DNA of 64,000 nucleotides from IMG/VR virus record IMGVR_UViG_3300042554_002914; one strand, given 5' to 3'. Under the pieces are notes generated by a model. That model was not told the origin of the DNA and ran no database searches. It saw only the letters and a list, made by a program, of their open reading frames with translations. This document shows, one piece after another, positions 1 to 64,000 of this stretch. A program made the position numbers and the translations under genes. Positions within the stretch are counted from its first letter, which is position 1. Every line of letters begins with the position of its first letter. The stretch comes from a virus (taxonomy: Duplodnaviria; Heunggongvirae; Uroviricota; Caudoviricetes).

Positions 1-881
1 AGACCCCAGCACCAGAATCCACTATCTACTTTGAAAATATCATTATATTCTTGACCGGCTGCAGGTTGTACCCGGGCGTTACGAAGACCCTTACCCAAAA
101 TGCCAACATCACGCTTCCAACGAATAGGGAGGCTTGGCTCGGTATAAAGGCCAGGACCAACTTCAACTAGGTCACCAGGCTGGGCCGCTGCTGCTGCTGC
201 GCCAAGTGTGAGTAAAGGTTCGCCCGGGGAAGTTCCATCGTTGCTATCGCTAGCGTAAATACTCTTGGAAACATAAATCCTATTACTATCTCTGAACTTC
301 AGAAGTTGTTGTTGCAGGGTGGCAATGTTTGTGTTTGCAGTAGATAAACCTGAACTTATAGTCCCTATGTTGGTGCTTAAGAGACTGATTGCCTTCGGCG
401 TGGCCGCCAATGTCTCGGAAACATCGGTCAAAGATGACGAAAGCTGGACTTGCCCCCTTTGGGAAATGGATGCGTTCAGGTTGAATCTTTGGGGATTCCC
501 GGCAGAATCTGTGAAGATAAGGTAGGGGTTACTAGCCGTATTGGTAAGGGATAGGTCTCCCAAATCCCCGGTACCGCCTCCACCACCTTGGATAGCGATC
601 CAAGCAGACCCGCTCCAAATTTTGAGTTCTTCATTAACAGTATCATACCACATTTCCCCGATGCAGTTTCCTGCAAATAGCGGTGGCAAGACTCCGGAAT
701 TGGGGGGTACAGGGCCAATGTGACAAGGCCCAACTTTCCGAAGGTTGCCGCTTGTGTCAGAGAAGTATAAACCTGGCTCAGCAGGATTAATGTTCGCAGC
801 CAGTTGCCCCGGCAAAAGAGTTGCGGGGTTGGGGCGCTTCTTTGCCTCTAGACTCCTTAGGATTTGGATTGTTTGGGGCAT
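1..881 (-). CDS. Tail fibre/tail spike protein, N-terminal part (runs off the left edge; not in the ORF track)
   Basis: Hand translation from ATG at 881: MPQTIQILRSLEAKKRPNPATLLPGQLAANINPAEPGLYFSDTSGNLRKVGP..., open to position 1. The N-terminus resembles that of 5800..10623. It contains a RGQVQLSSS...LAATPKA tail-fibre-type repeat and an IYVSK...SDSNDG...PLLTL motif of the kind that precedes beta-helix spike domains. Confidence 0.75.
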   Translation of the reverse strand, partial: MPQTIQILRSLEAKKRPNPATLLPGQLAANINPAEPGLYFSDTSGNLRKVGPCHIGPVPPNSGVLPPLFAGNCIGEMWYDTVNEELKIWSGSAWIAIQGGGGGTGDLGDLSLTNTASNPYLIFTDSAGNPQRFNLNASISQRGQVQLSSSLTDVSETLAATPKAISLLSTNIGTISSGLSTANTNIATLQQQLLKFRDSNRIYVSKSIYASDSNDGTSPGEPLLTLGAAAAAAQPGDLVEVGPGLYTEPSLPIRWKRDVGILGKGLRNARVQPAAGQEYNDIFKVDSGFWCWG

Positions 882-944
882 GGTGACTTGGAACTCGTTT
901 TTGTTCTTTATTAGGAGTTATACCCGCTCTGATTTGAGGAAAGG

Positions 945-1622
945 TCACCAGGTTTGAAAGCTTTCGCTTTGGCAGTAGGTCCGCAGACTTTCTACACTAT
1001 TTTGCGAAGCGGCGGTTGTGAGCTTCTCACTAGCAGCGGCTCTCACGGCTGCTCTCCAGGTAACCCATTCTCCAGGAATTGCCTTGCCAGTTTCAGACTG
1101 ACGCACTACATACCAATCAGATGGTAGCAACAGCGCATAGGCTTTATCGTTGACTAGGCTAGTGACATAATTTTGGGCGCCAGCCAGGTCCAAATCAATA
1201 GGGAACGCTGACCATACAAACTCAGTGCCGTCCCAATAGAGAGATGTATTCGGTGAAGGTTGAGCTGGGGGGGCTTGTTCGGTGCTGTTGTCGGGCTGGG
1301 GCCAACCCTTTTTAGTCACTTCAATGGGAGCACCAATGGGGGCGACAGTGCTGTAGAAAGTTTTAGGGTTACGTCGGCAGAAAAGAATTTCCTCCGCATC
1401 TAAGATTTGAGGTTCCCAGGGGTCAACATTGGTGATTTGCTCTTGGGGCCTAGTGGCACCAGTCTCCGGGTTTGTTTTAAACTCTACCGTCCCCTTACCT
1501 AGCTCTGTATTAAACTGAACGGCATGAATTTCCGGGTCTACGGATGCCATGTCAACCCCGGAGGCCGCTGCTCCGCTAAGGACCACTACTTGGTCGATAG
1601 GGACTATTGTAATCTGTGACAT
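945..1622 (-). CDS. Tail fibre-associated / tail assembly chaperone-like protein
   Basis: C-terminal LLLPSDWYVVRQSE...WVTWRAAVR resembles tail fibre assembly chaperone motifs; lies among tail fibre genes. Confidence 0.55.
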   Translation of the reverse strand: MSQITIVPIDQVVVLSGAAASGVDMASVDPEIHAVQFNTELGKGTVEFKTNPETGATRPQEQITNVDPWEPQILDAEEILFCRRNPKTFYSTVAPIGAPIEVTKKGWPQPDNSTEQAPPAQPSPNTSLYWDGTEFVWSAFPIDLDLAGAQNYVTSLVNDKAYALLLPSDWYVVRQSETGKAIPGEWVTWRAAVRAAASEKLTTAASQNSVESLRTYCQSESFQTW

Positions 1623-1645
1623 TTTGTTCTATGTATAGAAAGGTT

Positions 1646-1966
1646 TTACCCTGGCAGGATTTCTCTCAATTCTACCGGTTGAATGGCATCCCTATTCGTG
1701 TGTCCTTGAGAAGCCTGCAAGAGGATTGTATTCATCAGGTCGGACCTTTCTATGGACTCATTCCTGAAACTTTGAACTGACGCCGAAGTTTGTCTCTGCT
1801 GATTAGAATTTTCGATTAGGAGAATTGGAAGCAAGGTTACAGCGCATTGCCATTCTGCTACTTCTTGACCGGTATTTGGGTTAATCCCCCTCACTTGGCA
1901 AAACCAGGAGCATTTATGTTCAATGCAGTCTTTTTTAATGAGGGGGCAATAATTTACGTTTTTCAT
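1646..1966 (-). CDS. Cys-rich hypothetical protein next to tail fibre
   Basis: CPLIKKDCIEHKCSWF...WQCAV; compact ORF, co-oriented between tail fibre genes. Confidence 0.6.
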   Translation of the reverse strand: MKNVNYCPLIKKDCIEHKCSWFCQVRGINPNTGQEVAEWQCAVTLLPILLIENSNQQRQTSASVQSFRNESIERSDLMNTILLQASQGHTNRDAIQPVELREILPG

Positions 1967-1993
1967 GGTTGTGTATTAGTGTGTTAGATTGAG

Positions 1994-4900
1994 TTAGAAC
2001 CGTTGTGCGACAATGAAATCAACATATTTTACATTGAAGTTCAGTCCACCCATTGAGTAAGAGGGGTTGGTGAAACTGTGTCCGTGGGAATTGCTGCCAC
2101 CACTCAGACCTGTTCCCCCCTTAAAGGTCATCTTATAGGAACCATTACCCGTATAGCTCATGGTTGGGTCTCCTGTAGCATATTGGCTCGGGATATTACC
2201 TATAAATAGTCTATCAGGATTAGAGGTATCATCCCAGAAATGTTGGTGAGATGCCAATTCGGTCACAGTCAGTGTGTGATTACTCACAGAGCCGTTGGTT
2301 GCTACGCTAATACCTGAACTCCTTGATGCGGTGAATACGGTTGTGAACGGTTGGTCACCACTGGAACCCCCCGCTGCAGGGAATGCAGCTCCCGAAGAGT
2401 TAACAATCCTGATAGCAGCATTATCAAAAGCGGCACCTGTTACGATGGCCCACCCTGGAGGTGGAGAAGCGTTGTTGAAACTCATGCGAGTACCGGTTGG
2501 GAATCCGATCACGCCTGATGCAGAAGCGTAAGCTAAGGTTGCGGGAGAAATAGCTACATCCGTGGCAGTACCAGCGGCGGTTTCGACATTGGTCGCATAA
2601 CGAGTAATTCCAGTTTGGGTCTGGCTAGCAACACGGAAGTTCTGATACCAGTCCAGGGAGAAAATCGGGGCTCCCGAAATGTTACACCCTGAAGTAAATT
2701 CGACACTTGTGGTAACGCTTAGGTTATCCACGGTTAATGCAGGGTAGTATGTTGGAATATCAACTCCCGCGAAAGGATTTCCAATATCGGTAATACTAAT
2801 TGTCGCCCCAGTACTCAAGTCGGTTAAACCTGCCGCAGTTACAAAGTAGCCCTCTTGGTTAAAGCCAGTCGCATAAACTCGACCACCGAGTTCGTTAGTG
2901 AAGTAATAGGTGAACTGATTTTGTGGGGACAAGTCCCCTTGGTAACGGGGGAGAGCTTTCGTATAGTTGAGGAAGCCCGCCCATTCCCAAGCATGGCCAA
3001 ACATGCGTAGAACGGATGGACGCCTGAACTCAATGGACCAGTTTGATAGCAAGTTTGCTGCTCCATTAGGGGTGTACCCCTTCATGTCCACGTTGGAAGC
3101 CGGATTTAATTCCCTGTCGGCAGTTGCTACAGGTAGCAAAATGCTAGTTACTTGGGGTGCAGTGAAACCGATACCAATCAGGAACTGATAAACACCCCTA
3201 TAGTCGGTTGCTGTTGTGTACTGGCCAATGATTTCTGGGTCAGTAGACCAGCAAGTGGTTAGATTATAGCCACAGTTTGTGGTAGGTTGATTGCCATCGG
3301 TATCATTATCGAAATAAATTACAGGTGCTACGTTGACGAAAAAGTCATAAGCATTGAAATCTGAGCCCATGTGAACGTAGGACTGGCTCCACTTTTCAGT
3401 GTCAAAAGTAGTATCTGAGTTCTTAACTACGCAGGTGAAGTGCTTATTCTCGCGCCTAACTGTTTCACCTGGCCTGTAATAATTGCCAGCGGCCCAAACA
3501 TTGGAAGGATTGGCTCTTTCTAATATGACCTGAGCTTTCCTGGTAACAGGGTCTGTTCCAATCGGTATAGGTCCAGACTTATTCACAATTACCATGTCTG
3601 ACTCAGGGAGCGAGTCTACGATACCACCACCAGAACCCAAGGTTGTTTGAATTACATAGTCTCTTAAAGGGGTGCGAGTGTTGTTATCAGTGTTGGTTAC
3701 ATTAATGCTGTACCGCCTTTGAGTCAAAGAGCGGTTGTCTACAAGGCGGCGAATGTATACCTTACTGCCCACTAAACTAGGCGCACCACCGACTCCTGGC
3801 GAATTTCCACTCTGGTTCCCCATTGGAACGGTAATTTGAATGTTCGCGGGGTTTGAGGAACTCCAAGCTGCTGACGACAAGGGGGCCCTCCAATCTGGTC
3901 CGCTAGGGTTTTCAATCCACAGATAGCTGCCGTCTGCGAAAGTGTAATTTTTAGACGCAAGAATTTGGGGAATACCCGGATTCACCTCAGAATCTATTAA
4001 GGGTTGGGTTAGAGTTATAGTGATAGCATTATCAGCTACACCCGAATTTACCACGCCGAGTGAGATATTATTTACGACGGTAGTTTGATCCGTCATGTTT
4101 GTTGCTAGGTTTATTGTGGCAACGCTCCAGTTTGTATCCTGGGGGAATGCCTCAGACTTGTATCCTTCAGCTAAAGCAGCACACCCACCAAATGAAGAAT
4201 TAGAGTTCGTTATAGAAATTTCACCGCCAGACTTCACCCAGTGGTGAATACCTTGTCCAATGGCAAATACAGAAACTTCCTGAATGAACGCCTCATTGAC
4301 AGCCCTAATGTGGAAACTTCTTTTAGCGGGGTCCATCCTAACATTATTTGGATCTAACGCGATATAAGAGTCATAGTTGGCGATGGTATTGGTCCATGTT
4401 TTTGGACCTGAATTATATTTCTGCCAGCATGTCAAGTCTCTCTGTAAACTAACGCCAGTAAACTGGGCTACAACCATGGACTTGAATCCGGTTACATCGT
4501 TGCCGTCTGCGTTAATTCCACAAAGGCCATAATTTGAACGCACAGAACAGTTGAAGATGTACGGGGAAGATCCGATAATGCCGTCTGTATCCTGCTCGGG
4601 GATACCAGGTGGCTGGGGGGCTACAATCTCAGTCTCACCGGGGTTAACAGGGACGTTGGAATTGGTTTGGGCAAAAATAATTTTTACTTTTTCATAGTAA
4701 TCATCCAGGTCTGCCTCAGAAACAAACGAAAAACAGTCTAGGAGGTGATGACTATCGGAAAGACCTTCTTTGTCCTTGAAAGTGAAGTTAAAGAAGAACC
4801 CCCCACCCGTGATCCTTAGAATAGAGCCACGGTCAGTGTCGATATTACCTGTTTTTAGGGGAACATATAGGGGCCTAATGATGGTCTTCCTTAGATCTTC

Positions 4901-5755
4901 ACCAATGACGGATACACCCCTGGGCAAAATTATACCTGGATAATCCACGCTATTCATGGCCCTTAATTGGGCGGCGGACGGCACGGCACCGTTTACCCAG
5001 GCCGAAACGGACTCGCTACCAGTGGCATTATCAATCAATGCAACCCCGGCAGTACACTTAATTACAAAGCGATCGAATGACTGGTCATCTTGGCCTAAAC
5101 CATTCTGAATTCTGGCCACTTCTAGTGCGGCTCTTTGCAGGGTTTTAAAGGGTTTTTGAGCAGTGTAGCCAGCCTGCGTCATTTGGTTGGTGATGACTGG
5201 TACTACTGTATTATCGTAGATCCCGGTTACATAAATGTCGCTACCAATTTGGGGGTTAACATATAGAGTATAAGTTCCCGTGAGAAGGGCCTCGTTAAGG
5301 TCAGCAGGGCCGTATGAGGTTTGGACCCATGAGCCACCAAAATTTATAAAAAGATTGCCGCTGTCACTGTTCCAATATAAACCACCTTCTGGAGCTTCTT
5401 CTAATTCTGTTCCAATATCCGGGTTAGTAGTGGAAATGGGTAATGCTGCCTTGAGGTTAGAGGCGTTGGTACCGTCCTCCACTAGACCAAAACCGGGAAT
5501 TCTGCCCCATGTTAGGCTATTACCTGCTCTGAGGATAAGCTGGCCATTTGTTAATACGGATTCTGGCCAGATATAAGAGTTGAATGCTGCAGCGTTGTTT
5601 GTCCTTACTACCCCTGAAGATGTATTAGCTTTAAAATTTATTGTGCCATCAGTTAAAATCTCAACGCCCGTACCGGCTTTAACACCCCGGACCTGATCCG
5701 CAAGGACATCGCCCTGGTTTGTATCTCCAGCTATGTATTGGGCTCTAGTTAACAT
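1994..5755 (-). CDS. Long tail fibre / tail protein (1253 aa)
   Basis: LYVNP...KPFKTLQRA and SPYIFNCSVRS motifs; C-terminal FPTGTRMSF...PPGW tail-collar-like segment and HTLTVTELASHQH/HGH His motifs. Confidence 0.75.
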   Translation of the reverse strand: MLTRAQYIAGDTNQGDVLADQVRGVKAGTGVEILTDGTINFKANTSSGVVRTNNAAAFNSYIWPESVLTNGQLILRAGNSLTWGRIPGFGLVEDGTNASNLKAALPISTTNPDIGTELEEAPEGGLYWNSDSGNLFINFGGSWVQTSYGPADLNEALLTGTYTLYVNPQIGSDIYVTGIYDNTVVPVITNQMTQAGYTAQKPFKTLQRAALEVARIQNGLGQDDQSFDRFVIKCTAGVALIDNATGSESVSAWVNGAVPSAAQLRAMNSVDYPGIILPRGVSVIGEDLRKTIIRPLYVPLKTGNIDTDRGSILRITGGGFFFNFTFKDKEGLSDSHHLLDCFSFVSEADLDDYYEKVKIIFAQTNSNVPVNPGETEIVAPQPPGIPEQDTDGIIGSSPYIFNCSVRSNYGLCGINADGNDVTGFKSMVVAQFTGVSLQRDLTCWQKYNSGPKTWTNTIANYDSYIALDPNNVRMDPAKRSFHIRAVNEAFIQEVSVFAIGQGIHHWVKSGGEISITNSNSSFGGCAALAEGYKSEAFPQDTNWSVATINLATNMTDQTTVVNNISLGVVNSGVADNAITITLTQPLIDSEVNPGIPQILASKNYTFADGSYLWIENPSGPDWRAPLSSAAWSSSNPANIQITVPMGNQSGNSPGVGGAPSLVGSKVYIRRLVDNRSLTQRRYSINVTNTDNNTRTPLRDYVIQTTLGSGGGIVDSLPESDMVIVNKSGPIPIGTDPVTRKAQVILERANPSNVWAAGNYYRPGETVRRENKHFTCVVKNSDTTFDTEKWSQSYVHMGSDFNAYDFFVNVAPVIYFDNDTDGNQPTTNCGYNLTTCWSTDPEIIGQYTTATDYRGVYQFLIGIGFTAPQVTSILLPVATADRELNPASNVDMKGYTPNGAANLLSNWSIEFRRPSVLRMFGHAWEWAGFLNYTKALPRYQGDLSPQNQFTYYFTNELGGRVYATGFNQEGYFVTAAGLTDLSTGATISITDIGNPFAGVDIPTYYPALTVDNLSVTTSVEFTSGCNISGAPIFSLDWYQNFRVASQTQTGITRYATNVETAAGTATDVAISPATLAYASASGVIGFPTGTRMSFNNASPPPGWAIVTGAAFDNAAIRIVNSSGAAFPAAGGSSGDQPFTTVFTASRSSGISVATNGSVSNHTLTVTELASHQHFWDDTSNPDRLFIGNIPSQYATGDPTMSYTGNGSYKMTFKGGTGLSGGSNSHGHSFTNPSYSMGGLNFNVKYVDFIVAQRF

Positions 5756-5799
5756 CGGATTCCTTCTCCTAGTATGGGTATTTTACCCGCACCTTGTGC

Positions 5800-8700
5800 T
5801 TATTGTATAATATCGGCACTATCAGCAAGTTCCAAGACAATGCTAGGCCCCCACTTCAAGAATGATGATGCGCCGTACTTCCCAGATGGGCAAGTTATAA
5901 ATTCGGCATTGGTTATAACCCTGATATTCACCGTAGCACCCTCTGCAGGCCCCTCAGTGAAAATTATCCTCGACCCTTCCACCCTGTACGAATAGTCGCC
6001 CGCAGACGCACCCTGGAAGTAAGGAATCTGCATAGAACCCCCCAGATTAACTAAAATATTCTGAGAACTAACTGAAGCAGCGTTAACTGGTCTTGGGAGA
6101 GTTTCTGCTACATCGAAGTACCCATAAGTCAAATCAAATTCGGTTTTCACACCATTAAACTGGCTGGAGATGGAATTTAAAGAATATACTTGAACAGGAA
6201 AAACCGACTGAATGGCCCAGAAAGAAGAGGTACAAACAGTTCTAACATCAAACACGGTGCCAACTGCAAGGGCTTCGGAAAAAGTGATTTCCAACTCAGA
6301 GCCAGAGAGCCTAGTTAGGGTGTAAGAGTAAGGATCTAATGGACCGGGGGTTGTTATGGGCAACTGTCCAGTACCACCTAAGAATACAAAAGTATTATTG
6401 GCGTTAATGTCGAACGGTGCCAAGTTAATTGCAGGATCTTTTGATACCAAAGTAAACGAGAACCGGATGCCATTAATACTCTGGCCTTCCTTGATCTTTA
6501 GGGGCACCATTTGCAAAGTCCTATTATCATCATCAGATGTGACGATTCTAATATCACTCACTGCCCCTTGCAAAGGAGCTTCATTGAAGATTATTTGATT
6601 GCCATTGACTGTGTAGTCCTTACCGGGCACCTGAGTGACGGCCCCTAGAATTGCAAAAATGGAGTTAGCTGAAATCTGAGTTGGAGGTATGGGGACCCCA
6701 CCTTTAGTCAAGGTGAAGATAGTCGTGATACCGTTGAATAGGGGCGAAATAGAATCCGTTGAATATGCAGTAACCTGCCCAGGAAACTCTACAAATGGTT
6801 GCTGTTCGTAAATTTGTTGATTGGTCAGGTTTGCGAATGGGTTGATTTGCTCGAAATAGTTAGCTGTAAGGGCTTGTCTTTGGGGGCCAAAAATGATGAT
6901 TTCACCCTTATCGTTGACACCAGTAATTGTCAGCCTGCCACTCCACAAAGTAGTTGCTTGGAAGTCCGCCGCTAATTTTCTAGAGATATCGTTTGTTTGG
7001 AATTTAGGTAAGCCACGGGAGTAATTGTAGTATCCTACATATGCCCATGTATGAGTATTAGCAATGACTATGGACGGTTGATTGAATTCTACAGGCCACC
7101 TACTGGTAGTTAGGGCATAACCACCGGTTTCGGGGGTCAATGGTAAAGCACCGATGGGCAAGAGCCTATCCCCCCAATATTTAGGTTGAAGGTAAGTAAG
7201 TAGAGACTCCGGAGAATACCCCATAATCTGGAAGAATCTCAGTATTGCTCTCTTAGTGTTGGACCAATTAGGGTCATATAGCCCCGGTTCAGGAATGGGA
7301 TTAGTTCCACAAACCTTAACGGAAGTTTGAATGGGCCAAGAATTTGGTATAGTACCGGAATTAAAGTAGAAACCATTACCGGAGTTAAGTCTGATGGCCC
7401 TAACTATGGAGCCTGAGATACCAATTATTCGGACAAACTCATGATTGGTGTCATTTCCGATTCTGACGATAGAAACAGTTTGCCTAGGGTTCTGTAGAAC
7501 ACTAGCAGATAGAACAGAGAACTCAACTATTTCTGGCCTGTATCGTTGTGTGGGCCCTGGCAACCGCTCGGTTTGAATAACCGCAAGTGGGCTCACCAAG
7601 AAAGTCTCTGCACTGGTAACTAAATCTTTAAGGCAAATACCAAGGGATTCGGAACCATCATCATCGTCGTACTGATTATTAACCGGGTAGGTGGTGTAAG
7701 GGTTGGTAGAACCCCGGAAGTAGGTAGAATTTGGATAAACCGATAAATATTCATCTGCAGCATAGGACCCCTGGAAAGTCTGGCTGACTAAGTCCTGTCT
7801 TTCTAAGGTACTAGTATCGACGAATGGGGAATTGGTAGAAGTTGGGGATAGTTTTTCTGGTCCTGATGAGGGCTGGAAGTTACTAGCCTCCCCATAATAA
7901 ACTGAGGTCCAGTAATTATTTTCCGCAGCATACCAGTTTCTATTGGCGTATGTAGTGTAGGTTCCCGAAGGGTTATCGAAAGTCAGGTAACTATTACTGC
8001 CGGAGTCATAATTCTGCACCCACGGCCTATCGTAATCGGATGCCGTTATGGTAACATAGTACTCTATGTCTTGATTCCCATCCCCAATCAAATAGTTAAA
8101 CTGAGGTGAAGATCCCAAAATTCCCGTCTCCACTGCATCCACGGTGAACACACGGCCCCATCCCCCTAGTATCCCTGGGTCAAATTGAACATTGGGCCTT
8201 AAACTCGATGACCCGAGAATCTGACTACTTTGGTTGAGACGTAAAACATCGCCTATTTGAGGAGAAATAGCATTCGATGACGTATTACTTAATACTACGC
8301 TATAAGACTTTTCAATATCACTACGGGGGTCATGGAAACGCCTGATGTATGGCACCCCTAGGACAGGGATCAAATTGGTGTCAGTCGGTATAGTGCTGTC
8401 AGAAGACCTAATTCTCAACTGAGCAAATCTAGCCGGGTCATCCTGACCAGTGTTGATTGTGGGGCCACCATCTGTGGCCAGGAAGCCACGGTATGTGCAT
8501 TCTTCCGTCTCTACCCAAATTGCACTACCCGGCTTCAAAGAATAAGGAAGTAAATACCGTGGATCAAAATCCGCACTCAACTCAACTAGCTGAATTTCGG
8601 TATTAGTTGGATCAATGTAAGAGCTTACTATTCTGGATCCCAGGGAAAGAATCTTTTTGTTTTCTGACTTCTCAACTTGACCGATAGTTAAAGTCAAAGG

Positions 8701-10623
8701 TCTCTGGATGCCTTCAAAGACAAATCCTTGAGTATTATTCTGTGCTCCACTTATTGTATTTATTCCTAGAAAACCTTCGGCTTTGAAAGCTATGGACCCG
8801 AAGTTACTTGTGCTGTTAGTTAGGCTGGTGATTCCCCCATTTAGTGACCATACCCCAATTGCTGGACCGATGGTGTACACAGATTGTAGTTGAGCATAGG
8901 CTCCGTTCCTCACTCTGAACCCAAAATGTCTAAAATCATTATCTATATCTACTATGCCTAAACTAAGATTATCAACGGTTTTTAGGTTCTGATAGTAATA
9001 ACGTATGTTATTGATGGGTACTGAATTTAATTCTTGGAGCTGGTCTTCAACGGTTATATCAACTATAGATGCGGGCCTTTGGGATAAAGGCTTGGATAGA
9101 TATGTATACTCAGTCAATGACCACCATTTTTGTTCAGACCCTAGAGTGGTATAAACCTCATATGCCGTTGGGTCATTTTGTAGGCTGACAGATGTACAAG
9201 AGTTGGCAATGATGGACTTAAACCCAAGGACATTGGACCCGTCAAAATCAGTAAAACACATCCCATAATCAGACTTTAGATTTACCTGATTGACATAGGA
9301 TGATGAATTTTTTGTAGTATTTGAATTAATATTGTTCGGGAATGCCGTATCGGTGGGGCCCACGATGACAAAATCACCTGAATTAACCAGTAAATCACCG
9401 TCAGTTACTCTGCCCCCAAAGAATTCTGGGAAGGCTCTTTGAACCTTAGTATAATACTCGGCTAAGTCATTTTTAGATGCCTCTTCAACTACTCTTAGTC
9501 TGTGGGCTGATTTCAAAGTAAGGGAACAGCTGAAACTCACAGTCCTGGAATTGACATTAAGTGGAATTGATGTAAACGCAACGCTAGGTGCTCCACTAAA
9601 TGGTAATTGCTTTTCTGTGGATAACTGAAAAGTATATGTTGTTATGGGGATGGCATAGTATTCACCAGTAGAGAAAGTCCCAGTGCTTTGATCGATGCCA
9701 GGTGAGTACTGGATGTTAACTAAATCATTCAACTCTAGACCATGGGGCCTCCTAGTTCTGAATAGTGCGTAGGTATTCTGATTGGTAACTTCGACTACTT
9801 CGTTGTAGTTTACTTTATCGTTGATGGAAAAGTTGGAAAGGGACGAGTTGCCTGACAGTTTAAAAATAGAAGTTATAGGTTGATTAACTCCTGCTAATGC
9901 GGTAGGGAAAGTGTGGTTACGGTATGAAGGTACATATGAAGGGCAAACTACGCACTTTTTCAGGTCCAAACCAACGATAGAAATACCAGATGGCACTATA
10001 ATGGACCCGCTCTCAGTGTTAAATTTGCTTAAATCAGAGCTGGAAATATTTTCCGTTCCATAATTTGATAAGTCAAGAGAGAAGTCCGACAAGCTCTGCC
10101 CAGGGCCATTATTAGCGGTGAATCTTGACGACGCCAAAAAGATTGTGTACCTATTAGATTCACTCTTCTGGGATAAACCAGCCAGTACGTTGCTGATATA
10201 AATTTTCGATAGCTCCAGGATAGCCCTTGTTAATGTCTGGTAGGGCAATGCTTGTCCATCATTGGCAATGGCATCCGAGGAGAACTGAAATTCCGGGGCT
10301 ACAAATACTACATTACCATTGCCCCCAAGGAAAGGCGCTGCGATTGACCTCCATGACCTTACAGCATCACCTACATTCAAAGTACCGTCAACGGTATTCA
10401 ACCAGGATTCACCCCTCTCTGGGGTGCTTGTAGGGGCATCTGGTAGAACTGCCGTAGGACCAACTTTAATTACTCTTCCATCTGTTGTTCCAAAGAATAA
10501 TCCCGGTTCTTGGCTATTGGTGTTCAAACCGATTTCGCCGGGTTGCAGTTGGTTGGTAGGACGCTTACCCAGAAGGCTGGATTTTGCGAAAATGATTTTG
10601 TTTGCTGATTGTTCTCTGGTCAT
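5800..10623 (-). CDS. Tail fibre / tail protein (1607 aa), paralogue of 1994..5755
   Basis: Shares blocks with the neighbour: GFKSIIANSCTSVSLQ vs GFKSMVVAQFTGVSLQ; HTWAYVGYYNYSRGLPKFQ vs HAWEWAGFLNYTKALPRYQ. C-terminal repeats of the FNG..T.F.L type. Confidence 0.7.
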   Translation of the reverse strand: MTREQSANKIIFAKSSLLGKRPTNQLQPGEIGLNTNSQEPGLFFGTTDGRVIKVGPTAVLPDAPTSTPERGESWLNTVDGTLNVGDAVRSWRSIAAPFLGGNGNVVFVAPEFQFSSDAIANDGQALPYQTLTRAILELSKIYISNVLAGLSQKSESNRYTIFLASSRFTANNGPGQSLSDFSLDLSNYGTENISSSDLSKFNTESGSIIVPSGISIVGLDLKKCVVCPSYVPSYRNHTFPTALAGVNQPITSIFKLSGNSSLSNFSINDKVNYNEVVEVTNQNTYALFRTRRPHGLELNDLVNIQYSPGIDQSTGTFSTGEYYAIPITTYTFQLSTEKQLPFSGAPSVAFTSIPLNVNSRTVSFSCSLTLKSAHRLRVVEEASKNDLAEYYTKVQRAFPEFFGGRVTDGDLLVNSGDFVIVGPTDTAFPNNINSNTTKNSSSYVNQVNLKSDYGMCFTDFDGSNVLGFKSIIANSCTSVSLQNDPTAYEVYTTLGSEQKWWSLTEYTYLSKPLSQRPASIVDITVEDQLQELNSVPINNIRYYYQNLKTVDNLSLGIVDIDNDFRHFGFRVRNGAYAQLQSVYTIGPAIGVWSLNGGITSLTNSTSNFGSIAFKAEGFLGINTISGAQNNTQGFVFEGIQRPLTLTIGQVEKSENKKILSLGSRIVSSYIDPTNTEIQLVELSADFDPRYLLPYSLKPGSAIWVETEECTYRGFLATDGGPTINTGQDDPARFAQLRIRSSDSTIPTDTNLIPVLGVPYIRRFHDPRSDIEKSYSVVLSNTSSNAISPQIGDVLRLNQSSQILGSSSLRPNVQFDPGILGGWGRVFTVDAVETGILGSSPQFNYLIGDGNQDIEYYVTITASDYDRPWVQNYDSGSNSYLTFDNPSGTYTTYANRNWYAAENNYWTSVYYGEASNFQPSSGPEKLSPTSTNSPFVDTSTLERQDLVSQTFQGSYAADEYLSVYPNSTYFRGSTNPYTTYPVNNQYDDDDGSESLGICLKDLVTSAETFLVSPLAVIQTERLPGPTQRYRPEIVEFSVLSASVLQNPRQTVSIVRIGNDTNHEFVRIIGISGSIVRAIRLNSGNGFYFNSGTIPNSWPIQTSVKVCGTNPIPEPGLYDPNWSNTKRAILRFFQIMGYSPESLLTYLQPKYWGDRLLPIGALPLTPETGGYALTTSRWPVEFNQPSIVIANTHTWAYVGYYNYSRGLPKFQTNDISRKLAADFQATTLWSGRLTITGVNDKGEIIIFGPQRQALTANYFEQINPFANLTNQQIYEQQPFVEFPGQVTAYSTDSISPLFNGITTIFTLTKGGVPIPPTQISANSIFAILGAVTQVPGKDYTVNGNQIIFNEAPLQGAVSDIRIVTSDDDNRTLQMVPLKIKEGQSINGIRFSFTLVSKDPAINLAPFDINANNTFVFLGGTGQLPITTPGPLDPYSYTLTRLSGSELEITFSEALAVGTVFDVRTVCTSSFWAIQSVFPVQVYSLNSISSQFNGVKTEFDLTYGYFDVAETLPRPVNAASVSSQNILVNLGGSMQIPYFQGASAGDYSYRVEGSRIIFTEGPAEGATVNIRVITNAEFITCPSGKYGASSFLKWGPSIVLELADSADIIQ

Positions 10624-10672
10624 TGCTAAAGAGCTTTCTATTTGAGCGCAAAGGCGCCCCTATTCTTACCCC

Positions 10673-11869
10673 TTAATCCTTAGAATAGTCTTTGACTCCA
10701 TCATACAAAATGTCGATAACTTTGGCAGCGTCATTGTTTGATAGCTTGGCCCATGGGCCTTTCTTGTATGACTTCAGGGGCTGCCCAACCCTGGACACAA
10801 TCATATAGGTAATTTCGTTGTCGGAGATGCCGTGACTCCTGAGCGCATCGTAAACCCTGGGCAGATTGTCCCTCATTTTTAGCAAATTCTGGGGGGCATC
10901 CCCCTTGATTGACCCTTTATGTACTCCCATTTGGGGGTCTGTTTTTGATCTATGGTCCCCAGAGGTCAAGGGATCAGTTTTTCTAAGGTCGAAAGTCGAA
11001 CCTTTTGGTAAAAACCCCTTGTTGGTAAAAGCCCCCAGTGCTTCAGATAACGCTGCTTTGACGCTTTGCTGCGATAAGCCCATATCAACAAACCTGGACC
11101 TACCATTTTTATCGATCAATACGTTATCACTATGTGCATCGTTGTGAGCTATCCCGAGCCTATGGACCTGTGATCTCAAGAACCAGTAAGCATCTCCAAT
11201 GGATGTCTTTCCTACTTTGTCTGAAGACTTACTAAAGTTACCATAACTCTCACCTGGCACCAGTCCCATGACTATACGACCATTTATTATATAGACACCA
11301 CCCTCTGCCTTTGGTTTGCCTTTGGCTATTTCCCCATATATCAGTTTAGGACCTAAACCGGCTTTCCCTAAGATTTGAGTTATTTCCGCTTCCGTTGTAC
11401 TTACCTGGCCACGTTTAACGGCATAGCTCGGGTTTCCTTTTATCAAGAGCACAGTACCAAATCCACCTTCCCCTAATTTGGTTCCTTTACTTAGGGACCC
11501 GGACCAGTCAAATTGATCCTTAGTGCCATTAATGATCCTACCTACCTTGAAACTAGAATCAAAATCAGAAGCATCATCTCTGGCCCATTGTGTGTTACCA
11601 GTAATTATTTTTCCTGGCCTCTTGATTGACTCTTGATTTACTTTGGGTACAGATTTTGTGCTTGCTTTTGTGTTTGGTTTCACCCTCGCCAAGTAGTCTT
11701 CCAGACTTTCCTTGGCATCATCGATGAAACTAGCATCAATAGACCCGGATATACGGTCAATAGATTTAGATATGTTATCTCCAAAATCAACCCTACAAAC
11801 TTTTATTCGGGAGATGCACGTTGACCCACATGATTTTCCTATATCACACCTGTCCCCTTTACCAAACAC
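10673..11869 (-). CDS. Protein kinase-like protein with N-terminal Cys-rich tag
   Basis: Gly loop LGEGGFGTV, AVK lysine, catalytic loop HNDAHSDNVLI, DMG in the DFG position; N-terminal CDIGKSCGSTCISRIKVC. Confidence 0.75.
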   Translation of the reverse strand: MFGKGDRCDIGKSCGSTCISRIKVCRVDFGDNISKSIDRISGSIDASFIDDAKESLEDYLARVKPNTKASTKSVPKVNQESIKRPGKIITGNTQWARDDASDFDSSFKVGRIINGTKDQFDWSGSLSKGTKLGEGGFGTVLLIKGNPSYAVKRGQVSTTEAEITQILGKAGLGPKLIYGEIAKGKPKAEGGVYIINGRIVMGLVPGESYGNFSKSSDKVGKTSIGDAYWFLRSQVHRLGIAHNDAHSDNVLIDKNGRSRFVDMGLSQQSVKAALSEALGAFTNKGFLPKGSTFDLRKTDPLTSGDHRSKTDPQMGVHKGSIKGDAPQNLLKMRDNLPRVYDALRSHGISDNEITYMIVSRVGQPLKSYKKGPWAKLSNNDAAKVIDILYDGVKDYSKD

Positions 11870-11873
11870 GGAC

Positions 11874-12308
11874 TCAGCCCCCGTTTAGTAAAGTCTCTAG
11901 TCTAGCGATTCGGTTTGATACTGTGTCTATCTTTTCGGAATATGACAATTCTTCACCTGTGGCGATTCGGTGGTCATCGGTATTCTTTCTGGCCAGGTCC
12001 AGGGTGGCCATCTTGGCATCTATGTCTTCGCGCTTCTTGACTAGCTCCTTAACTTGCTTCATTTGTTCTTGCAAGGATTGAAACGCCCCCCTCTGACGGG
12101 AGATTTTCATTTTCTCGTTTAGGGACTCTATTTGGCTGGTTAAATCCGTATGCTTTTTCCCAAGGTCTCCATACTCGCTATAACTAGGTCGAAGGCCCAG
12201 GACTACTGTAGGCTCCATTACAGTACCTTTGGCATAATCTGTGGGCTTATGGGAATAAGCTTGGATCGCCTTATCGTATGCTTCTTTTGAGATTTTATCT
12301 TTTCTCAT
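11874..12308 (-). CDS. Hypothetical coiled-coil protein
   Basis: Co-oriented ORF; GGGTAAAA motif 23 nt upstream. Confidence 0.6.
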   Translation of the reverse strand: MRKDKISKEAYDKAIQAYSHKPTDYAKGTVMEPTVVLGLRPSYSEYGDLGKKHTDLTSQIESLNEKMKISRQRGAFQSLQEQMKQVKELVKKREDIDAKMATLDLARKNTDDHRIATGEELSYSEKIDTVSNRIARLETLLNGG

Positions 12309-12337
12309 TTTAAGAGTCCATTATGTTTTCTTTTACC

Positions 12338-12727
12338 CTAATTGAAGTCGATGTTTTTTCTGGCCATAATATCCATGGCTTCATTCCATTTAAATCGATT
12401 CGACCACCAGGCCGATGAAGATGGCCCTTTAGCGATGTTCTTGGAGTGCCTAGACTTAAACTTTTTACGCTTCATCTTCATGCGTTCAGATTCACCTTCT
12501 TTAGGTGGCCCAGCAGTTTCTGCCCCCTTTTGGCCAAATTTCTTCAATTCTTCCTTACCGTCATGGCACCATTTGACCACATGGCTTTTTTCGTCGCCAG
12601 ATTTAGTAGGGCGTGGTTTATTACAAGCCATTTTAGACTTGTCATAAGTCTCCCCAAACTGCTCAGCAAACATGTTATAGAATGCCTCTAGGGCTTCATC
12701 GCTGAAATTTGCACTACCGTAAAGCAT
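12338..12727 (-). CDS. Basic hypothetical protein, possible internal head protein
   Basis: KSHVVKWC...KFGQKG...RKKFKSRH...SAWWS resembles a small basic domain seen in viral proteins (from memory). Confidence 0.55.
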   Translation of the reverse strand: MLYGSANFSDEALEAFYNMFAEQFGETYDKSKMACNKPRPTKSGDEKSHVVKWCHDGKEELKKFGQKGAETAGPPKEGESERMKMKRKKFKSRHSKNIAKGPSSSAWWSNRFKWNEAMDIMARKNIDFN

Positions 12728-13143
12728 TACTCTTTCTCTCCATGTTTCAAATAGTCTGCAATTGCTGTTAAACTGTGGGAAGCTTCTGAAATTTTTGATG
12801 CTATCCAGGGGTCTGAGTTGCTATTGGGGGTGATCATTCCTAAGGAAGTGGCGATATTATCCTGCATTGATTTTAACTGAGTGATTAACATACCACCATT
12901 AGGTTCGAAATCAGCGTCCCCTTCCCCCATGATAAAAGTCGATGGTTTTGTGATGGGTTCTTTTTTCATACCGGGGGCAATGGCCATCTTATCCATTGGG
13001 GTAAGGTCGGGGTTTTGACCCCCTGATGCTTCACCAGATCTGGTAGTCCTGGGACCTTTAGCACCCTTGGCAGCATTCTCCACAAAATTCAAGTCAAAGC
13101 CCAAACCTTGGAGACGTCTCCAATCGTACTCAGAAATAGTCAT
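12727..13143 (-). CDS. Hypothetical protein
   Basis: N-terminus EYDWRRLQGLGFDLNFVE is nearly identical to that of 13952..14452. Confidence 0.6.
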   Translation of the reverse strand: MTISEYDWRRLQGLGFDLNFVENAAKGAKGPRTTRSGEASGGQNPDLTPMDKMAIAPGMKKEPITKPSTFIMGEGDADFEPNGGMLITQLKSMQDNIATSLGMITPNSNSDPWIASKISEASHSLTAIADYLKHGEKE

Positions 13144-13218
13144 TTTATCTCAGGAAGTAATTAATGTTACCCTGTGAGGGTTGGGGTCGTAATACTTGGG
13201 AATTAAATACCGCCATAC

Positions 13219-13938
13219 CTAGCGAGGCCACCATTTAAATAATTTCCGGAGTGGCGATGGCTGAATGAATCGTGTCCTCATGATTTCGGAAATTTCCAGG
13301 TACAGGTTTTCTAAGGTATCCTTATTGCTTTTTATTGTTAAATCAAATTTATTCCTTTCTTCAGTACCGTACTGAACTGACAAGATTCCAATTGGCAAAT
13401 TACCCACCTTAACCATCCTATTGTAGAAACAGTCAATCCCATTCCTAGACAGATAGTCCTTACAAGCTTGAGGCAATTCCTCACTAAATTTCACAGTCAA
13501 CCAATCATTTTCCTTAAGCATGGCTTCAATATCCCTTATGAAACTGCCTATTTGAATATCTTTTACCGGGGATGCCATAGCAGAACTATCTTTAGCTGTG
13601 TAGGTATTGGTAGTGGACATTTTTTGGAGGTGGTACCCCGTAAAATCAACTTGTCCATTATGGAAGGAACACAAAATAACCCTAGAAGCATTAGTTATGA
13701 TACCAATTTGAGCCAAACAAGTGTTGATTTCCTTTTCTTTCTCGATGTGATTTAGAAAGACATCTAGTTTATTTATAGTTCGGGGGGCAATCACCTTGGT
13801 AACAAGGGCCCAAAGGGCAAACCCAAGGACCAACACGGAATCGCCGGTAAAAGTGAAATTGACTGGGGCTTGGGGAGCAGGTTGCGGAGCAGGTTGCGGA
13901 GCAGGGGCCCCTTGACTGATATTATTTGGAGTGGTCAT
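13219..13938 (-). CDS. Single-TM membrane protein with GAF-like C-terminal domain (holin candidate)
   Basis: Start moved to ATG 13938 to avoid overlap with the upstream gene. PQPA repeats, TM SVLVLGFALWALVTKVIA, then ASRVILCSFHNG...PIGILSVQY. The function is inference. Confidence 0.45.
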   Translation of the reverse strand: MTTPNNISQGAPAPQPAPQPAPQAPVNFTFTGDSVLVLGFALWALVTKVIAPRTINKLDVFLNHIEKEKEINTCLAQIGIITNASRVILCSFHNGQVDFTGYHLQKMSTTNTYTAKDSSAMASPVKDIQIGSFIRDIEAMLKENDWLTVKFSEELPQACKDYLSRNGIDCFYNRMVKVGNLPIGILSVQYGTEERNKFDLTIKSNKDTLENLYLEISEIMRTRFIQPSPLRKLFKWWPR

Positions 13939-13951
13939 AGAATTTGGTAAA

Positions 13952-14452
13952 TTATTTGGTTTTAGAGTGCTTTTTCCAAAGGTCGTTATCAGCCTGGCGA
14001 GCCTTACCAACTCCTGTAATAAATGAATTCACTCTGGCTAATGCCCATTGCTGCGGGGAAACTCCGGGCCGGTGACCGGAACGCCATGCTGCGATCCCTC
14101 TACTGTATACTTCTCCTAGGATACTAGCAGAAATTCCGGACTTCTCAGATTTTGCTTTTAGTGCCTTGCTAGACCCCTCTGAATACTTATCATCGAAGGC
14201 TTTAGTTGCGGGGGATTGAGGGATTTTTTCGTTTCTTTTCCTGAACTTATCGTCAGATTCCCAATCTTTGTATAGGTCTTTGGGTGATACTCCAGGGTCT
14301 TTAGCCTTTTGCATCGTTTCTTTAGCTTCTTCCTTGGCGATGGTTTGTTCCTTGGGGGTCAATCCTTTTTTATACCTAGCAGGTAGGGCCCTCTCTACAA
14401 ACTGCAAATCAAAGCCAAGACCCTGTAGGCGGTTCCAGTCGTATTCCATCAA
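13952..14452 (-). CDS. Hypothetical protein with DUF5824-like C-terminal domain
   Basis: ALKAKSEKSGIS...VYSRGIAAWRSGHRPG...QQWALARVNSF; family recalled from memory. Confidence 0.55.
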   Translation of the reverse strand: MMEYDWNRLQGLGFDLQFVERALPARYKKGLTPKEQTIAKEEAKETMQKAKDPGVSPKDLYKDWESDDKFRKRNEKIPQSPATKAFDDKYSEGSSKALKAKSEKSGISASILGEVYSRGIAAWRSGHRPGVSPQQWALARVNSFITGVGKARQADNDLWKKHSKTK

Positions 14453-15216
14453 TTGCCATCCGGTAAACCACTACCACCATTTTCAAGCCTTTGCCTGACA
14501 GTTTCCGGTAAACCAGATTCCCATTTGTTTTTGATTGCGATGCGGATGATGGCAGCCATAACCTTACGTGGATCAGCGGTGCGACCTACGGATGACCATG
14601 CAGCAGCGACATCTTGGGGGCTAGCGATTGGGAAAGACATTCCGGGGCCTGCGAATTCCCCCTTTGTTTTTCCTGCCTTTAGTTTTTCCCTGGACTCAGC
14701 ATCCCATTCCCTGAATTTTGCTGAATTGCTTGGCTTCGCGTTACATGAGTTACATTTACAATTACCCGACTGGCAAGACTTGCATTTATCTTCTTTGAAC
14801 GGTTGGGGAATTGACATCAGTTCGGTATCGTCTGCAAAGTTATATTCTTTTCTTTTAAGTTCTTTGAAAGAATCCATTCTAGCTTTGCGGCGACCCATGA
14901 TTTCCTTCATAGCATCTGCCCCGTCAGCGTGGCTATCATAGTCCCTATTGACTAGGTTGGCCCTCCGTTCTCGGATGGCCTTATTGCCCTTTAGAATAGC
15001 CTCCTTGTGCATCGACAAGCCACCTTCAGGGGTGGGGGACCATTTACGGCCGATTTTATTCCTTTTCATCAACTGATCAGTAGAAATGGCATTACTGGCA
15101 TTTAACTGTCCCCCGACACCCGGCAAGAGTACAGAGGAGAAATCCATGTGTTCTCCGTAAGGCATAAGAGTAGTTAGAAACTTATTTCTTTTACCCTTTG
15201 CCTTCGGTATTTGCAT
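14449..15216 (-). CDS. Hypothetical protein, possible internal head protein (true start may be ATG 15165)
   Basis: CKSC...CKCNSC cluster; C-terminal FAGPGMSFPIASPQDVAAAW domain; the GGGTAAAA motif at 15189-15196 lies 24 nt upstream of ATG 15165. Confidence 0.55.
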   Translation of the reverse strand: MQIPKAKGKRNKFLTTLMPYGEHMDFSSVLLPGVGGQLNASNAISTDQLMKRNKIGRKWSPTPEGGLSMHKEAILKGNKAIRERRANLVNRDYDSHADGADAMKEIMGRRKARMDSFKELKRKEYNFADDTELMSIPQPFKEDKCKSCQSGNCKCNSCNAKPSNSAKFREWDAESREKLKAGKTKGEFAGPGMSFPIASPQDVAAAWSSVGRTADPRKVMAAIIRIAIKNKWESGLPETVRQRLENGGSGLPDGN

Positions 15217-15511
15217 CTGAGTTGCTATCTAAACTATTGTCCTTATTGTTTGACTTACCGGAACTCCCCTTGGCAGCCATCCCCAAAGCAGCAGCGGGTA
15301 CTAGCAACGCTAAGAAGACATTGGCTGCGGATTTGGCAGTTTCGGAGAAACTATCGGATATTTTTAAGCAAAAAGCTGAGTAGGAATCATTTGGTGATTT
15401 CCTTAGGTTATTGCGGCACGATATATTTTCATACCCTATCATGGCAATTTGTGCTACAAAAATAGCCACCAAAGCTCTGACTAAAAATGCTCTCTCGTTG
15501 AATTCTTTCAT
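15191..15511 (-). CDS. Small two-TM membrane protein
   Basis: Two hydrophobic stretches: FLVRALVAIFVAQIAMIG and ANVFLALLVPAAALGMAA. Confidence 0.55.
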   Translation of the reverse strand: MKEFNERAFLVRALVAIFVAQIAMIGYENISCRNNLRKSPNDSYSAFCLKISDSFSETAKSAANVFLALLVPAAALGMAAKGSSGKSNNKDNSLDSNSDANTEGKG

Positions 15512-15561
15512 TGCCCTTCAGCGAATCTACTTAGATTTACCCTTTGCTGACTGGTTAATTC

Positions 15562-15741
15562 TTAAAGGTAACGCATCCCCTCAATTACTTCGGGAGATAC
15601 CGAGCCTGAACTCTTTAATTCTTGGGCTGCCTTAAGGAGGGTTTGGGCCTTTTCTAAATCAGCAGGGTCTCTGCGGGCGACTTTATAAGCCCCCATTAAT
15701 TTTTGGTATTTTTTATCGGATTCAGACATTTTGCTTGCCAT
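15562..15741 (-). CDS. Small helical protein, 59 aa (below the ORF track cutoff)
   Basis: Hand translation MASKMSESDKKYQKLMGAYKVARRDPADLEKAQTLLKAAQELKSSGSVSPEVIEGMRYL; fills the gap between co-oriented genes. Confidence 0.6.
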   Translation of the reverse strand: MASKMSESDKKYQKLMGAYKVARRDPADLEKAQTLLKAAQELKSSGSVSPEVIEGMRYL

Positions 15742-15774
15742 CAGACCTTGTCGTATAGAAGGTCAATGTATTTC

Positions 15775-16050
15775 TTAGGGTTTTGCTAGGGGCTTCGCTG
15801 CGGACTTCTTAGCCGGGGATACCTTTTGAACTTTCTTAATTGCTTCAACAGCTTTATTTAGGCCCATGTTTAAAGACCAGGGGATATCAACCATGCAAAC
15901 ATGGTATCTCGGGATGCAGGATGCTCCGCAAGATTTCCCTTTGTTGCACTTTTTTCTTTTTAATTTGGGCAAATTGAGGCCGCCTAGTCTGGCTATTTGG
16001 CCTCTTTTTGCGGTATTAATTTCAGCTTCCGTTTTTCCCAGGGGTGCCAT
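15775..16050 (-). CDS. Small protein consisting mainly of the Cys-rich tag (possible deletion remnant)
   Basis: KKCNKGKSCGASCIPRYHVCMVD, the same motif as in 10673..11869 and 17740..18543. Confidence 0.6.
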   Translation of the reverse strand: MAPLGKTEAEINTAKRGQIARLGGLNLPKLKRKKCNKGKSCGASCIPRYHVCMVDIPWSLNMGLNKAVEAIKKVQKVSPAKKSAAKPLAKP

Positions 16051-16086
16051 TGAATTCAGGGTATTTATGCTTTAAATTTACCCAAT

Positions 16087-16779
16087 TTATTCCTTGTCGT
16101 TGTATTCCCCGTCTTCATCATCATCGTCATCGTCCGAGTCTTCATCGCCACCTTCGCTAAGGATCTCATCGATCAGGGTATCAATTTCATCTTCATTTAG
16201 TTCTTCTTCACCTTCGACTTCGGACTCCTCATAAGGGTCTTCTTCGTATTGGGTTTCGTTGTCGTTGCTGTTGTCGTTGTCGTCAGAGTCACTTTCTGCG
16301 TCATCGTCAGAATCGCTCTCATCCGAACCCCAAATCTCTTCAGAAAGGCGTTTAAATTCTTCATCGGTTAGGAATGTTGAGTTTTCATCTGAATCTTTAA
16401 TATCATCGGCATCTTCGGCATCTTCGGCATCTTCATCAACTTCTTCGGCACCATCTCCCGGGCTAGCCGGAAAATAATCGTCTGGATTAAATGGCTGGTT
16501 GGGTTTAAAGTCACGGGACATACCATCATTGGCTTTCCAGAGCCCGGTATGCTCAATCCAGGGAGATGTATTATGAACTACGTTAGTTGGCAACCCATTA
16601 ATGGGGTCAATTTCGTGATCTTCAGGGTTTGACAATTGAGCTGCATAAGCTGCGCGGAAAGCTTCAATAGCATCCTGTTCAAAATCGCCGTTGATTCTAT
16701 TCGTCATTTGTTTAAGGGTCGGTACTTGAATGTTTAAGTGTTGGGGGGGAGGGGTTTGGGGTGTTGGGCCCTGGTCCAT
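16087..16779 (-). CDS. Highly acidic hypothetical protein
   Basis: C-terminal half dominated by D/E. Confidence 0.65.
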   Translation of the reverse strand: MDQGPTPQTPPPQHLNIQVPTLKQMTNRINGDFEQDAIEAFRAAYAAQLSNPEDHEIDPINGLPTNVVHNTSPWIEHTGLWKANDGMSRDFKPNQPFNPDDYFPASPGDGAEEVDEDAEDAEDADDIKDSDENSTFLTDEEFKRLSEEIWGSDESDSDDDAESDSDDNDNSNDNETQYEEDPYEESEVEGEEELNEDEIDTLIDEILSEGGDEDSDDDDDDEDGEYNDKE

Positions 16780-16878
16780 TCAGCTTTCAGTTTTTAGGCC
16801 TATTTCAGCAAATGTTGAAAGTGTGCCCCGAGACCTACTTAGACCAATGATTATTACCCATCGTGCTGGCGGTAGGGG

Positions 16879-17220
16879 TCACCACTTTTCAATTTTACCG
16901 GAAATATCTTGCAATAATTTGCTATTGCCTTGAAGTTCCTCTTCATATTGTCTTATGGTGGCCTTGACTTCAGCCTTTAATTTACCCTCTTTAATGAGAC
17001 GTTCCTTTCTCTCATCGTCAGTTTCTTCCTTTTCAGCGTGATTTCCGTCAGCATCGTCAGCATCATCAATAACCACGGGGTGAATCTCATGAGTTAACCT
17101 ATCTAGGAGTTTATCCATAGAGTCTTTCAACCCCCTTCTACACACTGAATCGGCAGAAATTTCCATGGGGCCGCAAGGAATCCTGTATAAGTCTCTAATT
17201 TTAGCCTCAGTTTTGTCCAT
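16879..17220 (-). CDS. Hypothetical protein
   Basis: Co-oriented ORF abutting its upstream neighbour. Confidence 0.55.
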   Translation of the reverse strand: MDKTEAKIRDLYRIPCGPMEISADSVCRRGLKDSMDKLLDRLTHEIHPVVIDDADDADGNHAEKEETDDERKERLIKEGKLKAEVKATIRQYEEELQGNSKLLQDISGKIEKW

Positions 17221-17221
17221 G

Positions 17222-17557
17222 TCAAGCCCCTTCTCTAGGTTTTAAAATCCATTCATTTTCGTAATCCGTGTAATGGATACCTTTTCTTTTTTCTAATCTT
17301 CTGGCAGGGTCTTTCTTGTTGGCTTCCCTCATACCGTTTACCATGATGTCCCGCATGGCCCTAAGTTTTTCCTTTGGCACTTCACAGTGTGGGCTGTCCC
17401 TGTAGCTTCTATACCATTTACAAACTTCTGAGGGATCATCAGATTGTAACATCATGTTCCAGATTCCCATTTCTTGGCTACCGGTTAGCGTACCCACTGG
17501 TAATTTACCTTCTAGGTCTTCACGGGGTGGCCTATTAAATCTTGTGTCTCTTCTCAT
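17222..17557 (-). CDS. Hypothetical protein
   Basis: 4-nt overlap with the upstream ORF. Confidence 0.55.
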   Translation of the reverse strand: MRRDTRFNRPPREDLEGKLPVGTLTGSQEMGIWNMMLQSDDPSEVCKWYRSYRDSPHCEVPKEKLRAMRDIMVNGMREANKKDPARRLEKRKGIHYTDYENEWILKPREGA

Positions 17558-17736
17558 TGGGTAGCTACCAGTAGGGCTTCCATTAGTTCATTTTTGATAA
17601 ACTCAGATGACTCCATGTCCCCTCTTTTTCCCTCTAAATCAGACAAGGCAGACAAGGCTTTTGCATATTTATCGAAGTTTTCTTTATCGGAAGGTGCCTT
17701 ACGAATTAAGGCCTGGGCTTTTTCGATGCTATCCAT
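17554..17736 (-). CDS. Small helical protein, 60 aa
   Basis: Starts 3 nt after the metallopeptidase stop. Confidence 0.55.
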   Translation of the reverse strand: MDSIEKAQALIRKAPSDKENFDKYAKALSALSDLEGKRGDMESSEFIKNELMEALLVATQ

Positions 17737-17739
17737 AGT

Positions 17740-18543
17740 TTACCTCAGTAAGTTCCCTTCCCTTAGAACAGACTCCACCAGTTCATATTCCGCTGGAAAA
17801 AGTTTTTTCATTTTGGGTCCAGCGAATATGTAACTTGAAAATAGCTCAGCATAGTGCTCTAGTTGATTTGTTTTACTGTATGTGCTAACTCTTTTGAAGC
17901 TATCGGGAATTCCAACTTCTTTCGCTTTGAAGTGAGCGTGGTGCCCTAGTTCGTGGACTAACGTCACCAGTGTATTATTGCTGGCTGACCCTGGAGCTTT
18001 ACCCATAGTGTGTGGCAGTTCTTTACCTTGGGCGGCACTGGATAAGTGCTTTTCGGCAGTGGCCTTTATTTTCTTTACTTGCGGGGTAAACCCCTGAGCT
18101 GACCGAATAACTGTGACCCCTTCTTTATACGCTAACCCGCCCCAAGTCTTATTGTAGATTTTCTGCGAGATGGTGAAATCTGGGTTTTTGAAGTACCCTG
18201 AAAATGCGCTTCTGAAGGCTTCTTTGTTGCCTGCAATGTCCTTCCAGTCCATGAATAGGGTCTTAGTCTTATTGAAAATCCTCTGGAGAACTTCTACTCT
18301 GCGGGGGGCGTCTGGGTCCAGGGTTTTTAAATCCCGGATGGCACCCATGATGGAGTTCCTGTTAAAGTCTATCTTTAAGTCAGGGTGAGCTTTTACTTCG
18401 CCACTTCTCATTAGCTTGATGAATTTCCCAAGGGAATCTGCAATATATGGGCTTAATTCAACTCTGCAAACTAAACCCCGTTGAATGCAAGTTGAGCGAC
18501 AAGATTTCCCTAAAGAACATCTTTTCTTCCCGGACCCCCCCAT
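17740..18543 (-). CDS. Zincin-type metallopeptidase with N-terminal Cys-rich tag
   Basis: TLVHELGHHAH (HEXXH) with downstream STYSKTNQLEHYAELF; N-terminal KKRCSLGKSCRSTCIQRGLVCRVE. Confidence 0.7.
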   Translation of the reverse strand: MGGSGKKRCSLGKSCRSTCIQRGLVCRVELSPYIADSLGKFIKLMRSGEVKAHPDLKIDFNRNSIMGAIRDLKTLDPDAPRRVEVLQRIFNKTKTLFMDWKDIAGNKEAFRSAFSGYFKNPDFTISQKIYNKTWGGLAYKEGVTVIRSAQGFTPQVKKIKATAEKHLSSAAQGKELPHTMGKAPGSASNNTLVTLVHELGHHAHFKAKEVGIPDSFKRVSTYSKTNQLEHYAELFSSYIFAGPKMKKLFPAEYELVESVLREGNLLR

Positions 18544-18722
18544 CTCTGGGGTGCGCCTAGGTGCTGAATGGTTCCTGCAATTGCAAAATCAAATTCTTTA
18601 GGGTTATCTATTTCGATCATTAGTCCTCGTACCTGCCTATGGGGAATTTAATAGATGACGGGGTATATAGTAGTCCATGAATAAGATTTACCCAGGGTCA
18701 CACTAACTCCCCCCCCTATCCA

Positions 18723-19544
18723 TTAAGCTTCGTATGCCTCCAAGATTTCTGCTATGATGCCGTTCCTGACGATGTCCCCTCTTTCAAATTTAACTCTCCC
18801 CACCCCTCTAATGGAGGAAAGCCGGTGATAGCAATCTAAAAGTCCATTTTCAGGTTTAAATACATCTAGGTCAATTTGCCTTGTGTCACCCGTAATGACA
18901 ACTTTCGAGTCTTTTCCAACCCTACTGAGGACGGTTTTAACATTTTCTGGTAATGAATTTTGGGCCTCATCAAAAAGAATTAGGCACTCATTTAGTGATC
19001 TCCCCCTCAAATCCTCTAGGAGTGTGGGTTCTACAATCTTTTTATCTACAAGGTAATCCGCAGCCCCCTTGCTTCTAGTCATTACAACCAAATTGTCATA
19101 AACAGGTCCCACCAGTGGCTTCATTTTTTCTTCCAGGGTTCCAGGAAGAGCCCCCCTATTTCTTTGGTGAGAACAGCCTACGTCACTTCTAATGTAATAA
19201 ATTTTTTGAATGTTACCCTTAGAAATTTCACTCAATCCCCACCATAGCGCCACTAAGGTTTTTCCAACTCCTGATGGGCCTATAGCAATGGTGACTGTAT
19301 TCTTATTTAAAGAAGACCACAAGTCCTCCTGATGGTTTGTTTTCGGGTAAAAGGGTAGAACATCCATTCCCCTATAAGAGTGCTCAACCATTTGGGCGGA
19401 CTCTGCGCGGCGCGATTTGCGCTTGTCTTTTGATCTCAACATTTGGTAAAGAGGGTTAATGACAACTGTGGATAACGTGTATGCTTCGTTGCTAATTTGG
19501 ATTACATGATCCTCACCCCCTTCTAAACTAATAGGCAGAGTCAT
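18723..19544 (-). CDS. phoH: PhoH-family ATPase
   Basis: GPSGVGKT, GALPGTLEEKM, LRGRSL, DEAQN, TGDTRQID, DIVRNG. Confidence 0.93.
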   Translation of the reverse strand: MTLPISLEGGEDHVIQISNEAYTLSTVVINPLYQMLRSKDKRKSRRAESAQMVEHSYRGMDVLPFYPKTNHQEDLWSSLNKNTVTIAIGPSGVGKTLVALWWGLSEISKGNIQKIYYIRSDVGCSHQRNRGALPGTLEEKMKPLVGPVYDNLVVMTRSKGAADYLVDKKIVEPTLLEDLRGRSLNECLILFDEAQNSLPENVKTVLSRVGKDSKVVITGDTRQIDLDVFKPENGLLDCYHRLSSIRGVGRVKFERGDIVRNGIIAEILEAYEA

Positions 19545-19588
19545 TTGTGAAAGGGAACTCTACGACCTTATTTTACCCTGCCCCTGGC

Positions 19589-19610
19589 AAAAAGCTCCCG
19601 TTAGAGAGCT
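19589..19610 (-). terminator. Probable intrinsic terminator
   Basis: Minus strand AGCTCTC-TAAC-GGGAGCT followed by TTTT, downstream of 19663..19866. Confidence 0.5.
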
Positions 19611-19662
19611 AATGCATTAGAGAGACCACCATTTATCGTGGTTGAGCAACCACTCTATGTAC

Positions 19663-19866
19663 TCATTCATGGACCCTTTCGACGAATAAGTCGAATCCAT
19701 TAGCGCCACCACACCATCGGGAGTAGGAGTCTTTCGGGATTGTGTATTGAGGTCTTTTTTTCGCTTGGCTGAGGTATCGGTCAGAAGCAGGGTCGGTAAT
19801 CAGGCAGCGGGTGCCGTGTAGCTCCTGCATGATAGCGGGGTTTTTATCGGTTGGTGAAATAGCCAT
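19663..19866 (-). CDS. Hypothetical protein, 67 aa
   Basis: Co-oriented ORF followed by a terminator. Confidence 0.55.
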   Translation of the reverse strand: MAISPTDKNPAIMQELHGTRCLITDPASDRYLSQAKKRPQYTIPKDSYSRWCGGANGFDLFVERVHE

Positions 19867-19923
19867 GAGAAACTGTTGGTAACAACAGCAACTTTTTATG
19901 CGGTTGCGAATCGCAATTTGCCG

Positions 19924-21336
19924 TCAGGTAACGATGGGTAGTAGTTGACTGTAGCTAACTAAGATTGCACACATGGTATCGGACGGGGGCCCCAATGGAA
20001 TCTGGGGGTCATCACATCTATTCAAAGTGCTTTGGATATTAGGATTGGAAGATTTCACTCTCCCTGAGTCTAGCATATGGGAGATAACGTTTAATGTGGG
20101 TTGTCTCGGCTTGCTACCTACGCAAACGTTTAACCCTAAGCCCTGTAGGTACACAGTCCAAGCTGCACTTACCATGGCGGATTCAAGTACAATTTCTTCC
20201 GCTTCGTATGCCTTAACTGCTAGGCTTAGGATTACTCCGACAGTTTTCAAGTCCCAATTGCCTTCGTAAGTGTCAAGGACATACATGTAGTCCCTTTTCT
20301 TTGTAACCCCTGCGATGCAAATACCTGTTTTATCAATGCTGCCGGCACTGAAAGCAGGATCAACAGAAATAATTACTTTATCTAATGGGGGGATTTTCGG
20401 TGTCGGTGAGCATCCCTTATAGAGCCAGGAGAACTTTTCATCGCCGATATTCCTTCTAATATGGTTCAGATTTTCGGGGGACCAGTAGGAATTGATTCTA
20501 CTCAAGGTTTCCCCTACATTCCTACCAAGAATGTCAGCCTCTGCCTCTTCTTTACTTTCGATAATTGCTGACAAATTAATGTGGACGGCTCCTTTCGGGT
20601 TTGATACGGGGTCGAAAACACCGAATTTATCTAAGAAGTAGCCGAAAATGTCTTCATCGCCCCATCTTGACCCAAAAACAACTATGGCACTGTTTTGGTG
20701 GCGCCGGGTCATAATTTCCTTTTCTATCCAGTCTTTATTTACTGTCATATTTGAGGACTTGTGATAGTCATCGATTAACCAAACCCCTGGTACCCCGTTG
20801 GGTCCACCCCAAGGTGAACGATACCCGTGCGTACGCCAGGGGATGTTAGCCGATGTTACGCTATCAGCCCGCAAATCAAGTTTTGAAAACAATTCCTCAA
20901 AAGGAAAGGCACTAACCAACTGCTTAACTCTACTTACTGCTAAGTCGGTGATACCCCCATTGTAAGAAGTTACGAAATGGTTAGTATCAGGATCTTTCCC
21001 CAGGAGCCAAGACAGAAATAGGGAGCCCAATGTAGACTTCCCAGTACGAGGAGGCATCGATACTAAGAGGATTGGGTACCTGCCTTCGGCAATGTCTTCA
21101 AAGGCGGACCCCAAGACTTCATAAGTTTCCCAATTTAGCAAGGAGTCTGTGCCTTCCGTGGCGCGAGACAAATAGCAAGGGAAACTATATTGGGCGCACT
21201 CTTTAATGTAGTCATTAATTATTTCCTTAGTCGCGCCTCTCATTTCAAGTTCAAGAAGTCCCCTCCTATACTTTCTCCAGCTTGAATGTTCCGATAGCTG
21301 GGAAGCGTGTGTTATTTTCGGGTGTTTTGGTGTCAT
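19924..21336 (-). CDS. Large terminase subunit paralogue 2 (diverged)
   Basis: Walker A MPPRTGKS, Walker B WLIDD, GSRW motif, SVDPAFS nuclease start; N-terminus homologous to 21422..23152. Confidence 0.8.
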   Translation of the reverse strand: MTPKHPKITHASQLSEHSSWRKYRRGLLELEMRGATKEIINDYIKECAQYSFPCYLSRATEGTDSLLNWETYEVLGSAFEDIAEGRYPILLVSMPPRTGKSTLGSLFLSWLLGKDPDTNHFVTSYNGGITDLAVSRVKQLVSAFPFEELFSKLDLRADSVTSANIPWRTHGYRSPWGGPNGVPGVWLIDDYHKSSNMTVNKDWIEKEIMTRRHQNSAIVVFGSRWGDEDIFGYFLDKFGVFDPVSNPKGAVHINLSAIIESKEEAEADILGRNVGETLSRINSYWSPENLNHIRRNIGDEKFSWLYKGCSPTPKIPPLDKVIISVDPAFSAGSIDKTGICIAGVTKKRDYMYVLDTYEGNWDLKTVGVILSLAVKAYEAEEIVLESAMVSAAWTVYLQGLGLNVCVGSKPRQPTLNVISHMLDSGRVKSSNPNIQSTLNRCDDPQIPLGPPSDTMCAILVSYSQLLPIVT

Positions 21337-21350
21337 TTTAGTTAAGATTT

Positions 21351-21385
21351 TGTTGGCTTGTGTTGGCTTGTGTTGGCTTGTGTTG
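21351..21385. repeat. 10-nt tandem repeat TGTTGGCTTG x3.5
   Basis: Read directly in the spacer between the two terminase genes. Confidence 0.9.
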
Positions 21386-21421
21386 ATTTTTGGTTTGCTC
21401 TAGGACTTTTTTTACCTGGGG

Positions 21422-23152
21422 TCAGAGCGATAACCCATAACCAGTGTCATCCCTATTGAGGCGAGGTCTGGAAAAAGACTCTGGACCGATAAAACCAGAA
21501 CCAGAATCTAAATTATTGTAAAGTCCAGCCGAAGGTAAATTCCTCCCTACTCTACCAGTAGGTAAATTTGAATTACCCAAGAATGGCCTTCTGTTTCCTC
21601 CGCTCCACCTCCTCGCTTGTATTATAGCATCTTGTATCCCACGGTCAACGGTGTCTAGCTTCATCGCATAGTACGTCAGGGACCACACAAACGCATCCAC
21701 CGAGTCATCGTGCTTAACGAAGGGGAATCCTGTTAGCTCCTTAATAAAACTATCTACCCATAACCCCTCAACAAGTTTAACCCTGTCATTCTCTAAGAGT
21801 GGGCAAACAGCTTCGAGTCTAACCGTTTTTGACCTAAGGGGTCTCATTTCTTCTACAGGTATTTTTGTTTCCCGTCTCAACATTTGTATCAAAGATTGGC
21901 CGGATGCTGCCTTTTCGATACAGATTACTTTTGGTTTGTAGAAGGAATGTAGTTGCTTAATAGAGGCAATCAAGTCCGGGAAGCCCCATCTCCCTTTAAC
22001 GATTTCCCTAATGTAAACAGTTCTGGGATCTCTAGTCGAAATTCCAGCCACACAGACCGCAGTTTCGTCTGCACCTTCTTTTTCAGAAAACGCACAGTCT
22101 ACACCCAGCCATACTACATCTAGTGGTGGGCACTTTTTTTCTTCTACCATGGCGATCCATCCGGCCTTTACAATTTGACCTTCTGCTGCAGTTGGAGTTC
22201 CCTGATAAAGGGCCGCAAATTTGGAACTGCCCATAGTTTTCTTTTGGGCCTCCAGCATATCAATCGAGAATGCCGGGTTATCAGGCCAATGGGACTCACC
22301 GATTTGCCTGCCTAAGGGGTCATCGACGGGGTCTTCACACAGGCCCGCAATATTCACCCATCTCCAACCTTCCGGGTTTTCTTCCTCATCATAGCTGCCG
22401 TCCGATTCTAAAACCTGGCCATGCAAATCATTGGCATGAAACCTGGTCGCAATAATTAGACGGCAATAATTGTTAGTTTTACGTGTCGATGCCTCTTCTT
22501 GCCACCACGTTTGGAGACTCTCAAAAGCCCTGGCAGAAGCTGAGCTTTTCAGTGGGTCGTCGATTACCATGGCCCCCACACCTGGGCTAATAATGTTTAC
22601 AGACCCTGCCGTATGGCCAGTCAACACACCACCGACAGAAGTAGGCAGGATGTATCCGCCACTAAGCATCTCAAATTTAGAATCCTTGGCAAAACCTTTC
22701 CAATCGGGGAAGATTTTCTTAAAGACAGGTGTCTTCAACATGCCGATAACTTCCTTATGGAACTTATTGGACAGTGATAAACCATAAGAGGCAATAACGT
22801 GTTGAGTTTCTTGATCTCTCCCTAGTAACCAAGCCACAAACATTGATGCCAGCATTGATTTACCAGATCGAGGAGGACAGGATACGATCAAGTTATGGTA
22901 GCGTTTATTTGCTAGATCCTCAAAACCACTGGCAATAATTTCATGGAAATCCGCGACCTTTAACGCACCACCCTTCATTAAGTCTGCAAAAGCCAGGAAA
23001 CAATACCTAGAAGACTCAAACATGTAGTTCTGAATGACAGAGTTTGGTGCTTCTAAGACATTAAGATGATGTAAACCCCTAATGTAATGGCGCCATGAGC
23101 TGTGCTCATCTAGTTGACTAGCGTGGTTTATTATCGGCCGTGGGAGTGTCAT
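21422..23152 (-). CDS. terL: Large terminase subunit
   Basis: CPPRSGKS, VIDDPLK, ATRFH, LYQGTP, GVDCA, IEKAASG, FPFVKHDDSVDA. Confidence 0.93.
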   Translation of the reverse strand: MTLPRPIINHASQLDEHSSWRHYIRGLHHLNVLEAPNSVIQNYMFESSRYCFLAFADLMKGGALKVADFHEIIASGFEDLANKRYHNLIVSCPPRSGKSMLASMFVAWLLGRDQETQHVIASYGLSLSNKFHKEVIGMLKTPVFKKIFPDWKGFAKDSKFEMLSGGYILPTSVGGVLTGHTAGSVNIISPGVGAMVIDDPLKSSASARAFESLQTWWQEEASTRKTNNYCRLIIATRFHANDLHGQVLESDGSYDEEENPEGWRWVNIAGLCEDPVDDPLGRQIGESHWPDNPAFSIDMLEAQKKTMGSSKFAALYQGTPTAAEGQIVKAGWIAMVEEKKCPPLDVVWLGVDCAFSEKEGADETAVCVAGISTRDPRTVYIREIVKGRWGFPDLIASIKQLHSFYKPKVICIEKAASGQSLIQMLRRETKIPVEEMRPLRSKTVRLEAVCPLLENDRVKLVEGLWVDSFIKELTGFPFVKHDDSVDAFVWSLTYYAMKLDTVDRGIQDAIIQARRWSGGNRRPFLGNSNLPTGRVGRNLPSAGLYNNLDSGSGFIGPESFSRPRLNRDDTGYGLSL

Positions 23153-23430
23153 ACTTGGGGTTTAAACTTCTTAATGAGTTCAGCCGCAGTACCTATATAC
23201 TCCTTAGTGAGTTCCTTCTCAGACTTACTTTCACCTTCTGTCAAAGCAGCCGCATCGGAAATGAAATCTCTATGGGCTTTAACGGAGGAGTTAAAAATTT
23301 TCACTAAATCGTCAGTACTACACTCCTCCAAAGAAGCCTGGATAATAGTCAAGGAGTCCTCAGCTACTTGTAAAGTCCTGAGAGCTAGCTTTTCCTTTTG
23401 GCGTAGAATTTTTTCATTTTGATTCATCAT
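23149..23430 (-). CDS. Small helical protein, candidate small terminase subunit
   Basis: Overlaps the terL start by 4 nt; the assignment rests on position only. Confidence 0.4.
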   Translation of the reverse strand: MMNQNEKILRQKEKLALRTLQVAEDSLTIIQASLEECSTDDLVKIFNSSVKAHRDFISDAAALTEGESKSEKELTKEYIGTAAELIKKFKPQV

Positions 23431-23579
23431 CTGAATCTCCTATTACAACTTGAGCAACCCTGTGGTTTAGGGGTAGATTTGTAGGAGTGCAATCTTCTTA
23501 GTAGGGTTTCAGCTAGTTTGTTATCGCCGGATTTAACTGCCGTATGGTACTGAGCCCATAGGGATCTTGGAGTTTCCAT
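23427..23579 (-). CDS. Small protein, 50 aa (not in the ORF track)
   Basis: METPRSLWAQYHTAVKSGDNKLAETLLRRLHSYKSTPKPQGCSSCNRRFR; ATGA overlap with the next gene. Confidence 0.5.
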   Translation of the reverse strand: METPRSLWAQYHTAVKSGDNKLAETLLRRLHSYKSTPKPQGCSSCNRRFR

Positions 23580-23682
23580 TTAACAATTAGCAAAGTTGAC
23601 AAGGTGTAGAGTTTCCTGCCTGCACATCAGATTGGGAGTTGCCACTTGGATCCCATTTTTACGAGGGCAATCATGGCAATCT

Positions 23683-24915
23683 TCAACACAGGGCCGTAGG
23701 TTCTGGCCCACCCTGGCAAACCCCACACCCAAGTTTCCACAGGGAATTCATGGAAGCAAGTTCAAATGTACCTTCTAGTAACCAACCTTTCCCTTGAGGG
23801 GATTGACCCACGAAGTAAAATCTTCCCTTAGGCGCTTGAATGAATATATCTGGTTTTACCCCAATTAATGAACCTCCCGCCAGGGTTTGGGTTTTTGCCT
23901 CTGGGTTTAGGGGGTCTGAGTAGAAAATTTGAAAAGCCCCCTTAACAACTGCAAATTCACCGGTATTCATTCCCTGGAAGAAAATGGCTTCTTTGACAGA
24001 ATCGGATGCAATGCCGCTATTGCCATCGGTTGCCCCTTCCAGTGTATTCCTCCATAGTTCAACAGCATATCTAGCTAGCTTTTTCCCGGAATCTACATAG
24101 AAAACTTCCCTCAGTGGCTGCCTAGTTTGAGCGTCCCAAACGGTAACCACTAGGCGACCATCTTCGGTATAGCTATTGTTACTTAGCAAGTAAATAGGTT
24201 GCCCCAAGGGGTCTTCTATGTATACTTCGGAAGGATCGCAAATAAAGACCCAGTCTCCACTTTGAGTTACTTCATTACTCCATCTGATGCCAGACTGGTT
24301 GGAAAACTCGTATTCTGACGGATTAGCGCCAGGGTACCATGGGACATAAATACTACCGGAAGCCTCGTCTACTACTCCGCCTAGGGGCAATGTGGTAGCT
24401 ACATTAAGTCCTGGGAACAACTGCCTGCAATCTCCCCTTTGGACGCAAGGGTCTAATGCGACGTATGGGTAGACTTCCTGTACTGTTACTGTATATAGTT
24501 GGGTGTATGCGTATTGAGATTGCTCGGTTATCCCCCTAAATTGGGTCGATGCGCAGTGGAACGGCTCAATAACTTGCACGAAAGAACCCGACGGCACCCC
24601 ACCTGAAATTGTGATTTCTGAACCCATTAACAACTGAGTAGCAAAATCATGGCCAGAACTGGTTAGGTAATTTTGGCAAAGGAAATTCAATTCAAATTGC
24701 ATCCTCTTATCGTAAATAAGGGGAATTTTATTTGTCACATTAGACGATGCCCCTACAAATCTAACCACAATGTTGTTAGTCTGATTTACCACACCCTCGT
24801 TATCCATGGCATCTGCCAGCCGTAGGACATTGACATTAAGTGGAATTAAAGGAGATGCTATTAGGGAGTCGCATAAGTACTGCTCTATGCGGGTTATAGT
24901 AGAAAGTTCAGCCAT
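23683..24915 (-). CDS. Putative tail completion / neck protein
   Basis: Follows the gp36-like gene; N-terminal domain plausible as a Mu gp37-like tail terminator (inference). Confidence 0.45.
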   Translation of the reverse strand: MAELSTITRIEQYLCDSLIASPLIPLNVNVLRLADAMDNEGVVNQTNNIVVRFVGASSNVTNKIPLIYDKRMQFELNFLCQNYLTSSGHDFATQLLMGSEITISGGVPSGSFVQVIEPFHCASTQFRGITEQSQYAYTQLYTVTVQEVYPYVALDPCVQRGDCRQLFPGLNVATTLPLGGVVDEASGSIYVPWYPGANPSEYEFSNQSGIRWSNEVTQSGDWVFICDPSEVYIEDPLGQPIYLLSNNSYTEDGRLVVTVWDAQTRQPLREVFYVDSGKKLARYAVELWRNTLEGATDGNSGIASDSVKEAIFFQGMNTGEFAVVKGAFQIFYSDPLNPEAKTQTLAGGSLIGVKPDIFIQAPKGRFYFVGQSPQGKGWLLEGTFELASMNSLWKLGCGVCQGGPEPTALC

Positions 24916-24923
24916 TGTTTACC

Positions 24924-26003
24924 TCATGGGAATATTGTATTTGACCCGCCGATGTCGTAGCCACCCGCATCATTGGGTTGTATGACTTGTGGGGTGCCCC
25001 CCAGGTCTTCATAATTACTATCTGTTATCCAGTTGGAGTTGGTATTATTTTGTCCTGTGGCGCCATAACCCAATCGGTAATCTGGGGATTGATCCCCGGC
25101 TGGGTCTGTATTCCAACCGCCGAAACCCTTTCCGGATACACCATTATACCTTTGTGGAATACGCCATGTTCGCATTATACCGCGTTTAGTATCAATAGCA
25201 GAGTCCCCGTGTCCTGCCCGAATAGCAGTCATTTGCCGTTCGGCATCTAGTTGCTTAAGAGCCTCTACATAATCACTTTTGATATCATCTCTTTTACGGA
25301 CTGTATCAAGGTAGTATCTAGCAATAATTAATGCAGTCCTTCTGCGACTACTGGTAATTAGTACTTTGCCAGCCTTTCCAGACTGCTCAATATAAGAGTC
25401 AATTAGAGAATTAGCATCCTCAATGGCCATCCTGAGCTTAACTATGTTAACGCTAGTCGCAGAAGCATCATCGATATTTGTCAGTTGAACGGCTTCTTTA
25501 AGGCCGAAGGCTGTGATGAAATCATCCGGGGATGCGCTACGTGGGTCTGAACGGTTGGGCGTTAAAACTCCTGAGCGATCCTGATAGGGGAAGCCATAGC
25601 CGCCGATGGTTTGCCCTAGGTTAGACCCTTTTTGGGTGCCATCGGTCTTTTCGTCAGGGGCTAACGTATTTTTAACAGCAAACCTATAAAAGGCCCTGAC
25701 GGCATTCCTCTTTTTGATTACATCATTTGAACCCGGTGGTATGGGCCCCCTGAGGCATACATTTAGGTCTAGTGGTGGTTCATACGAAACAAAGACTTCA
25801 TCCCAAGGGGACAATGCAGAATCTAACCCCAGTGAGATCATCGTATCTGAGGAGTACACTATGGTGTTCACCCCATATTGACCGAAGCATACTGTGAAGC
25901 TGGAGACGGGGACAGGTATGGTAATGTCTAATGGCCCATCAAAGAATAGGACAACATTATTTGGGGTCGTTAAAGTGGATTCCTTTAATTTGGGTATTGC
26001 CAT
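24924..26003 (-). CDS. Head-tail adaptor (Mu gp36/DUF1320-like) with an extra N-terminal domain
   Basis: EAVQLTN...AIEDANSLIDSYI...IARYYLD...YVEALKQL. Confidence 0.7.
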   Translation of the reverse strand: MAIPKLKESTLTTPNNVVLFFDGPLDITIPVPVSSFTVCFGQYGVNTIVYSSDTMISLGLDSALSPWDEVFVSYEPPLDLNVCLRGPIPPGSNDVIKKRNAVRAFYRFAVKNTLAPDEKTDGTQKGSNLGQTIGGYGFPYQDRSGVLTPNRSDPRSASPDDFITAFGLKEAVQLTNIDDASATSVNIVKLRMAIEDANSLIDSYIEQSGKAGKVLITSSRRRTALIIARYYLDTVRKRDDIKSDYVEALKQLDAERQMTAIRAGHGDSAIDTKRGIMRTWRIPQRYNGVSGKGFGGWNTDPAGDQSPDYRLGYGATGQNNTNSNWITDSNYEDLGGTPQVIQPNDAGGYDIGGSNTIFP

Positions 26004-26005
26004 GA

Positions 26006-26419
26006 TTATCTCAGAATTAAGTAATCGTCAGGTTCATTGGTTACGGGGAAGAAATTCTCTGATACCCAAAATGGATAGGCATCTCTATTGACTCTGACTA
26101 GGAAGCCTTTCCCCTCCGGGTACAAGCAATTGACCAATACCTGGGCAGCAAGTCTCAGGGGCCATTCGTCTCTCCAGTTAATCTCCCAATGCTCTACTGT
26201 AATAAGATTACCCACAAGAGTGTAATCGATTCTGGACACAATATAGCCGCCCCCGAAATCAGGTGCAGGATAGTCAAAAGTTTGCTGCAATGATTCATAG
26301 GGTTCTCCGTCGTATTTACCGAGGATGTATCTTCCTTGTTCTGGGCCATTTTCATAGTATAGAAAATCTTGAAAGGCAAATAGGTCTTGGCGATAAATTG
26401 AAGGTCGGCGGATAGCCAT
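26006..26419 (-). CDS. Hypothetical protein
   Basis: Tightly packed co-oriented ORF. Confidence 0.55.
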   Translation of the reverse strand: MAIRRPSIYRQDLFAFQDFLYYENGPEQGRYILGKYDGEPYESLQQTFDYPAPDFGGGYIVSRIDYTLVGNLITVEHWEINWRDEWPLRLAAQVLVNCLYPEGKGFLVRVNRDAYPFWVSENFFPVTNEPDDYLILR

Positions 26420-26421
26420 TG

Positions 26422-26841
26422 TTAAATCGCAGCGAGTACTGTGAATGTGCCATTCTGGGTTACAATTCTAGTTGGTCTAAACTCTTTACCAGCGACAATC
26501 AGGCGGTCGGTATTTGTAATATCATTTACCCTGAGGGTTTGTTCGCAATTTACGGGTTGCTCGCAGTTTACGGGTTGTTCGCAATTTACTGCCTTAAGAA
26601 AGTTAGTTGGGACCCCGACGCTAAACAAGTCTTTACTAAGCAAGCTGTCACCTACAGAAAATGATACATCGGCAAATATGCTTCGAGACGCATAAATTGA
26701 ATCATAAACCGACAAATTATTAACTACACCAAGGGACTGATAAAAAACTGGAGCTAACGGGTTTGTGGCACTTTGACCGAACCCTTGATAGATTGGGAAC
26801 CCTGGGTCATAATCAGCGTTGTAGTTACTTTCGAATGCCAT
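26422..26841 (-). CDS. Putative baseplate spike-associated protein with VNCEQP repeats
   Basis: 18-nt repeat in about three copies at 26541-26589 encoding VNCEQP VNCEQP VNCEQ; directly downstream of the spike gene. Confidence 0.5.
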   Translation of the reverse strand: MAFESNYNADYDPGFPIYQGFGQSATNPLAPVFYQSLGVVNNLSVYDSIYASRSIFADVSFSVGDSLLSKDLFSVGVPTNFLKAVNCEQPVNCEQPVNCEQTLRVNDITNTDRLIVAGKEFRPTRIVTQNGTFTVLAAI

Positions 26842-28034
26842 TATTTGAAGGGGTTTAGTGCGGAAGTCAAAGATGAGTAAACAGTGTTTATAGTGCCTTG
26901 GGGATTTTGTAACGTTTTTAGTATGAAATTAGTTTGAGGGGAATACGATTGTAGGGCCGCCAATGCAGTTGACTGAATAAATGTTGTGGGATCTGATATG
27001 ATGTTCCTTGCAGCCTCAGCGATAGAGAGGGCTTTTTGTGCTGTTTTTAAAGCGGTCTCCGCAAAGTTTATGCCAGGTATTGCTGGTAGAGTCGCTGGAA
27101 TTTGTGGAGTCCATGCGGTAGTAAAAGAGCCTTTAATTTGGCCTTCTATGTACCCGGCATCCTTCCTCACAAAATCCATCGCAGCACCCATGTCTAGGAG
27201 CTTAGGGTCTTCGAAAGGGAATGGTTGTTTATCGCTCATCGGTGGAGGATTCCAATTAGCATCGACCCCAAATGGGTTACCAGTGGGCGCAGTCCCGAAA
27301 GCTGAGTATCTTTTGCACTGGCCATTGGATGTTGGAAAAGTACAGTCGCCTACCGTCCCGGCTTGAATGGGGTTTTGCCTATTTCCAGAAGAGTCTGGTG
27401 GTTGAATGGAATCATTAGCCCCTGCGTGTCCATGTTGCAAGTCACAATGCCTTACCCAGATATACTCACCGTTTCTTTTCAGACAGACGCATACCCAGTC
27501 AGAACTCATGGGGCCATCCTCTTCTATGACAGAGCAACCACGGTTCTCCTTGCAAGGTGGTGGCAGGCTCCCTGAGGGGTAAGCCGGGAGGCGGGTCATG
27601 GAAGAGTTATTAGGAATTGTCAACCCCCCTGCCGCTTGTTCTGTTAGGTTTTGTGGGTCGTAAAGGGTATCACTCAAGATGGCATAGTGATATTGGCCAT
27701 TACTTAGTATGACATTTACTCTGGACCCTACCAAGTCAGGGGGCTGCTTACCGACAAATGCAGGAGAAGCGTCAATCCAATGGGAATATGAATTTCCTTT
27801 ACCGTCCCTTGGACCCGAAAATAAACCGGCCCCTTCAATTTCAGGGATATCCTCCGGGTTCATAGCATCAAATAGTACCCTCACCCTACCGAGATTCTCA
27901 GGGTCATCGACATCGACTATTTTTCCCCTAACCATCCCCCTAGGTAAACCAGCATACTTAGCATTGGATTCTGCAAATAGCATCAACCTGGCTAAATTGT
28001 GAGTTAGCGGTATGCAACTGAGACTTTGTGCCAT
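26841..28034 (-). CDS. Baseplate central spike (gp5/gpV OB-fold)
   Basis: RGKIVDVDDPENLGRVRV...P..GSRVNV is typical of the gp5/VgrG/gpV OB domain. Confidence 0.75.
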   Translation of the reverse strand: MAQSLSCIPLTHNLARLMLFAESNAKYAGLPRGMVRGKIVDVDDPENLGRVRVLFDAMNPEDIPEIEGAGLFSGPRDGKGNSYSHWIDASPAFVGKQPPDLVGSRVNVILSNGQYHYAILSDTLYDPQNLTEQAAGGLTIPNNSSMTRLPAYPSGSLPPPCKENRGCSVIEEDGPMSSDWVCVCLKRNGEYIWVRHCDLQHGHAGANDSIQPPDSSGNRQNPIQAGTVGDCTFPTSNGQCKRYSAFGTAPTGNPFGVDANWNPPPMSDKQPFPFEDPKLLDMGAAMDFVRKDAGYIEGQIKGSFTTAWTPQIPATLPAIPGINFAETALKTAQKALSIAEAARNIISDPTTFIQSTALAALQSYSPQTNFILKTLQNPQGTINTVYSSLTSALNPFK

Positions 28035-28381
28035 TACTTATGCGCTGAGAATCTAGGGGTATTTCTAAGTTGGGTGCGCTTTGGTTGGGGTTTGACTATC
28101 TTTTGTTCCCCTTGAGCTACTTGTGCCACTTGTGTGTCATCAACCGTAAATTGAATTAATTCATTTTTGTCTAACTCTGCAGTTTCCTCAGGCACTTTTG
28201 GTTTAGAGAGGGCTTTAAGAACTGGGCTTAGTTGCTTGGGGGTTATTTCCAAAATTGGTTCAGGGCTTTCGGGGGTCTCGGGGTTCCCAAGGGTCCCAAG
28301 GCTCCCAAGGCTCTCAGCGCCCTCGGCGCTATCAGGAGTCAAATCCTGAGTCTCATCCAAGTTTTTTCTTTTGGTGGTCAT
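28034..28381 (-). CDS. Low-complexity hypothetical protein
   Basis: SLG and PE repeats; GGGTAAAA motif 24 nt upstream. Confidence 0.55.
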   Translation of the reverse strand: MTTKRKNLDETQDLTPDSAEGAESLGSLGTLGNPETPESPEPILEITPKQLSPVLKALSKPKVPEETAELDKNELIQFTVDDTQVAQVAQGEQKIVKPQPKRTQLRNTPRFSAHK

Positions 28382-28434
28382 AATAATTTGTTTGTATGGT
28401 GGATTTTTACCCTGACTTTATTGTTACAGATCAA

Positions 28435-31329
28435 TTATGGGCAATCCGGGCACGGGGTCAAATAGAGGGAGGTTCTTTGCGTACATTTTTTCCAAGATGT
28501 AGGATTAAATGGGTCGAAGAAAGTTTCATCAGCGGCCGACAAATCAGCAGCAAAATACGCATAGCCGACCTTATAGTGGTTGGCGTCTACTCTGTAAGAT
28601 TCTTCGTTTATGACACAAGTAGTTGGAATTTTATAGATACTGGAATCCCAGAGTGGTGCGTCTACTCTTTCGATAATTGAATCTTCCAAGTCATTAGCCA
28701 AGTGGCCAGATAGTCTTCCGCATTCGTCAGCTCTGTAGTAATCCCCTTCCCAATCCCCATAGACTTTATCTGATGTGGCTTCAGTGGTCGCTCTACGGTC
28801 GTGGAGGGGAGCGTATTCCACTATTTTGGACCCTGAGAAATCATCAAAATCAATGTCCGCACCCGGCAATATGGCGGCATTTAGGTAGTCCTCTTCCAGA
28901 CCTAGGCCGTACCTTACATTGGAATATAAGTAAGATTCAGAATACAGATAAGTAGGACTCGATGGTTCTAAACCGTATAGAAACACATCGTCGTAAATTC
29001 TTGGTTGCTCCTGCTGAGGGGGACACTCCATGTCTTCTGGAGATAAAGGGGACCCCCATAAGCCAAAATCTTGGCAAATCAGGTTTACTTTTTGCCACTC
29101 TGGTCCGTTCCTTTGGTAGGCTGGTGGTAACCTTAGGAAATAATTCTCCCAGTTATCATCGCCTACTCCTGAATTTAAATCCGCCACGAGGGCATTGTCA
29201 TGCATGTCCAACTCTGGTACGGAATTGGCCACATACATGGGCTTCGTCTTCCAAATTCTCAAAGAAGTAGAAGCGTCCATTACGTTGGGGGACATGTAGA
29301 TTTGTAACCCACTGAATACCAAGTTGGAGATGTCGTGTCTAAATGTGTAAGTCAGCGAATCCGTTATTATTACTGTCGGGAGTTTAACTTTTCCCTCGAA
29401 AGTCATTGTATTGTAGGAAAAATTAAAAGTTCCATTCAGGCTGTCAACTGTAAAAACTATTTGAAAGTCCTCAGTTTGATACGGAATAGATGGCTCTAGT
29501 GGTACACCGTTACAAAATACCTTAACAGCATCAAAATTGACAGCTGATGATGGGACAGCAGGGGTGAAACTATTGATGTCTACCCAGTCTCCTTGTAGTT
29601 CCCATTGGGTGCCCACCAACTCCCACCGATTATAATAGAAGATAGATGCCCCCCTTGTCTGTGGGTCGGGGTTACTGTAATCCCAAGATAATTCCCCATC
29701 TTGTAGCTCATCGCCAAAGAGACGGGTATCTCCGATGTACCTTAATTTGGACGGGGGTGAAATATACCAAGGACTCCTCGGCTGATTATCCCACCTTGAT
29801 AAGATCAGGGGGTAAGGGCCCCCCAGGTTTGCCAATAGGTTGGCAATCACATAGCTACTAGTGGATGGGCTAAGGGATGCCGAATTCTCTAGTTTGATAA
29901 TTACCCTTGCAGGTAAAATGGGGGCGTCTATGGAAAAGTTTGCCTCATCAGGGTATACTACGGACTGCAGCTGCCAGTGCCCCTCATCAGATGGTTTGAA
30001 CAGGTCGATTTGGCAAGTACCGGATATGACCCCAGACAGACCTATAACTCCATCAGCTTCTGATAGCCCGGTGGCGTCTAAGATCCTAACGACTGCCCCG
30101 ACTGTAATTGGGTCCGTATAGCTAGAGAAACTATTATAATCAGGGAATAAGAAATCAGGGATTAAGGGGAAATTACCATCTTCAGGATACTCTATCTCCA
30201 CCCATGGGCCACAGTTGAAGCCGCCCCCGTCGTAAACCGAAAATGATCCTGTCTGGCTATTCCACCAGATTTGATTTTGTTTTGGGGACGGGGCAGTAGG
30301 GCTTACTGCTGCCTTCTGGTAGTAAATGAAATTTAAAATGTCATTAAATGGTATCTTTCTCTCCACTGGCGCCAAATACAGGGAGTTTCTTTCATCGAAA
30401 CCATGTAAGCTAAGGCTATCAAATACGAAATTAAATGGTAAAAATCCGCCCTTATTTCCCCAGACCCCTGTAAAATTATCTAAGACGGATTTGCAATTCC
30501 AGTCACTATTGAATGACCAAGGCAGTACCAGGAAAGTAGAGCTGTACTCATCATACTTTAACAGGGCATTAATTCCAAGACCTTCTAATTTTAGATTTAG
30601 GGGGATGTCTAGGAACCATGACTTTGTTTCAAAACTATAGGTTGGATTTATGGTAACTTCTTCAGAAATGATGAGCTGTACGGGTTTATCAAAGTATAGT
30701 CTGGACCCCGCATAAAATATGTTGAATACATACGGTAAAGAGTATTGGTTATCAAAATCTGGGTGGAGAACTATGGAACCAGTCTCATTTACTAGGTTAA
30801 CCAAAAATGAAGCATCAGCAGAGATGCCTGGAGTTGGCCTATAGAATGGGGCTGGTCGAGTACTTTCTATATCAATTTTAATTTGGCTACCGATAGAGTA
30901 ATCAAGTATGAATTGATCATTAAACTCGCTAATAAACAACGATAAGGATTGGCTATTTTTTTGGACACCCTTTATTTCGTACGAGTAATCACCCAATGTC
31001 AAAATTTGACCGATTTGTATTCTGTTATCAGATTCAACGACAATGGAGCCTTCCCAGTTCCTAATTTCTTTGACGGCAGGAAATACAGAGCTATTGTAAA
31101 CACCAAAAGTACCACCCAAGAGTTGTCGTTTTTGGTCTATGTTTGAAGCAAGACTAAACCAGTATTCATCACCGCTCCAACCTAATAGCTGAGCTAACCA
31201 ATCTAATTGGTTACTAACTCTGGTTCCAACTTGTTGGACAGATGAAGCTTGACTTTCTGATAGGAATGGGTTGGAATACCCATAGAGTTCGTAGTCACCT
31301 ATGTTAAAATTTGGGGAAATTTTGGTCAT
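28435..31329 (-). CDS. Large putative baseplate/tail structural protein (964 aa)
   Basis: Long ORF in the baseplate operon; internal VSPTAPSPKQNQIWWNS motif common in virion proteins. Confidence 0.55.
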   Translation of the reverse strand: MTKISPNFNIGDYELYGYSNPFLSESQASSVQQVGTRVSNQLDWLAQLLGWSGDEYWFSLASNIDQKRQLLGGTFGVYNSSVFPAVKEIRNWEGSIVVESDNRIQIGQILTLGDYSYEIKGVQKNSQSLSLFISEFNDQFILDYSIGSQIKIDIESTRPAPFYRPTPGISADASFLVNLVNETGSIVLHPDFDNQYSLPYVFNIFYAGSRLYFDKPVQLIISEEVTINPTYSFETKSWFLDIPLNLKLEGLGINALLKYDEYSSTFLVLPWSFNSDWNCKSVLDNFTGVWGNKGGFLPFNFVFDSLSLHGFDERNSLYLAPVERKIPFNDILNFIYYQKAAVSPTAPSPKQNQIWWNSQTGSFSVYDGGGFNCGPWVEIEYPEDGNFPLIPDFLFPDYNSFSSYTDPITVGAVVRILDATGLSEADGVIGLSGVISGTCQIDLFKPSDEGHWQLQSVVYPDEANFSIDAPILPARVIIKLENSASLSPSTSSYVIANLLANLGGPYPLILSRWDNQPRSPWYISPPSKLRYIGDTRLFGDELQDGELSWDYSNPDPQTRGASIFYYNRWELVGTQWELQGDWVDINSFTPAVPSSAVNFDAVKVFCNGVPLEPSIPYQTEDFQIVFTVDSLNGTFNFSYNTMTFEGKVKLPTVIITDSLTYTFRHDISNLVFSGLQIYMSPNVMDASTSLRIWKTKPMYVANSVPELDMHDNALVADLNSGVGDDNWENYFLRLPPAYQRNGPEWQKVNLICQDFGLWGSPLSPEDMECPPQQEQPRIYDDVFLYGLEPSSPTYLYSESYLYSNVRYGLGLEEDYLNAAILPGADIDFDDFSGSKIVEYAPLHDRRATTEATSDKVYGDWEGDYYRADECGRLSGHLANDLEDSIIERVDAPLWDSSIYKIPTTCVINEESYRVDANHYKVGYAYFAADLSAADETFFDPFNPTSWKKCTQRTSLYLTPCPDCP

Positions 31330-31330
31330 T

Positions 31331-32626
31331 TTATTCTACAATGATTAAATCATCAGATAGTGCTAAGTATTCTTGATTCATGCAAGTATTGGGGGTCATC
31401 CACAGGGTCGAATAATTATCCACTTGCTCGTATAGGTTAATCAAGTTGTCATCCCATGGTCTTGTAAGCCATTCTGCAATGGGTTGGTAATCTGCATTTA
31501 CAGACTCTCTGATGTCAAAAATTTTCTTTACTTCATAACTCGGGGAAATATCAACTTGAGCAAGTTTACAATAGGTGACCGGAACCTCTTTTCCAGCACC
31601 ATTGATTACTGTAGATGGCAGACTGCCTAGTGGGTGAGCAACAAGGGATACTTCTGATTTACCCGTTGATGGTCTCCTCAGGAGGGAGATAGTCCCTGAA
31701 ACAGAAACAGATTGTATGGAAATTTTGGGGTCTGACCACTCGATTTTCCAACCAGTATTAAAAGTAGGTATTGCAATTTTAAACGTAAAGAATTGACCTA
31801 TACTATCCCTACTAACTTCCACTGTTTCCACAAAAATCCAATCCGGATCAGGGCAGTATGGATTATCAGGGTGCGGTTGCCCAGGGTTATCAGGATCTTC
31901 GTTAAGACAATTAGTTATAGATAGGGTGGCGTTGCCCGTAATTACAGTGTTAGGTGGACAACGGAAAGTTATCTCAGAAAAAGAAGCCGCCCTGGGGAAT
32001 TGCCAGTATAGGTATGGAGCCCCGGAATAATTTGGGAATAGCCCATCGTAATTTCTCCACTCTAAGGTCGTATCATCGCAAAAAGCATATTTAGGTACGA
32101 ACCTCCACCCTACCTCAGAATCTGTGCCACTGACGACATTCATTTCGTGACCTGATAAGGAGTAATTCTCTACAGAATACAAAGCATAGAAGGGGGAATC
32201 GTCATAGGTCAATCTATAAGCTATCAAATATTGGGAATCAGCCATCCCCACCAATTCTAAATTTATAATGACTGGACCTATGGAAAGATTACCGTGTTCC
32301 CAAACTACGGTTCCAGGCTTGATGACTAAAAATTTATCGTCCCCTGATGGAACAACTTCTAGGGAATTAGGGCCAAACGGACTTTCCCCAGGCGGTAGAT
32401 ACACATAGGCAGACTTTCTATCTAGTCCAAAGTCAATATAGTATCGTTCCGATGCAGCAGGTAACCTACCATAAATAGGTCTACCATCTGGTACCCATTC
32501 AGTGGGTGTCTCAAACAGGTTATTAGCCTCTTGAAACTGAACGGATAATATAGTACCAAATGTAGGATTAGAAGATGTTTGAATTTCTCCCCTGCCCCCA
32601 TTTAAAGGCGTGATAATCTGGCTCAT
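31331..32626 (-). CDS. Putative baseplate/tail structural protein
   Basis: Overlaps the baseplate J gene by 4 nt. Confidence 0.5.
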   Translation of the reverse strand: MSQIITPLNGGRGEIQTSSNPTFGTILSVQFQEANNLFETPTEWVPDGRPIYGRLPAASERYYIDFGLDRKSAYVYLPPGESPFGPNSLEVVPSGDDKFLVIKPGTVVWEHGNLSIGPVIINLELVGMADSQYLIAYRLTYDDSPFYALYSVENYSLSGHEMNVVSGTDSEVGWRFVPKYAFCDDTTLEWRNYDGLFPNYSGAPYLYWQFPRAASFSEITFRCPPNTVITGNATLSITNCLNEDPDNPGQPHPDNPYCPDPDWIFVETVEVSRDSIGQFFTFKIAIPTFNTGWKIEWSDPKISIQSVSVSGTISLLRRPSTGKSEVSLVAHPLGSLPSTVINGAGKEVPVTYCKLAQVDISPSYEVKKIFDIRESVNADYQPIAEWLTRPWDDNLINLYEQVDNYSTLWMTPNTCMNQEYLALSDDLIIVE

Positions 32627-35600
32627 AGACTTAAGGTTCCTTCTTTATAGTCAGGCGGTTGATAGGGGAAAGTAGTCCCAGTATACCAAGAAAGTTGGGG
32701 AACATCTGTATTGGAACTAGGGTTCTCCCATACATAAGTGATTTCCTGGTTGGAGTTGGTAAATCTTCCTGTATTACGAGGCACTAATGTTATTTGAGCT
32801 ACGCCTAATTTAATCGAGGAGGTCTCCAGTCCAAATTGAGAGATAATTTCCTCTTCACACCGGTAAAAAGAGACGTACCTCAGTAGGTTATCGGCAAATT
32901 CTTCAAATCTGGCCGTATTGGTGACTGTCATGTTTGTCCAGTTGGTCACCGTTGTTTGGGGGGTGAATGCTCTCATTACCCTATAGATATTCCTGCCATC
33001 TTCTGCTACAAGGGTGTCCTCTGCGTATTTGACATACTCCGGATTAAAATATGGGACGTATGCCCGGGGGTCAAATTCGTTTGTTCCAGCTTCTGAGGAG
33101 TCTATGAAAATACCATTTTTGTAGTAAATTGAAAAGTCAAATAAGGGGCTTACGCTAGATGTGGCTGTATAGGATTTTACCGAATTACCATTTCTAAAGT
33201 AGGTTCTGTCCCCCCTATAGAAAGTAAACATCCTGATAAATGTATTTATTTCCGTCAGCCGGGGGTAAAGAGAGGTTATTTGGATTTGGAAGCCACTGCC
33301 GGTGCCGCCCAAGTAACTATTATCTATAGTCAGGACATCGCCAATTGAGTACCCCCTTCCAAAATCTGATAACTCGTAGGAAATAATTGTATTCCCTGAG
33401 ACTACCAAGTTAATAGACCCGTTGACCCCGACCCCATTGATTGGGTTGCCATACACCAAAGGTAAGTTAGTATAGGCACCGTTTCGGTAACCTGATCCCC
33501 CGTTCACCAAGTTGGTCGTCTTTATTCTGCCAGATACGCTATTATCTACTAGATCGTCTAATTGTGACCTTAGCTCGAATGAGGGTGCAAGGTTGATCAC
33601 TGAGCCATCATTGATTAAGTCCTGAATAGATGTGCTGCTTGGTGTGAAGTACTTGGCGGCAATGCAATAAGTGGGGATTCCACCTGAAACTTCCCTGTAT
33701 TCTAAATACTGCCCACATTTGAATCTAGGTTTGTATTTGTAAATGGGTAGCCCGCCATTACCGTCTAGTACGGACACTTCTCTTATAATGCCTTGCTTGA
33801 TTAATTCGCTAAAGTAATCTACGGTTAGTGCCCCATTGGGTTCGTAAGTAAAAGGTGCAATTACATAGGCGTACTTATTGACAGCCCCTTTCGTTACGTC
33901 AACATAGTCATAATGGGGGTCAGAAACAGCATCCGGACCGCTCCCAACCTGTGGTGTGTAAACCCAAGTTCCTGCTAAGTAGGACTGACCTTCAACTAGT
34001 TGATTGTAATTATTTGGCAAGCTAGAATTTAAAGCTGGTCCTATTTTATTTTCAGTCTGGCCCCCGGTAATGTCATTCGTAGAAGGGAATAAGATAAAAT
34101 TCTGAGCTACCAGCCAAGCCAATCTTCCGACAGTAGTGGTAGGTAGGAACTCACCGTCTGAGTAGTCATATTCGACGATTTCTGGGTCTATTGTTGTCCC
34201 CAGTGAATATTGGTAAGTGTTATTTACGACCCATGCAGAATAAGTCTTTGCCGAAGAAATTTTTCCAGCTACAAAGGCACTGGGGATATCTGCTGAAGAT
34301 CCAATTACTATGTTTTCAAGGACTACGAATAACTGATTGCCTAAAGACACGATGTCCCCTAAACTATACCTGCCAGCAGTAAGTAACTTTATTTGCTTTA
34401 AAGCTAGATTACCGTACACAGTTTGGTCGAATTTGTTCGTTGAATAGGGGCTATATGCTACTTCTACTGGGTAGTATGATGGGTTAGGGTTATTAACTAC
34501 AATGAGGTCATCACTATTTAAAATAGTATTTACGGGTTCAAAATCATATACATTAGTATAAATAGCAGCGTCTTTACTCAGAAGGACGGGGGTATTGTAA
34601 GCTGCAGAGTAGTTAATTTGAGGGTCTTTGAACCTGCTGATAGAATCAAAAGTATTGTAAAAAGCTGCATCAACATCACTTACGGTCGGGTTCGTATCAG
34701 TTGGGAAAACATTTCCAGGGGTCAATACTGTGGAGAGCCTATCCCTAAAATTCAAAGTTACAGGCTGATAATTAGAGCCATAAATGCCATTAGCATCAAC
34801 TTCAAGAGTGATGTTATATTGAGTTTGACTCAGAGTGATAGGGTACAGGTGGGCTTGATTTTCAATGGGGATCGAGAAATTAATTACATTTTGACCCCTT
34901 CTTATTTGGTCATCTGTTAATTCTATACCATTGGGTCCAAGCACAAAGAAAGAAACTTGTCCATTGGGCTTCGTAAAGTCAGACAAATAATTATAACCAA
35001 ATCTGCTACTTCTATTGGGTTGAACAGAAGTCAGAGTCCCTAAACCAAACATATCTATGAAGAAATTCTCCCAGTCTGCTTGGCTAACGGGATTCCTGCG
35101 TCGGATTAGGGAGAAAAACCTTTCTTGGACTTGAGCATATGTTTCTACATCACTGCCCCCTACCGCAGGTTCTGGGTTGGTTACTACGGTGCTAGCTTCC
35201 CCGAGATCTGGGGGGCCGGTAATTGAATTAGCCGGGACATTATAGATGTTACCTACAAATTTGGAATAAACAGGGATTTCAACTTCGGTCTTACCGGCGG
35301 GTATTGTGACACTATATGAGCTTACATATTCAAATCCTTGGCCGCCCGATAATTGGGGGTTGGATGTAAATACAGACCCGGATGGTACAGATAAGTCTGA
35401 ATTTCTTGGTGCTATTGACAACCTAACCAAAGCTGTAGCAGGAGTACCCAGTCTCCTTAGGGCGCCTAAAAATGGGCCTATCCATTCGATGAGGATCTTA
35501 TTTGGTAGTTGATTCGCCCAAAATAAAAATTCACCTTGAGAAAAAGCCTGCCCCTCTAAAAGAACCGCAAGGGGATTCCCTGCACTGAAGTCATTGAGGG

Positions 35601-35703
35601 TTTTGTTAGACGCCTCGTATACTTTTTGCGCTGCATCTTGAACTAATTGTGCCTCGTTCCTTGGGTCTATTGAAACCGAGGGGAGGGGAGCATATCTTGG
35701 CAT
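32623..35703 (-). CDS. Baseplate J-like wedge protein with long C-terminal extension
   Basis: DPRNEAQLV, DFSAGNPLAVLLE, GNIYNVPANSI, VTNPEPAVGGSDVET...R...VSQADWE. Confidence 0.85.
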   Translation of the reverse strand: MPRYAPLPSVSIDPRNEAQLVQDAAQKVYEASNKTLNDFSAGNPLAVLLEGQAFSQGEFLFWANQLPNKILIEWIGPFLGALRRLGTPATALVRLSIAPRNSDLSVPSGSVFTSNPQLSGGQGFEYVSSYSVTIPAGKTEVEIPVYSKFVGNIYNVPANSITGPPDLGEASTVVTNPEPAVGGSDVETYAQVQERFFSLIRRRNPVSQADWENFFIDMFGLGTLTSVQPNRSSRFGYNYLSDFTKPNGQVSFFVLGPNGIELTDDQIRRGQNVINFSIPIENQAHLYPITLSQTQYNITLEVDANGIYGSNYQPVTLNFRDRLSTVLTPGNVFPTDTNPTVSDVDAAFYNTFDSISRFKDPQINYSAAYNTPVLLSKDAAIYTNVYDFEPVNTILNSDDLIVVNNPNPSYYPVEVAYSPYSTNKFDQTVYGNLALKQIKLLTAGRYSLGDIVSLGNQLFVVLENIVIGSSADIPSAFVAGKISSAKTYSAWVVNNTYQYSLGTTIDPEIVEYDYSDGEFLPTTTVGRLAWLVAQNFILFPSTNDITGGQTENKIGPALNSSLPNNYNQLVEGQSYLAGTWVYTPQVGSGPDAVSDPHYDYVDVTKGAVNKYAYVIAPFTYEPNGALTVDYFSELIKQGIIREVSVLDGNGGLPIYKYKPRFKCGQYLEYREVSGGIPTYCIAAKYFTPSSTSIQDLINDGSVINLAPSFELRSQLDDLVDNSVSGRIKTTNLVNGGSGYRNGAYTNLPLVYGNPINGVGVNGSINLVVSGNTIISYELSDFGRGYSIGDVLTIDNSYLGGTGSGFQIQITSLYPRLTEINTFIRMFTFYRGDRTYFRNGNSVKSYTATSSVSPLFDFSIYYKNGIFIDSSEAGTNEFDPRAYVPYFNPEYVKYAEDTLVAEDGRNIYRVMRAFTPQTTVTNWTNMTVTNTARFEEFADNLLRYVSFYRCEEEIISQFGLETSSIKLGVAQITLVPRNTGRFTNSNQEITYVWENPSSNTDVPQLSWYTGTTFPYQPPDYKEGTLSL

Positions 35704-35715
35704 TTAATCCTCTAA

Positions 35716-36207
35716 TCAGTATTCGCCGTTGTCAATGACTAAATTGTTTAGCAAATCGGCTAAGATTTTCTTGGTGATTAAGTCAGCATCATCCAATGAC
35801 CCGAACTTTTGAGCTACTGACGGGGTAGGTGTCCCATTGGCGTAATTATATTTATTGTTTGTCGTATAACTTCTAGGAGCATTTTCTTTGATGTTTTCAG
35901 GGTTGACATTATTATTATTTTCATCTAACAAAGTAGGGAAACCAAACCACCATTTACCCAAGGTAACTTTATTGCCGGTGATAGGGGCTCCAGAAATGAA
36001 TTCATTTAAGCTAGATAGCGTAGGCTGGTTGGTACCTAAAGTCATGTACCGACTATCCAATCCATTCGGACCAGCCGTAACCAGGGAGTTCAATCCGAGG
36101 GGGTCATAGTGCCAATCTAAATCTTGGCCATCGAAAAATATTTGTTTTGCTCCGTTCAACCATGCACTGGTTACAATGACAGCGGAACTGTAAGTTGTCT
36201 TTGCCAT
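35716..36207 (-). CDS. Putative tail/baseplate protein
   Basis: MAKTTYSSAVIVTSAWLNG N-terminus resembles tail-fibre attachment segments; GGGTAAAA motif 28 nt upstream. Confidence 0.5.
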   Translation of the reverse strand: MAKTTYSSAVIVTSAWLNGAKQIFFDGQDLDWHYDPLGLNSLVTAGPNGLDSRYMTLGTNQPTLSSLNEFISGAPITGNKVTLGKWWFGFPTLLDENNNNVNPENIKENAPRSYTTNNKYNYANGTPTPSVAQKFGSLDDADLITKKILADLLNNLVIDNGEY

Positions 36208-36249
36208 TATCCGTTGGTAATCCTGTTATGTATGTTTTACCCTGCCTAC

Positions 36250-36271
36250 AAAAAAGCCCCCTTTCGGGGGC
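36250..36271 (-). terminator. Intrinsic terminator after capsid and tube genes
   Basis: Minus strand GCCCCC-GAAA-GGGGGC-TTTTTT. Confidence 0.85.
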
Positions 36272-36289
36272 AATTATTGAACCACAAAA

Positions 36290-36733
36290 TCAAGTTCTGT
36301 CCCAAATATTGACGGTCAGTTCCACTTCAATTTCCTGGACGTTTCCGCTGTCGCGATCAACGTTGGCAGTAGTGATTGATAGGAATTTACAACCGTAGCA
36401 GGTGTACGCGCCACCGGCTGGAGCAGATCCTGTACCAGTACAGTCCCTGGGGGTTACTGTAACGGTAACATCTTGACAATTGTAGTTTAACCAGAAGTTC
36501 TCTAATTGCTTGAAGATCGTAGGATCATACGGAGCAGTAAGAGTAACATTATCTGCAGTTCGTGGGCCAACGACATGGTACTTTCGGTTTCCAGTGCCAT
36601 TGGCGTATTCGCTCTTTTCGGAAGAATCTTTGATACCACTGAATTTTGTGAAGACAGCGATTAAAGACACCCCGTTGGGAGCTACGAACGATACCTCGTA
36701 TTGCGACTTTGTTAAAGGTCTGAGAATTGCCAT
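36290..36733 (-). CDS. Tail tube protein (probable)
   Basis: 147 aa; FTKFSGI...G..T..NVTLT and terminal D..SGNVQEIEVELTV pattern typical of contractile tail tubes; GAGG ribosome-binding site upstream. Confidence 0.7.
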   Translation of the reverse strand: MAILRPLTKSQYEVSFVAPNGVSLIAVFTKFSGIKDSSEKSEYANGTGNRKYHVVGPRTADNVTLTAPYDPTIFKQLENFWLNYNCQDVTVTVTPRDCTGTGSAPAGGAYTCYGCKFLSITTANVDRDSGNVQEIEVELTVNIWDRT

Positions 36734-36761
36734 GGGATCACCTCTTTATTTCCTATCCTTA

Positions 36762-39700
36762 TCAGGACAAGATGTTGGTGATCATAGCGCCAGAACCGAT
36801 AAGACCAGATGCACCGAGGCCAACCAAGTTAACCACACGTTCGATGGTGATTTCAGCACGCACGACACGGCGTTCGCGAATGTAGTACTCCAATTTGTTA
36901 TCGTAAAGGCTCTTTATCCTCTACATCTTTGTATTTCTACAAAGTTCAGACTATATCTTTGCCTTACATCCTTATGTAAGACATTAGGCGCTCGTGGAGT
37001 TTTCATCTGTTCTAGATTACTAACTCTAGTCGTTGAACGTTCGTTTTCTCCCGAAAACGCTTCGCTGCTGATTGCCATGGTTTGAAGTTCAAACGTTAGG
37101 GTCCCAGCAATTCACCTAATTTCTTTTTATGTCAGACCCCAGTAGTTAAGGACGGACAGCGGGTGTTCCTGTGAGTTGATCATTTTTGTTAGCGTAAAGG
37201 TTATTTATCCTTCACTTCTTTACATTTCTGCAAAGATCAGACTATATCTTCTTCCTGAAATTTCTTATCAATCCGGTAACATGACTATCAGGTAGATTTA
37301 AGTGTCGTGCGAACTTGCGAATTGCTGGTTTACCCAGCTCTACCCAAAGTTCAAACAATTCATCAAACCTAGACCATAACTCTTTTCTCGATCTGGGGTT
37401 ATTTATTCCCCTTACCTTTAGAGACAAGGTTTTCGAGATTTTCAGTTTATGCTCTTCAGTCATTTTTCTACCAGTCCAGGGATGATTTGACTTATCCTTG
37501 AAATGATTTTTATGCCAGTCACTGTTTTTTCTTTTAGCTTCTTCTGAGCTTCCTAATTTGGGGGAAATTAAACTAATCTCCCTTGAACCTAGCCCCCATT
37601 GTTTTGAACTTTTCCAAATTGCCCACCATAATTTTTTATTATGGGGTTGGGATAAACTTAAAAGTAAATGGGCTATGTAGTGTTCTCTCCGGGTCAGCAT
37701 TACTAGGTTTGATACTTCATCATTCCCTCCACAACAAATAGGAATAATGTGATGTTTTTCAAGCCCATTTTTGCTTCCCCTTCGTTTGGGGATTGGCCGA
37801 AGTAAAAGTAAACGTGATGTGATAAGATTCCAATACCACTTTTCCCATTTATTAAGAAAGTGACATTCTATCAGGAGTGGGGCACTCGTGGATGGGTTAT
37901 TATTTTCGGTATTCACCATCTAGTCGTTGAACCTTTTGACTACAACTCTATTATAGCATAGAGTCCGAAATAGTCAACTTGGCTGCTGATTACCATAGCT
38001 TTCAAACTTTCGTTTGAAGCCGTAGGCTTCCCAGCAATTCACCCCATTGATCTGCGGATCAGGCAGATAATTTGACGTTACCGTCAAACCACGCATTCAA
38101 CTCGTTTAAAAGAAACGATGTTATTAACATACGTGTAACTGAAGGCCGGAGTCGCAGCATTAGCACCACCCGCAGGCATGATCGAATCAGAAGGGCCGTT
38201 GGGGCTGTAGAACAGGAGGATGCCATTGGCGGGGAAGACAGGCTGCAAGGAGCCGTCGTTGGCCAAATAACGCCCTTCAGCTACGCGCAGGCCACGCTCA
38301 AGACCGAAGTAGCGAGCGATGACATCTGTGTCGATGCTATTGGCGGAGGTGTACTTGATACGATCAAGGATCGCTTCGTTGGTCAGCAAGAGGTCGAAAA
38401 CCGAAGTTCCAAGAACAGCGGAGTTCGGACGAATGCCGATCTGGTTGGCAACAGCACGCTTCAGGGTCAGGATGTCCTCAATGGGATTAGAGGTTGCACC
38501 AGACCATGCGGCAGGGCCAGTGGCTGTGCCATAAGCGGTGTTGAAGGCGGTCCAGGTTGTAAAACCAAGACCAGTTTGTGAGCCAGGAGTCCCATTGTAG
38601 GGCTCGTATGGATTGTAGCTGCCAGTCACTGAAACAGCTTGAGCAACGGTGTACTCGTAGCTGTTCATTCATTATGTTATCGCGAGGGCTCTTTATCCCT
38701 TGCTTCTGCATGTTTCTATGCAGTTCAGACTATATCATCGTTTTGTAAACAAAACGTCAGGCGCTCGTGTCAGCTTCATTACTGTTCTAGTAGTATGCTG
38801 TTAGTCGTTGAACGTTCCGTCAATCCCTTGACGGCTTCGCTGCTGATTACCATAGCATCAAACTTTCGTTTGAAACCGTAGGTTTCCCAGCAATTCACCC
38901 AATTTTCTAAATGAGATTAATCTCATAGGGCCAATGTGTTTAGCCTAGACATCGCGTTGCGAGTCTCGATGGCGCGTAGCATTTGTTAACTCAGCGGCTC
39001 TTTATCCACTGATTCATTACCTTGTCGTTGGTAATGTTCAGACTATATTATTGCCCCACTATGTACACGATTACTGTACTTTGTAAGACATTGGGCGCTC
39101 GTGTCAGCTTCATTACTGTTCTAGTAGTATGCTGTTAGTCGTTGAACGTTCCGTCAATCCCTTGACGGCTTCGCTGCTGATTGCCCACGCGGGGGTTCCA
39201 GCAATTCACCCAATTTATAGTGGACCTACGCTGCGATCGAAATCGTTCGTAAAAAATAATCCACTTGTGCAGGACCTTCTCCTGCGTTTTCGATTCAATA
39301 ATGTTATCGCAAAGATTTTATTCTATGCTTCTTTACATTTCTGTAAAGTTCAGACTATATCTTCACCCCTGTTTTTCTTTCTTAGCTTAGCCATATGCTC
39401 ACGGGCAATCTGCCTATGGGTTTCAGACTTTTCTTTATCCGCCCAGTACTTTTTGGCGGACTCACTTCTCTTTTCCTTTTCCTCTTCAGTTTGAACCCTT
39501 CCTCTATTAGCTTCGTGAGCTTTTTTAAGTGTTTTTTCGGGCAGGGATTTACCCATCTTGGTTTTACTAAGTCTTTCTCGCATTTGCTTGGACTTAGGTC
39601 TTCCTTTCTCGGCTGCCCCCGGGGCAATACCGAATGAGGTCTTTTGTAGGGAAGTAGCTAAAATAGATGTACGTGGTCGGTAGGTAATGGCGCCTTCTCC

Positions 39701-41530
39701 GCATTTAACTCCCAACATCCTTCTAACTGCATACCAGTGTTTTACTGAGTTAGCACCTTTCGCAAGGAGGACATGGGCTATGAAGTGTTCTCGGATTGTT
39801 AGTTTTACTCTGTTTCCTTTGGAGTTATCCCCACCGTCACACTTAGGTATGATGTGATGGACGTGGTATCCCCTTTCCTTGGAGATTCCTCTATACTTCC
39901 TGGAGGAGCAGAGTTCGTGGTACCATTTTAACCATTTGTTAGGGTGCTGGGCGCTCGTGGATGGGTTATTATTTTCGGTATTCACCATCTAGTCGTTGAA
40001 CCTTTTGACTACAACTCTATTATAGCATAGAGTCCGAAATAGTCAACTTGGCTGCTGATTGCCTTGTGTTTCAGAGAAGTCACTCCTGAAACCGTCAGGG
40101 TTCCCAGCAATTCACCCAGTTTTTCTATCAGTTTTTCAACTGACGGAGGCTATCGATCTAACCTCTTCAGGCAATTCCCAAGCCACTACTTCTTGTTCAA
40201 GAGCGTAGGGCTCAGAGTCGTAACGGCTCTGTACATACGGAATGTTAGTCCCGTAAGCACGGCGGAAGTCGTTAATAGCAAATTGTTCCTTCAATTATGT
40301 TATCGCAGGGGCTCTTTATCCCCCACTTCTCTTTGTTTCCAAAGAGTTCAGACTATATCATCGTTTTGTAAACAAAACGTCAGGCGCTCGTGGAGTTTTC
40401 ATCTGTTCTAGATTACTAACTCTAGTCGTTGAACGTTCCGTCAATCCCTTGACGGCTTCGCTGCTGATTACCATAGCATCAAACTTTCGTTTGAAGCCGT
40501 AGGCTTCCCAGCAATTCACCCAATTTTTCATAACCCCTCACGGAGTTAAGCGGCATATGGAATACCGAAGCGCAGGATACGTCCTGCACGAGTTGGCGTG
40601 TCTACCACCGGTGCTATGAATAATATACAAAACTTAACGTTTTGCTCTGCATGTTTCCATGCAGTTTAGACTATATCATCATCTTTGCCTAAGCAAAGAG
40701 TCGGGCGCTCGTGGAAAGATTATTCTTGGGTCAGTCACTTTCTAGTCGTTGAACCTTCTTACTTCACTCTTATTATAGCAACAAGAGACCCGAAGTAAAC
40801 TTGGCTGCTGATTGCCTCTTTTGCGTAGCAAAAGTAAGGTGTCCCAGCAGTTCACCCGATTATTCGACAGGGGTCACCCCCTGAAGGAACCTCATTGATT
40901 CGCAATGTTGGTAGACGGTAGCATGAAACCTTGCGCGAGGGTGGTGAGACATTTGTTAACGTAGAGGCTCTTTATTCCCTACCTCTCTTTGTTTCCAAAG
41001 AGTTCAGACTATATCATCGTTTTGTAAACAAAACGCCCGGCGCTCGTGGAGTTTTCATCTGTTCTAGATTACTAACTCTAGTCGTTGAACCTTCCTTTTC
41101 TCCCGAAAAGGCTTGGCTGCTGATTACCATAGCTTTCAAACTTTCGTTTGAAGCCGTAGGCTTCCCAGCAATTCACCGGATTTTCTTTGTTAAAAACAAA
41201 GCCACTCCTTTAAATGGGCAATATGTTATCGCAAAGGCTCTTTATCCCTTGCTTCTACATGTTTCCATGTAGGCCAGACTATATCATCATCCTATAACTC
41301 CCATGCTGAGGAGTCAAGGAGCTGGGCGCTCGTGGAGTTTTCATCTGTTCTAGATTACTAACTCTAGTCGTTGAACGTTCCGTCAATCCCTTGACGGCTT
41401 CGCTGCTGATTGCCTCTTTTGCATAGCAAAAGTAAGGTGTCCCAGCAATTCACCCAGTTTTCTGCCATCATTAAAATGACAGGGACCCTAATTAATCCAC
41501 ACCTGCGTAGGTCTGTTGTAGATTCATCAT
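36762..41530 (-). CDS. Major capsid protein, 351 aa, in 10 exons: 41530-41495, 41218-41214, 40949-40898, 40620-40564, 40291-40161, 39295-39259, 38979-38942, 38669-38131, 37180-37149, 36890-36762
   Basis: Exon lengths 36+5+52+57+131+37+38+539+32+129 = 1056 nt = 351 codons plus stop, with no internal stops: MMNLQQTYAGVDPILTTLAQGFMLPSTNIANFIAPVVDTPTRAGRILRFGKEQFAINDFRRAYGTNIPYVQSRYDSEPYALEQEVVAWELPEEVIENAGEGPAQVDLRAIETRNAMSRLMNSYEY...AFSYTYQLTGTPAVRPEYYIRERRVVRAEITIERVVNLVGLGASGLIGSGAMITNILS. VDPILT..A.G, FGKE.F and W....SNPIEDI...K....IGIRPN match capsid proteins of this type. The gene lies downstream of the portal, protease and decoration genes. Confidence 0.9.
36891..37148 (-). mobile_element. 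Group I intron 9 (258 nt)
   Basis: Core elements; P1 UCCU with GGGG; P10 UACU with AGUA; terminal G. Confidence 0.9.
37242..37919 (-). CDS. Intron-encoded HNH homing endonuclease with NUMOD3-like motif
   Basis: EKHHIIPICCGGNDEVSNLVMLTRREHYIAH; HPWTGRKMTEEHKLKISK; stop TAG lies within GAUAUAG. Confidence 0.88.
   Translation of the reverse strand: MVNTENNNPSTSAPLLIECHFLNKWEKWYWNLITSRLLLLRPIPKRRGSKNGLEKHHIIPICCGGNDEVSNLVMLTRREHYIAHLLLSLSQPHNKKLWWAIWKSSKQWGLGSREISLISPKLGSSEEAKRKNSDWHKNHFKDKSNHPWTGRKMTEEHKLKISKTLSLKVRGINNPRSRKELWSRFDELFELWVELGKPAIRKFARHLNLPDSHVTGLIRNFRKKI
37950..37977 (-). promoter_or_regulatory. Sigma70-type promoter inside intron 8 for the HNH gene
   Basis: TTGACT-N16-TATAAT with extended -10 (TGC TATAAT), 30 nt upstream of ATG 37919. 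Confidence 0.7.
38670..38941 (-). mobile_element. Group I intron 7 (272 nt)
   Basis: P1 GGCU with GGCC; P10 CAUU with AAUG; terminal G; splits a Leu codon CT|A. Confidence 0.9.
38980..39258 (-). mobile_element. Group I intron 6 (279 nt)
   Basis: P1 GUGGAU with GUCCAC; P10 GCGUAG with CUACGC; terminal G. Confidence 0.9.
39350..39988 (-). CDS. Intron-encoded HNH homing endonuclease with NUMOD3-like repeats
   Basis: HVHHIIPKCDGGDNSKGNRVKLTIREHFIAH; basic repeats (KSKQMRERLSK, GRVQTEEEKEKRSES); stop lies within the GAUAUAGUCUGA core element. Confidence 0.88.
   Translation of the reverse strand: MVNTENNNPSTSAQHPNKWLKWYHELCSSRKYRGISKERGYHVHHIIPKCDGGDNSKGNRVKLTIREHFIAHVLLAKGANSVKHWYAVRRMLGVKCGEGAITYRPRTSILATSLQKTSFGIAPGAAEKGRPKSKQMRERLSKTKMGKSLPEKTLKKAHEANRGRVQTEEEKEKRSESAKKYWADKEKSETHRQIAREHMAKLRKKNRGEDIV
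40019..40046 (-). promoter_or_regulatory. Sigma70-type promoter inside intron 5 for the HNH gene
   Basis: Identical TTGACT-N16-TATAAT, 30 nt upstream of ATG 39988. Confidence 0.7.
40292..40563 (-). mobile_element. Group I intron 4 (272 nt)
   Basis: Core elements; P1 CGGU with GCCG; UUCC can pair with 3' exon GGAA; terminal G. Confidence 0.9.
40621..40897 (-). mobile_element. Group I intron 3 (277 nt), terminal nucleotide A
   Basis: Core elements present; P1 GAAU with GUUC; P10 AUGAG with exon UUCAU. Confidence 0.85.
40950..41213 (-). mobile_element. Group I intron 2 (264 nt)
   Basis: Same core elements; P1 CCAU with GUGG; terminal G; splits an Ile codon AT|T. Confidence 0.88.
41219..41494 (-). 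mobile_element. Group I intron 1 of capsid gene (276 nt)
   Basis: Core elements GAAUUGCUGGGA, AAUCAGCAGC, GUUCAACGACUAG, GAUAUAGUCU; P1 exon GGAU with GUCC (U.G at the splice site); terminal G. Confidence 0.9.
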
Positions 41531-41651
41531 AATAGATGATTTCCTTTTCTAGGTTGACTTCAAAGATTGCGTTGGCAATCTAACCCAAAAGTCCGAAAAC
41601 TTCGGGGTCACTGTAGTTATACCCACACTTTGCTAATGGAAGCCTAACCAT

Positions 41652-41677
41652 AAAAAAGGAGCCCCTTTCGGAGCCCC
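41652..41677 (-). terminator. Intrinsic terminator between decoration and capsid genes
   Basis: Minus strand GGGGCTCC-GAAA-GGGGCTCC-TTTTTT (stem with G.U pairs). Confidence 0.75.
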
Positions 41678-41699
41678 GTAGTAAAAATTCAATCAGCAA

Positions 41700-42173
41700 T
41701 CAGTTGAAGGTTGCAATAACCAAGGTACGACGACCGATCGTAACAATCTCACGAATAAGTGGAGTGGTACCATCTAGGGTAACGTTCACACCGCTGTTGG
41801 CGACTGGGAGTGCTTTACCGTCAGTGCCAACAGAAAGGCGGCTACCAATGGTAAAAGCAGCGACAGCCGAAGCGCTTACTTCGACGATCAAAGAGCCGCT
41901 ACTGGCGACACTAACTTGACGGGCAGTTTGAGGTTGGGATAGTGCAGTCGGGATATAAGACTGGCTAACACCTACGATAGCCCCGGTAAAGGATGTTAAA
42001 TTACCAGGGGAGCAGACTAGATTAGCTCCGGCATAGGTTGCTTGAGCGACGACCGAAAATTCAGGGATTTCGACTACGCCAATACTACCAGCTTGGTTGT
42101 CGGTAGCGGCTTGCCAGGTGGAAGCATATCTGATGTACTGTTTTGCGTAAACGGGTGCAATGTTTAGACTCAT
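41700..42173 (-). CDS. Capsid decoration/cement protein (DUF2190-like)
   Basis: IVGVS...VSVASSG.LIVE...FTIGSRLSVGTDGKA; immediately upstream of the capsid gene. Confidence 0.65.
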   Translation of the reverse strand: MSLNIAPVYAKQYIRYASTWQAATDNQAGSIGVVEIPEFSVVAQATYAGANLVCSPGNLTSFTGAIVGVSQSYIPTALSQPQTARQVSVASSGSLIVEVSASAVAAFTIGSRLSVGTDGKALPVANSGVNVTLDGTTPLIREIVTIGRRTLVIATFN

Positions 42174-42281
42174 GATCTTTTTCTTAATATGTGTTGACTT
42201 TTGGTTTACTCTAGGACTTGTTTTTCACCTAGCTGATGTGATAATTGGTTTTACCCCCACTTACGTGGGGTTGCTGATGGG

Positions 42282-43043
42282 TTACCGGTAATCGACCAGA
42301 CATCTGCATCTGTCATAGCATCTGCATCTCTGCCCAGGAAGTGGTAGGGAGCCAATGGGTTGCCAACCTAACTTCTCATATTCTTTGCATTCTTTGCAAG
42401 TTTTTTTGTCCTTTTTGGCAACTCGCATCATTTCTTTATGGCCTTGTTCTTCCTTCACTAGGTAATCACCCAGTTGAAAAAATGCGTAAGCTGGGGTAAC
42501 AAGGTAGCGAGAAACCCTAGAAAAAACCCCTTGCCAGGTTTGCCCCACACCGGAATTAATCGAATTCTGTATGGCATCCTGAACCCCGGGGTCCTCAGAG
42601 TCGTAGTCGGGATCCTCTAAAATATCCCAATCATAGTCGCCAGATGGTCCTTTGGAGGCAAAATCCATTTCGTCACCGACTATAGAGATTGCATTATTGT
42701 CAAATCGAGCCTTTGTCACATTGAGGAATTTAAGTAATGGTGGCACCAATTGTCCGACAACTGTTGGCCATGCTTTTTCCAATTTTGCTTTAGGCTTCGA
42801 TGATGCTGACCCAAGGTAGACTCCTGCTAAAGATGCCTCTAAGGTTTTGTCAACCATGGCACGAGAAAACTCGTCCCACTTTATGTCTTTGTCCTTAAGA
42901 GACTTAACTAAAAGCTTAGAATCCTTAAGCATCATACTCTCTAGATTCTCAATGGTTTTAGCCTTTCTAGCTAGGGATTCGGCATTAGAGAAAAAATCTC
43001 CCCTCCTTTTAGTGGCAGAGCCAATTAAGGAAAGGAGATCCAT
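42282..43043 (-). CDS. MuF-like head morphogenesis protein
   Basis: C-terminal DKKTCKEC...LPLPGQRCRCYDRCRC; located in the head module. Confidence 0.6.
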   Translation of the reverse strand: MDLLSLIGSATKRRGDFFSNAESLARKAKTIENLESMMLKDSKLLVKSLKDKDIKWDEFSRAMVDKTLEASLAGVYLGSASSKPKAKLEKAWPTVVGQLVPPLLKFLNVTKARFDNNAISIVGDEMDFASKGPSGDYDWDILEDPDYDSEDPGVQDAIQNSINSGVGQTWQGVFSRVSRYLVTPAYAFFQLGDYLVKEEQGHKEMMRVAKKDKKTCKECKEYEKLGWQPIGSLPLPGQRCRCYDRCRCLVDYR

Positions 43044-43048
43044 TTAGC

Positions 43049-45622
43049 TCAGTTAGAAGTCCAAAGGCAAGTTTTGATGGCTTCCAAATAGTCGGAGGCT
43101 TCACCGCGTTTTACCATTTCAAGGGCTCTTTCATGGGGATCCATGTTTTCTAAGGTTGCTTCAAATGCTTTGTCTTCCGGTCCAACAATTTCCCCAAAAT
43201 GCACCATGCTTGGCAGGCGATTTAAAATTCCAAAGAGTTTAGACGTTGGTGTTTCACCTTCGGAGAATTCCAAGGTCCCAAATTCTAAACCTTCGCAGAA
43301 ACTTTGCAGTTCATCTTGCTGAATGATGGCATTGGTCAGTTTGCCGTCGCTATAAAGATTCTCAACGTAGTGGGAAATCCTTTGTTTATGGGCATGAACT
43401 TTCTGCTCTTCGAATTCCTTTTTGAGCCTATCATTTTCTTTCCTAAGTGCCTCAACCTCTTTCTCAATCTCCCTGTAGATTTGGGCTGGGAATCCGGTAG
43501 GACGGGCTTGACCTGCAGAACCCATTCCGCTATACTTAACTTCTTCTTCCCCGTCAGAACAAGCTCCCATGGAACCCTTGGGCTCCTTATAAGTCGAACC
43601 CTTGCCTGTTACAGTCATTGGGTCTTCCTCCTCTGCTGCCCTTTTACGGCGGGACATTTCACCTTCAGCATGGTTGACGGATGCCTTCTCACCGGACTTC
43701 TGACGGACAACCCGGACCTTATCACTTTGGGTAGCATCCTTTACGTCAACTGCCATGTCGAGATCATCGGGATCTTCCTCAGAGCGAGTTGGGAAATCAG
43801 TCGGGCCACCCTCGCGGCCACGGGGGGCTTTACCACTGGAAGTCTTGGCGGATTTCGGTTCTCGGACGACTCCCTCTTCATCAGGCTCACCACCTTCGGC
43901 ATGGTCGGCAATTGGGCCACCTTTGAGTGGGGCTCTTTTGTCGCTAGATGATTGGTGAATGACGCGGGAAGTTTTGTTACCTTTAACTGATTTGACATCT
44001 ACTGCCATATCGAGATTGTCGGGGTCTTCCTCAGAAAGGTTAGAAACTGGGGTAGGCCCTTCGCTGCGGCCATGGGGATCCTTCCCATCGGAAGTTCCAG
44101 GGCGTTGCTTCTCCGGGTACTTGGTGCTGGCATCGTCGTACTGATCGTTGTTTCTATCTTTGGCCATAGTATCTTGACCAGCCCAACGACCTTCCTGACT
44201 ATTGTCACCATCTTCCTCTCTGGCAGTTTTTAGGCGGTCTTCGTCTTGTTCGCTATTTTTTGCAGTCTTGAGACGGTCCTCGTCTTGTTCACCATCGCTG
44301 GTTACACCATCGCGGTCTTCCTCTGGGGCTTTACCGGCCTTTTGACGGGCTCCGTAGCTATCATCTTTAGATCGGGCAGTAACCGAACGGCCAGTAACTT
44401 TATCTCCGGTTTCACCTTTGTGAGTGCCAAAGGATACTTTCCCATTAGATGCGGTTTTGTGACTAACTTCGTCGTACTCTAGTTCATTGTACTCTGAATC
44501 CTCGTCATCCATTTCCTCTTCGTCCATGTCCGCTTCGTCAACAGGTTGACTGGGGGCTTTCTTTTTCTTGGACTTGGAAACTTCCTTATGCTGAGAATCG
44601 ATACCTTCCTCAAATACTTGCTCAACAACCTGAACCTCCTGGCCACCAGCCCCTTTAGAGACACGGCGCTTAATGCCTTCCTCGAATTCGGTGTCTTGGC
44701 GCTCTGGTTCATCCTCGGAGGAGTCCATCATTTCGGACTCATTGCCACCTTCGGTAACTTCCTTGAATTCCCCGTCTTCTTCGGCATCATTAAGATCGGC
44801 TTTGGGGGAAGCCTCTGGTTTGGACATTTTTGGCTTGTTTTCTGGTGCTTTGGTTTCTAGATTGGCTACTTCTTGAGTAGACTCAGCGCCTTCGCGCCCC
44901 AAGTTCTTTTTCATTTCAGAGAATTGCTGATTAGGGTTATCGGGGTTGGCGTTTTGATCCGCCGAATTTGTGGTTTCAGGTTGTTGGCCTTGGCCGACAT
45001 CTGGTTCTGTTTGTTGGTCCTGGTTTTGTTCTAGTTGCTGTAGGGACTGATTGACTTCACTTTTGACTTCATCTAGTCTTTCTTTTAGCATTTCTAGGGG
45101 ACTTTTTTCTATAAGCAGCGTCGGTCCTAAGTCCTTATCAAAAATTTGGTCAGGGGACAGGGCCACCGCAAAGTCGAAAACTCCCTCTTCTTCGCTGAAA
45201 GAGAATGGCTCCAAGCCTTTCACAGCTGGGGGTGCAGCTCCGAGCAATGCCAAATGCCTTGCACTCCACTTGCCTTTGTGTGGGTTAATGGGGGAATCGG
45301 GGGAATAGAAGGAAATGGAAACTTTCCTATAATGACCACCTCTAACTAAGTCCTTAGCTACATCTGTAAATTCTACATCTGCATATAAGTCATCACCCTT
45401 TTGAGAGAATCCTTTAATCCACCCGTAAGCAGGTACGCTGTCGTTATCTCCAGAGTGGCCAATTACAAGGGGGGCTGAATGGACTTTGGGGTCATATGAG
45501 TTTGCAACTTCCTTAAGGTCGTCAGCAGAGAAGTTCCTCTGCACACCCTGTGCGCTAGTTTGGGGGCCAGCTTTAAATACGTGGACTTTTTTTGAGAACA
45601 CTTTTTTATCGGATTTACTCAT
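43049..45622 (-). CDS. Mu-like prohead protease fused to a long acidic scaffold
   Basis: APLVIGH, PAYGWI, YRKVSISFY, RHLALLGAAPPAVKGL; C-terminal coiled coil. Confidence 0.88.
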   Translation of the reverse strand: MSKSDKKVFSKKVHVFKAGPQTSAQGVQRNFSADDLKEVANSYDPKVHSAPLVIGHSGDNDSVPAYGWIKGFSQKGDDLYADVEFTDVAKDLVRGGHYRKVSISFYSPDSPINPHKGKWSARHLALLGAAPPAVKGLEPFSFSEEEGVFDFAVALSPDQIFDKDLGPTLLIEKSPLEMLKERLDEVKSEVNQSLQQLEQNQDQQTEPDVGQGQQPETTNSADQNANPDNPNQQFSEMKKNLGREGAESTQEVANLETKAPENKPKMSKPEASPKADLNDAEEDGEFKEVTEGGNESEMMDSSEDEPERQDTEFEEGIKRRVSKGAGGQEVQVVEQVFEEGIDSQHKEVSKSKKKKAPSQPVDEADMDEEEMDDEDSEYNELEYDEVSHKTASNGKVSFGTHKGETGDKVTGRSVTARSKDDSYGARQKAGKAPEEDRDGVTSDGEQDEDRLKTAKNSEQDEDRLKTAREEDGDNSQEGRWAGQDTMAKDRNNDQYDDASTKYPEKQRPGTSDGKDPHGRSEGPTPVSNLSEEDPDNLDMAVDVKSVKGNKTSRVIHQSSSDKRAPLKGGPIADHAEGGEPDEEGVVREPKSAKTSSGKAPRGREGGPTDFPTRSEEDPDDLDMAVDVKDATQSDKVRVVRQKSGEKASVNHAEGEMSRRKRAAEEEDPMTVTGKGSTYKEPKGSMGACSDGEEEVKYSGMGSAGQARPTGFPAQIYREIEKEVEALRKENDRLKKEFEEQKVHAHKQRISHYVENLYSDGKLTNAIIQQDELQSFCEGLEFGTLEFSEGETPTSKLFGILNRLPSMVHFGEIVGPEDKAFEATLENMDPHERALEMVKRGEASDYLEAIKTCLWTSN

Positions 45623-45624
45623 GC

Positions 45625-47352
45625 TTATTTTTTACCCTTGACCTTGTTTTCCATCTCTGATATTATAGAGTCTATTTCCTTACCGGAAATTCCACTTGTG
45701 GATTCGGTCTCATTTGCCTCTTCCTCAGGGAGTTCCCCCGGTTCGGATTCCCCTGGTTCTTCAGCCAATGCAGAGTCTAACTCGGATAGTAAGGAGTCTA
45801 ACTCTTTGTTGGCTTTGCTATTTTTCTTTTTTGGTTGCTTTTCTACAGGGGGTTGCTTTGTTGGAGTTTCTTCATTCGGAGTCGTCTCATCCGGGGTTTC
45901 TTCACCCTGAATTCCCCCATCCGGGGCCTCTTCATCTGGGGTCACATCACCCATGGTCACCTCATCCCGGGCCACATCATCCGGGGCCATCTCAGTGGTA
46001 GATCCAGGGGGCCCTTCAGCATCGCCACCCGAACCATCTTCTGGACCGAAAATCGACTCATATAGGTTCTTATCCTTTTCAGGGTCAAACGTAGTTTCTC
46101 CTTCGCTACCTTGTTGGCCTTCAGCAGATTTGGCCTCATCTTCTAGATCAACTCTAAAGTGCCTCTCAATCCATTCTCTACGGGGTTTGAAACCATTTTG
46201 AATCAATAGGGAAACATCAGCGGGTGTCAGTTGGGACTCCTCAATTCTGAACTCCCTAGTTAAGGTCGGAGATGCAACATCAGCACCGAAATTTAAATCT
46301 ACAATCCACCTTACCAAAGTTTGAGTTAGTTGATGACAGATCATTTCTGATATCTCAGATGCCCTCACCACTCGAACTACGTTAGCAACCATCGACGAAG
46401 CCCTGGAACCAGACTCAGCCTGCCCAGCTTCATTTTCACCGCAAATCAGAAGGCTAATGACTTTATCCAGGTAGTCAATCAAGCCTTTAAACACATCGGG
46501 GCTACCTTCAGGGTTAATAAAATCCAATACGAACCCTTCAGGTAAAACCATCGCGGTCTCTTGGGATAAATTTGAGATCATCCCATAAATATTATCGATT
46601 TCGGCTGTTGATGCACTTAGGGGGGCAGTTGCTACGGTAGTCGGGGTTGCATATCTGTCACCATAAAGGACATAAGACTCTAATGCCCTCTTCCTAAACT
46701 TCACCAGGGGGTATAAAATACGACCAATCGAAGAACCATAGGGATCCCCATTATGCTGAGTCCAGTACCTATTGATGATGAATTTACGCGCAGGTAGCTC
46801 GATACCTTCAAACATCCTGTTGAATGTCAAGCAACGCATTGTAAAACCTGTTTGAGAATCCTCAGCTTCTTGGAAGACAAATCGGCGCTGGTCTCTAACT
46901 CGAACATCAAATGGGATGACACCCCGCTTGGTTTTCTTCCACATTACTTCCGCAACACTGAAACCAACAATTAAGGCTTCGGCTAAGCCTTTGAAAATAT
47001 CGTCTATTGGCAACTCCTCTAAAACTTCTGCTACAAAGTCCCTGACGGCTAAATCCCCAGGTTTATCGCTGTATTCCTGAACATACCATGGCCTAGACGT
47101 AACTTCCTGGAGCAACTTAGAGTAAGAACCCTGGACTTGTTCATCCAATAGCAACCTTTGGTAAGTTGATAATGCGCGATTACCTCCCTTTTGGATTAGT
47201 AGGTCGTCATTAGGGCGAACAATGCTGGAACCAGTCCCCGTAAAAGGAGAGCTAGAACCAAACATGTAAATGGAACTAAGCGCATACGGGTTACTGATGT
47301 ACGAGCTTATTTCACCGGTTGGGACAGGCGATGTCTTAAATCTTTTGGCCAT
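45625..47352 (-). CDS. Portal protein (Mu gp29/DUF935-like) with acidic tail
   Basis: ALIVGFSVAEVMW, DPYGSSIGR.LY, LIDYLDKVISLLICG, GSRA, LVRWIVDLNFG. Confidence 0.88.
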   Translation of the reverse strand: MAKRFKTSPVPTGEISSYISNPYALSSIYMFGSSSPFTGTGSSIVRPNDDLLIQKGGNRALSTYQRLLLDEQVQGSYSKLLQEVTSRPWYVQEYSDKPGDLAVRDFVAEVLEELPIDDIFKGLAEALIVGFSVAEVMWKKTKRGVIPFDVRVRDQRRFVFQEAEDSQTGFTMRCLTFNRMFEGIELPARKFIINRYWTQHNGDPYGSSIGRILYPLVKFRKRALESYVLYGDRYATPTTVATAPLSASTAEIDNIYGMISNLSQETAMVLPEGFVLDFINPEGSPDVFKGLIDYLDKVISLLICGENEAGQAESGSRASSMVANVVRVVRASEISEMICHQLTQTLVRWIVDLNFGADVASPTLTREFRIEESQLTPADVSLLIQNGFKPRREWIERHFRVDLEDEAKSAEGQQGSEGETTFDPEKDKNLYESIFGPEDGSGGDAEGPPGSTTEMAPDDVARDEVTMGDVTPDEEAPDGGIQGEETPDETTPNEETPTKQPPVEKQPKKKNSKANKELDSLLSELDSALAEEPGESEPGELPEEEANETESTSGISGKEIDSIISEMENKVKGKK

Positions 47353-47428
47353 TGCCTTCCCCCTTGTTGATATGATGTTTGACCAAGCTACTAAATGTTA
47401 CGCTGTAGAGGTTTTACCCCGTGGAAAC

Positions 47429-47806
47429 TCAGTTTCCAAGGGAGAATTGAACAGGGGGCTGAGGTATGTTATTGACGGCGTAAGTAATGGCCACTAAATA
47501 AACACCGTCGTCCCCCCTGGTTACCCAATCCCCATTAACAGAGAGGGAAGTTAAACCTGAAACCTGTGATGTTATCGAAGTTTGAAATTCTGAATTAATT
47601 TGCCCAGGGTCCATTACATCGAGAGTATGGTCACCAACCCCGTAATCAGCTCTCATCACCCTTTCGAAAAATCTCGTCTCCACTACACTTCTGATCTCTT
47701 GAGATTTCAATTCAAAATCAGTACTTGTAGCTAAATTGCCATTTTCAATTCTTAAAGGGTAAGCTATGCCCCTTACAGTGGGGTATGTCGGTTGCGGCAC
47801 ACTCAT
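47429..47806 (-). CDS. Baseplate wedge protein gp25/GPW-like
   Basis: GIAYPL...IRSVVETRFFERVMRADYG. Confidence 0.8.
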   Translation of the reverse strand: MSVPQPTYPTVRGIAYPLRIENGNLATSTDFELKSQEIRSVVETRFFERVMRADYGVGDHTLDVMDPGQINSEFQTSITSQVSGLTSLSVNGDWVTRGDDGVYLVAITYAVNNIPQPPVQFSLGN

Positions 47807-48087
47807 CTATAACACCTTAGAATTTGAAGCTCTAATTGTCTTACCCTCCTTTTTACCTCCTCTGTAGATAAGTCACTTCCCATGACTTTCTTCATTTCTA
47901 ACCTAATTTGACCATTCGGTAAAGACCCGTACAGTGATGGATCTGTCAGTTGTTCTGAAACTCTTTGATTGTCGCTATCTAGCATATAGAGGCAGAATGC
48001 TTCTAATGAAACACCCTGCCCCTTAGCTTCTTGTTCTAGCTTAGAAAAAAGAGAGTCAGGAATCTGTAGCTTTAATTCCTTGTTCAT
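47803..48087 (-). CDS. Ribbon-helix-helix DNA-binding protein
   Basis: LKLQIPDSLFSKLEQEAKGQGVSLEAF. Confidence 0.65.
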   Translation of the reverse strand: MNKELKLQIPDSLFSKLEQEAKGQGVSLEAFCLYMLDSDNQRVSEQLTDPSLYGSLPNGQIRLEMKKVMGSDLSTEEVKRRVRQLELQILRCYR

Positions 48088-48102
48088 TAACCCTCTTGTA
48101 GA

Positions 48103-51100
48103 TTAACCTAAGCCCCTTGATTGAAGTTCATTGCTCATTTGACCAATGGAAACTCTAATCAATCCAACATCGATTCTTTCCATTGTTGGGACAGGGACAT
48201 CATAGACTTGGACATTGACGATTCCGTTTTCCAAATCTTCGACCCTGTTGATCCTTTCGTCGCAGATGACTTGGAAAGCATCAGAAGGCTTAGCACCATA
48301 AAGAGCACCTTCGTTGTAAAGTTGACCCATGACGCTGTTGCCTATAGTGACAATCTGGTTGAAGATAACTCCAAAGCCATCAATTACCGAGAAGATCTGA
48401 TTATCAAATACCCTACGGAGCGAACCATAAACAACGTTTTGGATGACGCGGGTGTTGACAAATTGGAACTTACGTTGTTCGGGGATAGCAGGGTTGATCC
48501 TAGTTCTTCCGCCCCAGATAAAGATCGCAGAAGAAGCATAGCCAGGTAGGGTCCTAGCAACGTTGCAGCCTCTGGGATTCAACAAGTTCTGTTGAGCAGA
48601 GTTGACAGAAAGTTGAACGCTAACGGCATCGACAAGTTGATATTTAGTGCCAGCTGGAGGGAATTGGAACCCTTCTGAACGATAACGTCTTAGCGCAACA
48701 CCAGCCACATACGGGGAGAGAGGAATGTACTGACCCGCTGAATTAAGGATGTGTGGGCCATAGTAGGCAATAAATCCAAAAGCGTTAAAGTAGCGTTGGC
48801 TATCCTCTAGCAAGCGTGCTACATTATCGACACCAGCCTCTACGAATACGGCCTCTGGAACTCCCGAGTTCCCTACCCCACGTAAAGCATCATCGATAAT
48901 CTCAGTGGATGTAATGGCATCAAAGTTCCACAAATTGGTTAATGGTGTTTGCTCTTCGGTTAATACAAGTTCGACTTGTGAGCCATAGCAAACATGACCA
49001 ACGGAGGTTAAATCACCGCCAAGGGAATCGGCAGGGATAACCGCCCACTCATAATTAGAGCCGTTGAAGACCACAGCAATACGATCACCAACAACTACTG
49101 GGGTTGTCCCATCAGGAGCCAAACCAGCGGCAGTAATCACGTCGAAGTAAACACCTGAGAGGTTAGTAATTCTACCTTGGATGTCCCCTTTACCAGACCC
49201 ATTCAGCAGACCAACGGCGAGAGTGTAGGGTTTGGCACCTAATAGGATACCTGGGCCTGCGGTTATGGTGCCAACAGTAACTGTGAACAAGGTTCCGGAA
49301 CCGATTACAGCAGTAGAGGCAGAAAGCAAACTTCCGGCTGTGTGCCCAAAACCAGTGGCCTTCAGAGTCACAACGGTAACAATCCCACCAGCGACAGTGA
49401 TATCAGCCGTAGCCCCACTACCACTGCCACCTGTGAGGGGGACATTTGTGTAGATGCCATTGGTGTACCCTGTACCCCCGGTAATGGCGCCAAGAGTAGC
49501 GATAGGCCCCCTGGTAGCTGTTCCGGTTGGATTGTAGGAGCCACCATTAATAGCATCGATAGCTGGAACTAAGTATGCCTGCGATGTGAAATTTTGAGTT
49601 GTAGTCGGGGCGCAAATATAGTTTTGAGTTGTAGTCTGAATATCACCCGGGTCAACCAAGTCCAAAGAAGGTAGCCAACCGGCAGAGGTGGTTTCACCGT
49701 ACGGGAAAATTAACTCTTTGCCAAGAACCTTAGAACTTCTGTTCAGGTAGATGGATACGGTGGGGTTGTCTATATTTGGTACCGGTGCTACAGATGCTCT
49801 AGCGGCCTGGCTTGCGACAATACCGCTGTTTAGACCATATTTCCTGGCTCTAATGAGTGGAATAGTGGTTAATTCAGCCAGGTTAACCGACGTCAGATTG
49901 CCACCCAATACACCCGAGTATAAAATAGTCGGTGCTGTGGAAATCGATGCAGATGGATAAATAACATAAGAACCAGACAGGTACCCCGTATAGCTGGTAG
50001 CTAGTAGGATAGTGTCATTATCCAGAACTTTGACGTAGTAGGGATTAATGGAGTTAGAGGTCGTTGCCTTTAGTAAGGTTGCAGCCCCCGCCAAAACAGT
50101 CTGAGTAAAGAAGACCTTTTGGCCATTGACTAATCCGTGTCCTTTCAGTTCAAAAGCCGCATATCCCACAGAACCACCAGGGAATGTGTAGGAACTAATA
50201 CTGGCAGAAGGGTTTAAAAGGGTTCTTGAAATAAAATTCAGCCTGTAATCCCTAGTGGAAGCCTGTAAGGTCGCAGGTAGGTGCAGGGTGTTGACGTATG
50301 TAGTCTCACCTGTGGTGTTCTGAAGGAGGTTAGAGGGTTGTCCGCTGATTTCAACGGGCCAATTCCAACTAGAAACCCCATAGGTAACAATAGCTGTAGA
50401 TCCAGTGGGAGTGCCAACCACATAAGCACCGTTCGCTGCAGCAACACCGGACCCAATAAGAGCAGTTCCACCAGCAGCTAGGACTGCAGTCAGTACAGAA
50501 GTAGCCTCTGAAGCTGTGGCAGTAATGTAGACGTATTGTGTGTTACCATCTGATGGGTAGGTGCCATACAGATTTGTATTATATGGTGGTGCTACGATGT
50601 AAACAGTCGCCGAAGTTTCACCTACACCGAACAACCCAGCAAAATCTGCACCGGCATTACTGATGGTAACTTCTTGAATGTCATATTTGACGGGCCAAAC
50701 TGCGCCATCAATGTAGAATACGCCATCATCAGATTGACCGACTACAGATTCTACTGTAAAGACGGCAGGGTCTAGAAGACCAACCTTTTCACCAGCGGTT
50801 ACTGATTCTGTAGATTGTTCTACGGCTACTTGAGGGTCATAGCCCGAAATCAAAGATTGATATGGCAAACGTCTGTAAGTAACGTCATTGCCGGTCCATT
50901 CATAGATGGTATTATCAACCAAATACTTCAAACCCATTACCAAATCTTCGGCCGGCTGGTGTGGGATATAGTTTTTATACTTATTGATATCTGTAACTAA
51001 GAACGAGCCACTATCTGCCAAAGCCAGCCACTTAAAGTTACCATCTTCGCAATGGGCCGCAGCAGCAGCTCCCACGGCAGTTCTACCTGCAGCATCAAAC

Positions 51101-52005
51101 TGCGCATATGCAGTGGGCGATAGCAGATACCCCTGGTCTTGTTGTCCGTCAAATGCAGTTCTGATGCACTGAACATAGTCTTGAGGGACCCTTTCCAGGC
51201 TAGTCTGGGCACAATCAATAGTTCCGACCACATAGCAATCGGTCATTAAGATTTTAGCAGCGCCTACAATGAATTGTTCAGGTACTACTTGGATAGTCCC
51301 GTCAAAAGTTGTAGCTGCCAGGACTGCAAATCCGCTTTCTGAATTTGTCTCAGGGCAAAGGGTATTTACTAGGCCCGACTCCCTAACATAGACGGAGCTG
51401 CTAATGCTAGGATTAGACTCAATTGCAGCAGCAAATGCGTTGACGATCGCAGATGAAATCTTACGGTTATTTACTTCGTCCCCAACGATATAACCAACGG
51501 GGATAGTAACAGGGACACCGAGCCACTCGCCATCGGCAGTATAACCAGTGGAGCCATCTCCAGCCACTAACTTTTGGCCATTAAGGATCATTTGGATATA
51601 CACCTGGTCACCAGCTTCGAGCTGGGAGGGTAATCCAGTGGAATTGATTTTGGTGCCAGAAGGTAGAAACTCAATTTCAGCAATCTGGGTTGGTGTTCCT
51701 ACTCTGACAACACGAACGTCCCCAACTTGTTGGGCATTTAGGAAAAGTTCATTTACACAATTATAGCTAAGAAGGGGGATTTTTTCGGTGGGTACTCCGC
51801 CTACTAGGGCCCTATAGTCATTTAAAGAAGTGATGACGACCGGGGTGTTAAACGGAAAGCGACTTACTGGGACAGAGTCCTCAGCCTCCACCAACATATA
51901 GGCAGTGTTAAATGTTGCGATTGGCGCGGCTGTAATATTGCCAGCGACTTCGTTTATGAATGTACCAGGGGCCCCAGGGGTGGTGCCAAAAGAGAAAGTT
52001 GCCAT
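48103..52005 (-). CDS. Tail sheath protein with large insertions (1300 aa)
   Basis: N-terminal APGTFINEV and VRVVRV; C-terminal YYGPHI, PPAG, IWGGRT, FVNTR, AFQVICDERIN, VPTMERI. Confidence 0.9.
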   Translation of the reverse strand: MATFSFGTTPGAPGTFINEVAGNITAAPIATFNTAYMLVEAEDSVPVSRFPFNTPVVITSLNDYRALVGGVPTEKIPLLSYNCVNELFLNAQQVGDVRVVRVGTPTQIAEIEFLPSGTKINSTGLPSQLEAGDQVYIQMILNGQKLVAGDGSTGYTADGEWLGVPVTIPVGYIVGDEVNNRKISSAIVNAFAAAIESNPSISSSVYVRESGLVNTLCPETNSESGFAVLAATTFDGTIQVVPEQFIVGAAKILMTDCYVVGTIDCAQTSLERVPQDYVQCIRTAFDGQQDQGYLLSPTAYAQFDAAGRTAVGAAAAAHCEDGNFKWLALADSGSFLVTDINKYKNYIPHQPAEDLVMGLKYLVDNTIYEWTGNDVTYRRLPYQSLISGYDPQVAVEQSTESVTAGEKVGLLDPAVFTVESVVGQSDDGVFYIDGAVWPVKYDIQEVTISNAGADFAGLFGVGETSATVYIVAPPYNTNLYGTYPSDGNTQYVYITATASEATSVLTAVLAAGGTALIGSGVAAANGAYVVGTPTGSTAIVTYGVSSWNWPVEISGQPSNLLQNTTGETTYVNTLHLPATLQASTRDYRLNFISRTLLNPSASISSYTFPGGSVGYAAFELKGHGLVNGQKVFFTQTVLAGAATLLKATTSNSINPYYVKVLDNDTILLATSYTGYLSGSYVIYPSASISTAPTILYSGVLGGNLTSVNLAELTTIPLIRARKYGLNSGIVASQAARASVAPVPNIDNPTVSIYLNRSSKVLGKELIFPYGETTSAGWLPSLDLVDPGDIQTTTQNYICAPTTTQNFTSQAYLVPAIDAINGGSYNPTGTATRGPIATLGAITGGTGYTNGIYTNVPLTGGSGSGATADITVAGGIVTVVTLKATGFGHTAGSLLSASTAVIGSGTLFTVTVGTITAGPGILLGAKPYTLAVGLLNGSGKGDIQGRITNLSGVYFDVITAAGLAPDGTTPVVVGDRIAVVFNGSNYEWAVIPADSLGGDLTSVGHVCYGSQVELVLTEEQTPLTNLWNFDAITSTEIIDDALRGVGNSGVPEAVFVEAGVDNVARLLEDSQRYFNAFGFIAYYGPHILNSAGQYIPLSPYVAGVALRRYRSEGFQFPPAGTKYQLVDAVSVQLSVNSAQQNLLNPRGCNVARTLPGYASSAIFIWGGRTRINPAIPEQRKFQFVNTRVIQNVVYGSLRRVFDNQIFSVIDGFGVIFNQIVTIGNSVMGQLYNEGALYGAKPSDAFQVICDERINRVEDLENGIVNVQVYDVPVPTMERIDVGLIRVSIGQMSNELQSRGLG

Positions 52006-52179
52006 TTTATATTTAGTATTCCCCCTTTACCTAATCCTCGTACCGGCGGGGATAACTCCGGTGGTGGTGCCCGTAGGCCAAGGATTGTTTATGGACAATT
52101 AATATTTACCCACCATTGAATCGGCATTCTTTCCGGCCTGAATAGTGATGCCCCTAGCCAAAGATTGGAGGTTTTTATC

Positions 52180-52545
52180 CTATTGGTTACCAGTATCGGA
52201 ATGGATACTAGCGGCTGACCAACCGTTGTTTCTTTCTACATCACTTAAAGACAATCTGGTGTATCTCGATAAGGACTCAGCGTAAGACTCTTGAGAAGAG
52301 AAAGGGAAGAAGTCTCCAACAGAGTTTGTAACGGGGGACAGTACGGGGGATTGTTGGGTTAACCCCACAGACGTAACTGACCCAGTAACACTACCCGGGT
52401 TAAGAATTGTCCCTAAAGGGGGATTTTTTACTACAGACCATGTAGGATTATTATCTAGAACTTCCCTATATGAGAGGGAGTTTGAGTATAGAGCAAAACC
52501 CAGTCTTCTCCAGGTTGAACCAGATTGAAAAACTAGGTTTGCCAT
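52180..52545 (-). CDS. Putative tail X/LysM-like baseplate protein
   Basis: GSTWRRLGFALY...YREVLDNNP...PLGTIL resembles a degenerate LysM/tail X motif. Confidence 0.45.
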   Translation of the reverse strand: MANLVFQSGSTWRRLGFALYSNSLSYREVLDNNPTWSVVKNPPLGTILNPGSVTGSVTSVGLTQQSPVLSPVTNSVGDFFPFSSQESYAESLSRYTRLSLSDVERNNGWSAASIHSDTGNQ

Positions 52546-52548
52546 CTA

Positions 52549-52998
52549 TCAGGTTCCTCTTTTTGCTTTTGCCATCAGGCGAGCACCAACTTCAGTACCA
52601 CGAGTTAGGGGGAAGCCATTATCCCTAGAAACTTCCTTAACTTCGTTATTAAGTTGACTCGAAGGTACAAATGGGTCTACTTCCGGGGAGTTTAACCTGT
52701 TGGAAAGTTTCTCTTGGATGGACGCCTCGATAGACTCCTTAGTGGGTTTATCCTTAATGGCAGTGCTCTCGGCTGTTTTAAGGTCGATTACAGCGGGTTC
52801 GTGTGATTCGTGTGATTCGGGCTCTAAACCAGGGGGTTCTGTGGGGCCTGGCACCATGGCTACGGGATGCTCAGGGGTTTCTGGATTGGGTGCAATTTCA
52901 GCAGCTGGATTTTCGTCCCAGGCTTCATTTACGTTAGGGGTAGTTGGGTCATCACCAACAAATTTACCGAGGGGGTCTTTAGCGCGTTGTCTTGTCAT
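52549..52998 (-). CDS. Hypothetical Pro/Glu-rich protein
   Basis: RAKDPLGKFVGDDPTTPNVNEAW; co-oriented ORF. Confidence 0.55.
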   Translation of the reverse strand: MTRQRAKDPLGKFVGDDPTTPNVNEAWDENPAAEIAPNPETPEHPVAMVPGPTEPPGLEPESHESHEPAVIDLKTAESTAIKDKPTKESIEASIQEKLSNRLNSPEVDPFVPSSQLNNEVKEVSRDNGFPLTRGTEVGARLMAKAKRGT

Positions 52999-53000
52999 GG

Positions 53001-53411
53001 TTATTTAAGAATGTGTTTCCAGGCAATGTCAGATAATTTATCAAGGGAGCTATCTGGTACTCCCATCCATGGGCGAGCGGGCATTTTTTTAGTTCCAAAT
53101 TGGTTGAACACCCCCCATGGAGTCGTATCGACTAAGAATCTATTACCCCAAGGTCTAACCACGGCTGTGTTAAACATCTCACCGGTCTCCCTTAGGATAA
53201 ATCTAGACCCATACCCCTCGGCATCTTTTTCTTTTATGGTCTCCGGATCTAGTTTAACCCAGGGTTTACCTTCGTAGTCAGTTTCAGCATACCAATGGGG
53301 CTTATTTTCCTCCAGAAGAGCAGGAGCCCATTCCACTTTGGCAGGACCCCACCACCCTAATTTAAAGGGTTGCATAGAGCCCGGTTCCTTTAGGGTGACT
53401 TTAATTTTCAT
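53001..53411 (-). CDS. Virion morphogenesis protein (Mu gpG / tail completion S-like)
   Basis: GKPWVKL.P.T...ILRETG...QFGTKKMPARPWMG. Confidence 0.8.
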   Translation of the reverse strand: MKIKVTLKEPGSMQPFKLGWWGPAKVEWAPALLEENKPHWYAETDYEGKPWVKLDPETIKEKDAEGYGSRFILRETGEMFNTAVVRPWGNRFLVDTTPWGVFNQFGTKKMPARPWMGVPDSSLDKLSDIAWKHILK

Positions 53412-53824
53412 TTCTTTTTCATTAGGCTCTCTTGTTCTTCGGCGTATTTTTTATTGACTTCAATCATGGCTCTAATTTTGCTCATAGGTTGAGTTTCCAA
53501 CCAATCGATAGATGAATCCCACCGTTGTTTGCATAAGTGAAACGCGACTTCAAGCCAATTTTCCACCGACAGGATATTTTCTTGGAAGATAGTTGTCACT
53601 GCCCAGTCAATTAATACTTTGAAAATTTTAGACGGGGTTTCATCGATGGCGTCGGTATTTAAGATCACCCTTAGAAGAAGCGGTAGGAAGCTCTTCTCAC
53701 CATTCCTGAGGATTTGTGCCTTATAGAAGTCTTTGGGGGTTATCTCCCTAAGGTGAAATGGCCCCCACCCGTCTATAGTTACAAGATATGAAAAGTCGTC
53801 TTGATCCTCAATTATGATTTTGGG
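53408..53824 (-). CDS. -1 frameshift extension of the tail assembly chaperone (fusion of about 240 aa)
   Basis: Slippery C CCA AAA at 53824-53818; the -1 frame is open from there to 53408, with no start codon before GTG 53668. Confidence 0.7.
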   Translation of the reverse strand, partial: PKIIIEDQDDFSYLVTIDGWGPFHLREITPKDFYKAQILRNGEKSFLPLLLRVILNTDAIDETPSKIFKVLIDWAVTTIFQENILSVENWLEVAFHLCKQRWDSSIDWLETQPMSKIRAMIEVNKKYAEEQESLMKKK

Positions 53825-54129
53825 TCAACTACAACTTCCCCCATTGCCTTGCCGACTAACTCACTGATTTTTTTAATGTCCGAGAGACGAAGATCAGCAA
53901 TTTCGTCAAAGGAAATTTTATCCTCACCGATTGTTAATCGTTCGGCCAATAGAAAGCTTTGCTTGGCTTGTTTGAATTCACCAAGTTCTTCTTCTAGGTA
54001 AATTAAATCCCTGCCGGTCATTTCCCTAATTGTGAGGGTTCGGCCGTCAGACAAAGTTTCACTATAAGTCTCAAGCCCAGTGACTGGTGTAGTCTTTACT
54101 GTGGTGGTTTCGTTGGATACGGTTCGCAT
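53812..54129 (-). CDS. Tail assembly chaperone (short form)
   Basis: TLTIREMTGRDL...FDEIADLRLSDIKKI resembles Mu gp41-type chaperones. Confidence 0.7.
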   Translation of the reverse strand: MRTVSNETTTVKTTPVTGLETYSETLSDGRTLTIREMTGRDLIYLEEELGEFKQAKQSFLLAERLTIGEDKISFDEIADLRLSDIKKISELVGKAMGEVVVDPKS

Positions 54130-54362
54130 TTGGTTTTTATTGAGGGATACTCAGTGAGTTTTACCCTACTTGCCACCAGATGCCTTTCCAATTCTGCATC
54201 ACCTTTCCCAGCAGGAAGTTTGAGATATAGATGGTTAGCTGTCTGCCAGCTTTTTTCAGCCCCATCTAAATCCCCCATATCGACCCTATCGCTAACATCA
54301 TCAATCCAACTACGGATAACTTCTTTGCGAAACTGTGGGTCTAAGGGTAGCGGAAATGGCAT
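54096..54362 (-). CDS. Hypothetical protein
   Basis: Co-oriented ORF. Confidence 0.5.
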   Translation of the reverse strand: MPFPLPLDPQFRKEVIRSWIDDVSDRVDMGDLDGAEKSWQTANHLYLKLPAGKGDAELERHLVASRVKLTEYPSIKTKCEPYPTKPPQ

Positions 54363-54414
54363 GTTGCTGTTTGGGTTGGAACGTAGTAACTCCTATGGGC
54401 TTAGTGCCCAATAG

Positions 54415-54612
54415 TCAAAGGGCTTTAAGCATTTGGACAACTTGATCTTCAGAGTAGTAAAGAGCATTATATGCGCAATCGACTGAAGAAGGGATGAATT
54501 TATCTTTTTTATCGAAGGGTTGCGGCATATAGAAAGTACCGAGGGACCCGGGATGCGCAATAACGATGGCAGAAACAGCGCGATTCTTTTTCAGTTTTGG
54601 TTGTGTTGTCAT
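54415..54612 (-). CDS. Hypothetical protein
   Basis: Co-oriented ORF downstream of the polymerase. Confidence 0.5.
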   Translation of the reverse strand: MTTQPKLKKNRAVSAIVIAHPGSLGTFYMPQPFDKKDKFIPSSVDCAYNALYYSEDQVVQMLKAL

Positions 54613-54653
54613 GGTGTTTTTGTGATTAGTTTTAGTTAAAGGTAAGTTAAAAG

Positions 54654-57599
54654 CTAAATGAGTCCTTTCTGGATTGAGTCATACCGGAAAGTTAGCTTAC
54701 TGACAGCACCCAATTCAAATAGTTGAGTCATTGAGTATTCAACCCCAGGTGGTTCATCACCCCCAGACTGATTGGATGGAGTTACCGTATTCTCTTTTGG
54801 GGACTTCCGGAGCCTATCATCAATGGCAACCGAGGAGAAAAACGCACGGCTCAATGGTAATTCGGGTATTTCCATCGCGTAGTGGAATAAACACCAAGTG
54901 AAAAGGTGGGCAATCTGGAATAACACGGCAAACTGCTCTGCGTATTTTTCCGGTGTCATAAAATGCAGTTCATCATGGATGCTAATTATGAATCGGTAGG
55001 GGATCTTAAACTCTTCGGCCAGCCATGCCACGGCAGTTAAGGTGATAGACAGGATTTCGGACCCTGAAGCTTGAATTGCCCAGTTGGTCCTCCCCGTCTT
55101 AAAATCATTGCCGACTGCAGATGGCATCATGGCCGTTGAGATTTTTGTCCCCAAACACGGCAACCGGGGGGTCCCTGGCCCCATGGAAATTCTTTCCATC
55201 ATATTGAAAGCACCTGAGTCTGATCCACCTTCGTATTTGCCGAACCTTAAGACCCCCTTCTTAGACGCAATAGCTTTAAGGGCAAAAGTTTTGACCGCAT
55301 CTTCGTCTTTATCGGGGAAGGTCATTCGGATTGGGTTACTAAGGGCTCTGACGCTCCCGCCATACAAGGTAGCAAATCCTACAATCTTGGCCAGGTCTCT
55401 AGCTATTTTAAGCATAGTGTCTTTTTCCTTATCAATTGGAGACACCCAGTAGCCATCACGGGAGCGGCAATCATCGCTGTCTTCAGGTTTTTGCTCATAT
55501 TTATAGCAAATCCCCAGGGTCTTATCCCAAATTAGACCATCATACAATTCCGGGAAGATCGCTCGGGCCAATGCAGTGTGAGGATCAGTACCATTCTCTT
55601 TAGAACCAGAAAGCACGTTATACCCCATGGGCGAACACCCAATGAAACCGCCTTCCCATTTATCACTATAGATAGACGCAATCTGCATCTCTTGGCCGTC
55701 ATAGTCCGCACTAATGATTTTCCACCCCTCCGGGGCCTGTACACGGGTCTTAAGCTCGGTTCCGATGCGCCAGCTCTTGGTAGAGCACATGGTGGCCATA
55801 AGGCTCTCTACGACCCTACGGGTGACGGTTCCGTGGCAGACGATCTCTGGCAGGGTAACGAGGTTAGGTTTTCCCAGGGGGTTGGTGGCCCCCATGACAA
55901 TACGGCTTTTAACTCGGCTGCGAACTGATGTCCAAAAACTAATGGCATTAGCAATTTCCAGTGCCCTTTTTGCCTCGGGTAAGTCACTACTTAGTCTTCC
56001 AACTTCCATGTGAGTAACGAACTCTTTAGAGAATAGGCCGCCTACGTTTTCGCCGGGTTTCTTAGGGTGTGGGATTCTATCCAGGGTGCCGTCTCCCGTA
56101 GTAAAACACCAACCTTGTCCATCTTCCCATATGATGGGGGTGCCTTCCCATTTTAGTTTCAATAGGAAATGCGATAGTTTGCTTTTAACACCAATCTCCT
56201 TATCAGGGTCCTTCTTATAGGGCCTCATCCAAGTGGGGACCCATGCGTAGACACCCTTGATAGACTTCACTTCCCAATCTAATTGGCGAATCCACGGGTC
56301 TTTTGACACCCATTTACTTGCCTCTTTGACCCCAATTTCCTTTGTTTCGTGGCTATCTACTATTTCCTTCCATGAATTGAAAGTATCCCATAGCAAAGTT
56401 TTACAAAGACCGGTCATTTCCTGGTTATGGCTGTTATAGACTTCTTCAGCCCCTTGCACCCATTCAAACCAGTTGTCCACTAGCGGCACCACAGACCCAT
56501 TCAGGTGGTAATGCCCGCAAAGCCCCACCATTGATGGTGTACTATCAAGGTATTTTGGCCATAGTGCCTGGAATAACTCTGAAGTATAATAAGCGTCCTT
56601 AATGGCGTAATCAACTGTCTCGGCTAGTACCTTATTGATTTCGGAAAGCGTATCAGCGGTGACAAAAATGTTCCTAATTTCCTTGTCGGAATCTGATAGT
56701 GGCTTTACATCGCCATCGTCAAAGAAAAATTCTTTTGCCCGTTGAACATGGAAGTTGTATGTTTTAACTAGGGAGTTTGTGCTCCCCCTGTCAAGCCATT
56801 CCGGAGAATACTTAAGTTTCCGCTTCTCATCATCATCAAGCAAATCAAAGTCCTTTTCAGCCAGCGCATAAAGCCACCTCTGACCTGATGCTAAGCCTGA
56901 TACGCCAACGTGCGCTGACAGGGTGTCAAAGTAGAAATTTTCCGGTTTGGTAAAATCTAGCGAATAACCCTCTTGGGCCCTCACACGGTCATAGGATATA
57001 TTGTGGCCAATGACAAGCCTGTCAGTCCCAATTGGAATAAGTTTAAATTGATCCCAATCATTTTGGGGAATATCAAGGTCAATCAGCTCGGCGGCTAACC
57101 AAATATAGGCGGCCCTATCACTTAGAGCAGTTCCAATAATGGGAAAGGCCCCACCTTTAACGAAAGTTTCCGTGTCGAATGTAAATACTTCTTCCTCGGG
57201 GTAGGGTACTTTTCTAGTTTGCCATTGCTTGTTGGGGCCATCCCCGATAAGCTCATACCGTGTCCACCCCGGTTGAAATACTAAATCGTTGATTGACGGG
57301 ATCTTTGGTAGGGCACATTTGGCAAATTTATTGCCTAGTTCCTTATAGCGTCCAACTTGATTTTCTGCAATCTTTTCAAAGTGGTCGCGGATATTGTTAG
57401 CCTTTAGGTTAGGCAGGGGGACTGGCCCATCATAGATGCTTTCGGGATAATCAACGGGGGCCTCAATCCCAAATTTCCTCAAAAGGGAAACGGCCTGGTC
57501 CTTTTGCTTGCTATTCATTTCGGGCCTATAGTCAGATCCAAAAATCTTTAGGTGCAAGTCATCGGACAAGACCGGGTAGCCAAGGGCAGTAGTTTTCAT
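54654..57599 (-). CDS. Family A DNA polymerase, mitochondrial Pol-gamma-like
   Basis: Exo FDTE, GHNISYDR, FDTLSAH; HGTVTRRVVE, RIGTELK..VQAP.G, motif A ADYDGQE, motif B RDLAKIVGFATLYG, RTNWAIQASG, motif C ISIHDE, AFFSSVAID..LRK. Confidence 0.92.
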   Translation of the reverse strand: MKTTALGYPVLSDDLHLKIFGSDYRPEMNSKQKDQAVSLLRKFGIEAPVDYPESIYDGPVPLPNLKANNIRDHFEKIAENQVGRYKELGNKFAKCALPKIPSINDLVFQPGWTRYELIGDGPNKQWQTRKVPYPEEEVFTFDTETFVKGGAFPIIGTALSDRAAYIWLAAELIDLDIPQNDWDQFKLIPIGTDRLVIGHNISYDRVRAQEGYSLDFTKPENFYFDTLSAHVGVSGLASGQRWLYALAEKDFDLLDDDEKRKLKYSPEWLDRGSTNSLVKTYNFHVQRAKEFFFDDGDVKPLSDSDKEIRNIFVTADTLSEINKVLAETVDYAIKDAYYTSELFQALWPKYLDSTPSMVGLCGHYHLNGSVVPLVDNWFEWVQGAEEVYNSHNQEMTGLCKTLLWDTFNSWKEIVDSHETKEIGVKEASKWVSKDPWIRQLDWEVKSIKGVYAWVPTWMRPYKKDPDKEIGVKSKLSHFLLKLKWEGTPIIWEDGQGWCFTTGDGTLDRIPHPKKPGENVGGLFSKEFVTHMEVGRLSSDLPEAKRALEIANAISFWTSVRSRVKSRIVMGATNPLGKPNLVTLPEIVCHGTVTRRVVESLMATMCSTKSWRIGTELKTRVQAPEGWKIISADYDGQEMQIASIYSDKWEGGFIGCSPMGYNVLSGSKENGTDPHTALARAIFPELYDGLIWDKTLGICYKYEQKPEDSDDCRSRDGYWVSPIDKEKDTMLKIARDLAKIVGFATLYGGSVRALSNPIRMTFPDKDEDAVKTFALKAIASKKGVLRFGKYEGGSDSGAFNMMERISMGPGTPRLPCLGTKISTAMMPSAVGNDFKTGRTNWAIQASGSEILSITLTAVAWLAEEFKIPYRFIISIHDELHFMTPEKYAEQFAVLFQIAHLFTWCLFHYAMEIPELPLSRAFFSSVAIDDRLRKSPKENTVTPSNQSGGDEPPGVEYSMTQLFELGAVSKLTFRYDSIQKGLI

Positions 57600-57613
57600 C
57601 GGCGTTAGGTTGA

Positions 57614-57651
57614 TTGACTGTGGGCTATTTGACTGTGGGCTATTTGACTAT
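57614..57651. repeat. 15-nt tandem repeat TTGACTGTGGGCTAT x2 plus partial copy
   Basis: Read directly, just upstream of the polymerase start. Confidence 0.85.
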
Positions 57652-57658
57652 TTAGCCA

Positions 57659-57982
57659 TTAGGACACGGAGTCCAAAGGTGGTGGTACGAGGCTGTCGGC
57701 AACTGGGGAAAGAATCGCACTAAAACCATTGCCAAATATACGTTTTGAAGGCTGCGCCCATCGTGGTTGGTTTCCTAGCCAACTATGGACGTAATAGCTG
57801 AAAGTTACGGGCCTGCCTAAAGTGTCACTGGGGCCATTGCCTGATGTGCCTAAGAAGTAAGCAGAGTAAATGTTGCTCCACCCCATGTAAGGCTTGGCTA
57901 TGATGTTGCCGTATTCACTTACTGACTCCTCCCCAATAATGTCAGCTACGGCTTTTGCCATTACTACTGTAAGTGGTACCAT
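57659..57982 (-). CDS. Hypothetical protein
   Basis: GGGTAAAA motif 26 nt upstream. Confidence 0.5.
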   Translation of the reverse strand: MVPLTVVMAKAVADIIGEESVSEYGNIIAKPYMGWSNIYSAYFLGTSGNGPSDTLGRPVTFSYYVHSWLGNQPRWAQPSKRIFGNGFSAILSPVADSLVPPPLDSVS

Positions 57983-58887
57983 TCTTCCTCTCTTTCGATT
58001 TCTTCAATTTTACCCCTTACCCAAGTTGATTCCGTATCCTCTGGGTCGGCATCTAGTTGGAAATTAATTGATTGGTTTAGTTTTTGAAAGCTTACTTCAA
58101 AATCCTGAAGACCTGAACTTATGTAAACATCCTTTCTATTTCTCTTGTAGATGTCAAATACGTCATCAATTTTTGAAAATTCATGGGGGCGGCATTCCGG
58201 GTGCTGCTGCCACTTTCTCATTTCGAAGAATGAAAATGGCTCATCGATTTCCCATGATTTATCTTTGCCTTCAAAAAGTCTAATAAGGGCGTCCCTCTTC
58301 CACCAATTGCTTACCCTATCGATATAATACTCCCATGCAGTTTCGTCAGTCAAGTAAGTATCACAATCTTTACGGATTGACTCAAGTTCTTTTTTACCGT
58401 CGTTTATGACATCCATGGTAGCTTCAGGGAGCACACCAAATAGGTACTCAGGGCGGCACTCATTGATGCGTTCATACACACTGGGGAACAAAACCGAGTA
58501 GCACATTAGCTTATAGTCGTCAGAATCCCCACAAATTAAATCTAAGATGGTCTCAAAGATTGATATTGACGTTGCGATTTGCTTTTCTAGGTCTGGCTCG
58601 TGCTCTTCTTCCCGGTCTGGCAGTCCTCTTTCACTTCTAAGTTCACGAATTTCACTCATCAACCCCTCAATATCAAGCTTTAGCTTTTTGTTTTCCCTAC
58701 CCATTTCTCTTTCTAGCCGTGCCTTGTAGGCTTCCACTTCGTAGAATAGGTTTGTAACTTTTTCTTTTAGATAATCAAGAGATAATGCCGTCTTATTATC
58801 TAGTTGGGTGCGAGCATTAAAGTCTTTTTCAACACTGCGAATACTGGAGAGAACGCTGGTTTTTAATTTGAGGATCGAATCGTTCAC
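57964..58887 (-). CDS. Hypothetical protein with N-terminal coiled coil
   Basis: 307-aa co-oriented ORF. Confidence 0.6.
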   Translation of the reverse strand: MNDSILKLKTSVLSSIRSVEKDFNARTQLDNKTALSLDYLKEKVTNLFYEVEAYKARLEREMGRENKKLKLDIEGLMSEIRELRSERGLPDREEEHEPDLEKQIATSISIFETILDLICGDSDDYKLMCYSVLFPSVYERINECRPEYLFGVLPEATMDVINDGKKELESIRKDCDTYLTDETAWEYYIDRVSNWWKRDALIRLFEGKDKSWEIDEPFSFFEMRKWQQHPECRPHEFSKIDDVFDIYKRNRKDVYISSGLQDFEVSFQKLNQSINFQLDADPEDTESTWVRGKIEEIEREEEWYHLQ

Positions 58888-58888
58888 G

Positions 58889-59458
58889 TTAAATTGGTTT
58901 GATGGTTGCTTTTAGTTTGTTTTCTGGTTCTCCGGGTTCAGTTGTATCTGATGGCCGGATTATAAAGCTGAATTTCTTTTCAGGGTCTGATAATAGGTGA
59001 AAATCACCCATAAAATGTTTGCCTTCAGAAGATAACAAAAATGAATTACCCGGTGTTGGCGGAGAACACAAGGCAATGTCACCTTCTAAATCGGGGTCAG
59101 CCTCTTCGATGGCTATTACTAATTCCCTGTAAATGGCAGAGGTCTTAGCCAGATCCTCATCAGTGGTTATTTCAGCCCTGACTTCATCCTGTACGGCCTC
59201 TAAGCGAGATTCTAGACCAGTGTCAAGCTGGATGGTGAAGATGGCTCCGTCATTTTCCGACTCAAACATGACTTCCTCAGGTTCAAATTCGCAATCTTCG
59301 GGCTCTTGATCTGTGAAATCAAACTCCAGAAGCGAGTAGAAAGCTTCTTTAAGTGTGTCACCGTCTGGGCCACCCAGATAGTTGGCTATGGCATAGAAGA
59401 TTTTGGGGTTTGCTAACAATCTGGAGACAGGGTATACAATTGACATAGTTCGGTCCAT
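58889..59458 (-). CDS. Acidic hypothetical protein
   Basis: 189-aa co-oriented ORF. Confidence 0.6.
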   Translation of the reverse strand: MDRTMSIVYPVSRLLANPKIFYAIANYLGGPDGDTLKEAFYSLLEFDFTDQEPEDCEFEPEEVMFESENDGAIFTIQLDTGLESRLEAVQDEVRAEITTDEDLAKTSAIYRELVIAIEEADPDLEGDIALCSPPTPGNSFLLSSEGKHFMGDFHLLSDPEKKFSFIIRPSDTTEPGEPENKLKATIKPI

Positions 59459-59517
59459 CTACTCTTAGTATAGCAGGGAGGCCCCGTAAGTAAACCCCCC
59501 TTGTGTTTTACCCTGTT

Positions 59518-60576
59518 TCACTCTGGGTTTTCTCTAACTTGTTGGATTCTTTGCTGGGCGATGTCGAGGTACGATTCCTCCATTTCAATGCCAATAAAGT
59601 TGAATCCCTCCAGTAGGGAAGCCTTTCCAGTTGTTCCAGAGCCTAAGAATGGGTCAAGTACGGTACCACCGGGCGGCGTAATTAAGCGGCACAAGTAACG
59701 CATTAAATTTGTTGGTTTGACTGTGGGGTGATTGTTGGTTTCACCATTGAGACCTTCGTTTCTGTCTTTTTTATTAGCTTTGGCGCAGTAGAAGAACCGG
59801 GCGGCGCTGCCCCCGTTGTCGTCGTGGCCACGCACTGTGGATTCACCACCGTACACGCCATAGGCGTTTGATTTGCCCTTGCCCGTGCCACGATGAGCAG
59901 CTTTAGCCGGACCCGTCTGTGGAAACAACCCCACCACCTCGTCGCTGCCATCCGTGATCAGGTTAGCGGGCCATCTACCGGTGAGCCCATCGCCGGTCCT
60001 GGTTCCGCGTTCCATGCCATAGCTGCCATAAACCTTGTTCTCGCCGCCATAAGGGCGCCCAAGTCCGTCATTCGTCCCCACCCTGCACCCATCAATGTTG
60101 ATAGCCCCGGTGCCGTGCTCCAGCACGTTTGCGGCCACGGTGCCCTCTGAGATGGGCTTGCGGGCCATGGTGATCGGCTCTAGGGCGGGCTTTAAGGAGC
60201 CTCCCCAGCCATCACGCACAGTCTCACCGTTGCTGTCCTTGATGTAGCCCACCTTGTTGAATCCACTTCCGTAGACCCACGCAATCATATCACGAATCTC
60301 AAACCCCGCATCCTCAATCCGCACCGCCATCCGGTGCTGCGTGCGCGTGCCAGCAAATGACAGTAAATGGCCACCAGGCTTCAGCACCCGCAGGCACTCT
60401 TTCCAAATATCAACACTTGGCACATCATAGTCCCATTTTTTACCCATAAACGCCAGGCCATAGGGCGGATCAGTACAAATAGCATCGATACTATTGTCGG
60501 GCATTTCCTTTAATACATCAAGGCAATTGCCATGGTACAGTTGATAGCGGTCTTCGGAAACGTAAGGCTTAATCAT
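59518..60576 (-). CDS. DNA methyltransferase (N6-adenine/N4-cytosine, beta-type motif order)
   Basis: TDPPYG near the N-terminus; HPTVKP and VLDPFLGSGTTG near the C-terminus. Confidence 0.92.
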   Translation of the reverse strand: MIKPYVSEDRYQLYHGNCLDVLKEMPDNSIDAICTDPPYGLAFMGKKWDYDVPSVDIWKECLRVLKPGGHLLSFAGTRTQHRMAVRIEDAGFEIRDMIAWVYGSGFNKVGYIKDSNGETVRDGWGGSLKPALEPITMARKPISEGTVAANVLEHGTGAINIDGCRVGTNDGLGRPYGGENKVYGSYGMERGTRTGDGLTGRWPANLITDGSDEVVGLFPQTGPAKAAHRGTGKGKSNAYGVYGGESTVRGHDDNGGSAARFFYCAKANKKDRNEGLNGETNNHPTVKPTNLMRYLCRLITPPGGTVLDPFLGSGTTGKASLLEGFNFIGIEMEESYLDIAQQRIQQVRENPE

Positions 60577-62633
60577 GGTAGTTTAATCTCATTTAGGTTT
60601 GCAATTTTAGCCCCTTTCGCACCGGGTTTCCCCAGCTTTACAGAAAGGTCAATTTTTGTTGGTTTTTTCTTTGTTGATACCCACTCGACGGTAAATGGTT
60701 TCTCCCCAAAATACATAAAGACGGCCCCTTCCGGCAACCATTGCTTGCCCGTGCTTGTGGTTCTACACAGGGTTTCACCATCCATGGCCATAGCCCTTAG
60801 TTGACCATCAACCATAAATACAGCCAGGTATTTGCGTCCCGAGACGTATGCTTCCGGTTTTGCAAGCACCACAGGTGAATACCCTGTGGAAATTACACCC
60901 TTAAACGAAGCAGGCACCTTCTTTAGCATTCCGTCCTCGCACACTAGGATTAGCTTGTCGGTAGACCCCATGGCCAGGCAACCCTTGGGCCCTTTAGACT
61001 GTTCAATCACACCTTTCTTCATGTCGATTTTTAAGAAACGTGGTTTTGCTATTGGGGTGGTGTCTGAGGGGGTAGTGGCCGGAGGGAGAGACCCTGCGTT
61101 GTCTACTTTGGACCGGACCCCTACGGCAACAGGAACATCAATCAAAGGGCTCCTGCGGGGGACCCCATATTGCTTGTTGATCCTAGCAAGTTCCTCCAAC
61201 ATGTATGACTTTCGGGCACTGACATTATTGGCTTTGTCCCCCACCAGGGACTCTAGCCTATTGATGTCAGCCAATAGCTCATTTTTCTCACAAGACATCA
61301 AATCAAAGTCTAGGCACGTTAATTGCCGCAACCTCATTTCTAAAATGGCATCAGCTTGTTGCTCGGTGAATTTAAGCGGTGCTGACATTAGGGACTGCTT
61401 GGCTTCAGATTTGCCATTTGCGGCACGAATGCGCTTAATGACTAGGTCCATACGGTCAATAGCCTTTAGGAGACCATCAACGATGTGTAATCTTTTGTTT
61501 TTTGCCTCCAGTTCATGTTCAAATTTAACATCAAGCCGATCCAATCTCCATTGGACCCATCGTTGGATGATTTGTACCGGTGATAACTCAACGGGCTTAA
61601 ACCCATCGATAACCAAGGTTTTAGCTGAGTATTTGCAATCAAGGTCTGTATATGTGTATAGCAACTGCTTTACCAAATTAATATCAGCACCAGGTTTGAG
61701 GACCACCACCAGCCTATCCCCACTAATATCACTTTCATCTGTGATTTCGGCGATCCCTTCAATACGTCCTTTTTCTAACTCACTCTTGATCTGCTCACCA
61801 AGTTTCTCTGGATTGGTGCCAGGTGGCAAACAAGTGAAAGTCAAGGTGGATCGATCCCTGGCTTTTCCGCCCCTTTTCTGAATACCAGTCTCAACACAAG
61901 CCACGCAGCGTATTCCCCCGATTCCAGTACGGGTATAAGCATCTAGTTGCTCGTCTTGGACGATTTGGGTGCCAGTTGGGAAATCGGGAATTAGAGATAG
62001 GCTGGCTTTTTTTATATTATCAAGGTGGGCCTTTTCGGTAGGGGCATCCTTGCAAATTAACTTAATGGCTTCTACGATGGAGCGTAGACTGTGGGGAGCC
62101 AAACGGGTAGCAAAACCCACGGCAATTCCTGAGTCACCGTTTAGCAAAACGGTTGGCAAAGAAGTATTAAACCTGATGGCCTCCCGCTTACTGCCATCAT
62201 AGTTTGATTTAGTTTCCCACACTTCCCGGTCTTGTAAAAGAAGTTCCACTGCGGAAATTCGTAGTCTATTTTCTAGGTACCTTTCTGCTGAGGGGGAGTC
62301 AACTGTGCTTCCAATATTTCCATGACAATCAATCCAAGGGACATTATTGTTCCAAGGAGTAGCCATGTTAATGAGGGCCCCGTATGCAGAGCCATGGGGA
62401 TGGTAATAGGCACTAGTTAGGCCCGTAGTTCGGGCACACTTTACATACGGTTTATTCGGAAGCAATCCCTCTTCAATCATTGTCTGAAGGATGCGTCTTT
62501 GAACTGGCTTTAGCCCATCGCAAATGTCCGGTATCGATCTCCCGATAAGCACGGCCATACTATAGCTCAAATAGTCTTCCTTGAGCTGATCGACGAGATT
62601 GACTTCTGTGATTTTTGGCCTAGTTTTAGTCAT
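60573..62633 (-). CDS. Type IIA topoisomerase subunit A (GyrA/ParC-like)
   Basis: DGLKPVQRRIL, YHPHG, catalytic AERY, NG.SGIAVGFAT..APH, PDFPTG, QADAILEMRLRQLT. Confidence 0.92.
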   Translation of the reverse strand: MTKTRPKITEVNLVDQLKEDYLSYSMAVLIGRSIPDICDGLKPVQRRILQTMIEEGLLPNKPYVKCARTTGLTSAYYHPHGSAYGALINMATPWNNNVPWIDCHGNIGSTVDSPSAERYLENRLRISAVELLLQDREVWETKSNYDGSKREAIRFNTSLPTVLLNGDSGIAVGFATRLAPHSLRSIVEAIKLICKDAPTEKAHLDNIKKASLSLIPDFPTGTQIVQDEQLDAYTRTGIGGIRCVACVETGIQKRGGKARDRSTLTFTCLPPGTNPEKLGEQIKSELEKGRIEGIAEITDESDISGDRLVVVLKPGADINLVKQLLYTYTDLDCKYSAKTLVIDGFKPVELSPVQIIQRWVQWRLDRLDVKFEHELEAKNKRLHIVDGLLKAIDRMDLVIKRIRAANGKSEAKQSLMSAPLKFTEQQADAILEMRLRQLTCLDFDLMSCEKNELLADINRLESLVGDKANNVSARKSYMLEELARINKQYGVPRRSPLIDVPVAVGVRSKVDNAGSLPPATTPSDTTPIAKPRFLKIDMKKGVIEQSKGPKGCLAMGSTDKLILVCEDGMLKKVPASFKGVISTGYSPVVLAKPEAYVSGRKYLAVFMVDGQLRAMAMDGETLCRTTSTGKQWLPEGAVFMYFGEKPFTVEWVSTKKKPTKIDLSVKLGKPGAKGAKIANLNEIKLP

Positions 62634-63429
62634 TAGTAATTTCTTCCCTTAGCGAGGGATCAATGCCCCTAGCAGTTTGATATCGAGTGAGGCCGCCAGG
62701 TGTTGATATTTTTCCCGTTACTAAGCAGCGTACGCGCCTAGAATTAGTTTTTTTAGCCATATCGGAAAAATGCAGGGGATTCTTGGCCAATGTCACACGC
62801 GCTGATCGCCTAGCATGATTGCTAAAAAACTCAGGGTCTTTGCTTAGTTTAGTTTGATTAGCTTTTTCATATGCTTGTTTCCTCTTTTCTGGAGTCATGG
62901 CCTTTTTCATCGCCAAATACCTACTTTCTTTTTCTTCAGGGGATAACTTGGCCATCGCCGCTCGACCCCCTGCTTGTTTCTGCTCCCGGGTTTGACTAAG
63001 TGCCCCCTTTCTAGAAAACTCTGCTTTTTCTTCAGGGGATAACTTGGCCATCGCCGCTCGACCCCCTGCTTGTTTATGCTCCCGGGTTTCTTCTCTGGGG
63101 AGACCTTTCCATCTAATTATTCCGGGAATGGCTTTAACCCCCATCCACTTTCGCCAAAGAGATAAAATCTCCGCCTCAAGGTAAGATTTCTCCCAGCCCC
63201 AAATACAAGGGTGGTTACACTCCTCTGACTGCAAAACACCTTGAATAGCGTGGTGCTCTTTGAGCAGAAGAACGGTATTACTTCCCCCTAGGCATTTTGG
63301 GACAGGGTAATGACAAGACTCCCAATCCCCGTGGCAAGGATTACCAGGTTCCAGCCGGTTGTCAAAGTAATAGTCTTCGCACCACCTTACAAATTGCTCC
63401 TGAGTCGGCATCATTTTAGCATTAGTCAA
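62626..63429 (-). CDS. Free-standing HNH-like endonuclease with internal repeats
   Basis: CHYPVPKCLGGSNTVLL..EHH; two copies of TRE.KQAGGRAAMAKLSPEEK. Confidence 0.6.
   Translation of the reverse strand: MTNAKMMPTQEQFVRWCEDYYFDNRLEPGNPCHGDWESCHYPVPKCLGGSNTVLLLKEHHAIQGVLQSEECNHPCIWGWEKSYLEAEILSLWRKWMGVKAIPGIIRWKGLPREETREHKQAGGRAAMAKLSPEEKAEFSRKGALSQTREQKQAGGRAAMAKLSPEEKESRYLAMKKAMTPEKRKQAYEKANQTKLSKDPEFFSNHARRSARVTLAKNPLHFSDMAKKTNSRRVRCLVTGKISTPGGLTRYQTARGIDPSLREEITND
62928..63089. repeat. Direct repeat of about 66 nt (62928-62993 and 63024-63089), one mismatch
   Basis: Read directly; 96-nt period, in frame. Confidence 0.85.
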
Positions 63430-63986
63430 GGTAAAAAATCCAGATAGTCAAGGATCGTTTCCTTGGCTTCCGATGCTTTTACCCGAACAGGAGTAAAACT
63501 TTTGCCGTACTCAGTTGAAAACGAATTAAGATACTCCTCAAGGTGCCCATCCAAACGTAAAGCGTCTTCTTCAGATTCATATCTGCCTTGGGGGTCATAC
63601 GGGAAATCCCTACTAAGAAGAAAATTCAAATGCACCACACCGTCATTAGTAGAGTGGTTTACAAACCCCTTGGCCGCCTCATCGACGTAACTGGATATCA
63701 CACCGTGATAATAGGTGGCATAAAACCCGGCAAGCAATACCGGGGAGTCAGTGACAATGTACCTCACGGTGCCATACAGGAAAGACTCATAATGGGATTG
63801 TTTACCTAGTAGGTACAATTGGTCGTACTTCCCGATTTTCCTCTTTGTGTAAGCCCAGTGTTTGACATATTCGCGAACAAGTTCTGCGCTTTCGCCTTGT
63901 TTCTTGAGTTCGCTGTAAATGTCGGGCGCAGCAGTGGATTTACCCGTACCTGGGCCACCAAATAGATTAATTACGGTAGTTTGCAT
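63426..63986 (-). CDS. P-loop nucleotide kinase-like protein (NadR/AAA_28-type)
   Basis: INLFGGPGTGKST, ELVREYVK, IVTDSP, YDPQGR. Confidence 0.75.
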   Translation of the reverse strand: MQTTVINLFGGPGTGKSTAAPDIYSELKKQGESAELVREYVKHWAYTKRKIGKYDQLYLLGKQSHYESFLYGTVRYIVTDSPVLLAGFYATYYHGVISSYVDEAAKGFVNHSTNDGVVHLNFLLSRDFPYDPQGRYESEEDALRLDGHLEEYLNSFSTEYGKSFTPVRVKASEAKETILDYLDFLP

Positions 63987-64000
63987 GGCGAATGTGGTTT

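Follow-up and report, generated by a model that had tools for sequence, protein, structure and literature searches.

A four-cysteine N-terminal module on unrelated phage enzymes is a candidate virion-loading domain of a cyanophage lineage

The shared motif and the module around it

Three minus-strand genes of the 64,000-nucleotide stretch of phage DNA analyzed here (the window) bear the motif C-x2-GKSC-x3-CI-x5-C-x-V-[DE], which raises the question of what one N-terminal sequence contributes to a kinase, a peptidase, and a protein that consists of little else. The original prediction was that this tag may be a zinc-binding signal for loading enzymes into the capsid, and that reading is supported by the analyses described below. 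The shared motif itself was confirmed, with all copies on the minus strand (as are all features whose coordinates are given here) and core DNA matches at 11787–11848 in the kinase (CDIGKSCGSTCISRIKVCRVD), 15887–15948 in a 91-amino-acid protein, and 18458–18519 in the peptidase. The back-translated motif pattern gave three matches in the window versus none in 100 dinucleotide-preserving shuffles, and no fourth copy was found across the 103,308-bp genome record. A pattern scan of IMG/VR returned 46 motif matches in 37 loci, compared with ~0.02 expected by chance according to a back-of-envelope estimate. A search of one genome each from 185,579 prokaryote species, made with the pattern GKSC[GS][AS][TS]CI only, yielded no relative.

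The motif proved to be the core of a ~60-amino-acid N-terminal module that consists, in order, of an optional amphipathic leader helix, a basic run (GG-KRKR), a four-cysteine hairpin with the spacing Cys-x5-Cys-x3-Cys-x6-Cys, and a helix. In each of the four proteins inspected, the module is followed by a linker rich in proline, alanine, and lysine. A profile search with the tag recovered 590 protein clusters (50% identity) at E ≤ 1e-3 and 208 at E ≤ 1e-10. Of the 150 proteins listed from that search, 148 have the tag at or close to their N-terminus and 149 have the four cysteines. The tag itself has no match in Pfam, NCBIfam, or PHROGs, and an ESM Atlas search with the 91-amino-acid protein gave no usable match. 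An AlphaFold2 model of this protein, which is of moderate confidence (pLDDT 76–85), places helices at residues 8–22 and 58–75 on either side of a hairpin at residues 39–46, and fold searches with the model returned nothing above noise (VIA-align Z of at most 3.4; no Foldseek match). The tag seems to be undescribed so far. The model would present four potential metal-ligand cysteines on a small hairpin, as in zinc knuckle or ribbon mini-domains, and their spacing lacks the CxxC knuckles that are usual in zinc sites. We infer that the four-cysteine β-hairpin probably holds a metal ion, which may be zinc.

The strongly basic run (GG-KRKR-C-x-KGK), together with the four invariant cysteines, would also suit a basic metal-binding module that binds nucleic acid or a host target and so gathers all of the enzymes at one site of action, which might be DNA, the ribosome, or RNA polymerase. 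Presence in virions would then be a side effect, for instance of adhesion to the packaged DNA. No structural partner protein was found for the tag, and the kinase, ADP-ribosyltransferase, HNH nuclease, and peptidase domains that it accompanies could plausibly have a common nucleoprotein target. However, no fold or family known to bind DNA or RNA matches the tag, and a function of this kind leaves the N-terminal position, the flexible linker of the sequences inspected, and the location of the genes in a late structural block unexplained. We consider this explanation unlikely on its own, while noting that DNA binding and packaging can coexist. The N-terminal location and basic stretch might likewise bring to mind a signal for export or membrane targeting in the infected cell, but the tag is hydrophilic, without a hydrophobic segment or lipobox, and the enzymes have cytoplasmic-type targets, which makes such a role very improbable.

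Three tagged genes of the window

The kinase gene (10673–11869; GTG start) encodes a protein of 398 amino acids in which the tag starts at residue 8 with no leader and a ~100-amino-acid linker lies ahead of an ePK-like kinase domain. The match of the protein to Pkinase (E 2.7e-6, 27.4 bits) falls under the 31.7-bit gathering cut-off. The Gly-rich loop, the catalytic Lys and Glu, and the HxD...N and DxG elements are all present, and the invariant positions are G133, G135, K152, E160, H242-N243-D244, N249, and D262-x-G264. A profile of the kinase matched 820 PDB kinases (best E 2.8e-9), and the protein proved to be homologous to the tagged APH-, ChoK-, and RIO-like kinases of S-CBWM1 (E 5e-19, 4e-15, and 5e-12, respectively), a cultured phage that is considered below.

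The peptidase gene (17740–18543) occupies the first of three positions at which tagged genes are found (slot 1), directly downstream of a PhoH-like gene (18723–19544) that is the conserved upstream neighbor of this slot. Its product contains HELGH and a downstream E-x2-AE-x-F, of which HELGH and E-x2-AE are invariant. The window protein has no Pfam match. Its C-terminal domain was modeled with a pLDDT of ~90, and the top Foldseek matches were PPEP-1/Zmp1 and the catalytic domain of anthrax lethal factor (probability ~1, E 1.5e-3, TM ~0.5); a profile of the family also matched lethal factor with an E value of 0.034. The product of 17740–18543 is likely a zincin, an assignment that does not imply membership in M34. 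The kinase and HEXXH peptidase identities that had originally been proposed for these two genes hold on the basis of invariant catalytic residues together with profile and fold matches. Note that the zincin comprises 267 amino acids in the window versus 293 in relatives. Comparison with relatives revealed a 26-amino-acid leader (MIEIDNPKEFDFAIAGTIQHLGAPQRWGG; 18534–18620) that has been lost to a frameshift in a poly-G run (about 18535–18541), and this leader is out of frame because the run is G7 in the window, rather than the G8 present in four relatives. An in-frame ATG at 18543 still yields the 267-amino-acid zincin.

The third gene (15775–16050; slot 2) encodes the 91-amino-acid protein, which comprises the leader helix, basic run, four-cysteine core, helix, and a short Pro/Ala/Lys tail. 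At this slot the window holds 89 bp where two related loci (L009 and L032) hold a 979-bp kinase body, with collinear flanks, and therefore the gene is what a deletion has left of a tagged kinase gene. The motif is present in each of the three genes in which it had been noted, one of which is a tag-only remnant.

Tag-only proteins would also be compatible with a regulatory or safety pro-domain, such as a redox or metal switch or an oligomerization or stability element, that holds potentially toxic enzymes in an inactive or stable state while the producing cell makes them. The four invariant cysteines, the pro-peptide-like N-terminal position, and a head maturation protease encoded nearby (43049–45622) are consistent with this possibility. 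However, one module of this size can hardly be expected to inhibit at least six unrelated folds from the far end of a long flexible linker, no cleavage motif is kept between the uncultured lineage and S-CBWM1, and a pro-domain leaves the correlation with virions described below unaccounted for. We regard this role as quite improbable.

The tagged genes sit within a block that extends from the terminase to a tail-fiber gene. The terminase large subunit gene (21422–23152) anchors the conserved block holding the three tag slots, and the gene for a giant tail-fiber or baseplate protein (5800–10623) is the conserved downstream neighbor of slot 3. The structural genes of a complete 279-kb relative are distant from some of its tagged genes. 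The portal (45625–47352) and the head maturation protease may serve as partners or processing enzymes for tagged cargo. A megablast search of 20 kb against cultured phages gave no match. Counts from a promoter and terminator scan equaled those expected by chance, and therefore we make no statement on transcription units.

Catalytic domains are exchanged behind near-identical tags

A profile of the tag was built and the domains fused to it were listed, and the result was a constant tag joined to varied enzyme domains elsewhere, so the reading that prompted this comparison survives. Across the clusters recovered, the fused domains include protein kinase, ADP-ribosyltransferase, HNH nuclease, two zincin families, a cytidylyltransferase-like domain, and unknown domains. 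Pfam matches among 104 tagged proteins were to Pkinase, ABC1, or APH in at least 20, to ADPrib_exo_Tox or ART in nine, and to CTP_transf_like and HNH in one each. Tagged family B is an HNH nuclease (profile against Cas9 HNH, E 4e-6), and tagged family D is an ADP-ribosyltransferase (profile against Vis, E 2.7e-6) whose conserved Arg, S-W-S-T-S, and E-x-E positions can be read from the alignment as the R-STS-ExE motif of a putative Arg-type enzyme. The second zincin family carries HExxHxxE, and a profile search with it found no PDB relative.

Behind the tag in slot 1, some relatives encode a zincin and others an HNH protein, and the first 70 amino acids are 86% identical between one tagged ADP-ribosyltransferase and one tagged kinase. 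Three or four tagged genes lie in a row in two loci (L011 and L020). The module is N-terminal and fused to unrelated catalytic domains, and these domains are exchanged behind near-identical tags. As a separate observation, a 34.6-kb contig was seen to carry five tagged genes.

Tagged proteins, virions, and known delivery systems

Synteny with the window extends to a relative in culture, Synechococcus phage S-CBWM1; the terminases of the two phages are 53% identical. S-CBWM1 has five tag matches, which correspond to gp106, gp174, and its RIO-, ChoK-, and APH-like kinases. When read from upstream ATGs, these three kinases begin MSKRC..., MGKNC..., and MSGKKC..., respectively. The GenBank starts of two of them cut off the tag, and our analysis corrects both reference gene starts. 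The V-[DE] that follows the fourth cysteine is not conserved in S-CBWM1. A tblastn search of a 53-amino-acid tag sequence against cultured phages found nothing, which we attribute to a failure of sensitivity because the tag is in fact present in S-CBWM1. When S-CBWM1 was searched with the g166 (DUF5824) protein, which has a second N-terminal motif (EYDW...GFDL), no homologue was found.

APH, ChoK, and Rio2 kinases have been detected in S-CBWM1 virions, according to PMC10665884, which cites Xu et al. 2018. The three kinases named there are the tagged ones, and the untagged PknB-like kinase of S-CBWM1 is absent from the virion list in that article. Tagged gp174, a full-length homologue of the HNH nucleases of family B, adjoins the S-CBWM1 major capsid gene and was annotated by the depositors as a 'virion structural protein'. 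Tagged gp106 is annotated only as a 'hypothetical protein' and therefore may be undetected in virions. The expectation that tagged proteins reside in virions agrees with what PMC10665884 reports for the three kinases and with the structural annotation of gp174. The association of the tag with virions is correlative and second-hand; it involves few proteins, and it comes from the relative S-CBWM1 rather than from the window phage. A second article, PMC9146016, contained nothing on S-CBWM1.

Virion-associated protein kinases are described for the cyanophages S-CBWM1, S-CRM01, S-TIM5, and S-CREM2 in PMC10665884, which makes no mention of a common N-terminal or cysteine motif in them. The homology of the window kinase to the virion kinases of S-CBWM1 extends to the tag. 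The tag is absent from S-CREM2, S-CRM01, S-B68, S-H34, and S-TIM5. Kinases are packaged without the tag in T4-like cyanophages, and therefore kinases may have other routes into the virion. As an observation in its own right, S-CREM2 virions hold a kinase, a 'Cas9-like' HNH protein, and a cytidylyltransferase, all without the tag.

The internal proteins IPI, IPII, IPIII, and Alt of phage T4 carry a capsid targeting sequence (CTS), an unstructured peptide of about 10–19 amino acids that is cut off by the prohead protease after Leu/Ile-x-Glu. The CTS proteins are packed in the particle and delivered with the DNA, and the cargo genes vary between related phages. Like the tag, the CTS is an N-terminal address shared by proteins that are unrelated apart from it, one of which is an ADP-ribosyltransferase. 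In contrast, the tag is a ~60-amino-acid conserved, probably folded four-cysteine module that has zero sequence similarity to the CTS. The C-x-V-[DE] segment resembles L-x-E in some copies of the tag; Asp dominates at the last position, and S-CBWM1 has not retained the site. An account of Alt can also be found in PMC5512222.

MuF effectors and polymorphic toxins combine a constant N-terminal part for virion association with variable enzymatic C-termini (PMC5512222). The tagged proteins have the same arrangement of a constant N-terminus and variable enzymes, and a relative of the zincin C-terminal region ends the 'head morphogenesis' protein of phage MED4-184, which is encoded beside the portal gene. 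However, neither the window proteins nor a further 152 tagged proteins gave a Phage_Mu_F match in Pfam scans, and the tagged genes, unlike those of MuF effectors, lie between PhoH/terminase and the tail-fiber gene, away from the portal, with no immunity gene evident. The small neighbors g59 and g60 were considered under a toxin-immunity reading, which was rejected because they have no fixed position beside tagged genes across loci. The analogy to MuF proteins and polymorphic toxins that had been drawn at the outset stands as a functional likeness, but not with regard to a MuF domain or an immunity gene.

Polyvalent proteins of phages and conjugative elements include conflict enzymes that are thought to travel with DNA (PMC5512222), and the tagged proteins share their repertoire of kinase, ADP-ribosyltransferase, zincin, and nuclease. 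Unlike polyvalent proteins, each window protein has a single enzyme domain. Only one multi-domain case was encountered, the 3641-amino-acid metagenomic protein P0120, in which DnaJ, hydrolase, and GNAT domains are strung together with internal copies of the tag. The word cysteine is absent from the main text of PMC5512222, and therefore the tag module is apparently not among the domains covered there.

We favor, as the probable explanation, that the tag is a virion-loading module for host-takeover enzymes. The S-CBWM1-like cyanophage lineage fuses the module to many unrelated enzymes, and the module would act as an address that incorporates them into the assembling virion. The enzymes would then accompany the DNA into the next host cell, where their modification of host proteins or nucleic acids would precede any phage gene expression. 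Under this loading explanation, the tag would be the cause of packaging, and the tagged cargo would be injected into the host. A wider form of the proposal, which we put forward only tentatively, is that the tag is a portable, metal-dependent, previously unrecognized virion-packaging domain that defines the whole injected set of an abundant freshwater and estuarine cyanophage lineage, a set of hundreds of effector families whose folds are in many cases unknown.

Only in a few model phages is it known which proteins travel inside the virion and are the first to act after entry into a new cell. If the loading explanation is true, the injected effectors of a widespread cyanophage lineage could be listed by sequence alone, and the list would take in kinases, ADP-ribosyltransferases, nucleases, peptidases, and several families of no known fold. 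The tag would also account for the presence of several kinases in S-CBWM1 virions, and it would offer a simple handle for studies of cargo loading and for the loading of foreign proteins into cyanophage particles.

A four-cysteine module at the head of three genes

The window belongs to a phage record of 103,308 bp, almost all of whose genes are on the minus strand. The original prediction held that three of its genes share a Cys-rich N-terminal motif, and this was confirmed by using a DNA pattern back-translated from the core (C-x2-GKSC-x3-CI-x5-C-x-V-[DE]) of this module, hereafter called the tag. The pattern has three matches in the window and none in 100 shuffles of it, and the matches fall in minus-strand ORFs for a 398-aa protein kinase (10673-11869), a 91-aa protein consisting only of the tag (15775-16050), and a 267-aa zincin (17740-18543). 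No fourth copy was found in the remainder of the record. In IMG/VR, the strict pattern yields 46 matches at 37 loci, often more than one per contig, against a chance expectation that we roughly estimate at ~0.02, and the motif lies near the N-terminus of an ORF in every case.

Alignment of 24 distinct copies, and later of 150 proteins, placed the motif at the core of a larger module with the consensus M..AGRT..QI..AK..AVGG-KRKR-C-x-KGKSC-[SG]A[TAS]-CI-x3-K-x-C-[LM]V[DE][LI]P[W]-x7-K-x4-I, which in the four sequences inspected is followed by a low-complexity stretch rich in Pro, Ala, and Lys. For the 91-aa protein, AlphaFold2 with 150 sequences predicted a leader helix at residues 8-22, a short beta-hairpin (strands 39-41 and 44-46) that bears two of the four Cys, and a helix at residues 58-75, with pLDDT values of 76-85 across the tag. 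Family libraries and fold searches produced no match of the tag to known folds or families. Because the conserved leader is absent from the window kinase and from all five tagged proteins of the cultured Synechococcus phage S-CBWM1, it is dispensable. Zinc binding is plausible given that the four Cys are invariant; their spacing is without CxxC knuckles.

Enzymes behind the tag and their exchange within one gene order

The 398-aa protein retains all catalytic residues of eukaryotic-like protein kinases, and its family profile matches 820 solved kinases. The 267-aa protein carries HELGH and a downstream E-x2-AE motif, and its C-terminal domain is predicted with a pLDDT of ~90. Among known structures it best matches, at modest scores, the Pro-Pro endopeptidases PPEP-1/Zmp1 and the anthrax lethal factor catalytic domain, and its profile match to lethal factor is likewise modest (E 0.034). 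We call this protein a zincin, possibly M34-like, and both earlier assignments, to a kinase and to an HEXXH peptidase, stand. In the window, the 26-aa leader of the zincin gene has lost its reading frame, since a poly-G run at ~18535-18541 is G7 rather than the G8 of four relatives. The difference could stem from an error of assembly or from natural variation in length; the 267-aa protein still has a start codon, an ATG that overlaps the run. A domain related to this zincin ends a 762-aa 'head morphogenesis' protein of Prochlorococcus phage MED4-184, whose gene adjoins the portal gene.

A tag profile searched against 1.84 billion representative proteins recovered 590 clusters at E<=1e-3 and 208 at E<=1e-10. 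Among the best 150 of the 590, which were inspected, 148 have a match that begins no later than about residue 65, the exceptions being P0025 (tag at 118-167) and P0120. The latter is a giant polyvalent-type metagenomic protein (3641 aa) with three clear internal tag copies at residues 901, 1371, and 3331, beside DnaJ, alpha/beta-hydrolase, and GNAT domains; in all, five stretches of it match the profile. None of 120 listed tagged proteins has a functional name, nearly all being unnamed or 'hypothetical'. The C-terminal domains among 104 proteins include Pkinase (20), ABC1 (12), APH (9), ADPrib_exo_Tox (6), and ART (3). CTP_transf_like and HNH (Pfam) were each hit by one tagged protein. Family B (454-618 aa), an HNH nuclease, matches Cas9 HNH domains (E 4e-6) and has an invariant E-H...N, and family D, an ADP-ribosyltransferase, matches Vis (E 2.7e-6), with conserved Arg, S-W-S-T-S, and E-x-E positions that we read as a putative R-STS-ExE motif. 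The HExxHxxE zincin family behind the tag has no solved relative, and a search for relatives of further tagged C-terminal families detected none. The expectation that a constant N-terminus would precede variable enzyme bodies elsewhere is borne out by the kinase, ADP-ribosyltransferase, HNH, zincin, and CTP_transf_like fusions.

One conserved gene order fits every strict-pattern locus homologous to the neighbouring genes of the window, and the terminase is 58-99% identical to that of the window wherever it is in view among the strict-pattern loci. The order is adaptor, g410, terminase, (second terminase-like gene), g67, PhoH, tag slot 1, g60, g111, g113, acidic protein, tag slot 2, g59, g106, g255, DUF5824 protein, g263, g138, g129, g144, tag slot 3 (kinase), and giant tail fibre. 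The zincin occupies slot 1 in the window and in its close relatives, and an HNH-family protein takes its place in more distant ones. In relatives, slot 2 is filled by a 399-aa kinase; in the window it has only the 91-aa protein, because 979 bp of the relative locus L009 (11023-12001) are replaced by 89 bp (15779-15867) between collinear flanks. This indel polymorphism, whose short form is also present in relative L028, takes out the whole kinase body, so that the remaining ORF encodes the tag alone. Rows of three or four tagged genes occur in some contigs. An ADP-ribosyltransferase and a kinase, enzymes of different families by their catalytic domains, are 86% identical over their first 70 residues. 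As judged from sequence, the tagged proteins have the constant-head, variable-body design originally predicted, with unrelated enzymes exchanged in slot 1 and behind near-identical tags.

Other features of the window were also recorded. Tandem genes at 19924-21336 (470 aa) and 21422-23152 (576 aa) encode terminase-large-subunit-like proteins with ~30% mutual identity; close relatives keep both, and the more distant L010, L012, L022, and L031 show only the 576-aa one. An extremely acidic, Asp/Glu-rich 230-aa protein (16087-16779) and a 255-aa protein with a CKSCQSGNCKCNSCN cluster (14449-15216) lie between tag slots and are conserved in relatives. A tail sheath gene (48103-52005) is followed by a 125-aa ORF with weak baseplate hits (47429-47806), the portal gene (45625-47352), and the gene for a head maturation protease that, at 857 aa, is unusually long (43049-45622).

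Tagged proteins of S-CBWM1 and a candidate virion address

By terminase, S-CBWM1 is the closest cultured phage (53.5% identity to that of the window); it has the same gene order, and its genome gives five tag matches. These are the HNH-family protein gp106 in slot 1, the full-length HNH-family homologue gp174, whose gene lies immediately upstream of that for the major capsid protein, an APH-like kinase beginning MSGKKC..., and RIO-like and ChoK-like kinases that begin MSKRC... and MGKNC..., respectively, from upstream in-frame ATGs. The GenBank starts of the last two (NC_048106.1; L039, L040; 70398, 117830) fall inside or after the tag and drop it.

APH, ChoK, and Rio2 kinases are present in S-CBWM1 virions according to a paper on cyanophage virion kinases (PMC10665884, citing Xu et al., 2018), and these three are the only kinases of this phage that bear the tag. 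A fourth, PknB-like kinase is without the tag and is absent from that virion list. The homology of the window kinase to the tagged S-CBWM1 kinases extends to the tag. The proposal that tagged proteins enter virions is supported in this relative by a handful of proteins, namely the three reported kinases and gp174, which its depositors annotate as a 'virion structural protein'; tagged gp106 has no such annotation.

We favor, with some confidence, a role for the tag as an address that would bring host-takeover enzymes into the virion, analogous in function to the T4 capsid targeting sequence (CTS) on internal proteins and Alt. The window encodes a head maturation protease that could process such cargo, but no cleavage site is conserved between the uncultured lineage and S-CBWM1. 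That the tag is instead a module for binding nucleic acid or a host target, its presence in virions being secondary, seems unlikely; we consider a regulatory or safety pro-domain quite improbable and an export signal very improbable indeed. A second N-terminal motif, EYDW-x-RLQGLGFDL-x-FVE, heads two different proteins in the window (12727-13143 and 13952-14452), one of which contains DUF5824 and aligns with the C-terminus of a PHROG family annotated as cytidyltransferase. The motif may serve as a further address of the sort proposed for the tag. The g166 protein with this motif has no homologue in S-CBWM1.

Relation to known systems and to untagged cyanophages

In the way it works, the tagged architecture resembles T4 CTS cargo, MuF-fused effectors, and polyvalent proteins, but it belongs to none of these. 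MuF-fused effectors have a MuF domain and portal adjacency, whereas a scan of the tagged proteins found no MuF domain and their genes are not beside the portal gene. The predicted likeness to polymorphic toxins and MuF fusions survives as a variable enzyme behind a constant head and fails on these two features. Unlike polyvalent proteins, the window's tagged proteins have only one enzyme each. The main text of the polyvalent-protein survey PMC5512222 never uses 'cysteine', and PMC10665884 makes no mention of an N-terminal or cysteine motif. For these reasons we rate the tag-headed architecture as new in a limited sense, set against that main text and PMC10665884, with Xu et al. 2018 outside the comparison.

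The T4-like cyanophage S-CREM2 packs a kinase, a 'Cas9-like' HNH protein, and a cytidylyltransferase into its virions (PMC10665884), and the tag was absent when looked for in S-CREM2 and S-TIM5. [quoted passage not shown] These cluster C effectors resemble the tagged types and have long, different N-terminal regions. Because virion cargo is alike in the tagless T4-like cyanophages, the cargo types appear to be common to cyanomyoviruses, and the tag is specific to the S-CBWM1-like lineage.

Follow-up and report, generated by a model that had tools for sequence, protein, structure and literature searches.

Group I introns are a familiar feature of phage genes. The gene orf142 of Staphylococcus phage Twort reportedly contains three of them, with short exons in between, and in fungal mitochondria the cox1 gene can hold many, with or without an endonuclease ORF, their presence or absence being polymorphic among strains. 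For crAss-like phages of the Zeta group, Yutin et al. (PMC7886860) report a capsid gene broken into five fragments, and as many as 14 introns in one genome. Jug jumbo phages from the gut have on average 18.5 group I introns per genome, with splicing supported by metatranscriptomes, and their terL is split into two or three pieces (PMC12880540). The major capsid gene of Faustovirus E12 consists of 13 exons and 12 introns, five of which belong to group I; the introns have a mean length of 1.3 kb, exons are as short as 13 nt and the gene spans 17 kb (PMC6247863). The aquatic jumbo 'moraphages' (PMC12619734) were also considered as a published account, and were set aside since they belong to another lineage and since, in that paper, the word 'intron' occurs only in the reference list.

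Here we analysed a window of 64,000 nt (the whole stretch of DNA under study, from IMG/VR record IMGVR_UViG_3300042554_002914) and describe a major capsid protein gene that is interrupted by nine group I introns. The gene and all its features given below are on the minus strand. It covers 36762..41530 and is read from 41530 to 36762, with a pre-mRNA span of 4769 nt and ten exons. The introns account for 3713 nt, and the spliced remainder of 1056 nt encodes 351 amino acids and a stop, with one intron per 117 coding bases. The ten exons stand in the correct order and frame and join without a stop codon, and within each intron the reading frame runs into a stop after 3-47 nt. The spliced coding sequence was 96.2% identical at the nucleotide level to an uninterrupted allele on a related contig (L001:4177-5232), with which it is colinear, and two residues differed. 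The spliced product, in which the peptide AGVDPILTTLAQG is found, was also colinear and gap-free at every junction with an uninterrupted 341-aa homologue (P0003).

A sequence-only reading of this DNA had already proposed nine group I introns whose removal leaves a stop-free 351-aa capsid protein, with only exon 8 visible as an ORF. Its arithmetic (3713 of 4769 nt removed) was reproduced, exon 8 was again the sole exon seen as an ORF, and the alignment to intron-less homologues that it suggested gave the colinearity with L001 and P0003. The group I model search, also suggested there, returned nine matches to RF00028. Each of the four core motifs it listed was located in nine copies on the minus strand, and the variants that it mentioned in introns 3 and 6 are exact (GAACTGCTGG and AATATAGTCT, respectively). 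Its count of five junctions within codons was corrected to four, with intron 3 set at 40897..40621.

In the Rfam search eight of the nine introns scored 55.3-97.4 bits against RF00028 (E 1e-12 to 1e-25), above the gathering score of 50 bits, and model positions 1-253 were covered by all nine. Intron 8 (match 37218-38118) reached 47.2 bits with an E value of 6e-10, just under the gathering score because a 678-nt HNH ORF is inserted in it. The last base of the 5' exon is U in 9/9 cases and stands opposite a G of the intron's own guide, as the earlier reading had it, in a P1 of 4-7 bp. An adjacent P10 of 3-7 bp was found in eight introns, so that the P10 described for most introns is confirmed, and intron 1 has a P10 of just 2-3 bp. 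Eight introns end in G; the exception is intron 3, which ends in A.

Exon 1 (41495..41530, 36 nt) begins with ATG ATG and ends in GGAT, which forms P1 GGAU/GUCC with the guide of intron 1 (41219..41494, 276 nt, site 36, 85.9 bits). The first codon of this intron is an in-frame TAA, and it is one of the seven of nine introns in the window that have no nuclease gene. Exon 2 (41214..41218) is the shortest, with only five bases, CCCAT, and the same 5-nt exon lies between introns in L002, L003, L032, L042 and L037. It is followed by the ORF-less intron 2 (40950..41213, 264 nt, site 41, 97.4 bits, P1 CCAU/GUGG), and the ribozymes of introns 1 and 2 must share the same five bases. The boundary of exon 3 (40898..40949, 52 nt, ending in GCGAAT) was taken from the uninterrupted L001 and from P1 GAAU/GUUC; the ORF-less intron 3 (40621..40897, 277 nt, site 93, 94.3 bits) lacks the usual 3' hairpin. 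The ends of exons 4, 5, 6, 7 and 8 were set by homologue alignment together with P1 pairing. Exon 4 (40564..40620, 57 nt) ends in TTCGGT and precedes intron 4 (40292..40563, 272 nt, site 150, ORF-less, 85.8 bits), for which P1 CGGU/GCCG was chosen by eye and other pairings were ranked above it by the script.

Exon 5 (40161..40291, 131 nt) is followed by the much longer intron 5 (39296..40160, 865 nt, site 281), which has P1 GAGGU/GCCUC, matches the model with 55-56 bits plus 32 bits for its 3' part, and holds an HNH ORF of 212 aa (39350..39988) in the P8 loop. Exon 6 (39259..39295, 37 nt), delimited with L001, is joined by intron 6 (38980..39258, 279 nt, site 318, ORF-less, 55.7 bits; P1 AGUGGAU/GUCCACU, P10 CUACGC/GCGUAG) to exon 7 (38942..38979, 38 nt). 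Intron 7 (38670..38941, 272 nt, site 356, ORF-less, 86.7 bits; P1 GGCU/GGCC, P10 AAUG/CAUU) then leads to exon 8 (38131..38669, 539 nt). Intron 8 (37181..38130, 950 nt, site 895; P1 CACGU/GCGUG, P10 UCAACUC/GAGUUGA) contains the second HNH ORF, of 225 aa (37242..37919). The gene is completed by exon 9 (37149..37180, 32 nt), placed by homologue alignment, the ORF-less intron 9 (36891..37148, 258 nt, site 927, 92.7 bits; P1 GUCCU/GGGGU, P10 AGUA/UACU) and exon 10 (36762..36890), whose 129 nt include the TGA stop and follow from the spliced frame.

A placement of intron 3 at 40904..40628, which would make the intron end in G and yield the product NIILFIAP, was rejected. The uninterrupted L001 reads GCGAAT directly followed by TTCATAGC, homologues show [S/G][N/T/Q]F at this place in the protein, and P1 with U.G plus a 5-bp P10 (UUCAU/AUGAG) is possible only for 40897..40621. 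The junction with terminal A is supported by L001, by P1 and by P10. This variant was present in five contigs, and the other site-93 introns in relatives end in G. The guanosine-binding pair in P7 of intron 3 is unchanged, and the intron has two private changes at core positions that are otherwise invariant. A terminal A normally cripples exon ligation in group I introns. If this intron is precisely removed in vivo, evolution would have produced a natural case in which the terminal-G rule does not hold.

Next, base pairing was compared in 32 ORF-less introns from 13 sites. Pairing was kept in 96.1% of cells, versus 36-45% when the partners were slid. Double changes were seen at 37/56 pairs, which was reached by 0/500 shuffles, and P7 (GACUA/UAGUC) was invariant in 32/32. 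The ribozyme structure of the capsid introns is under selection. Covariation of this kind is the mark of live ribozymes and speaks against an assembly chimera built from repeated cores, or a pseudogene in decay on the genome of a defective phage. Within the gene, segments of intron 100-180 nt long recur at 90-98% identity and could mislead short-read assemblers, the exact nine-intron combination was found in no second contig among the related contigs, and the missing terminal G of intron 3 would also suit an artefact. On the other hand, exon order and frame are intact with no stop, the guide of each intron fits its own flank, and exon SNPs go along with intron content in the way expected of real haplotypes. 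Moreover, L002 and L003, from different samples, share an identical 13-intron gene of 5781 nt, and related arrays are present in L004 (11 introns), L032 and L042. We give an artefact or a dead gene next to no chance.

The identification as major capsid gene, also made in the sequence-only reading, was borne out by several lines of evidence. Phage_cap_E (PF03864, cut-off 22.9 bits) was matched by exon 8 with 36.6 bits (E 3.6e-9), by the L001 protein with 33.7 and by P0003 with 42.5, and exon 8 matched the major head protein family phrog_1005 (E 6e-24). An AlphaFold model of the L001 protein, the sequence of which is two residues off the window product, had a pLDDT of 84.2 and a pTM of 0.83. Foldseek placed 3bjq first for this model (E 2e-22), with the P23-45, lambda and HK97 capsids next, so that the HK97 fold expected from structure prediction was obtained. 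The capsid locus is single in G000, G001 (100% complete) and G002, and the gene adjoins a gp19-like tail tube gene. Elsewhere among the relatives, primase neighbours in L081 gave no Pfam match.

A terminator-like hairpin with a T run was detected by sequence scan after the upstream gene (41658..41677), and the first base of four RNA-like contigs lies 20-69 nt before the capsid ATG. Transcription of the capsid gene probably starts separately, downstream of this hairpin. Over about 5.7 kb, flanks included, L001 agreed with the 11-intron L004 at 100.000% identity but had none of the 11 introns, the terminal-A intron 3 being among those missing. Similarly, L018 equals L025 with three of its six introns gone and three retained. 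Five window introns were 94.6-99.6% identical to L004 introns that are absent in L001. Judged by these comparisons L001 and L018 are mRNA-like, which makes removal of the capsid introns in vivo likely; if the samples are DNA, the two would instead represent intron-less alleles. Exact-pattern searches for the spliced junctions of the window lineage gave no match for junctions 1-2 in metagenome or viral contigs and none for junction 8 in viral contigs, and the junction 9 pattern matched only alleles of other lineages without intron 9.

The capsid gene was found in 80 related IMG/VR contigs, with 0-13 introns at 18 sites. Capsid alleles that are almost the same differ in having 9, 11 or 13 introns, and in those further apart the number is 0 to 6. 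The complete relative G001 (279,339 bp) has 13 introns in its sole capsid gene; 13/16 of its detected group I introns lie inside this one 1-kb gene. At 10 sites both forms of about 270 nt and forms of 760-1020 nt occur, and the long forms in the window hold the HNH ORFs; for site 281 the relatives include ORF-less forms of 273-278 nt. ORF-less forms exist at nearly every site. Between the window and L004 there are 40 exon differences, 34 of which are located within 40 nt of the 8 sites that differ in intron content (P 2.4e-9). This clustering of exon SNPs is the signature of homing with co-conversion. Insertion sites at unusually conserved nucleotides were not supported (P 0.74), and the usual argument of homing in conserved sequence is therefore not borne out here.

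These population data bear on the suggestion, made in the sequence-only reading, that the array is a timing or GTP/Mg-sensitive gate, kept because nine serial splicings delay the capsid or tie its synthesis to GTP, Mg2+ or host state. Capsid output must hang on all nine reactions, and the complete relative has no second capsid gene; the 5-nt exon would dictate which of introns 1 and 2 leaves first, and the ribozymes are under purifying selection. Such selection is, however, expected of any intron in an essential gene. The gate is unsupported because alleles that encode nearly the same protein carry 0-13 introns at varied positions, because most sites come in versions with an HNH gene and versions that lack it, and because exon SNPs cluster where intron content differs; the co-conversion signature points to recent horizontal gain and loss, i.e. 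to selfish homing behaviour and not to a conserved device. We regard a regulatory role as quite improbable. The other suggestion of the earlier reading, that a conserved essential gene has served as an intron sink, agrees with the range of introns and sites in the relatives.

The ORFs of introns 5 and 8 both matched the 'homing endonuclease' family phrog_655 (E 3e-24 and 3e-26, respectively). The scores for the Pfam HNH motif (PF01844) were 17.6 and 16.5 bits, both under the cut-off of 21.4. Their products are 50% identical across the first 101 residues, the initial 13 residues being the same, and a sequence comparison of the HNH protein with the PDB found no solved relative. A sigma-70-like promoter candidate (TTGACT-16-TATAAT with extended TG) is present at 40019..40046, about 30 nt before the HNH start in intron 5, and an identical one at 37950..37977 precedes the HNH start in intron 8; both are consensus matches, at 11/12 positions.

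Putative strong host-type promoters of their own would also suit nucleases that serve as weapons, attacking the capsid gene of intron-less relatives during co-infection, so that many introns are a competitive advantage (marker exclusion, interference competition) and positively selected. An intron endonuclease of the jumbo phage PhiPA3 is reported to interfere with a co-infecting relative (PMC11620839). The intron-richest lineages form a tight group, 99% identical in exon 8 and obtained from several samples, and intron-less alleles differ at guide-pairing bases (GTCGAT versus GTGGAT at site 36, C for U at site 927), which resembles resistance changes. Yet most introns of the window are nuclease-free, the near-ubiquity of ORF-less forms agrees with selfish elements that have entered their phase of decay, and intron-less lineages persist on long DNA contigs (e.g. 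L054 and L072). Competition of this kind is compatible with selfish introns, and we consider it possible though rather doubtful. A bolder version is held just as tentatively: the lineage may be a natural arena of intron warfare that also takes ribozyme chemistry past the textbook, in which co-infecting phages actively trade arrays of as many as 13 introns, selected for their use as weapons, the 5-nt exon serves two ribozymes in order and the terminal-A intron is precisely removed in vivo.

The explanation that we consider very probable, taken as a whole, is that an uncultured giant freshwater cyanophage, its genome about 280 kb in size, has here its single-copy major capsid gene, of the HK97 fold and the lambda gpE type, and that selfish, endonuclease-driven introns have accumulated in this essential gene. 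A pre-mRNA of about 4.8 kb would be transcribed from it. Each intron would adopt the common P3-P9 core fold, recognise its own 5' exon by its private guide (P1 with U.G) and be released in a two-step guanosine-initiated reaction, with P10 positioning the next exon; the 351-aa protein would be encoded only by mRNA freed of all nine introns. The early in-frame stops would exclude ribosomes from the cores. With respect to spread, we infer that the predicted HNH enzymes of introns 5 and 8, expressed from their own putative host-type promoters, cut or nick intron-less alleles during co-infection, and that the intron and adjoining exon sequence are copied in during repair. ORF-less neighbours, tens to hundreds of bases off, may be carried along. 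In its N-terminal third and at its C-terminal end, an essential, recombining gene would in time become an intron sink, the load being tolerated, as we propose, because the ribozymes stay efficient.

The gene concerned is the one that a phage must express most heavily, and one intron per 117 of its coding bases far exceeds what has been published for phages. The 80 natural variants, which differ in intron number, site and nuclease content, allow tests of the colonisation of new sites and of ORF-less hitch-hiking, and the system also lets the tolerable number of serial self-splicings, the minimum exon size and the need for a terminal G be tested. Additionally, since gene callers detect exon 8 only, classification and host-linking pipelines that are based on the capsid will mis-annotate an abundant lake cyanophage lineage.

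By sequence comparison, the intron type is the one found in Bacillus, Enterococcus and Streptococcus phages. Over 58-81% of its length intron 2 was 72-77% identical (blastn) to phage sequences annotated there as I-BasI or HNH endonuclease and DNA polymerase. The Bacillus phages (Bastille-like, SPO1 group) and Enterococcus phages have the same ribozyme type with an HNH ORF of the I-BasI/I-HmuI type inside the intron, but they carry one intron in a replication gene and infect Firmicutes, whereas here nine mostly ORF-less introns are found in a 1056-nt structural gene of a phage of cyanobacteria. Twort orf142 is alike in being one phage gene whose short exons are separated by several self-splicing group I introns, broadly of this type; it differs in having three introns as opposed to nine here and 13 in relatives, and is not known to have a 5-nt exon or a catalogue of 18 sites. 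The crAss-like Zeta and Jug phages share the heavy group I infestation, capsid and terminase genes included, but their introns are spread over many genes with a maximum of about four per gene, unlike the concentration in one gene of G001. In Faustovirus E12, too, many introns break up the capsid gene, and homing endonuclease ORFs are present in some of them; it is, however, a giant virus of eukaryotes with mixed intron types, in contrast to nine compact group I introns of one family in a tailed phage. Fungal cox1 belongs to an organelle genome, has LAGLIDADG and GIY-YIG instead of HNH enzymes and carries fewer introns per coding kb. The sequence-only reading had called nine introns in one phage gene exceptional; this number does lie above the phage cases found in the literature, but it is not the extreme, as relatives have up to 13. 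Counting these 13, the capsid array is the densest intron load that we found reported for a phage gene.

The capsid gene feature runs from 41530 to 36762 on the minus strand of the window, which corresponds to bases 15758-79757 of a 103,308-bp IMG/VR viral contig (completeness 37%, CheckV). Eight full-length matches to the Rfam group I intron model exceeded the gathering score (55.3-97.4 bits), and a ninth was found at 47.2 bits (E 6e-10), its score being low because an inserted ORF stretches the match. On the whole contig this model detected no group I intron beyond these nine. The sequence-only reading had proposed four core motifs in nine copies each, with one or two bases varying in introns 3 and 6; exact counting gave nine for every motif and located the single-base variants in those two introns.

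The exon-intron map was based on three independent lines, namely the rule that the 5' exon ends in U and the intron in G, the pairing of the 5' exon with the guide, and protein homologues. With exon 8 as query, an exhaustive HMMER search gave two kinds of matches: uninterrupted relatives of 340-345 aa (P0003, P0005, P0007), and fragments beginning or ending at the junctions of the window (P0001, P0002, P0004, P0008, P0039). Exons 1-10 measure 36, 5, 52, 57, 131, 37, 38, 539, 32 and 129 nt, and introns 1-9 measure 276, 264, 277, 272, 865, 279, 272, 950 and 258 nt. The corrected map thus keeps the earlier intron total of 3713 nt, and the spliced product has the 351 aa predicted before and aligns without gaps to the uninterrupted homologue P0003 at all nine junctions (identity 69%, from an alignment with a superseded placement of intron 3). 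The last base of each of the nine 5' exons is U, which pairs with the G starting a P1 of 4-7 bp. A P10 of 3-7 bp lies directly 5' of the P1 strand in eight introns, and that of intron 1 has 2-3 bp only. An in-frame stop lies in every intron 3-47 nt past the 5' splice site and ahead of the catalytic core; such early stops are usual in bacterial group I introns, which need shielding from ribosomes. The G+C content was 53.5% in exons versus 41.7% in introns.

The interrupted gene codes for the capsid protein, and no second capsid gene was found in the relatives compared. Exon 8, the uninterrupted protein of the related locus L001 and P0003 all passed Pfam Phage_cap_E, and exon 8 also matched phrog_1005 (major head protein). 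The protein of L001, two residues different from the product of the window, was modelled with AlphaFold2 (pLDDT 84), and the best PDB match was the gpE-like 3bjq, followed by a long run of HK97-fold capsids, as the sequence-only reading had expected. A single capsid locus was found in the complete relative G001 (279,339 bp, with terminal repeats), and likewise one in G002, which is 98% complete. This 277-kb relative encodes psbA (Photo_RC, G002:C1:272210-273082), supporting a cyanobacterial host; neither G001 nor the contig of the window gave a psbA hit. Among cultured phages the nearest is Synechococcus phage S-CBWM1, with an uninterrupted capsid gene of 59% identity. Based on psbA in G002 and on this nearest phage, the lineage most likely consists of jumbo cyanophages.

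To examine covariation, 32 ORF-less introns from 13 sites were aligned and a structure of ten helices (P3, P4/P5, P6, P7, a P7.1-like hairpin, P8, P9, P9.1) was tested. Paired cells amounted to 96.1%, versus 36-45% with the partners slid, and 37 of the 56 pairs showed two-sided changes; none of 500 shuffles attained the observed values. P7, home of the guanosine site, was invariant in the aligned introns. Judged by these patterns, the ribozymes appear to be alive. In blastn they resembled the introns with HNH ORFs that interrupt DNA polymerase genes in Bacillus and Enterococcus phages. In alignment A1, which covers the introns of the window and those of L002-L042, the peripheral helices (P5 extension, P6, P7.1, P8, P9) come in a small number of distinct versions whose combination changes from site to site, and this mixing suggests frequent recombination among introns.

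Next, an IMG/VR search with exon 8 yielded 80 related loci, in which introns were counted with a spliced-alignment script, with Rfam confirmation on seven loci. The 79-83% group had 0 or 1 intron, with several of its loci on DNA contigs of >50 kb, the 91% group 2-6, and the 99% group, which includes the window, 9-13. L002 and L003, from two samples, share an identical 5781-nt gene with 13 introns; L042 also has 13, L004 has 11 and L032 at least 11. The window is thus one state of a highly variable population. Across L001-L080, introns occupy 18 different sites of the 1056-nt CDS. The first 356 nt hold 15 of these (binomial P 2e-5), and none lies between CDS positions 357 and 882, leaving a 527-nt intron-free middle. 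Unusual nucleotide conservation was not found at the sites in these loci; hitch-hiking near nuclease-bearing introns may be behind their clustering. Ten sites occur with both ~270-nt and 760-1020-nt forms, and the two long forms of the window are those with HNH ORFs. Site 74 is occupied by a compact group I intron of 215 nt (66 bits with Rfam; L018:1304-1518 and 12 other loci) without the core motifs common to all other introns, and therefore a second intron lineage has invaded the same gene. Of 16 group I introns detected in G001, 13 are in the capsid gene and the other three interrupt a DNA primase gene (phrog_25243; L081:1879-2955, i.e. G001:C1:20378-21454). L015 (about 360-1900) carries inserts of 287 and 1216 nt near CDS positions 83-93, with ends unlike those of other introns.

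Indirect evidence for splicing in vivo came from other contigs. L001 (IMG sample 3300012770) matches L004 at 100.000% identity throughout 2671 nt of upstream sequence, every exon and 1213 nt of downstream sequence, and has none of the 11 introns of L004. Short contigs from one SRA run and from two more samples of the series likewise encode the L001 protein without interruption. Similarly, L018 (sample 3300012708) shows 100% identity to L025 while lacking three of its six introns. Four of these contigs have their first base 20-69 nt before the ATG, shortly after a terminator-like hairpin. Because eleven intron differences come without any SNP, in contrast to the flanking SNPs between DNA genotypes, mRNA would be the best explanation of the L001-type contigs. 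The sample series behind L001 is presumably metatranscriptomic. The window introns at sites 41, 93, 150, 318 and 356 are 94.6-99.6% identical to L004 introns removed in L001; no such support was found for sites 36 and 927, nor for the form that the window has at site 895. At its end (96 nt, 5742-5837) L001 repeats a stretch of exon 8 out of place at 99% identity, probably a contig-end assembly artefact.

Two introns frame an exon of only 5 nt, CCCAU (exon 2, 41214-41218, minus strand), which in the predicted pairings serves intron 1 as P10 target and intron 2 as P1 substrate. This arrangement was found in six contigs (window, L002, L003, L032, L042, L037), one of them a divergent contig with different introns on either side, and L004 and L014 have just one of the two flanking introns. 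Intron 3 (40621-40897, minus strand) ends in A instead of G. Its junction is set by L001, which reads GCGAAT followed directly by TTCATAGC, by the P1 GAAU/GUUC and by a 5-bp P10, and sliding is impossible. The relatives' other introns at this site all end in G. The variant has two private changes, GAACUGC and GUCUAA, at otherwise near-invariant core positions, and is present in five contigs (window, L002, L003, L004, L032) with two polymorphic positions among them. If L001 is RNA, intron 3 is removed precisely despite having no terminal G.

The window and L004, two DNA genotypes, differ at 40 exon positions, and 34 of these are within 40 nt of eight sites with an intron in one genotype only (P 2.4e-9). 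Between real DNA genotypes flanking SNPs accompany every intron difference. Intron-less alleles often differ at the exact bases that would pair with the guide, e.g. GTCGAT for GTGGAT at site 36 and C for U at site 927. Both HNH ORFs of the window match phrog_655 and share 50% identity over the first 101 residues. They start just past P7, run through the P3 3' strand and the P8 5' strand, fill the P8 loop and end in the P7 3' strand, and each is preceded by an intron-internal sigma-70-like promoter (11/12 match). A promoter-like TTTACT-16-TATAAT was also seen in the ORF-less intron 3 (40772-40799, minus strand), at the position of the HNH promoters of introns 5 and 8, and could be left over from a nuclease gene since lost. 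The sequence-only reading had offered a regulatory gate or an intron sink. The gate gained no support; instead, selfish homing into a sink agrees with all data, including the SNPs near differing sites and the variable load. A competitive benefit from the introns would also be plausible.

In a full-text literature search, neither this lineage nor any phage gene carrying at least nine group I introns turned up. Elements of this kind are already known, with three introns in Twort orf142. A crAss-like capsid gene lies in five fragments, with up to 14 introns per genome (PMC7886860), and the faustovirus capsid gene has 12 introns, five of them group I (PMC6247863). In Jug phages, 18.5 introns per genome are distributed among many genes (PMC12880540), whereas G001 concentrates most of its introns in the capsid gene. 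New in comparison to these systems are the intron density, the population catalogue, the 5-nt exon and the terminal-A intron.

Follow-up and report, generated by a model that had tools for sequence, protein, structure and literature searches.

Probable recombination of hairpin modules in a phage capsid gene: a mosaic of nine group I introns and its relatives in lake phage populations

How did nine group I introns that interrupt a single phage gene come to carry the same hairpins in different combinations? The window, by which we mean the whole 64,000-nucleotide stretch of the Caudoviricetes record IMGVR_UViG_3300042554_002914, raises this question in its capsid gene, and a set of related alleles allows it to be followed at individual intron sites. 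On the sequence comparisons presented here, we consider it probable that hairpin types have repeatedly been replaced by recombination patches from introns of the same capsid array, all members of one group I family. The gene is as follows.

36762–41530, minus strand: major capsid protein gene, lambda gpE-like (PF03864; Pfam match on the large exon, E 3.6e-09), with ten exons of 36, 5, 52, 57, 131, 37, 38, 539, 32 and 129 nt plus the stop codon

The exon junctions were set by an uninterrupted copy of the gene (L014:4177-5229), with which the spliced window exons are collinear. Removal of the introns leaves an intact reading frame for a 351-aa capsid protein (window gene compared with L014), and the window mosaics presumably splice. 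Nucleotide identity between the window exons and this copy is 94.6–100%, with the exception of exon 5 at 85%. The uninterrupted copy differs from an 11-intron allele, L016, at only 1 of 1018 exon nucleotides and was found on 1.4–1.6-kb contigs that begin 20–70 nt 5′ of the ATG; these contigs would fit spliced transcripts. The host population of the intron array consists of lake phages of about 280 kb (jumbo phages).

Between 36891 and 41494 the minus strand carries nine introns that match the Rfam group I model RF00028. Eight of them exceed its gathering score of 50, at 55.7–97.4 bits, and intron 8, into which an ORF of 680 nt is inserted, falls under it (47.2 bits, E 1e-09). In all nine the 5′ exon ends in T and forms 4–7 bp with the guide of its own intron, located no more than 40 nt from the intron start, as in intron 1, where the guide GTCC is paired with exon GGAT; the guides are site-specific, as the initial annotation had stated. 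A terminal G is present on eight of the nine; intron 3 ends in A, with its junction placed by the uninterrupted copy. A segment of 29–32 nt with a covarying closing stem of 4–5 bp lies between P7 and P3′ in every intron, at the position of P7.1/P7.2, and may correspond to the extension of subgroup IA phage introns. The introns and their modules are listed below in the order of transcription, all on the minus strand, with sites numbered along the coding sequence (CDS).

41219–41494, minus strand: intron 1, site 36 of the CDS, RF00028 85.9 bits; P5 type A 41412–41441, P6 type X 41377–41401, P7.1 type a 41335–41364, unique P8 41286–41324
40950–41213, minus strand: intron 2, site 41, 97.4 bits; P5 type B 41126–41164, P6 type Y 41091–41115, P7.1 type a 41049–41078, P8 type t 41016–41038
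40621–40897, minus strand: intron 3, site 93, 94.3 bits, without an ORF; P5 type A 40814–40843, promoter-like P6 (Z′) 40755–40803, unique P7.1 40714–40742
40292–40563, minus strand: intron 4, site 150, 85.8 bits; P5 type B 40470–40507, P6 type X 40435–40459, P7.1 type a 40393–40422, P8 type t 40360–40382
39296–40160, minus strand: intron 5, site 281, matched in two pieces of 56 and 32 bits, HNH ORF in P8; unique P5 40061–40103, promoter P6 type Z 40002–40050, P7.1 type c 39960–39989
38980–39258, minus strand: intron 6, site 318, 55.7 bits; short unique P5 39183–39197, P6 type X 39148–39172, P7.1 type b 39104–39135
38670–38941, minus strand: intron 7, site 357, 86.7 bits; P5 type B 38849–38886, P6 type X 38814–38838, P7.1 type b 38770–38801, P8 type t 38737–38759
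37181–38130, minus strand: intron 8, site 896, 47.2 bits, HNH ORF in P8; P5 type B 37992–38030, promoter P6 type Z 37933–37981, P7.1 type c 37891–37920
36891–37148, minus strand: intron 9, site 927, 92.7 bits; unique P5 37074–37103, P6 type Y 37039–37063, P7.1 type a 36997–37026

We obtained this module table by anchoring on five invariant core blocks of 10–13 nt each (P3/P4, P4′, J6/7-P7, P3′ and J8/7-P7′), which are common to all nine introns. Between the cores lie hairpins (P5, P6, P7.1/7.2, P8 and P9) of discrete types that are combined differently in each intron, and all variants fold as hairpins. The initial annotation had described the introns as mosaics of such peripheral modules, and its groupings were reproduced exactly. 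For P5, type A joins introns 1 and 3 (97% identity) and type B introns 2, 4, 7 and 8 (90–100%), with unique forms in 5, 6 and 9. The P6 hairpins of introns 1, 4, 6 and 7 are identical over 25 of 25 nucleotides and those of 5 and 8 over 49 of 49, with intron 3 at 74% to the latter pair, and introns 2 and 9 share a third type (84%). The segment after P7 is identical in introns 1, 2, 4 and 9 (30/30), in 6 and 7 (32/32) and in 5 and 8 (30/30), and the P8 hairpin in 2, 4 and 7. Module identities are bimodal, either 95–100% or about 30–65%, which is the level of unrelated sequence. A search for the longest common substring also recovered the previously noted 107-nt repeat as the longest exact block, all other intron pairs sharing 89 nt or less.

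39954–40060 (= 37885–37991), minus strand: 107-nt block that runs from the P4′ core through the promoter P6, the J6/7-P7 core and P7.1, where the ORF starts, into the first part of the P3′ core

This block links the two introns of the window that contain nuclease genes, each with a sigma-70-like promoter upstream.

40046–40019 and 37977–37950, minus strand: promoters TTGACT-16-TATAAT with TG (11/12)
39350–39988, minus strand: HNH homing endonuclease ORF of intron 5, 212 aa (PHROG 655, E 3.2e-24; Pfam HNH E 0.0097, below the cut-off)
37242–37919, minus strand: HNH homing endonuclease ORF of intron 8, 225 aa (PHROG 655, E 2.8e-26)

Against the Pfam HNH profile the two ORFs score 17.6 and 16.5 bits, below the cut-off of 21.4, and a comparison with PDB sequences gave marginal matches only (E 0.1). 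In intron 5 the ATG lies in P7.1 and the frame passes through the P3′ core into P8. The two ORFs have their first 12 codons in common, then diverge and are 22% alike overall, and the intron 5 ORF is 71% alike to the ORF at the same site, 281, of the relative L029. Movement of nuclease ORF bodies between sites was not seen among 17 ORF families (at least 70% identity), each of which occupies a single mapped site. The earlier proposal that endonuclease cassettes could move between introns holds in part: the ORF bodies are site-bound, but the promoter-bearing P6 and the P7.1 with the start codon do move. At site 93, intron 3 of the window is without an ORF and the relatives L024, L035, L037 and L038 have an HNH ORF. 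Nuclease ORF and ribozyme scaffold have separate histories, and ORF-less and ORF-bearing versions of one intron coexist. Hairpins free of ORF sequence are also exchanged, besides the P6/P7.1 expression module.

The comparison with related contigs provides a view of single replacements. We compared the window allele with the alleles L001, L016, L034 and L037, whose exons are 96–99% identical; the four relatives carry 11–13 introns, and at least 14 sites in the capsid gene are colonised. Where two alleles carry an intron at the same site, guides and flanks are mostly identical or near-identical and the differences comprise entire hairpins. At site 318, P6 alone differs as a block between the window and L001 (12 differences), with one further change in the 5′ segment. 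At site 160, P6 and P7.1 differ between L001 and L016 (26 and 18 differences), with one further change in P9, and at site 357 P5, P6 and P7.1 differ between the window and L037 with no change elsewhere. In total, 86% of the differing columns between orthologous introns lie inside blocks of at least 10 nt, and these blocks begin and end at the invariant cores. At least 46 whole-module replacements are needed (17 of P6, 11 of P7.1, 7 of P8, 6 of P9 and 5 of P5), next to 14–43 exon substitutions between the same alleles. Exact 25-nt P6 and 30–32-nt P7.1 sequences recur at different sites and in different genomes. Across 91 distinct introns there are 26 types of guide segment, of which one is common to more than one site, and one P6 type is present at 11 sites. 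These and all other counts leave out 12 records with merged neighbouring introns (91%-identity relatives). In intron 4, the end of P2 and the stretch from P5 through P6 to P7.1 are exactly present in contig L034 and the P9 hairpins differ. Such swaps of hairpins at the same position point to a repeated copying of parts from intron to intron. At sites 36, 41, 150 and 318 the P6 types are X, Y, X and X in the window and Y, X, Y and Y in L001, without a compensating swap, and short-tract transfer between the paralogous introns would accordingly be of the non-reciprocal kind.

Could the pattern have arisen in another way? Cores and some modules are common to all nine introns, as in copies of one ancestor, and duplication followed by point mutation, with no recombination, would produce such copies. 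Yet module types that differ to the level of unrelated sequence stand beside neighbours that are 100% identical, and whole hairpins are swapped between alleles with nearly the same exons. Moreover, all four combinations of two P5 and two P6 types are present (AX in intron 1, AZ′ in intron 3, BX in introns 4 and 7, BZ in intron 8), the PHI recombination test with 140 informative sites, run at three window sizes, gave a value that no permutation out of 2000 reached (p<1/2000) and that lies far outside chance expectation, and the identity matrices of P5 and P6 show no correlation (Mantel r=-0.19), which agrees with the incongruence of modules that had been predicted. Because of these three results a single tree cannot account for the pattern, and simple descent is extremely unlikely. 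The mosaics might instead have been built elsewhere, each arriving by a separate homing event with no exchange within the array. Introns with the same P3/P4 core are indeed found in viral contigs (at least 115 matches), and homing is at work in this gene, as seen from the HNH nucleases and from exon 5, which holds a likely co-conversion tract. However, apart from five contigs that carry modules matching the capsid-gene introns and are probably fragments of the same phage group's capsid gene, 55 same-core introns in unrelated viral contigs contain none of the P5, P6 and P7.1 types of the capsid introns, with best identities of 0.5–0.75, the level of unrelated sequence. Three other introns of a complete relative genome likewise have none of the modules. 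On these grounds an external pool was rejected as the main module source, and the pool was shown to be private to the introns of the capsid gene. Furthermore, orthologous introns differ by internal patches between identical site-specific ends, which whole-intron homing does not yield, and we regard arrival from outside as improbable.

An artefact of assembly has to be weighed as well, in which a short-read assembler misthreaded the repeat graph and created combinations absent from real molecules. Exact blocks of up to 107 nt are common to introns, many relative contigs end within the capsid gene, and in one 2.2-kb contig (L031) two different introns are fused at a core block, the kind of junction that a deletion between the repeats, predicted earlier to be lethal, would leave. 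Its hybrid junction may be an assembly chimera, and repeat-induced chimeras are therefore possible in these assemblies. Several window-specific junctions are also without a replicate, among them the P5–P6 junctions of introns 1 and 9, for which IMG/VR holds no second copy; intron 3 is the only window intron that recurs exactly in another contig, and k-mer support for the window from other contigs is 30–60%, lowered by private SNPs and private ORFs. However, one wrong join would skip or repeat exons, yet exon order is collinear in 37 of 38 intron-bearing relative loci and in the window, whose ten exons give an intact frame. The cores are 10–13 nt long, so that each module junction must be spanned by real k-mers at any usual k. 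Independent metagenomes also yielded identical haplotypes: L002 has exact copies of the whole set of 13 introns found in L001, and the three 3′ introns are also present in L003. For the swaps at sites 150, 160 and 281, both alleles were each assembled in at least two different metagenomes, and the I8-type junction is also present in L001, L002 and L003. We judge an artefact to be quite improbable. Exchange at the level of RNA, in which intron RNAs would trans-splice or reverse-splice with one another and the products be reverse-transcribed and recombined, would be helped by the presence of all introns in one transcript, and group I ribozymes are able to reverse-splice in vitro. The exchanged units, however, are internal hairpins bounded by core strands and not segments bounded by splice sites, and for the reverse-splicing pathway there is no direct evidence or experimental support (PMC3984707); this route can hardly be the explanation.

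Recombination among the introns of the capsid array is the reading that we prefer. The nine introns would belong to one group I family spread over at least 14 sites of the gene, each with site-specific ends (P1 guide, P2, distal P3 pairs and 3′ tail). Between these ends, hairpins would be replaced by short non-reciprocal patches whose junctions lie in the invariant cores or in neighbouring modules that happen to be shared. The distal P3 pairs are matched at 3.12 of 4 positions, compared with 2.43 after random reassignment of the 3′ strands. Chimeras would keep the ribozyme fold because the exchanged unit brings both strands of its own helix. As to the molecular route, we infer that homologous repair or recombination-dependent replication with a paralogous intron as template is likeliest, perhaps through template switching or through patchy repair of heteroduplex DNA in which hairpins are looped out; breaks made by the HNH nucleases, in homing with co-conversion, are a possible stimulus. 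For homologous recombination, cores of 10–13 nt offer little length, unless the stretch of homology is extended by shared modules next to them. The initial annotation had suggested gene conversion among neighbouring introns. Recombination with junctions in the cores is supported by the module incongruence and the hairpin swaps between orthologs, but a preference for neighbours is absent: adjacent introns are not more alike than distant ones, and the whole array therefore acts as one pool. A test for concerted evolution found paralogous modules within genomes not more alike than those between genomes, with fractions of identical pairs within and between genomes of 0.197 and 0.174 for P6 (p=0.11), 0.145 and 0.141 for P7.1, 0.052 and 0.042 for P5, and 0.021 and 0.022 for P9. 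With no significant excess of identity within genomes, the classical signature of gene conversion is absent and we do not claim intragenomic exchange; the exchange could have occurred either within one genome or between co-infecting genomes.

Little data had been available on how far recombination shapes natural group I introns, and knowledge from T4 came from laboratory crosses. With about 91 distinct introns at 14 sites and near-identical exons, single exchange events become directly readable. The array shows which ribozyme parts are interchangeable in nature (P5, P6, P7.1/7.2, P8 and P9) and which are linked (the guide and the distal P3), and represents a natural design table for chimeric ribozymes. 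It also shows how the expression module of a nuclease spreads on its own, apart from the nuclease. For annotators and assemblers it is a caution, as such intron arrays are hard to phase. It is tempting to go further and to view the array as a combinatorial library of functional ribozymes that is maintained in nature, with a P6/P7.1 expression socket, kept by selection in co-infection, an idea that we put forward tentatively and consider rather unlikely. The turnover of hairpin modules may be no slower than point substitution in the exons, and the socket, a promoter and a start codon within the ribozyme, may be pluggable into any intron and then be joined to a site-specific nuclease body. Selection may act via nuclease-mediated interference between phages, or via avoided misfolding of near-identical neighbouring introns in one transcript, and the array may in that case be more than neutral churn.

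Recombination between introns is already known from phage T4. The td, nrdB and sunY introns of that phage reportedly recombine, by exchange in short conserved core sequences that is said to give chimeric introns still able to splice; these events are described as crossovers found in the laboratory that deleted the DNA between distant genes. The capsid array resembles T4 in having its exchange junctions in the conserved core. It differs from T4 in that natural alleles show internal non-crossover patches with exon order kept, and in that 9–13 introns lie within about 1 kb of coding sequence, with dozens of events between near-identical alleles. No deleting crossover of the T4 kind was encountered in the window or in the 37 of 38 loci with exons in order, the possible chimera L031 having the only hybrid junction. 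A search of the literature for this system, or for natural shuffling of intron modules in phages, returned nothing specific. The Staphylococcus phage Twort is a further case of close intron relatives within a single phage gene, with three similar group I introns in one ORF (Landthaler & Shub 1999, as cited in PMC3073962). The capsid gene carries 9–13 compared with these three, and a modular mosaic or population alleles are not mentioned in the review PMC3073962. Closer in setting are the crAss-like Zeta-group phages, with intron-rich core genes and an MCP gene in five fragments (PMC7886860), and the Jug jumbo phages, with a mean of 18.5 introns per whole genome (PMC12880540); the intron passages of these two papers make no mention of module shuffling between introns. 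Both groups were assembled from metagenomes, and in both several group I introns, many of them with HNH nucleases, divide essential genes, the capsid gene among these. Our lake phages share this organisation and differ in having up to 13 introns in a single coding sequence of 1056 nt.

The window comes from a 103-kb IMG/VR virus contig with a CheckV completeness estimate of 37%, and complete relatives of this phage are ~279 kb long with terminal repeats. Its minus-strand structural block encodes a Mu-like portal, a Mu-like protease, two small genes and a lambda-E-like major capsid gene, followed by tail genes; the nearest capsid protein of an isolate is that of Synechococcus phage S-CBWM1 (59.6% identity). 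The capsid gene contains nine group I introns (Rfam RF00028), eight of them above the gathering score, and the remaining match (47.2 bits) is an intron with a 680-nt ORF. All RF00028 matches of the source contig are confined to this gene. The related contig L014 has the gene in uninterrupted form, and its match to the exons (94.6–100% nucleotide identity; exon 5 only 85%) sets all intron junctions.

Introns and exons of the capsid gene (junctions from the alignment to L014; site, position on the uninterrupted coding sequence)
41494-41219, minus strand, intron 1 (site 36)
41213-40950, minus strand, intron 2 (site 41)
40897-40621, minus strand, intron 3 (site 93)
40563-40292, minus strand, intron 4 (site 150)
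40160-39296, minus strand, intron 5 (site 281)
39258-38980, minus strand, intron 6 (site 318)
38941-38670, minus strand, intron 7 (site 357)
38130-37181, minus strand, intron 8 (site 896)
37148-36891, minus strand, intron 9 (site 927)
Ten exons, minus strand, of 36, 5, 52, 57, 131, 37, 38, 539, 32 and 129 nt

Every 5′ exon ends in T and pairs over 4–7 bp with the guide sequence of its own intron. Eight of the nine introns end in G; intron 3 (40621-40897) ends in A, at a junction that is unambiguous against the uninterrupted copy. A 3′ hairpin of the ATAAAGAGC type, found in seven of the eight other introns, is absent from intron 3, and intron 5 has ATAAAATC at that place. Introns 1 and 2 are separated by an exon 2 of just 5 nt (41214-41218, CCCAT), with junctions confirmed by L014; in relatives, sites 276 and 281 enclose a second exon of this length. 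The uninterrupted copy (L014:4177-5229; L198-L201) differs from an 11-intron allele (L016) at one of 1018 exon nucleotides. Three of the four contigs with this copy are 1.4–1.6 kb long and begin 20–70 nt ahead of the ATG; instead of DNA without introns, they may represent spliced transcripts. Contig L026 (1-2756) matches contig L012 in its introns at sites 9 and 36, with sites 93, 318 and 896, filled in L012, empty; it represents either another allele or a transcript spliced in part.

Five invariant or near-invariant blocks are common to all nine introns:
P3/P4, GGTGAATTGCTGG
P4′, AATCAGCAGC
J6/7-P7, GTTCAACGACTA
P3′, CACGAGCGCC
J8/7-P7′, GATATAGTCT

Cutting the introns at these blocks yields the segments treated here as modules: P5, P6, the segment after P7 (P7.1), P8 and the P9 region. 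P5 is 97% alike in introns 1 and 3 (type A), 90–100% alike in introns 2, 4, 7 and 8 (type B), and unique in each of introns 5, 6 and 9. P6 is identical in introns 1, 4, 6 and 7 (type X) and 84% alike in introns 2 and 9 (type Y), where stem pairing is kept despite the differences. Introns 5 and 8 share a 49-nt identity in P6 (type Z), which is 74% alike to the P6 of intron 3 (Z′); it carries a sigma-70-like TTGACT-16-TATAAT with TG upstream (11/12), the version in intron 3 reaching 10/12. P7.1 falls into three identical sets (introns 1, 2, 4 and 9; 6 and 7; 5 and 8), and the P8 hairpin is identical in introns 2, 4 and 7. Since module pairs of unlike type are 30–65% identical, the level of unrelated sequences, the types are discrete. 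The initial annotation, made from the sequence alone, had assigned these modules correctly in every cell, and the longest identical block it had reported, 107 nt (39954-40060 = 37885-37991), was reproduced at exactly these coordinates; every other intron pair shares at most 89 nt.

A single tree for the nine introns was ruled out by three results. All four combinations of P5 (A/B) and P6 (X/Z) occur (AX in intron 1, AZ′ in 3, BX in 4 and 7, BZ in 8), as do all four of P7.1 (a/b) and P8 (t/v). On MAFFT-aligned introns (140 informative sites), neighbouring sites gave a pairwise homoplasy index below that of all 2000 site permutations at three window sizes. Finally, adjacent modules show no correlation between their identity matrices (P5 vs P6, r=-0.19), appreciable correlation being limited to P6-P7.1, P6-P9.1 and P7.1-P9.1. 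The index and the matrices bear out the recombination and the incongruent module histories that had been expected.

The same-site introns of relatives provide the decisive evidence for module exchange. Among 80 of the 234 capsid-gene relatives in IMG/VR, the gene is uninterrupted in most at 82% identity, and those at 91–99% identity carry 1 to 13 introns of the same family. Insertions map to at least 14 sites (9, 36, 41, 93, 150, 160, 193, 276, 281, 303, 318, 357, 896 and 927), of which nine are occupied in the window and 13 in L001/L002, a complete 279-kb genome. We compared five alleles (the window, L001, L016, L034 and L037) with exon differences of 1.6–4.4%. At most sites the guide/P2 segments and flanks are identical or nearly so and whole modules differ.

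Module differences between introns at the same site
Site 318, window vs L001: 12 differences in P6; elsewhere only 1 nt, in the 5′ segment
Site 150, window vs L001: P6 and P9 replaced; one further change, in P9.1
Site 160, L001 vs L016: P6 and P7.1 replaced; one further change, in P9
Site 357, window vs L037: P5, P6 and P7.1 replaced; guide, P8 and P9 identical
Site 276, L001 (promoter-like P6, P7.1 type c and HNH ORF) vs L016 (plain hairpins): P5 and P9 the same bar one nucleotide

Over 89 ortholog pairs, 86% of the differing alignment columns lie within blocks of at least 10 nt, and the five alleles require at least 46 whole-module replacements (17 of P6, 11 of P7.1, 7 of P8, 6 of P9 and 5 of P5). 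Three exact 25-nt P6 and three exact 30–32-nt P7.1 sequences are scattered across sites and genomes without a fixed pattern. Among 91 distinct introns, a single P6 type occurs at 11 sites, a P7.1 at 7, a P5 at 7 and a P9 at 9. The guide segments, described as site-specific in the initial annotation, proved to be so: only one of 26 types is common to more than one site. Its main interpretation, that recombination among the capsid-gene introns shuffles ribozyme modules, is supported and also sharpened by these whole-module differences between related phage contigs.

The arguments against an assembly artefact as the source of the module combinations are indirect. One wrong intron-intron join would alter exon order, but exons are complete and ordered in the window and in 37 of 38 intron-bearing loci. 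The longest exact repeat of the window is 107 nt, and since the cores measure just 10–13 nt, every adjacent-module junction must exist as real k-mers. Moreover, L002, which comes from another metagenome, has exact copies of the full set of 13 L001 introns, and L003 has the last three. Several further intron haplotypes are found again in 3–10 contigs, and for the swaps at sites 150, 160 and 281 both alleles occur in at least two contigs each. On the other side, intron 3 is the only whole window intron with an exact twin, and the P5-P6 junctions of introns 1 and 9 have no other occurrence in IMG/VR. The guide-to-P7.1 stretch of intron 4 is exact in L034. Furthermore, a 2.2-kb contig (L031:1-2195) has an intron that begins as a site-896 intron and switches at the P3/P4 core to the body of a site-281 intron. 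The contig holds coding positions 796-897 and the 5′ P1/P2 of the site-896 intron, then the site-281 body, and is from there on 99.85% identical to contig L027; it is either a repeat-induced assembly chimera or a real junction from unequal crossover or an excised circle.

Returning to module exchange, every exchanged unit folds as its own hairpin: P6, P8, P9 and P7.1 each have a covarying closing stem, and the P5 stem bears an extension. Chimeric introns could therefore work, each swapped unit being predicted to fold by itself. The nucleotides flanking P6 (e.g. 41401/41377 and 41115/41091) covary with type, G...C in X and C...G in Y and Z, which suggests a closing pair over an A-rich internal loop that moves with the module, so that the exchanged unit would take in its own closing pair. 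The distal part of P3, the one long-range helix with a variable part, is largely site-linked and has 3.12 of 4 pairs matched, against 2.43 when the 3′ strands are dealt to other introns, as expected with internal patches between core blocks or with selection against half-intron swaps.

Introns 5 and 8 each carry an ORF with a hit to PHROG 655, 'homing endonuclease' (E 3e-24 and 3e-26, respectively), and a weak match to Pfam HNH. Forty ORF-bearing introns encode 26 distinct proteins in 17 families (≥70% identity), each family at one mapped insertion site only, as would fit a nuclease targeting that site. Different sites have in common the part that precedes the ORF body, made up of the promoter-like P6 and of P7.1 with the ATG and first 12 codons; the two ORFs of the window have only these 12 codons in common and are 22% alike overall. 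At both starts (39950-39988 and 37881-37919) the ATG lies inside the P7.1 hairpin and the frame crosses the invariant P3′ core strand, so that the ribozyme core also codes the first 12 residues, MVNTENNNPSTS, of two otherwise unlike nucleases. The Z-c pair of P6 and P7.1 occurs at sites 276, 281, 318, 357 and 896, without an ORF at site 357 of L037, and in contig L029 the site-281 ORF family sits behind another P6/P7.1. Together, the shared codons, the ORF-less pair and the exchanged P6/P7.1 of L029 indicate that the moving cassette is the expression module (putative promoter plus start) and not the nuclease. The proposed transfer of endonuclease cassettes between introns thus holds for P6 and P7.1 but was not seen for the nuclease bodies. 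Intron 3 is an ORF-less version of an intron with an HNH ORF in L024, L035, L037 and L038.

The same P3/P4 core occurs in 55 introns of unrelated viral contigs, none of which has the P5, P6 or P7.1 types of the capsid introns except in five contigs (L106, L119, L158, L159 and L165); there the modules match capsid-gene introns, and these contigs look like fragments of the same phage group. In the complete 279-kb relative, a different gene ~50 kb off contains three further group I introns (G001:C1:20378-21454, L196), which lack the capsid modules and resemble the capsid introns only at the core level (19–35 nt). With capsid modules absent from outside introns, the five likely fragments aside, the pool is the capsid array itself. 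Within it, neighbouring introns show no sign of more exchange than distant ones, and module copies from the same genome resemble one another no more than those from different genomes; the exchanging introns may therefore lie on one molecule, on separate replicating copies or in co-infecting phages. Of the gene conversion originally proposed among neighbouring introns, the exchange among array introns stands and the preference for neighbours does not.

The exchanges are short and non-reciprocal and move patches of 20–100 nt, with conserved sequence at their ends, from one dispersed direct repeat to another, a pattern from which we infer ectopic gene conversion as the probable process. They could arise if repair synthesis or recombination-dependent replication switches template from one paralogous intron to another. 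Alternatively, two introns could pair along their whole length in a heteroduplex, from which non-homologous hairpins loop out and are repaired independently of each other. Thirteen intron pairs share exact identities of 47–107 nt, and shared adjoining modules would stretch homology well past the 10–13-nt cores. HNH-made breaks and homing could provide the repair context. Exon 5 (40161-40291), 85% identical to the otherwise closest relatives (94.6–100% elsewhere), is 97% identical to L004 and 92% to L029, which also have the P5 type or HNH nuclease family of intron 5. It looks like a co-conversion tract that came with intron 5, which would account for the empty sites 160, 193 and 276 in the window.

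The closest precedent for the window introns is probably phage T4, whose td, nrdB and sunY introns reportedly recombine in their conserved cores to give functional hybrid introns (work attributed to Hall, Liu and Shub, 1989, and to Bryk and Belfort, 1990). The T4 events are reported as crossovers with deletion, whereas natural alleles of the capsid array differ by internal patches. In phage Twort, one ORF holds three similar introns (PMC3073962), crAss-like Zeta phages have the MCP gene in five fragments (PMC7886860) and Jug phages average 18.5 introns per genome (PMC12880540), the relevant passages of these three reports making no mention of module shuffling. It is established that introns and their ORFs have separate histories (PMC3984707, PMC11878797).

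Follow-up and report, generated by a model that had tools for sequence, protein, structure and literature searches.

We found that the five bases CCCAU at positions 41214-41218 (minus strand) are very probably a genuine 5-nt exon, located between two group I introns of a single family, each mobile on its own, in the major capsid gene of a phage. The gene lies in a stretch of viral DNA of 64,000 nt (the window), and the minus strand at 41230-41201 reads ...GATAACATATTG, CCCAT, TTAAAGGAGTGGC.... An earlier note on this DNA had proposed the micro-exon between introns 1 and 2, and the reading frame, the homologues and the recurrence in other contigs agree with that proposal.

The host virus is a giant freshwater (lake) cyanophage with a genome of roughly 280 kb. 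Nine group I introns interrupt its single major capsid gene in the window, leaving ten exons on the minus strand. The joined exons comprise 1056 nt and encode 351 aa with one terminal stop only; the protein reads MMNLQQTYAGVDPILTT..., and its N-terminus, VDPILT included, exactly matched uninterrupted homologues. In profile searches exon 8 matched Pfam PF03864 (phage major capsid protein E, 3.6e-09) and phrog_1005 (6e-24), and the uninterrupted close homologue P0002 showed 66.7% identity with the capsid protein of Synechococcus phage S-CBWM1. The profile match together with full-length similarity to capsids of isolated phages places the protein in PF03864.

Exon 1 (41495..41530, minus strand, 36 nt, MMNLQQTYAGVD) matched residues 1-12 of P0002 with 100% identity in tblastn, and its 3′ end is GGAU, the P1 substrate of intron 1. 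A ribosome-binding-like motif, GGAAA, was seen upstream of it. Intron 1 (41219..41494, minus strand, 276 nt, no ORF) begins with an in-frame TAA, and its internal guide GUCC is located at 41483..41486. Exon 2, CCCAU, is followed by intron 2 (40950..41213, minus strand, 264 nt, no ORF), of which the first base is T41213, bases 2-4 are an in-frame TAA (ATT TAA), and the internal guide GUGG is at 41202..41205. Exon 3 (40898..40949, minus strand, 52 nt), delimited by tblastn and exon concatenation, supplies the third base of Ile14 and then LTTLAQGFMLPSTNIAN. The rest of the gene (36762..40897, minus strand) comprises exons 4-10 and seven further group I introns; for exons 5 and 6 the U/G rule gave better boundaries (40291-40161 and 39295-39259), one base different from tblastn.

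Both introns matched the full Rfam model RF00028 (positions 1-253 of 253), at 41255-41518 with 85.9 bits and at 40985-41223 with 97.4 bits, the gathering score being 50 bits. The ends of such matches are unreliable for P1 and the 3′ tail, and the intron 2 match begins within intron 1; therefore the intron boundaries were set by homology and the U/G rules. Each intron ends in the terminal G of group I introns (G41219 and G40950). The two share 74.5% identity with an identical core block of about 50 nt, and judged by sequence both are group I ribozymes, predicted to be self-splicing.

The coding role of the five bases is carried by the frame and the homologues. With P0002 (351 aa) as query, tblastn put residues 1-12 on 41530-41495 and the next aligned stretch, residues 15-31, on 40946-40898, and the gap between exons 1 and 3 is exactly Pro13 plus two bases of Ile14, the very bases that the earlier note had assigned to CCCAU within VDPILT. 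Since exon 1 is made up of whole codons and exon 3 carries a single base ahead of its first full codon, the intervening piece must be 2 mod 3 in length; when intron 1 must also end in G and the exon in U, CCCAT is the sole fit. Pro-Ile, whose absence from homologues would have counted against the exon, is kept in all of the 40 homologues inspected, out of 120, which carry [GS]VDPILTTLAQG at the capsid N-terminus. Joining exon 1 directly to exon 3 yields a 48-aa product, as expected from the claim that skipping the exon shifts the frame. Frame and homologues thus argue for the inclusion of CCCAU in the mature RNA of the two-intron allele.

All four allele states were found among related phage contigs: intron 1 alone at the same site in 13 contigs, intron 2 alone at the same site in six, both introns with CCCAT between them in seven (at least 6 samples, several haplotypes, intron identity 92-97%), and neither intron in 29. 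The two insertion sites are thus independent of each other. Both flanking introns are complete and each is able to exist alone, and forms bearing a homing endonuclease were found at both insertion sites. The same CCCAT was seen unchanged in six other contigs, among them the divergent L037, whose exon 8 is about 85% identical and whose introns are 78-81% identical to those of the window. The micro-exon is also present in G001, a complete 279,339-bp genome with terminal repeats, in which the interrupted capsid gene is the only one. With recurrence in six other assemblies, and with each intron occurring alone at the same site elsewhere, the junction is not due to chance. The wobble bases inside each P1 likewise track the presence of the corresponding intron: the Pro codon is CCC in 13/13 alleles with intron 2 vs 1/42 without it, and the Val codon is GTG in 20/20 alleles with intron 1 vs 3/35 without it.

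Several contigs differ from relatives by the precise absence of introns. L001 and L004 are 100% identical in all 12 exons as well as in 2.7 kb of upstream and 1.2 kb of downstream sequence, while L001 is without all 11 introns of L004, including intron 2 (93.5% identical to that of the window), and keeps exons of 8, 9 and 10 nt. Introns are similarly gone from L079-L081, otherwise 100% identical to L025, and from L082, 100% identical to L016 in all but one exon piece (97.5%); in L079-L082 and L087 intron 1 is precisely missing at GTGGAT/CCAATC. Intron 2 is the intron most often kept in this group, as in L088 and L089, which are of the L004 type with all other introns gone, and intron 1 is kept in L018. 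These intron-free contigs look RNA-derived, with each junction seemingly used exactly as predicted; formally, they could also stem from a DNA variant from which every intron has been lost. The spliced two-intron allele (GGTGTGGATCCCATTCTCACCACC) and the partly spliced form that keeps intron 2 but not intron 1 (GTGGATCCCATTTAAAGGAGTGG) had no match in viral_contigs, and CCCATTCTCACCACCCTCGC matched L001 solely; in metagenome_contigs the last query gave three matches, all to unrelated GC-rich contigs and attributed to chance. No DNA carrying the GTGGAT-CCCATT signature turned up in the protein clusters to which the spliced capsid protein is close.

In both introns the 5′ exon ends in U paired with a guide G (GGAU/GUCC and CCAU/GUGG). 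The pairing of GUGG with CCAU (C41217-U41214) was found as the earlier note had described it, with a U.G wobble at the splice site, and the five bases do serve both introns, intron 1 as its 3′ exon and intron 2 as its P1 substrate. A consensus of 12 intron 1 and intron 2 sequences by RNAalifold predicted P1 unaided, with the splice-site U.G pair in 12/12 aligned introns and two P1 pairs being GC in intron 1 and CG in intron 2. Compensatory change was seen in 27/57 predicted pairs of these 12 introns, the core helices being kept in this way among relatives; the sequences are related and some modules exchanged, so the count is supportive and not a strict test. P1 alone is worth about -2.2 kcal/mol with only 4 bp, and a 4-bp match by itself is statistically unremarkable. 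When the junction region was folded locally by minimum free energy, P1 did not appear and CCCAU was paired with the downstream P3 sequence, a result that we discounted because short P1 helices depend on tertiary contacts. For P10, GG at 41488-41487, just 5′ of the guide, can pair with C41218-C41217 in intron 1 (2 bp only), and GGA just 5′ of the guide of intron 2 can pair with UCU of exon 3. Only one base, C41217, is common to the intron 1 P10 and the intron 2 P1.

We propose that two mobile group I introns of one family came to occupy two homing sites five bases apart in the sole capsid gene. The intron 1 guide GUCC would pair with GGAU at the end of exon 1, and the intron 2 guide GUGG with CCAU within the micro-exon. 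Downstream, intron 1 would need only its own terminal G and the 2-bp P10; upstream, intron 2 would need only four bases. These needs are so small that five bases can hold the recognition elements of both introns, C41217 being common to the two, and since the guides are mutually incompatible (GG vs CC), neither intron should take the 5′ splice site of the other. Capsid protein would be made only if both introns splice independently and the exon stays, giving GAU-CCCAU-UCUC.

As the two catalytic cores could hardly hold the same bases simultaneously, the two reactions would be sequential. Competition between the ribozymes for CCCAU is plausible because one base is common to the intron 1 P10 and the intron 2 P1. 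The elements fit into five bases and are unchanged in one-intron alleles, therefore either order is chemically possible; the order would be kinetic, not obligatory, and we lean slightly to intron 1 being usually spliced first. An obligatory order, in which the ribozymes compete for CCCAU and one finishes before the other starts, would be a kinetic checkpoint on capsid expression. The double duty of C41217, the L037 guide (ambiguous there), where GUGGG could pair with all five exon bases, the mere five bases between the terminal G of intron 1 and the splice-site U.G of intron 2, and the frequent retention of intron 2 in RNA-like contigs all speak for it. We nevertheless consider it rather unlikely, since the intron 1 P10 has 2 bp and is equally weak in alleles with intron 1 only, the same elements serve each intron when alone, and intron 1 can also be the one that is kept, as in L018. 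P10 is, as is well established, not strictly needed for exon ligation, which weakens the case for an obligatory order further. For the 1-nt exon of placozoan mitochondrial cox1, moreover, both splicing intermediates were observed (PMC5436844). A stronger version, improbable in our judgement, holds that five bases are near the physical minimum for an exon that two group I ribozymes recognise, each solely through its own pairing, and that the pair is a coupled unit with obligatory order: the intron 2 P1 hairpin would form on the micro-exon once transcribed, would delay or position the 3′ splice site of intron 1 and so fix the maturation order, with exon skipping as a tunable loss. Such a unit would amount to a naturally occurring timer, built from two ribozymes, in a late gene of a phage.

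Kinetically ordered, independent splicing also has to be weighed against readings in which the five bases are not productively used. If the two-intron allele were a dead end or a heavy mis-splicer, much of its transcript would go to the frameshifted 48-aa product, through a hybrid ribozyme or because intron 1 reacts at the 3′ splice site that belongs to intron 2. Some exon skipping may occur: it is on record for engineered tandem introns and for Twort orf142 with its 23-nt exon (PMC10136302), the core blocks of the two introns are identical over about 50 nt, and for the P10 guide of intron 1 the UCU of exon 3 (3 bp, one of them a wobble) is about as good a partner as exon 2 (2 bp). We regard a dead end or heavy mis-splicing as very improbable, however, since the arrangement is found in the sole capsid gene of the complete genome and across the seven contigs, their several haplotypes and the divergent lineage; in addition, the guides are differentiated, a hybrid P3 would hold a G.G mismatch (alignment columns 45-51 and 184-190), and differentiated cores and guides favour inclusion (Ueda et al., PMC10136302). 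A pseudogene reading of the two-intron capsid gene was rejected. That CCCAT is itself intron sequence, within a twintron or one composite intron, is hardly credible: two adjacent cores can resemble one, and the boundaries given by Rfam itself overlap the five bases, but the frame and the invariant Pro-Ile demand exactly CCCAT, alleles with a single intron have it at its own site and with unchanged boundaries, and contigs without one intron read GTCGAT-CCCAT-TCTC and GTGGAT-CCAATC. A twintron would have one intron inserted into the other and no coding sequence separating the two, whereas these five bases are coding. The least probable reading, to which we give almost no weight, is an assembly artefact from repeated intron sequences; the introns are 70-97% alike and contigs often break here (e.g. 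L075, L005), yet six independent assemblies, and also a long contig with terminal repeats, show an identical junction, and the reading frame is exactly restored.

The closest parallels are mitochondrial. In placozoan cox1 an exon of 1 nt separates two group IB introns (Osigus et al. 2017, PMC5436844), and mini-exons of under about 4 codons are known from mitochondrial genes (MFannot paper, PMC10352661). As in the phage gene, two complete independent group I introns surround an exon whose shortness hides it from gene callers; with this exon both a conserved codon and the reading frame are regained, and it arose by a second intron inserting beside an existing one. Unlike the phage allele, which is known from DNA, those cases are organellar, with host or maturase factors available and RNA-seq proof; the phage exon in turn belongs to a late structural gene in a bacterial host, its introns are close paralogues, and the whole P1 substrate of intron 2 lies inside it.

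Among phages and bacteria, orf142 of Staphylococcus phage Twort has three group I introns with the 23-nt exon between introns 2 and 3 (PMC10136302), its skipping having been observed by Landthaler and Shub (1999), as relayed in PMC10136302, and the 23S rRNA of Coxiella burnetii has a 34-nt exon. These share with our case the setting in a phage or bacterium, similar group I introns in tandem, a short exon and the question of inclusion vs skipping; in contrast, the present exon has 5 nt vs 23-34 nt, there are nine introns, the guides are clearly differentiated and splicing is predicted. Engineered tandem Tetrahymena introns around a 24-nt exon showed skipping, either by use of a distal 5′ splice site or through formation of a hybrid ribozyme (Ueda et al. 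2023, PMC10136302). They supply the mechanistic frame for inclusion vs skipping of the phage exon, although that construct is artificial with identical introns and the phage pair is naturally differentiated (GUCC vs GUGG, compensatory P3 differences). Capsid genes of giant viruses are comparable in that group I introns and homing endonucleases accumulate in them and some exons are very short, as in Faustovirus E12, with 13 exons, the shortest of 13 bp (PMC6247863), and in Mimivirus L425, a capsid gene with multiple introns; they differ in that these viruses are eukaryotic, the intron types are mixed and the shortest reported exon is 13 bp.

In the literature we found no report of a phage or bacterial exon below 23 nt, the shortest named being those of Twort (23 nt) and Coxiella (34 nt). 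CCCAU is thus, as far as we found, the shortest exon reported in a phage gene, shorter ones being known in mitochondria, and the gene to which it belongs is essential, in a lineage of lake cyanophages that is abundant. The natural allele set (intron 1 only, intron 2 only, both, neither) is suited to measuring the coordination of neighbouring ribozymes, and it offers natural material on the avoidance of exon skipping, studied so far mainly in engineered constructs. Gene callers and protein-guided aligners overlook such exons, and therefore in viral metagenomes the capsid marker gene seems to be broken or to contain a frameshift. For introns of this group I family, four or five upstream exon bases and two downstream can suffice, so that many of them can pack into one gene; 11 were mapped exactly in L004, and L002 showed 14 Rfam matches.

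The source virus record (103 kb) carried all of its group I matches in a single gene, the major capsid protein gene of the Phage_cap_E family (41530-36762, minus strand), of which exon 8 matched PF03864 and phrog_1005. The nearest isolate was Synechococcus phage S-CBWM1, whose uninterrupted capsid protein shared 66.7% identity with P0002, itself uninterrupted and closely homologous to the capsid protein of the window. With the 351-aa P0002 as tblastn query, we found ten collinear pieces in the window, and Rfam placed eight full-length group I introns between them; a ninth intron containing a large ORF scored below the Rfam gathering score and so was missed. The ten exons joined made 1056 nt, encoding 351 residues with one terminal stop. 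Protein-guided boundaries of exons 5 and 6 were one base off (40160-40161 and 39294-39295), and the rule that exons end in U and introns in G set these exons at 40291-40161 and 39295-39259 (GAAGAGGT/TAGATCG ... TTATTG/AATCGAAAA; slashes mark splice sites).

Between intron 1 (41494-41219) and intron 2 (41213-40950), both on the minus strand, the local sequence was ...GTGGAT/TAATTAGGGTCC...ACATATTG/CCCAT/TTAAAGGAGTGGC...AACAAATG/TCTCACC.... Exon 1 (41530-41495, minus strand) ends in frame after Val-Asp, one leading base is needed for Leu-Thr-Thr in exon 3 (40949-40898, minus strand), and the motif [GS]VDPILTTLAQG was present in all of the first 40 homologues printed; therefore exactly five bases, a Pro codon plus AU, are required. 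Given an intron ending in G and an exon ending in U, positions 41218-41214 were the sole fit. An earlier note had described CCCAU as an exon at this place, and the frame, the homologues and the U/G ends agreed with its coordinates and description. A true 5-nt exon is thus strongly supported, and we hold it with high confidence. The note's warning that skipping would shift the capsid frame was also borne out, the predicted product without exon 2 being a frameshifted protein of 48 aa.

Introns 1 and 2 share one 5' layout, an 8-nt loop followed by the guide at intron positions 9-12. The guide of intron 1, GUCC, pairs with GGAU in the helix with the 5' exon (P1), and that of intron 2, GUGG, pairs with CCAU as had been claimed; the pairing with the 3' exon (P10) is 2 bp in intron 1 (CC with GG) and 3 bp in intron 2 (UCU with GGA). 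From twelve aligned intron 1 and intron 2 sequences, RNAalifold predicted P1 unaided, with the U.G pair in 12/12 sequences, two P1 pairs that were GC in intron 1 and CG in intron 2, and compensatory change at 27 of 57 pairs. Both introns have an in-frame TAA at the 5' splice site or immediately downstream of it (GAT/TAA, 41492-41494; CCC AT/T TAA, 41210-41212), which would keep ribosomes out of the ribozyme until it is spliced.

With exon 8 as query against viral contigs, we obtained 70 related loci; the junction pattern added five stretches, four on contigs already among the loci and one new. Every contig covering codons 11-15 was assigned to an allele class. Both introns with CCCAT between them were found in seven contigs (the window and loci L002, L003, L033, L047, L075 and L037), intron 1 only in 13 (3' exon beginning CCAATC, CCAATT or CCTATC), intron 2 only in six (GTCGAT CCCAT, then the intron), and neither in 29 genomic contigs. 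The boundaries in one-intron alleles were those in the window, and forms bearing homing endonucleases occurred at both sites: intron 2 of L011 (896-1612), L006 (384-1100) and also L017 encodes a 238-aa homing endonuclease (phrog_655, NUMOD3 motif), and intron 1 of L048 (4868-5607) has endonuclease remnants, apparently from a copy that is split or has decayed. Since each intron occurs alone at its own site and endonuclease forms exist at both, there are two separate homing sites, and the micro-exon is the remainder when both are filled. The target sites of the two endonucleases must overlap. Pro13 was CCC in 13/13 alleles with intron 2 vs 1/42 without it, and Val11 was GTG in 20/20 alleles with intron 1 vs 3/35 without it; that synonymous P1 bases follow intron presence is consistent but not independent support, as the alleles are related and co-conversion during homing would produce this pattern too. 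In an alignment of introns 1 and 2 from the window, L002, L033, L047, L037, L025, L014 and L004, hairpin modules (for example P6 and the stem after P7) were swapped between introns of different sites; the P6 hairpin of the window's intron 1, for instance, was found in intron 2 of L002, which points to probable gene conversion among paralogous introns within the capsid gene.

The two-intron allele occurs in a complete genome. The record of L002 (279,339 bp, direct terminal repeats, rated 100% complete) carries the micro-exon, and its only capsid matches are pieces of the interrupted gene. The two-intron contigs are not clones, intron 1 being 92-97% identical among them and intron 2 likewise. 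In the L037 lineage exon 8 is ~85% and the introns 78-81% identical to the window's; the junction reads ...CATAAGTG/CCCAT/TTGCATGG..., and each of the two introns is a full group I match (95.8 and 70.3 bits). In L037 the P1 loop of intron 2 is enlarged by an insertion of ~50 nt, and there are two guide candidates: GUGGG, able to pair with the whole micro-exon, or a GUGG that is the homologue of the window's guide.

Several contigs contained the same gene with its introns removed. L001 (IMG sample 3300012770) has no introns and is 100.0% identical to the intron-bearing L004 over 2671 nt upstream, all exons and 1213 nt downstream; the exact spliced map gave 12 exons (9, 32, 52, 57, 10, 32, 81, 8, 22, 15, 38 and 700 nt) and 11 introns, with GTCGAT-CCCAT/TCTCACC at the site 2 junction. 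The same protein was found on intron-free contigs of samples 3300012777 and 3300012772 and of Logan run SRR5839259. L079-L081, from three SRA runs, lack the introns and are 100% identical to L025, and the intron-free L082 is 100% identical to L016 except for one exon piece (97.5%); in all four, site 1 reads GTGGAT/CCAATC. L084-L087 are also intron-free, their flanks and exons being 100% identical to intron-bearing genomic loci. Altogether these contigs (L001, L084-L087 and L079-L082) came from JGI samples 3300012770, 3300012772 and 3300012777 and four or five SRA runs; we take the JGI 33000127xx series to be lake metatranscriptomes. Partly processed forms also occurred: L088 and L089 are of the L004 type with all introns removed but intron 2, L089 also keeping the end of intron 0, and L018, 100% identical to L025, has lost three downstream introns and retains intron 0, intron 1 and the next one.

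Unspliced, partly and fully spliced forms with identical exons are the pattern that would be expected of RNA, and the intron-free contigs look like spliced capsid mRNA, which would be direct in vivo evidence of splicing in this intron family. Read in this way, they would show the predicted use of both junctions where the intron stands alone, and the correct inclusion of 8-10 nt exons flanked by two such introns. The introns nearest the 5' end of the gene seem to be spliced out last or with the lowest efficiency, and intron 2 apparently tends to linger; chimeric assembly of spliced and unspliced reads is a possible alternative for L088, L089 and L018. Junction searches of viral and metagenome contigs found no processed contig of the two-intron allele.

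The earlier note had proposed that the two ribozymes compete for CCCAU and that splicing is probably ordered, which is plausible. The recognition sets of both introns fit in the five bases and overlap by one base, C41217. The terminal G of intron 1 lies five bases from the splice-site pair of intron 2, and the two cores would probably not be docked simultaneously; in that case the reactions would be sequential. Both orders are chemically possible, because in either intermediate the remaining intron finds the elements that it uses in its one-intron allele. Splicing of intron 1 first is modestly favoured, as transcription of intron 1 is complete by the time the exon emerges, and in L088 and L089 the retained intron is the orthologue of intron 2; however, slow removal of intron 1 also occurs, as L018 shows. 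Skipping of exon 2 is possible, since introns 1 and 2 have 74.5% identity and share a core block of ~50 identical nt, and for the P10 guide of intron 1, UCU of exon 3 is about as good a partner as CC of exon 2. With tandem group I introns, skipping occurs via a hybrid ribozyme or through use of a distal 5' splice site by the downstream intron, and differentiated cores and guides favour exon inclusion (Ueda et al., PMC10136302). The natural pair has this differentiation: the guides are mutually incompatible (GUCC does not pair with CCAU, nor GUGG with GGAU), P3 differs by compensatory changes (alignment columns 45-51 and 184-190), and a hybrid of the intron 1 5' half and the intron 2 3' half would carry a G.G mismatch in P3.

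A very short exon between group I introns is an already known kind of feature. Mini-exons under about four codons "occur regularly" in mitochondria (PMC10352661), a 1-nt exon separates two group IB introns in placozoan cox1, with RNA-seq support and both intermediates seen (PMC5436844), and the shortest capsid exon of Faustovirus has 13 bp (PMC6247863). The shortest phage and bacterial exons named in the literature surveyed were 23 nt in Twort orf142 and 34 nt in Coxiella 23S rRNA (PMC10136302); as far as that literature goes, CCCAU is the shortest such exon found in a phage, in an unusually intron-dense gene. The two-intron capsid allele is mainly of value as a natural test system for the coordination of neighbouring ribozymes.

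Relatives are more intron-rich than the window, with 11 introns in L004 (2661-6699, exact mapping) and 14 Rfam matches in L002 (2041-7879). They have an extra intron 0 after codon 3, which the window lacks, and their shortest exons are 8 nt (GAAGAGGT), 9 nt (ATGATGAAT, the start codon exon) and 10 nt (AAGGAACAGT). Intron 3 of the window (40621-40897) ends in A instead of G (TATATTA/TTCATAGC), as does its L004 orthologue, and L001 has precisely that junction joined (GCGAAT/TTCATAGC); thus splicing apparently does take place at this A-terminal 3' splice site.
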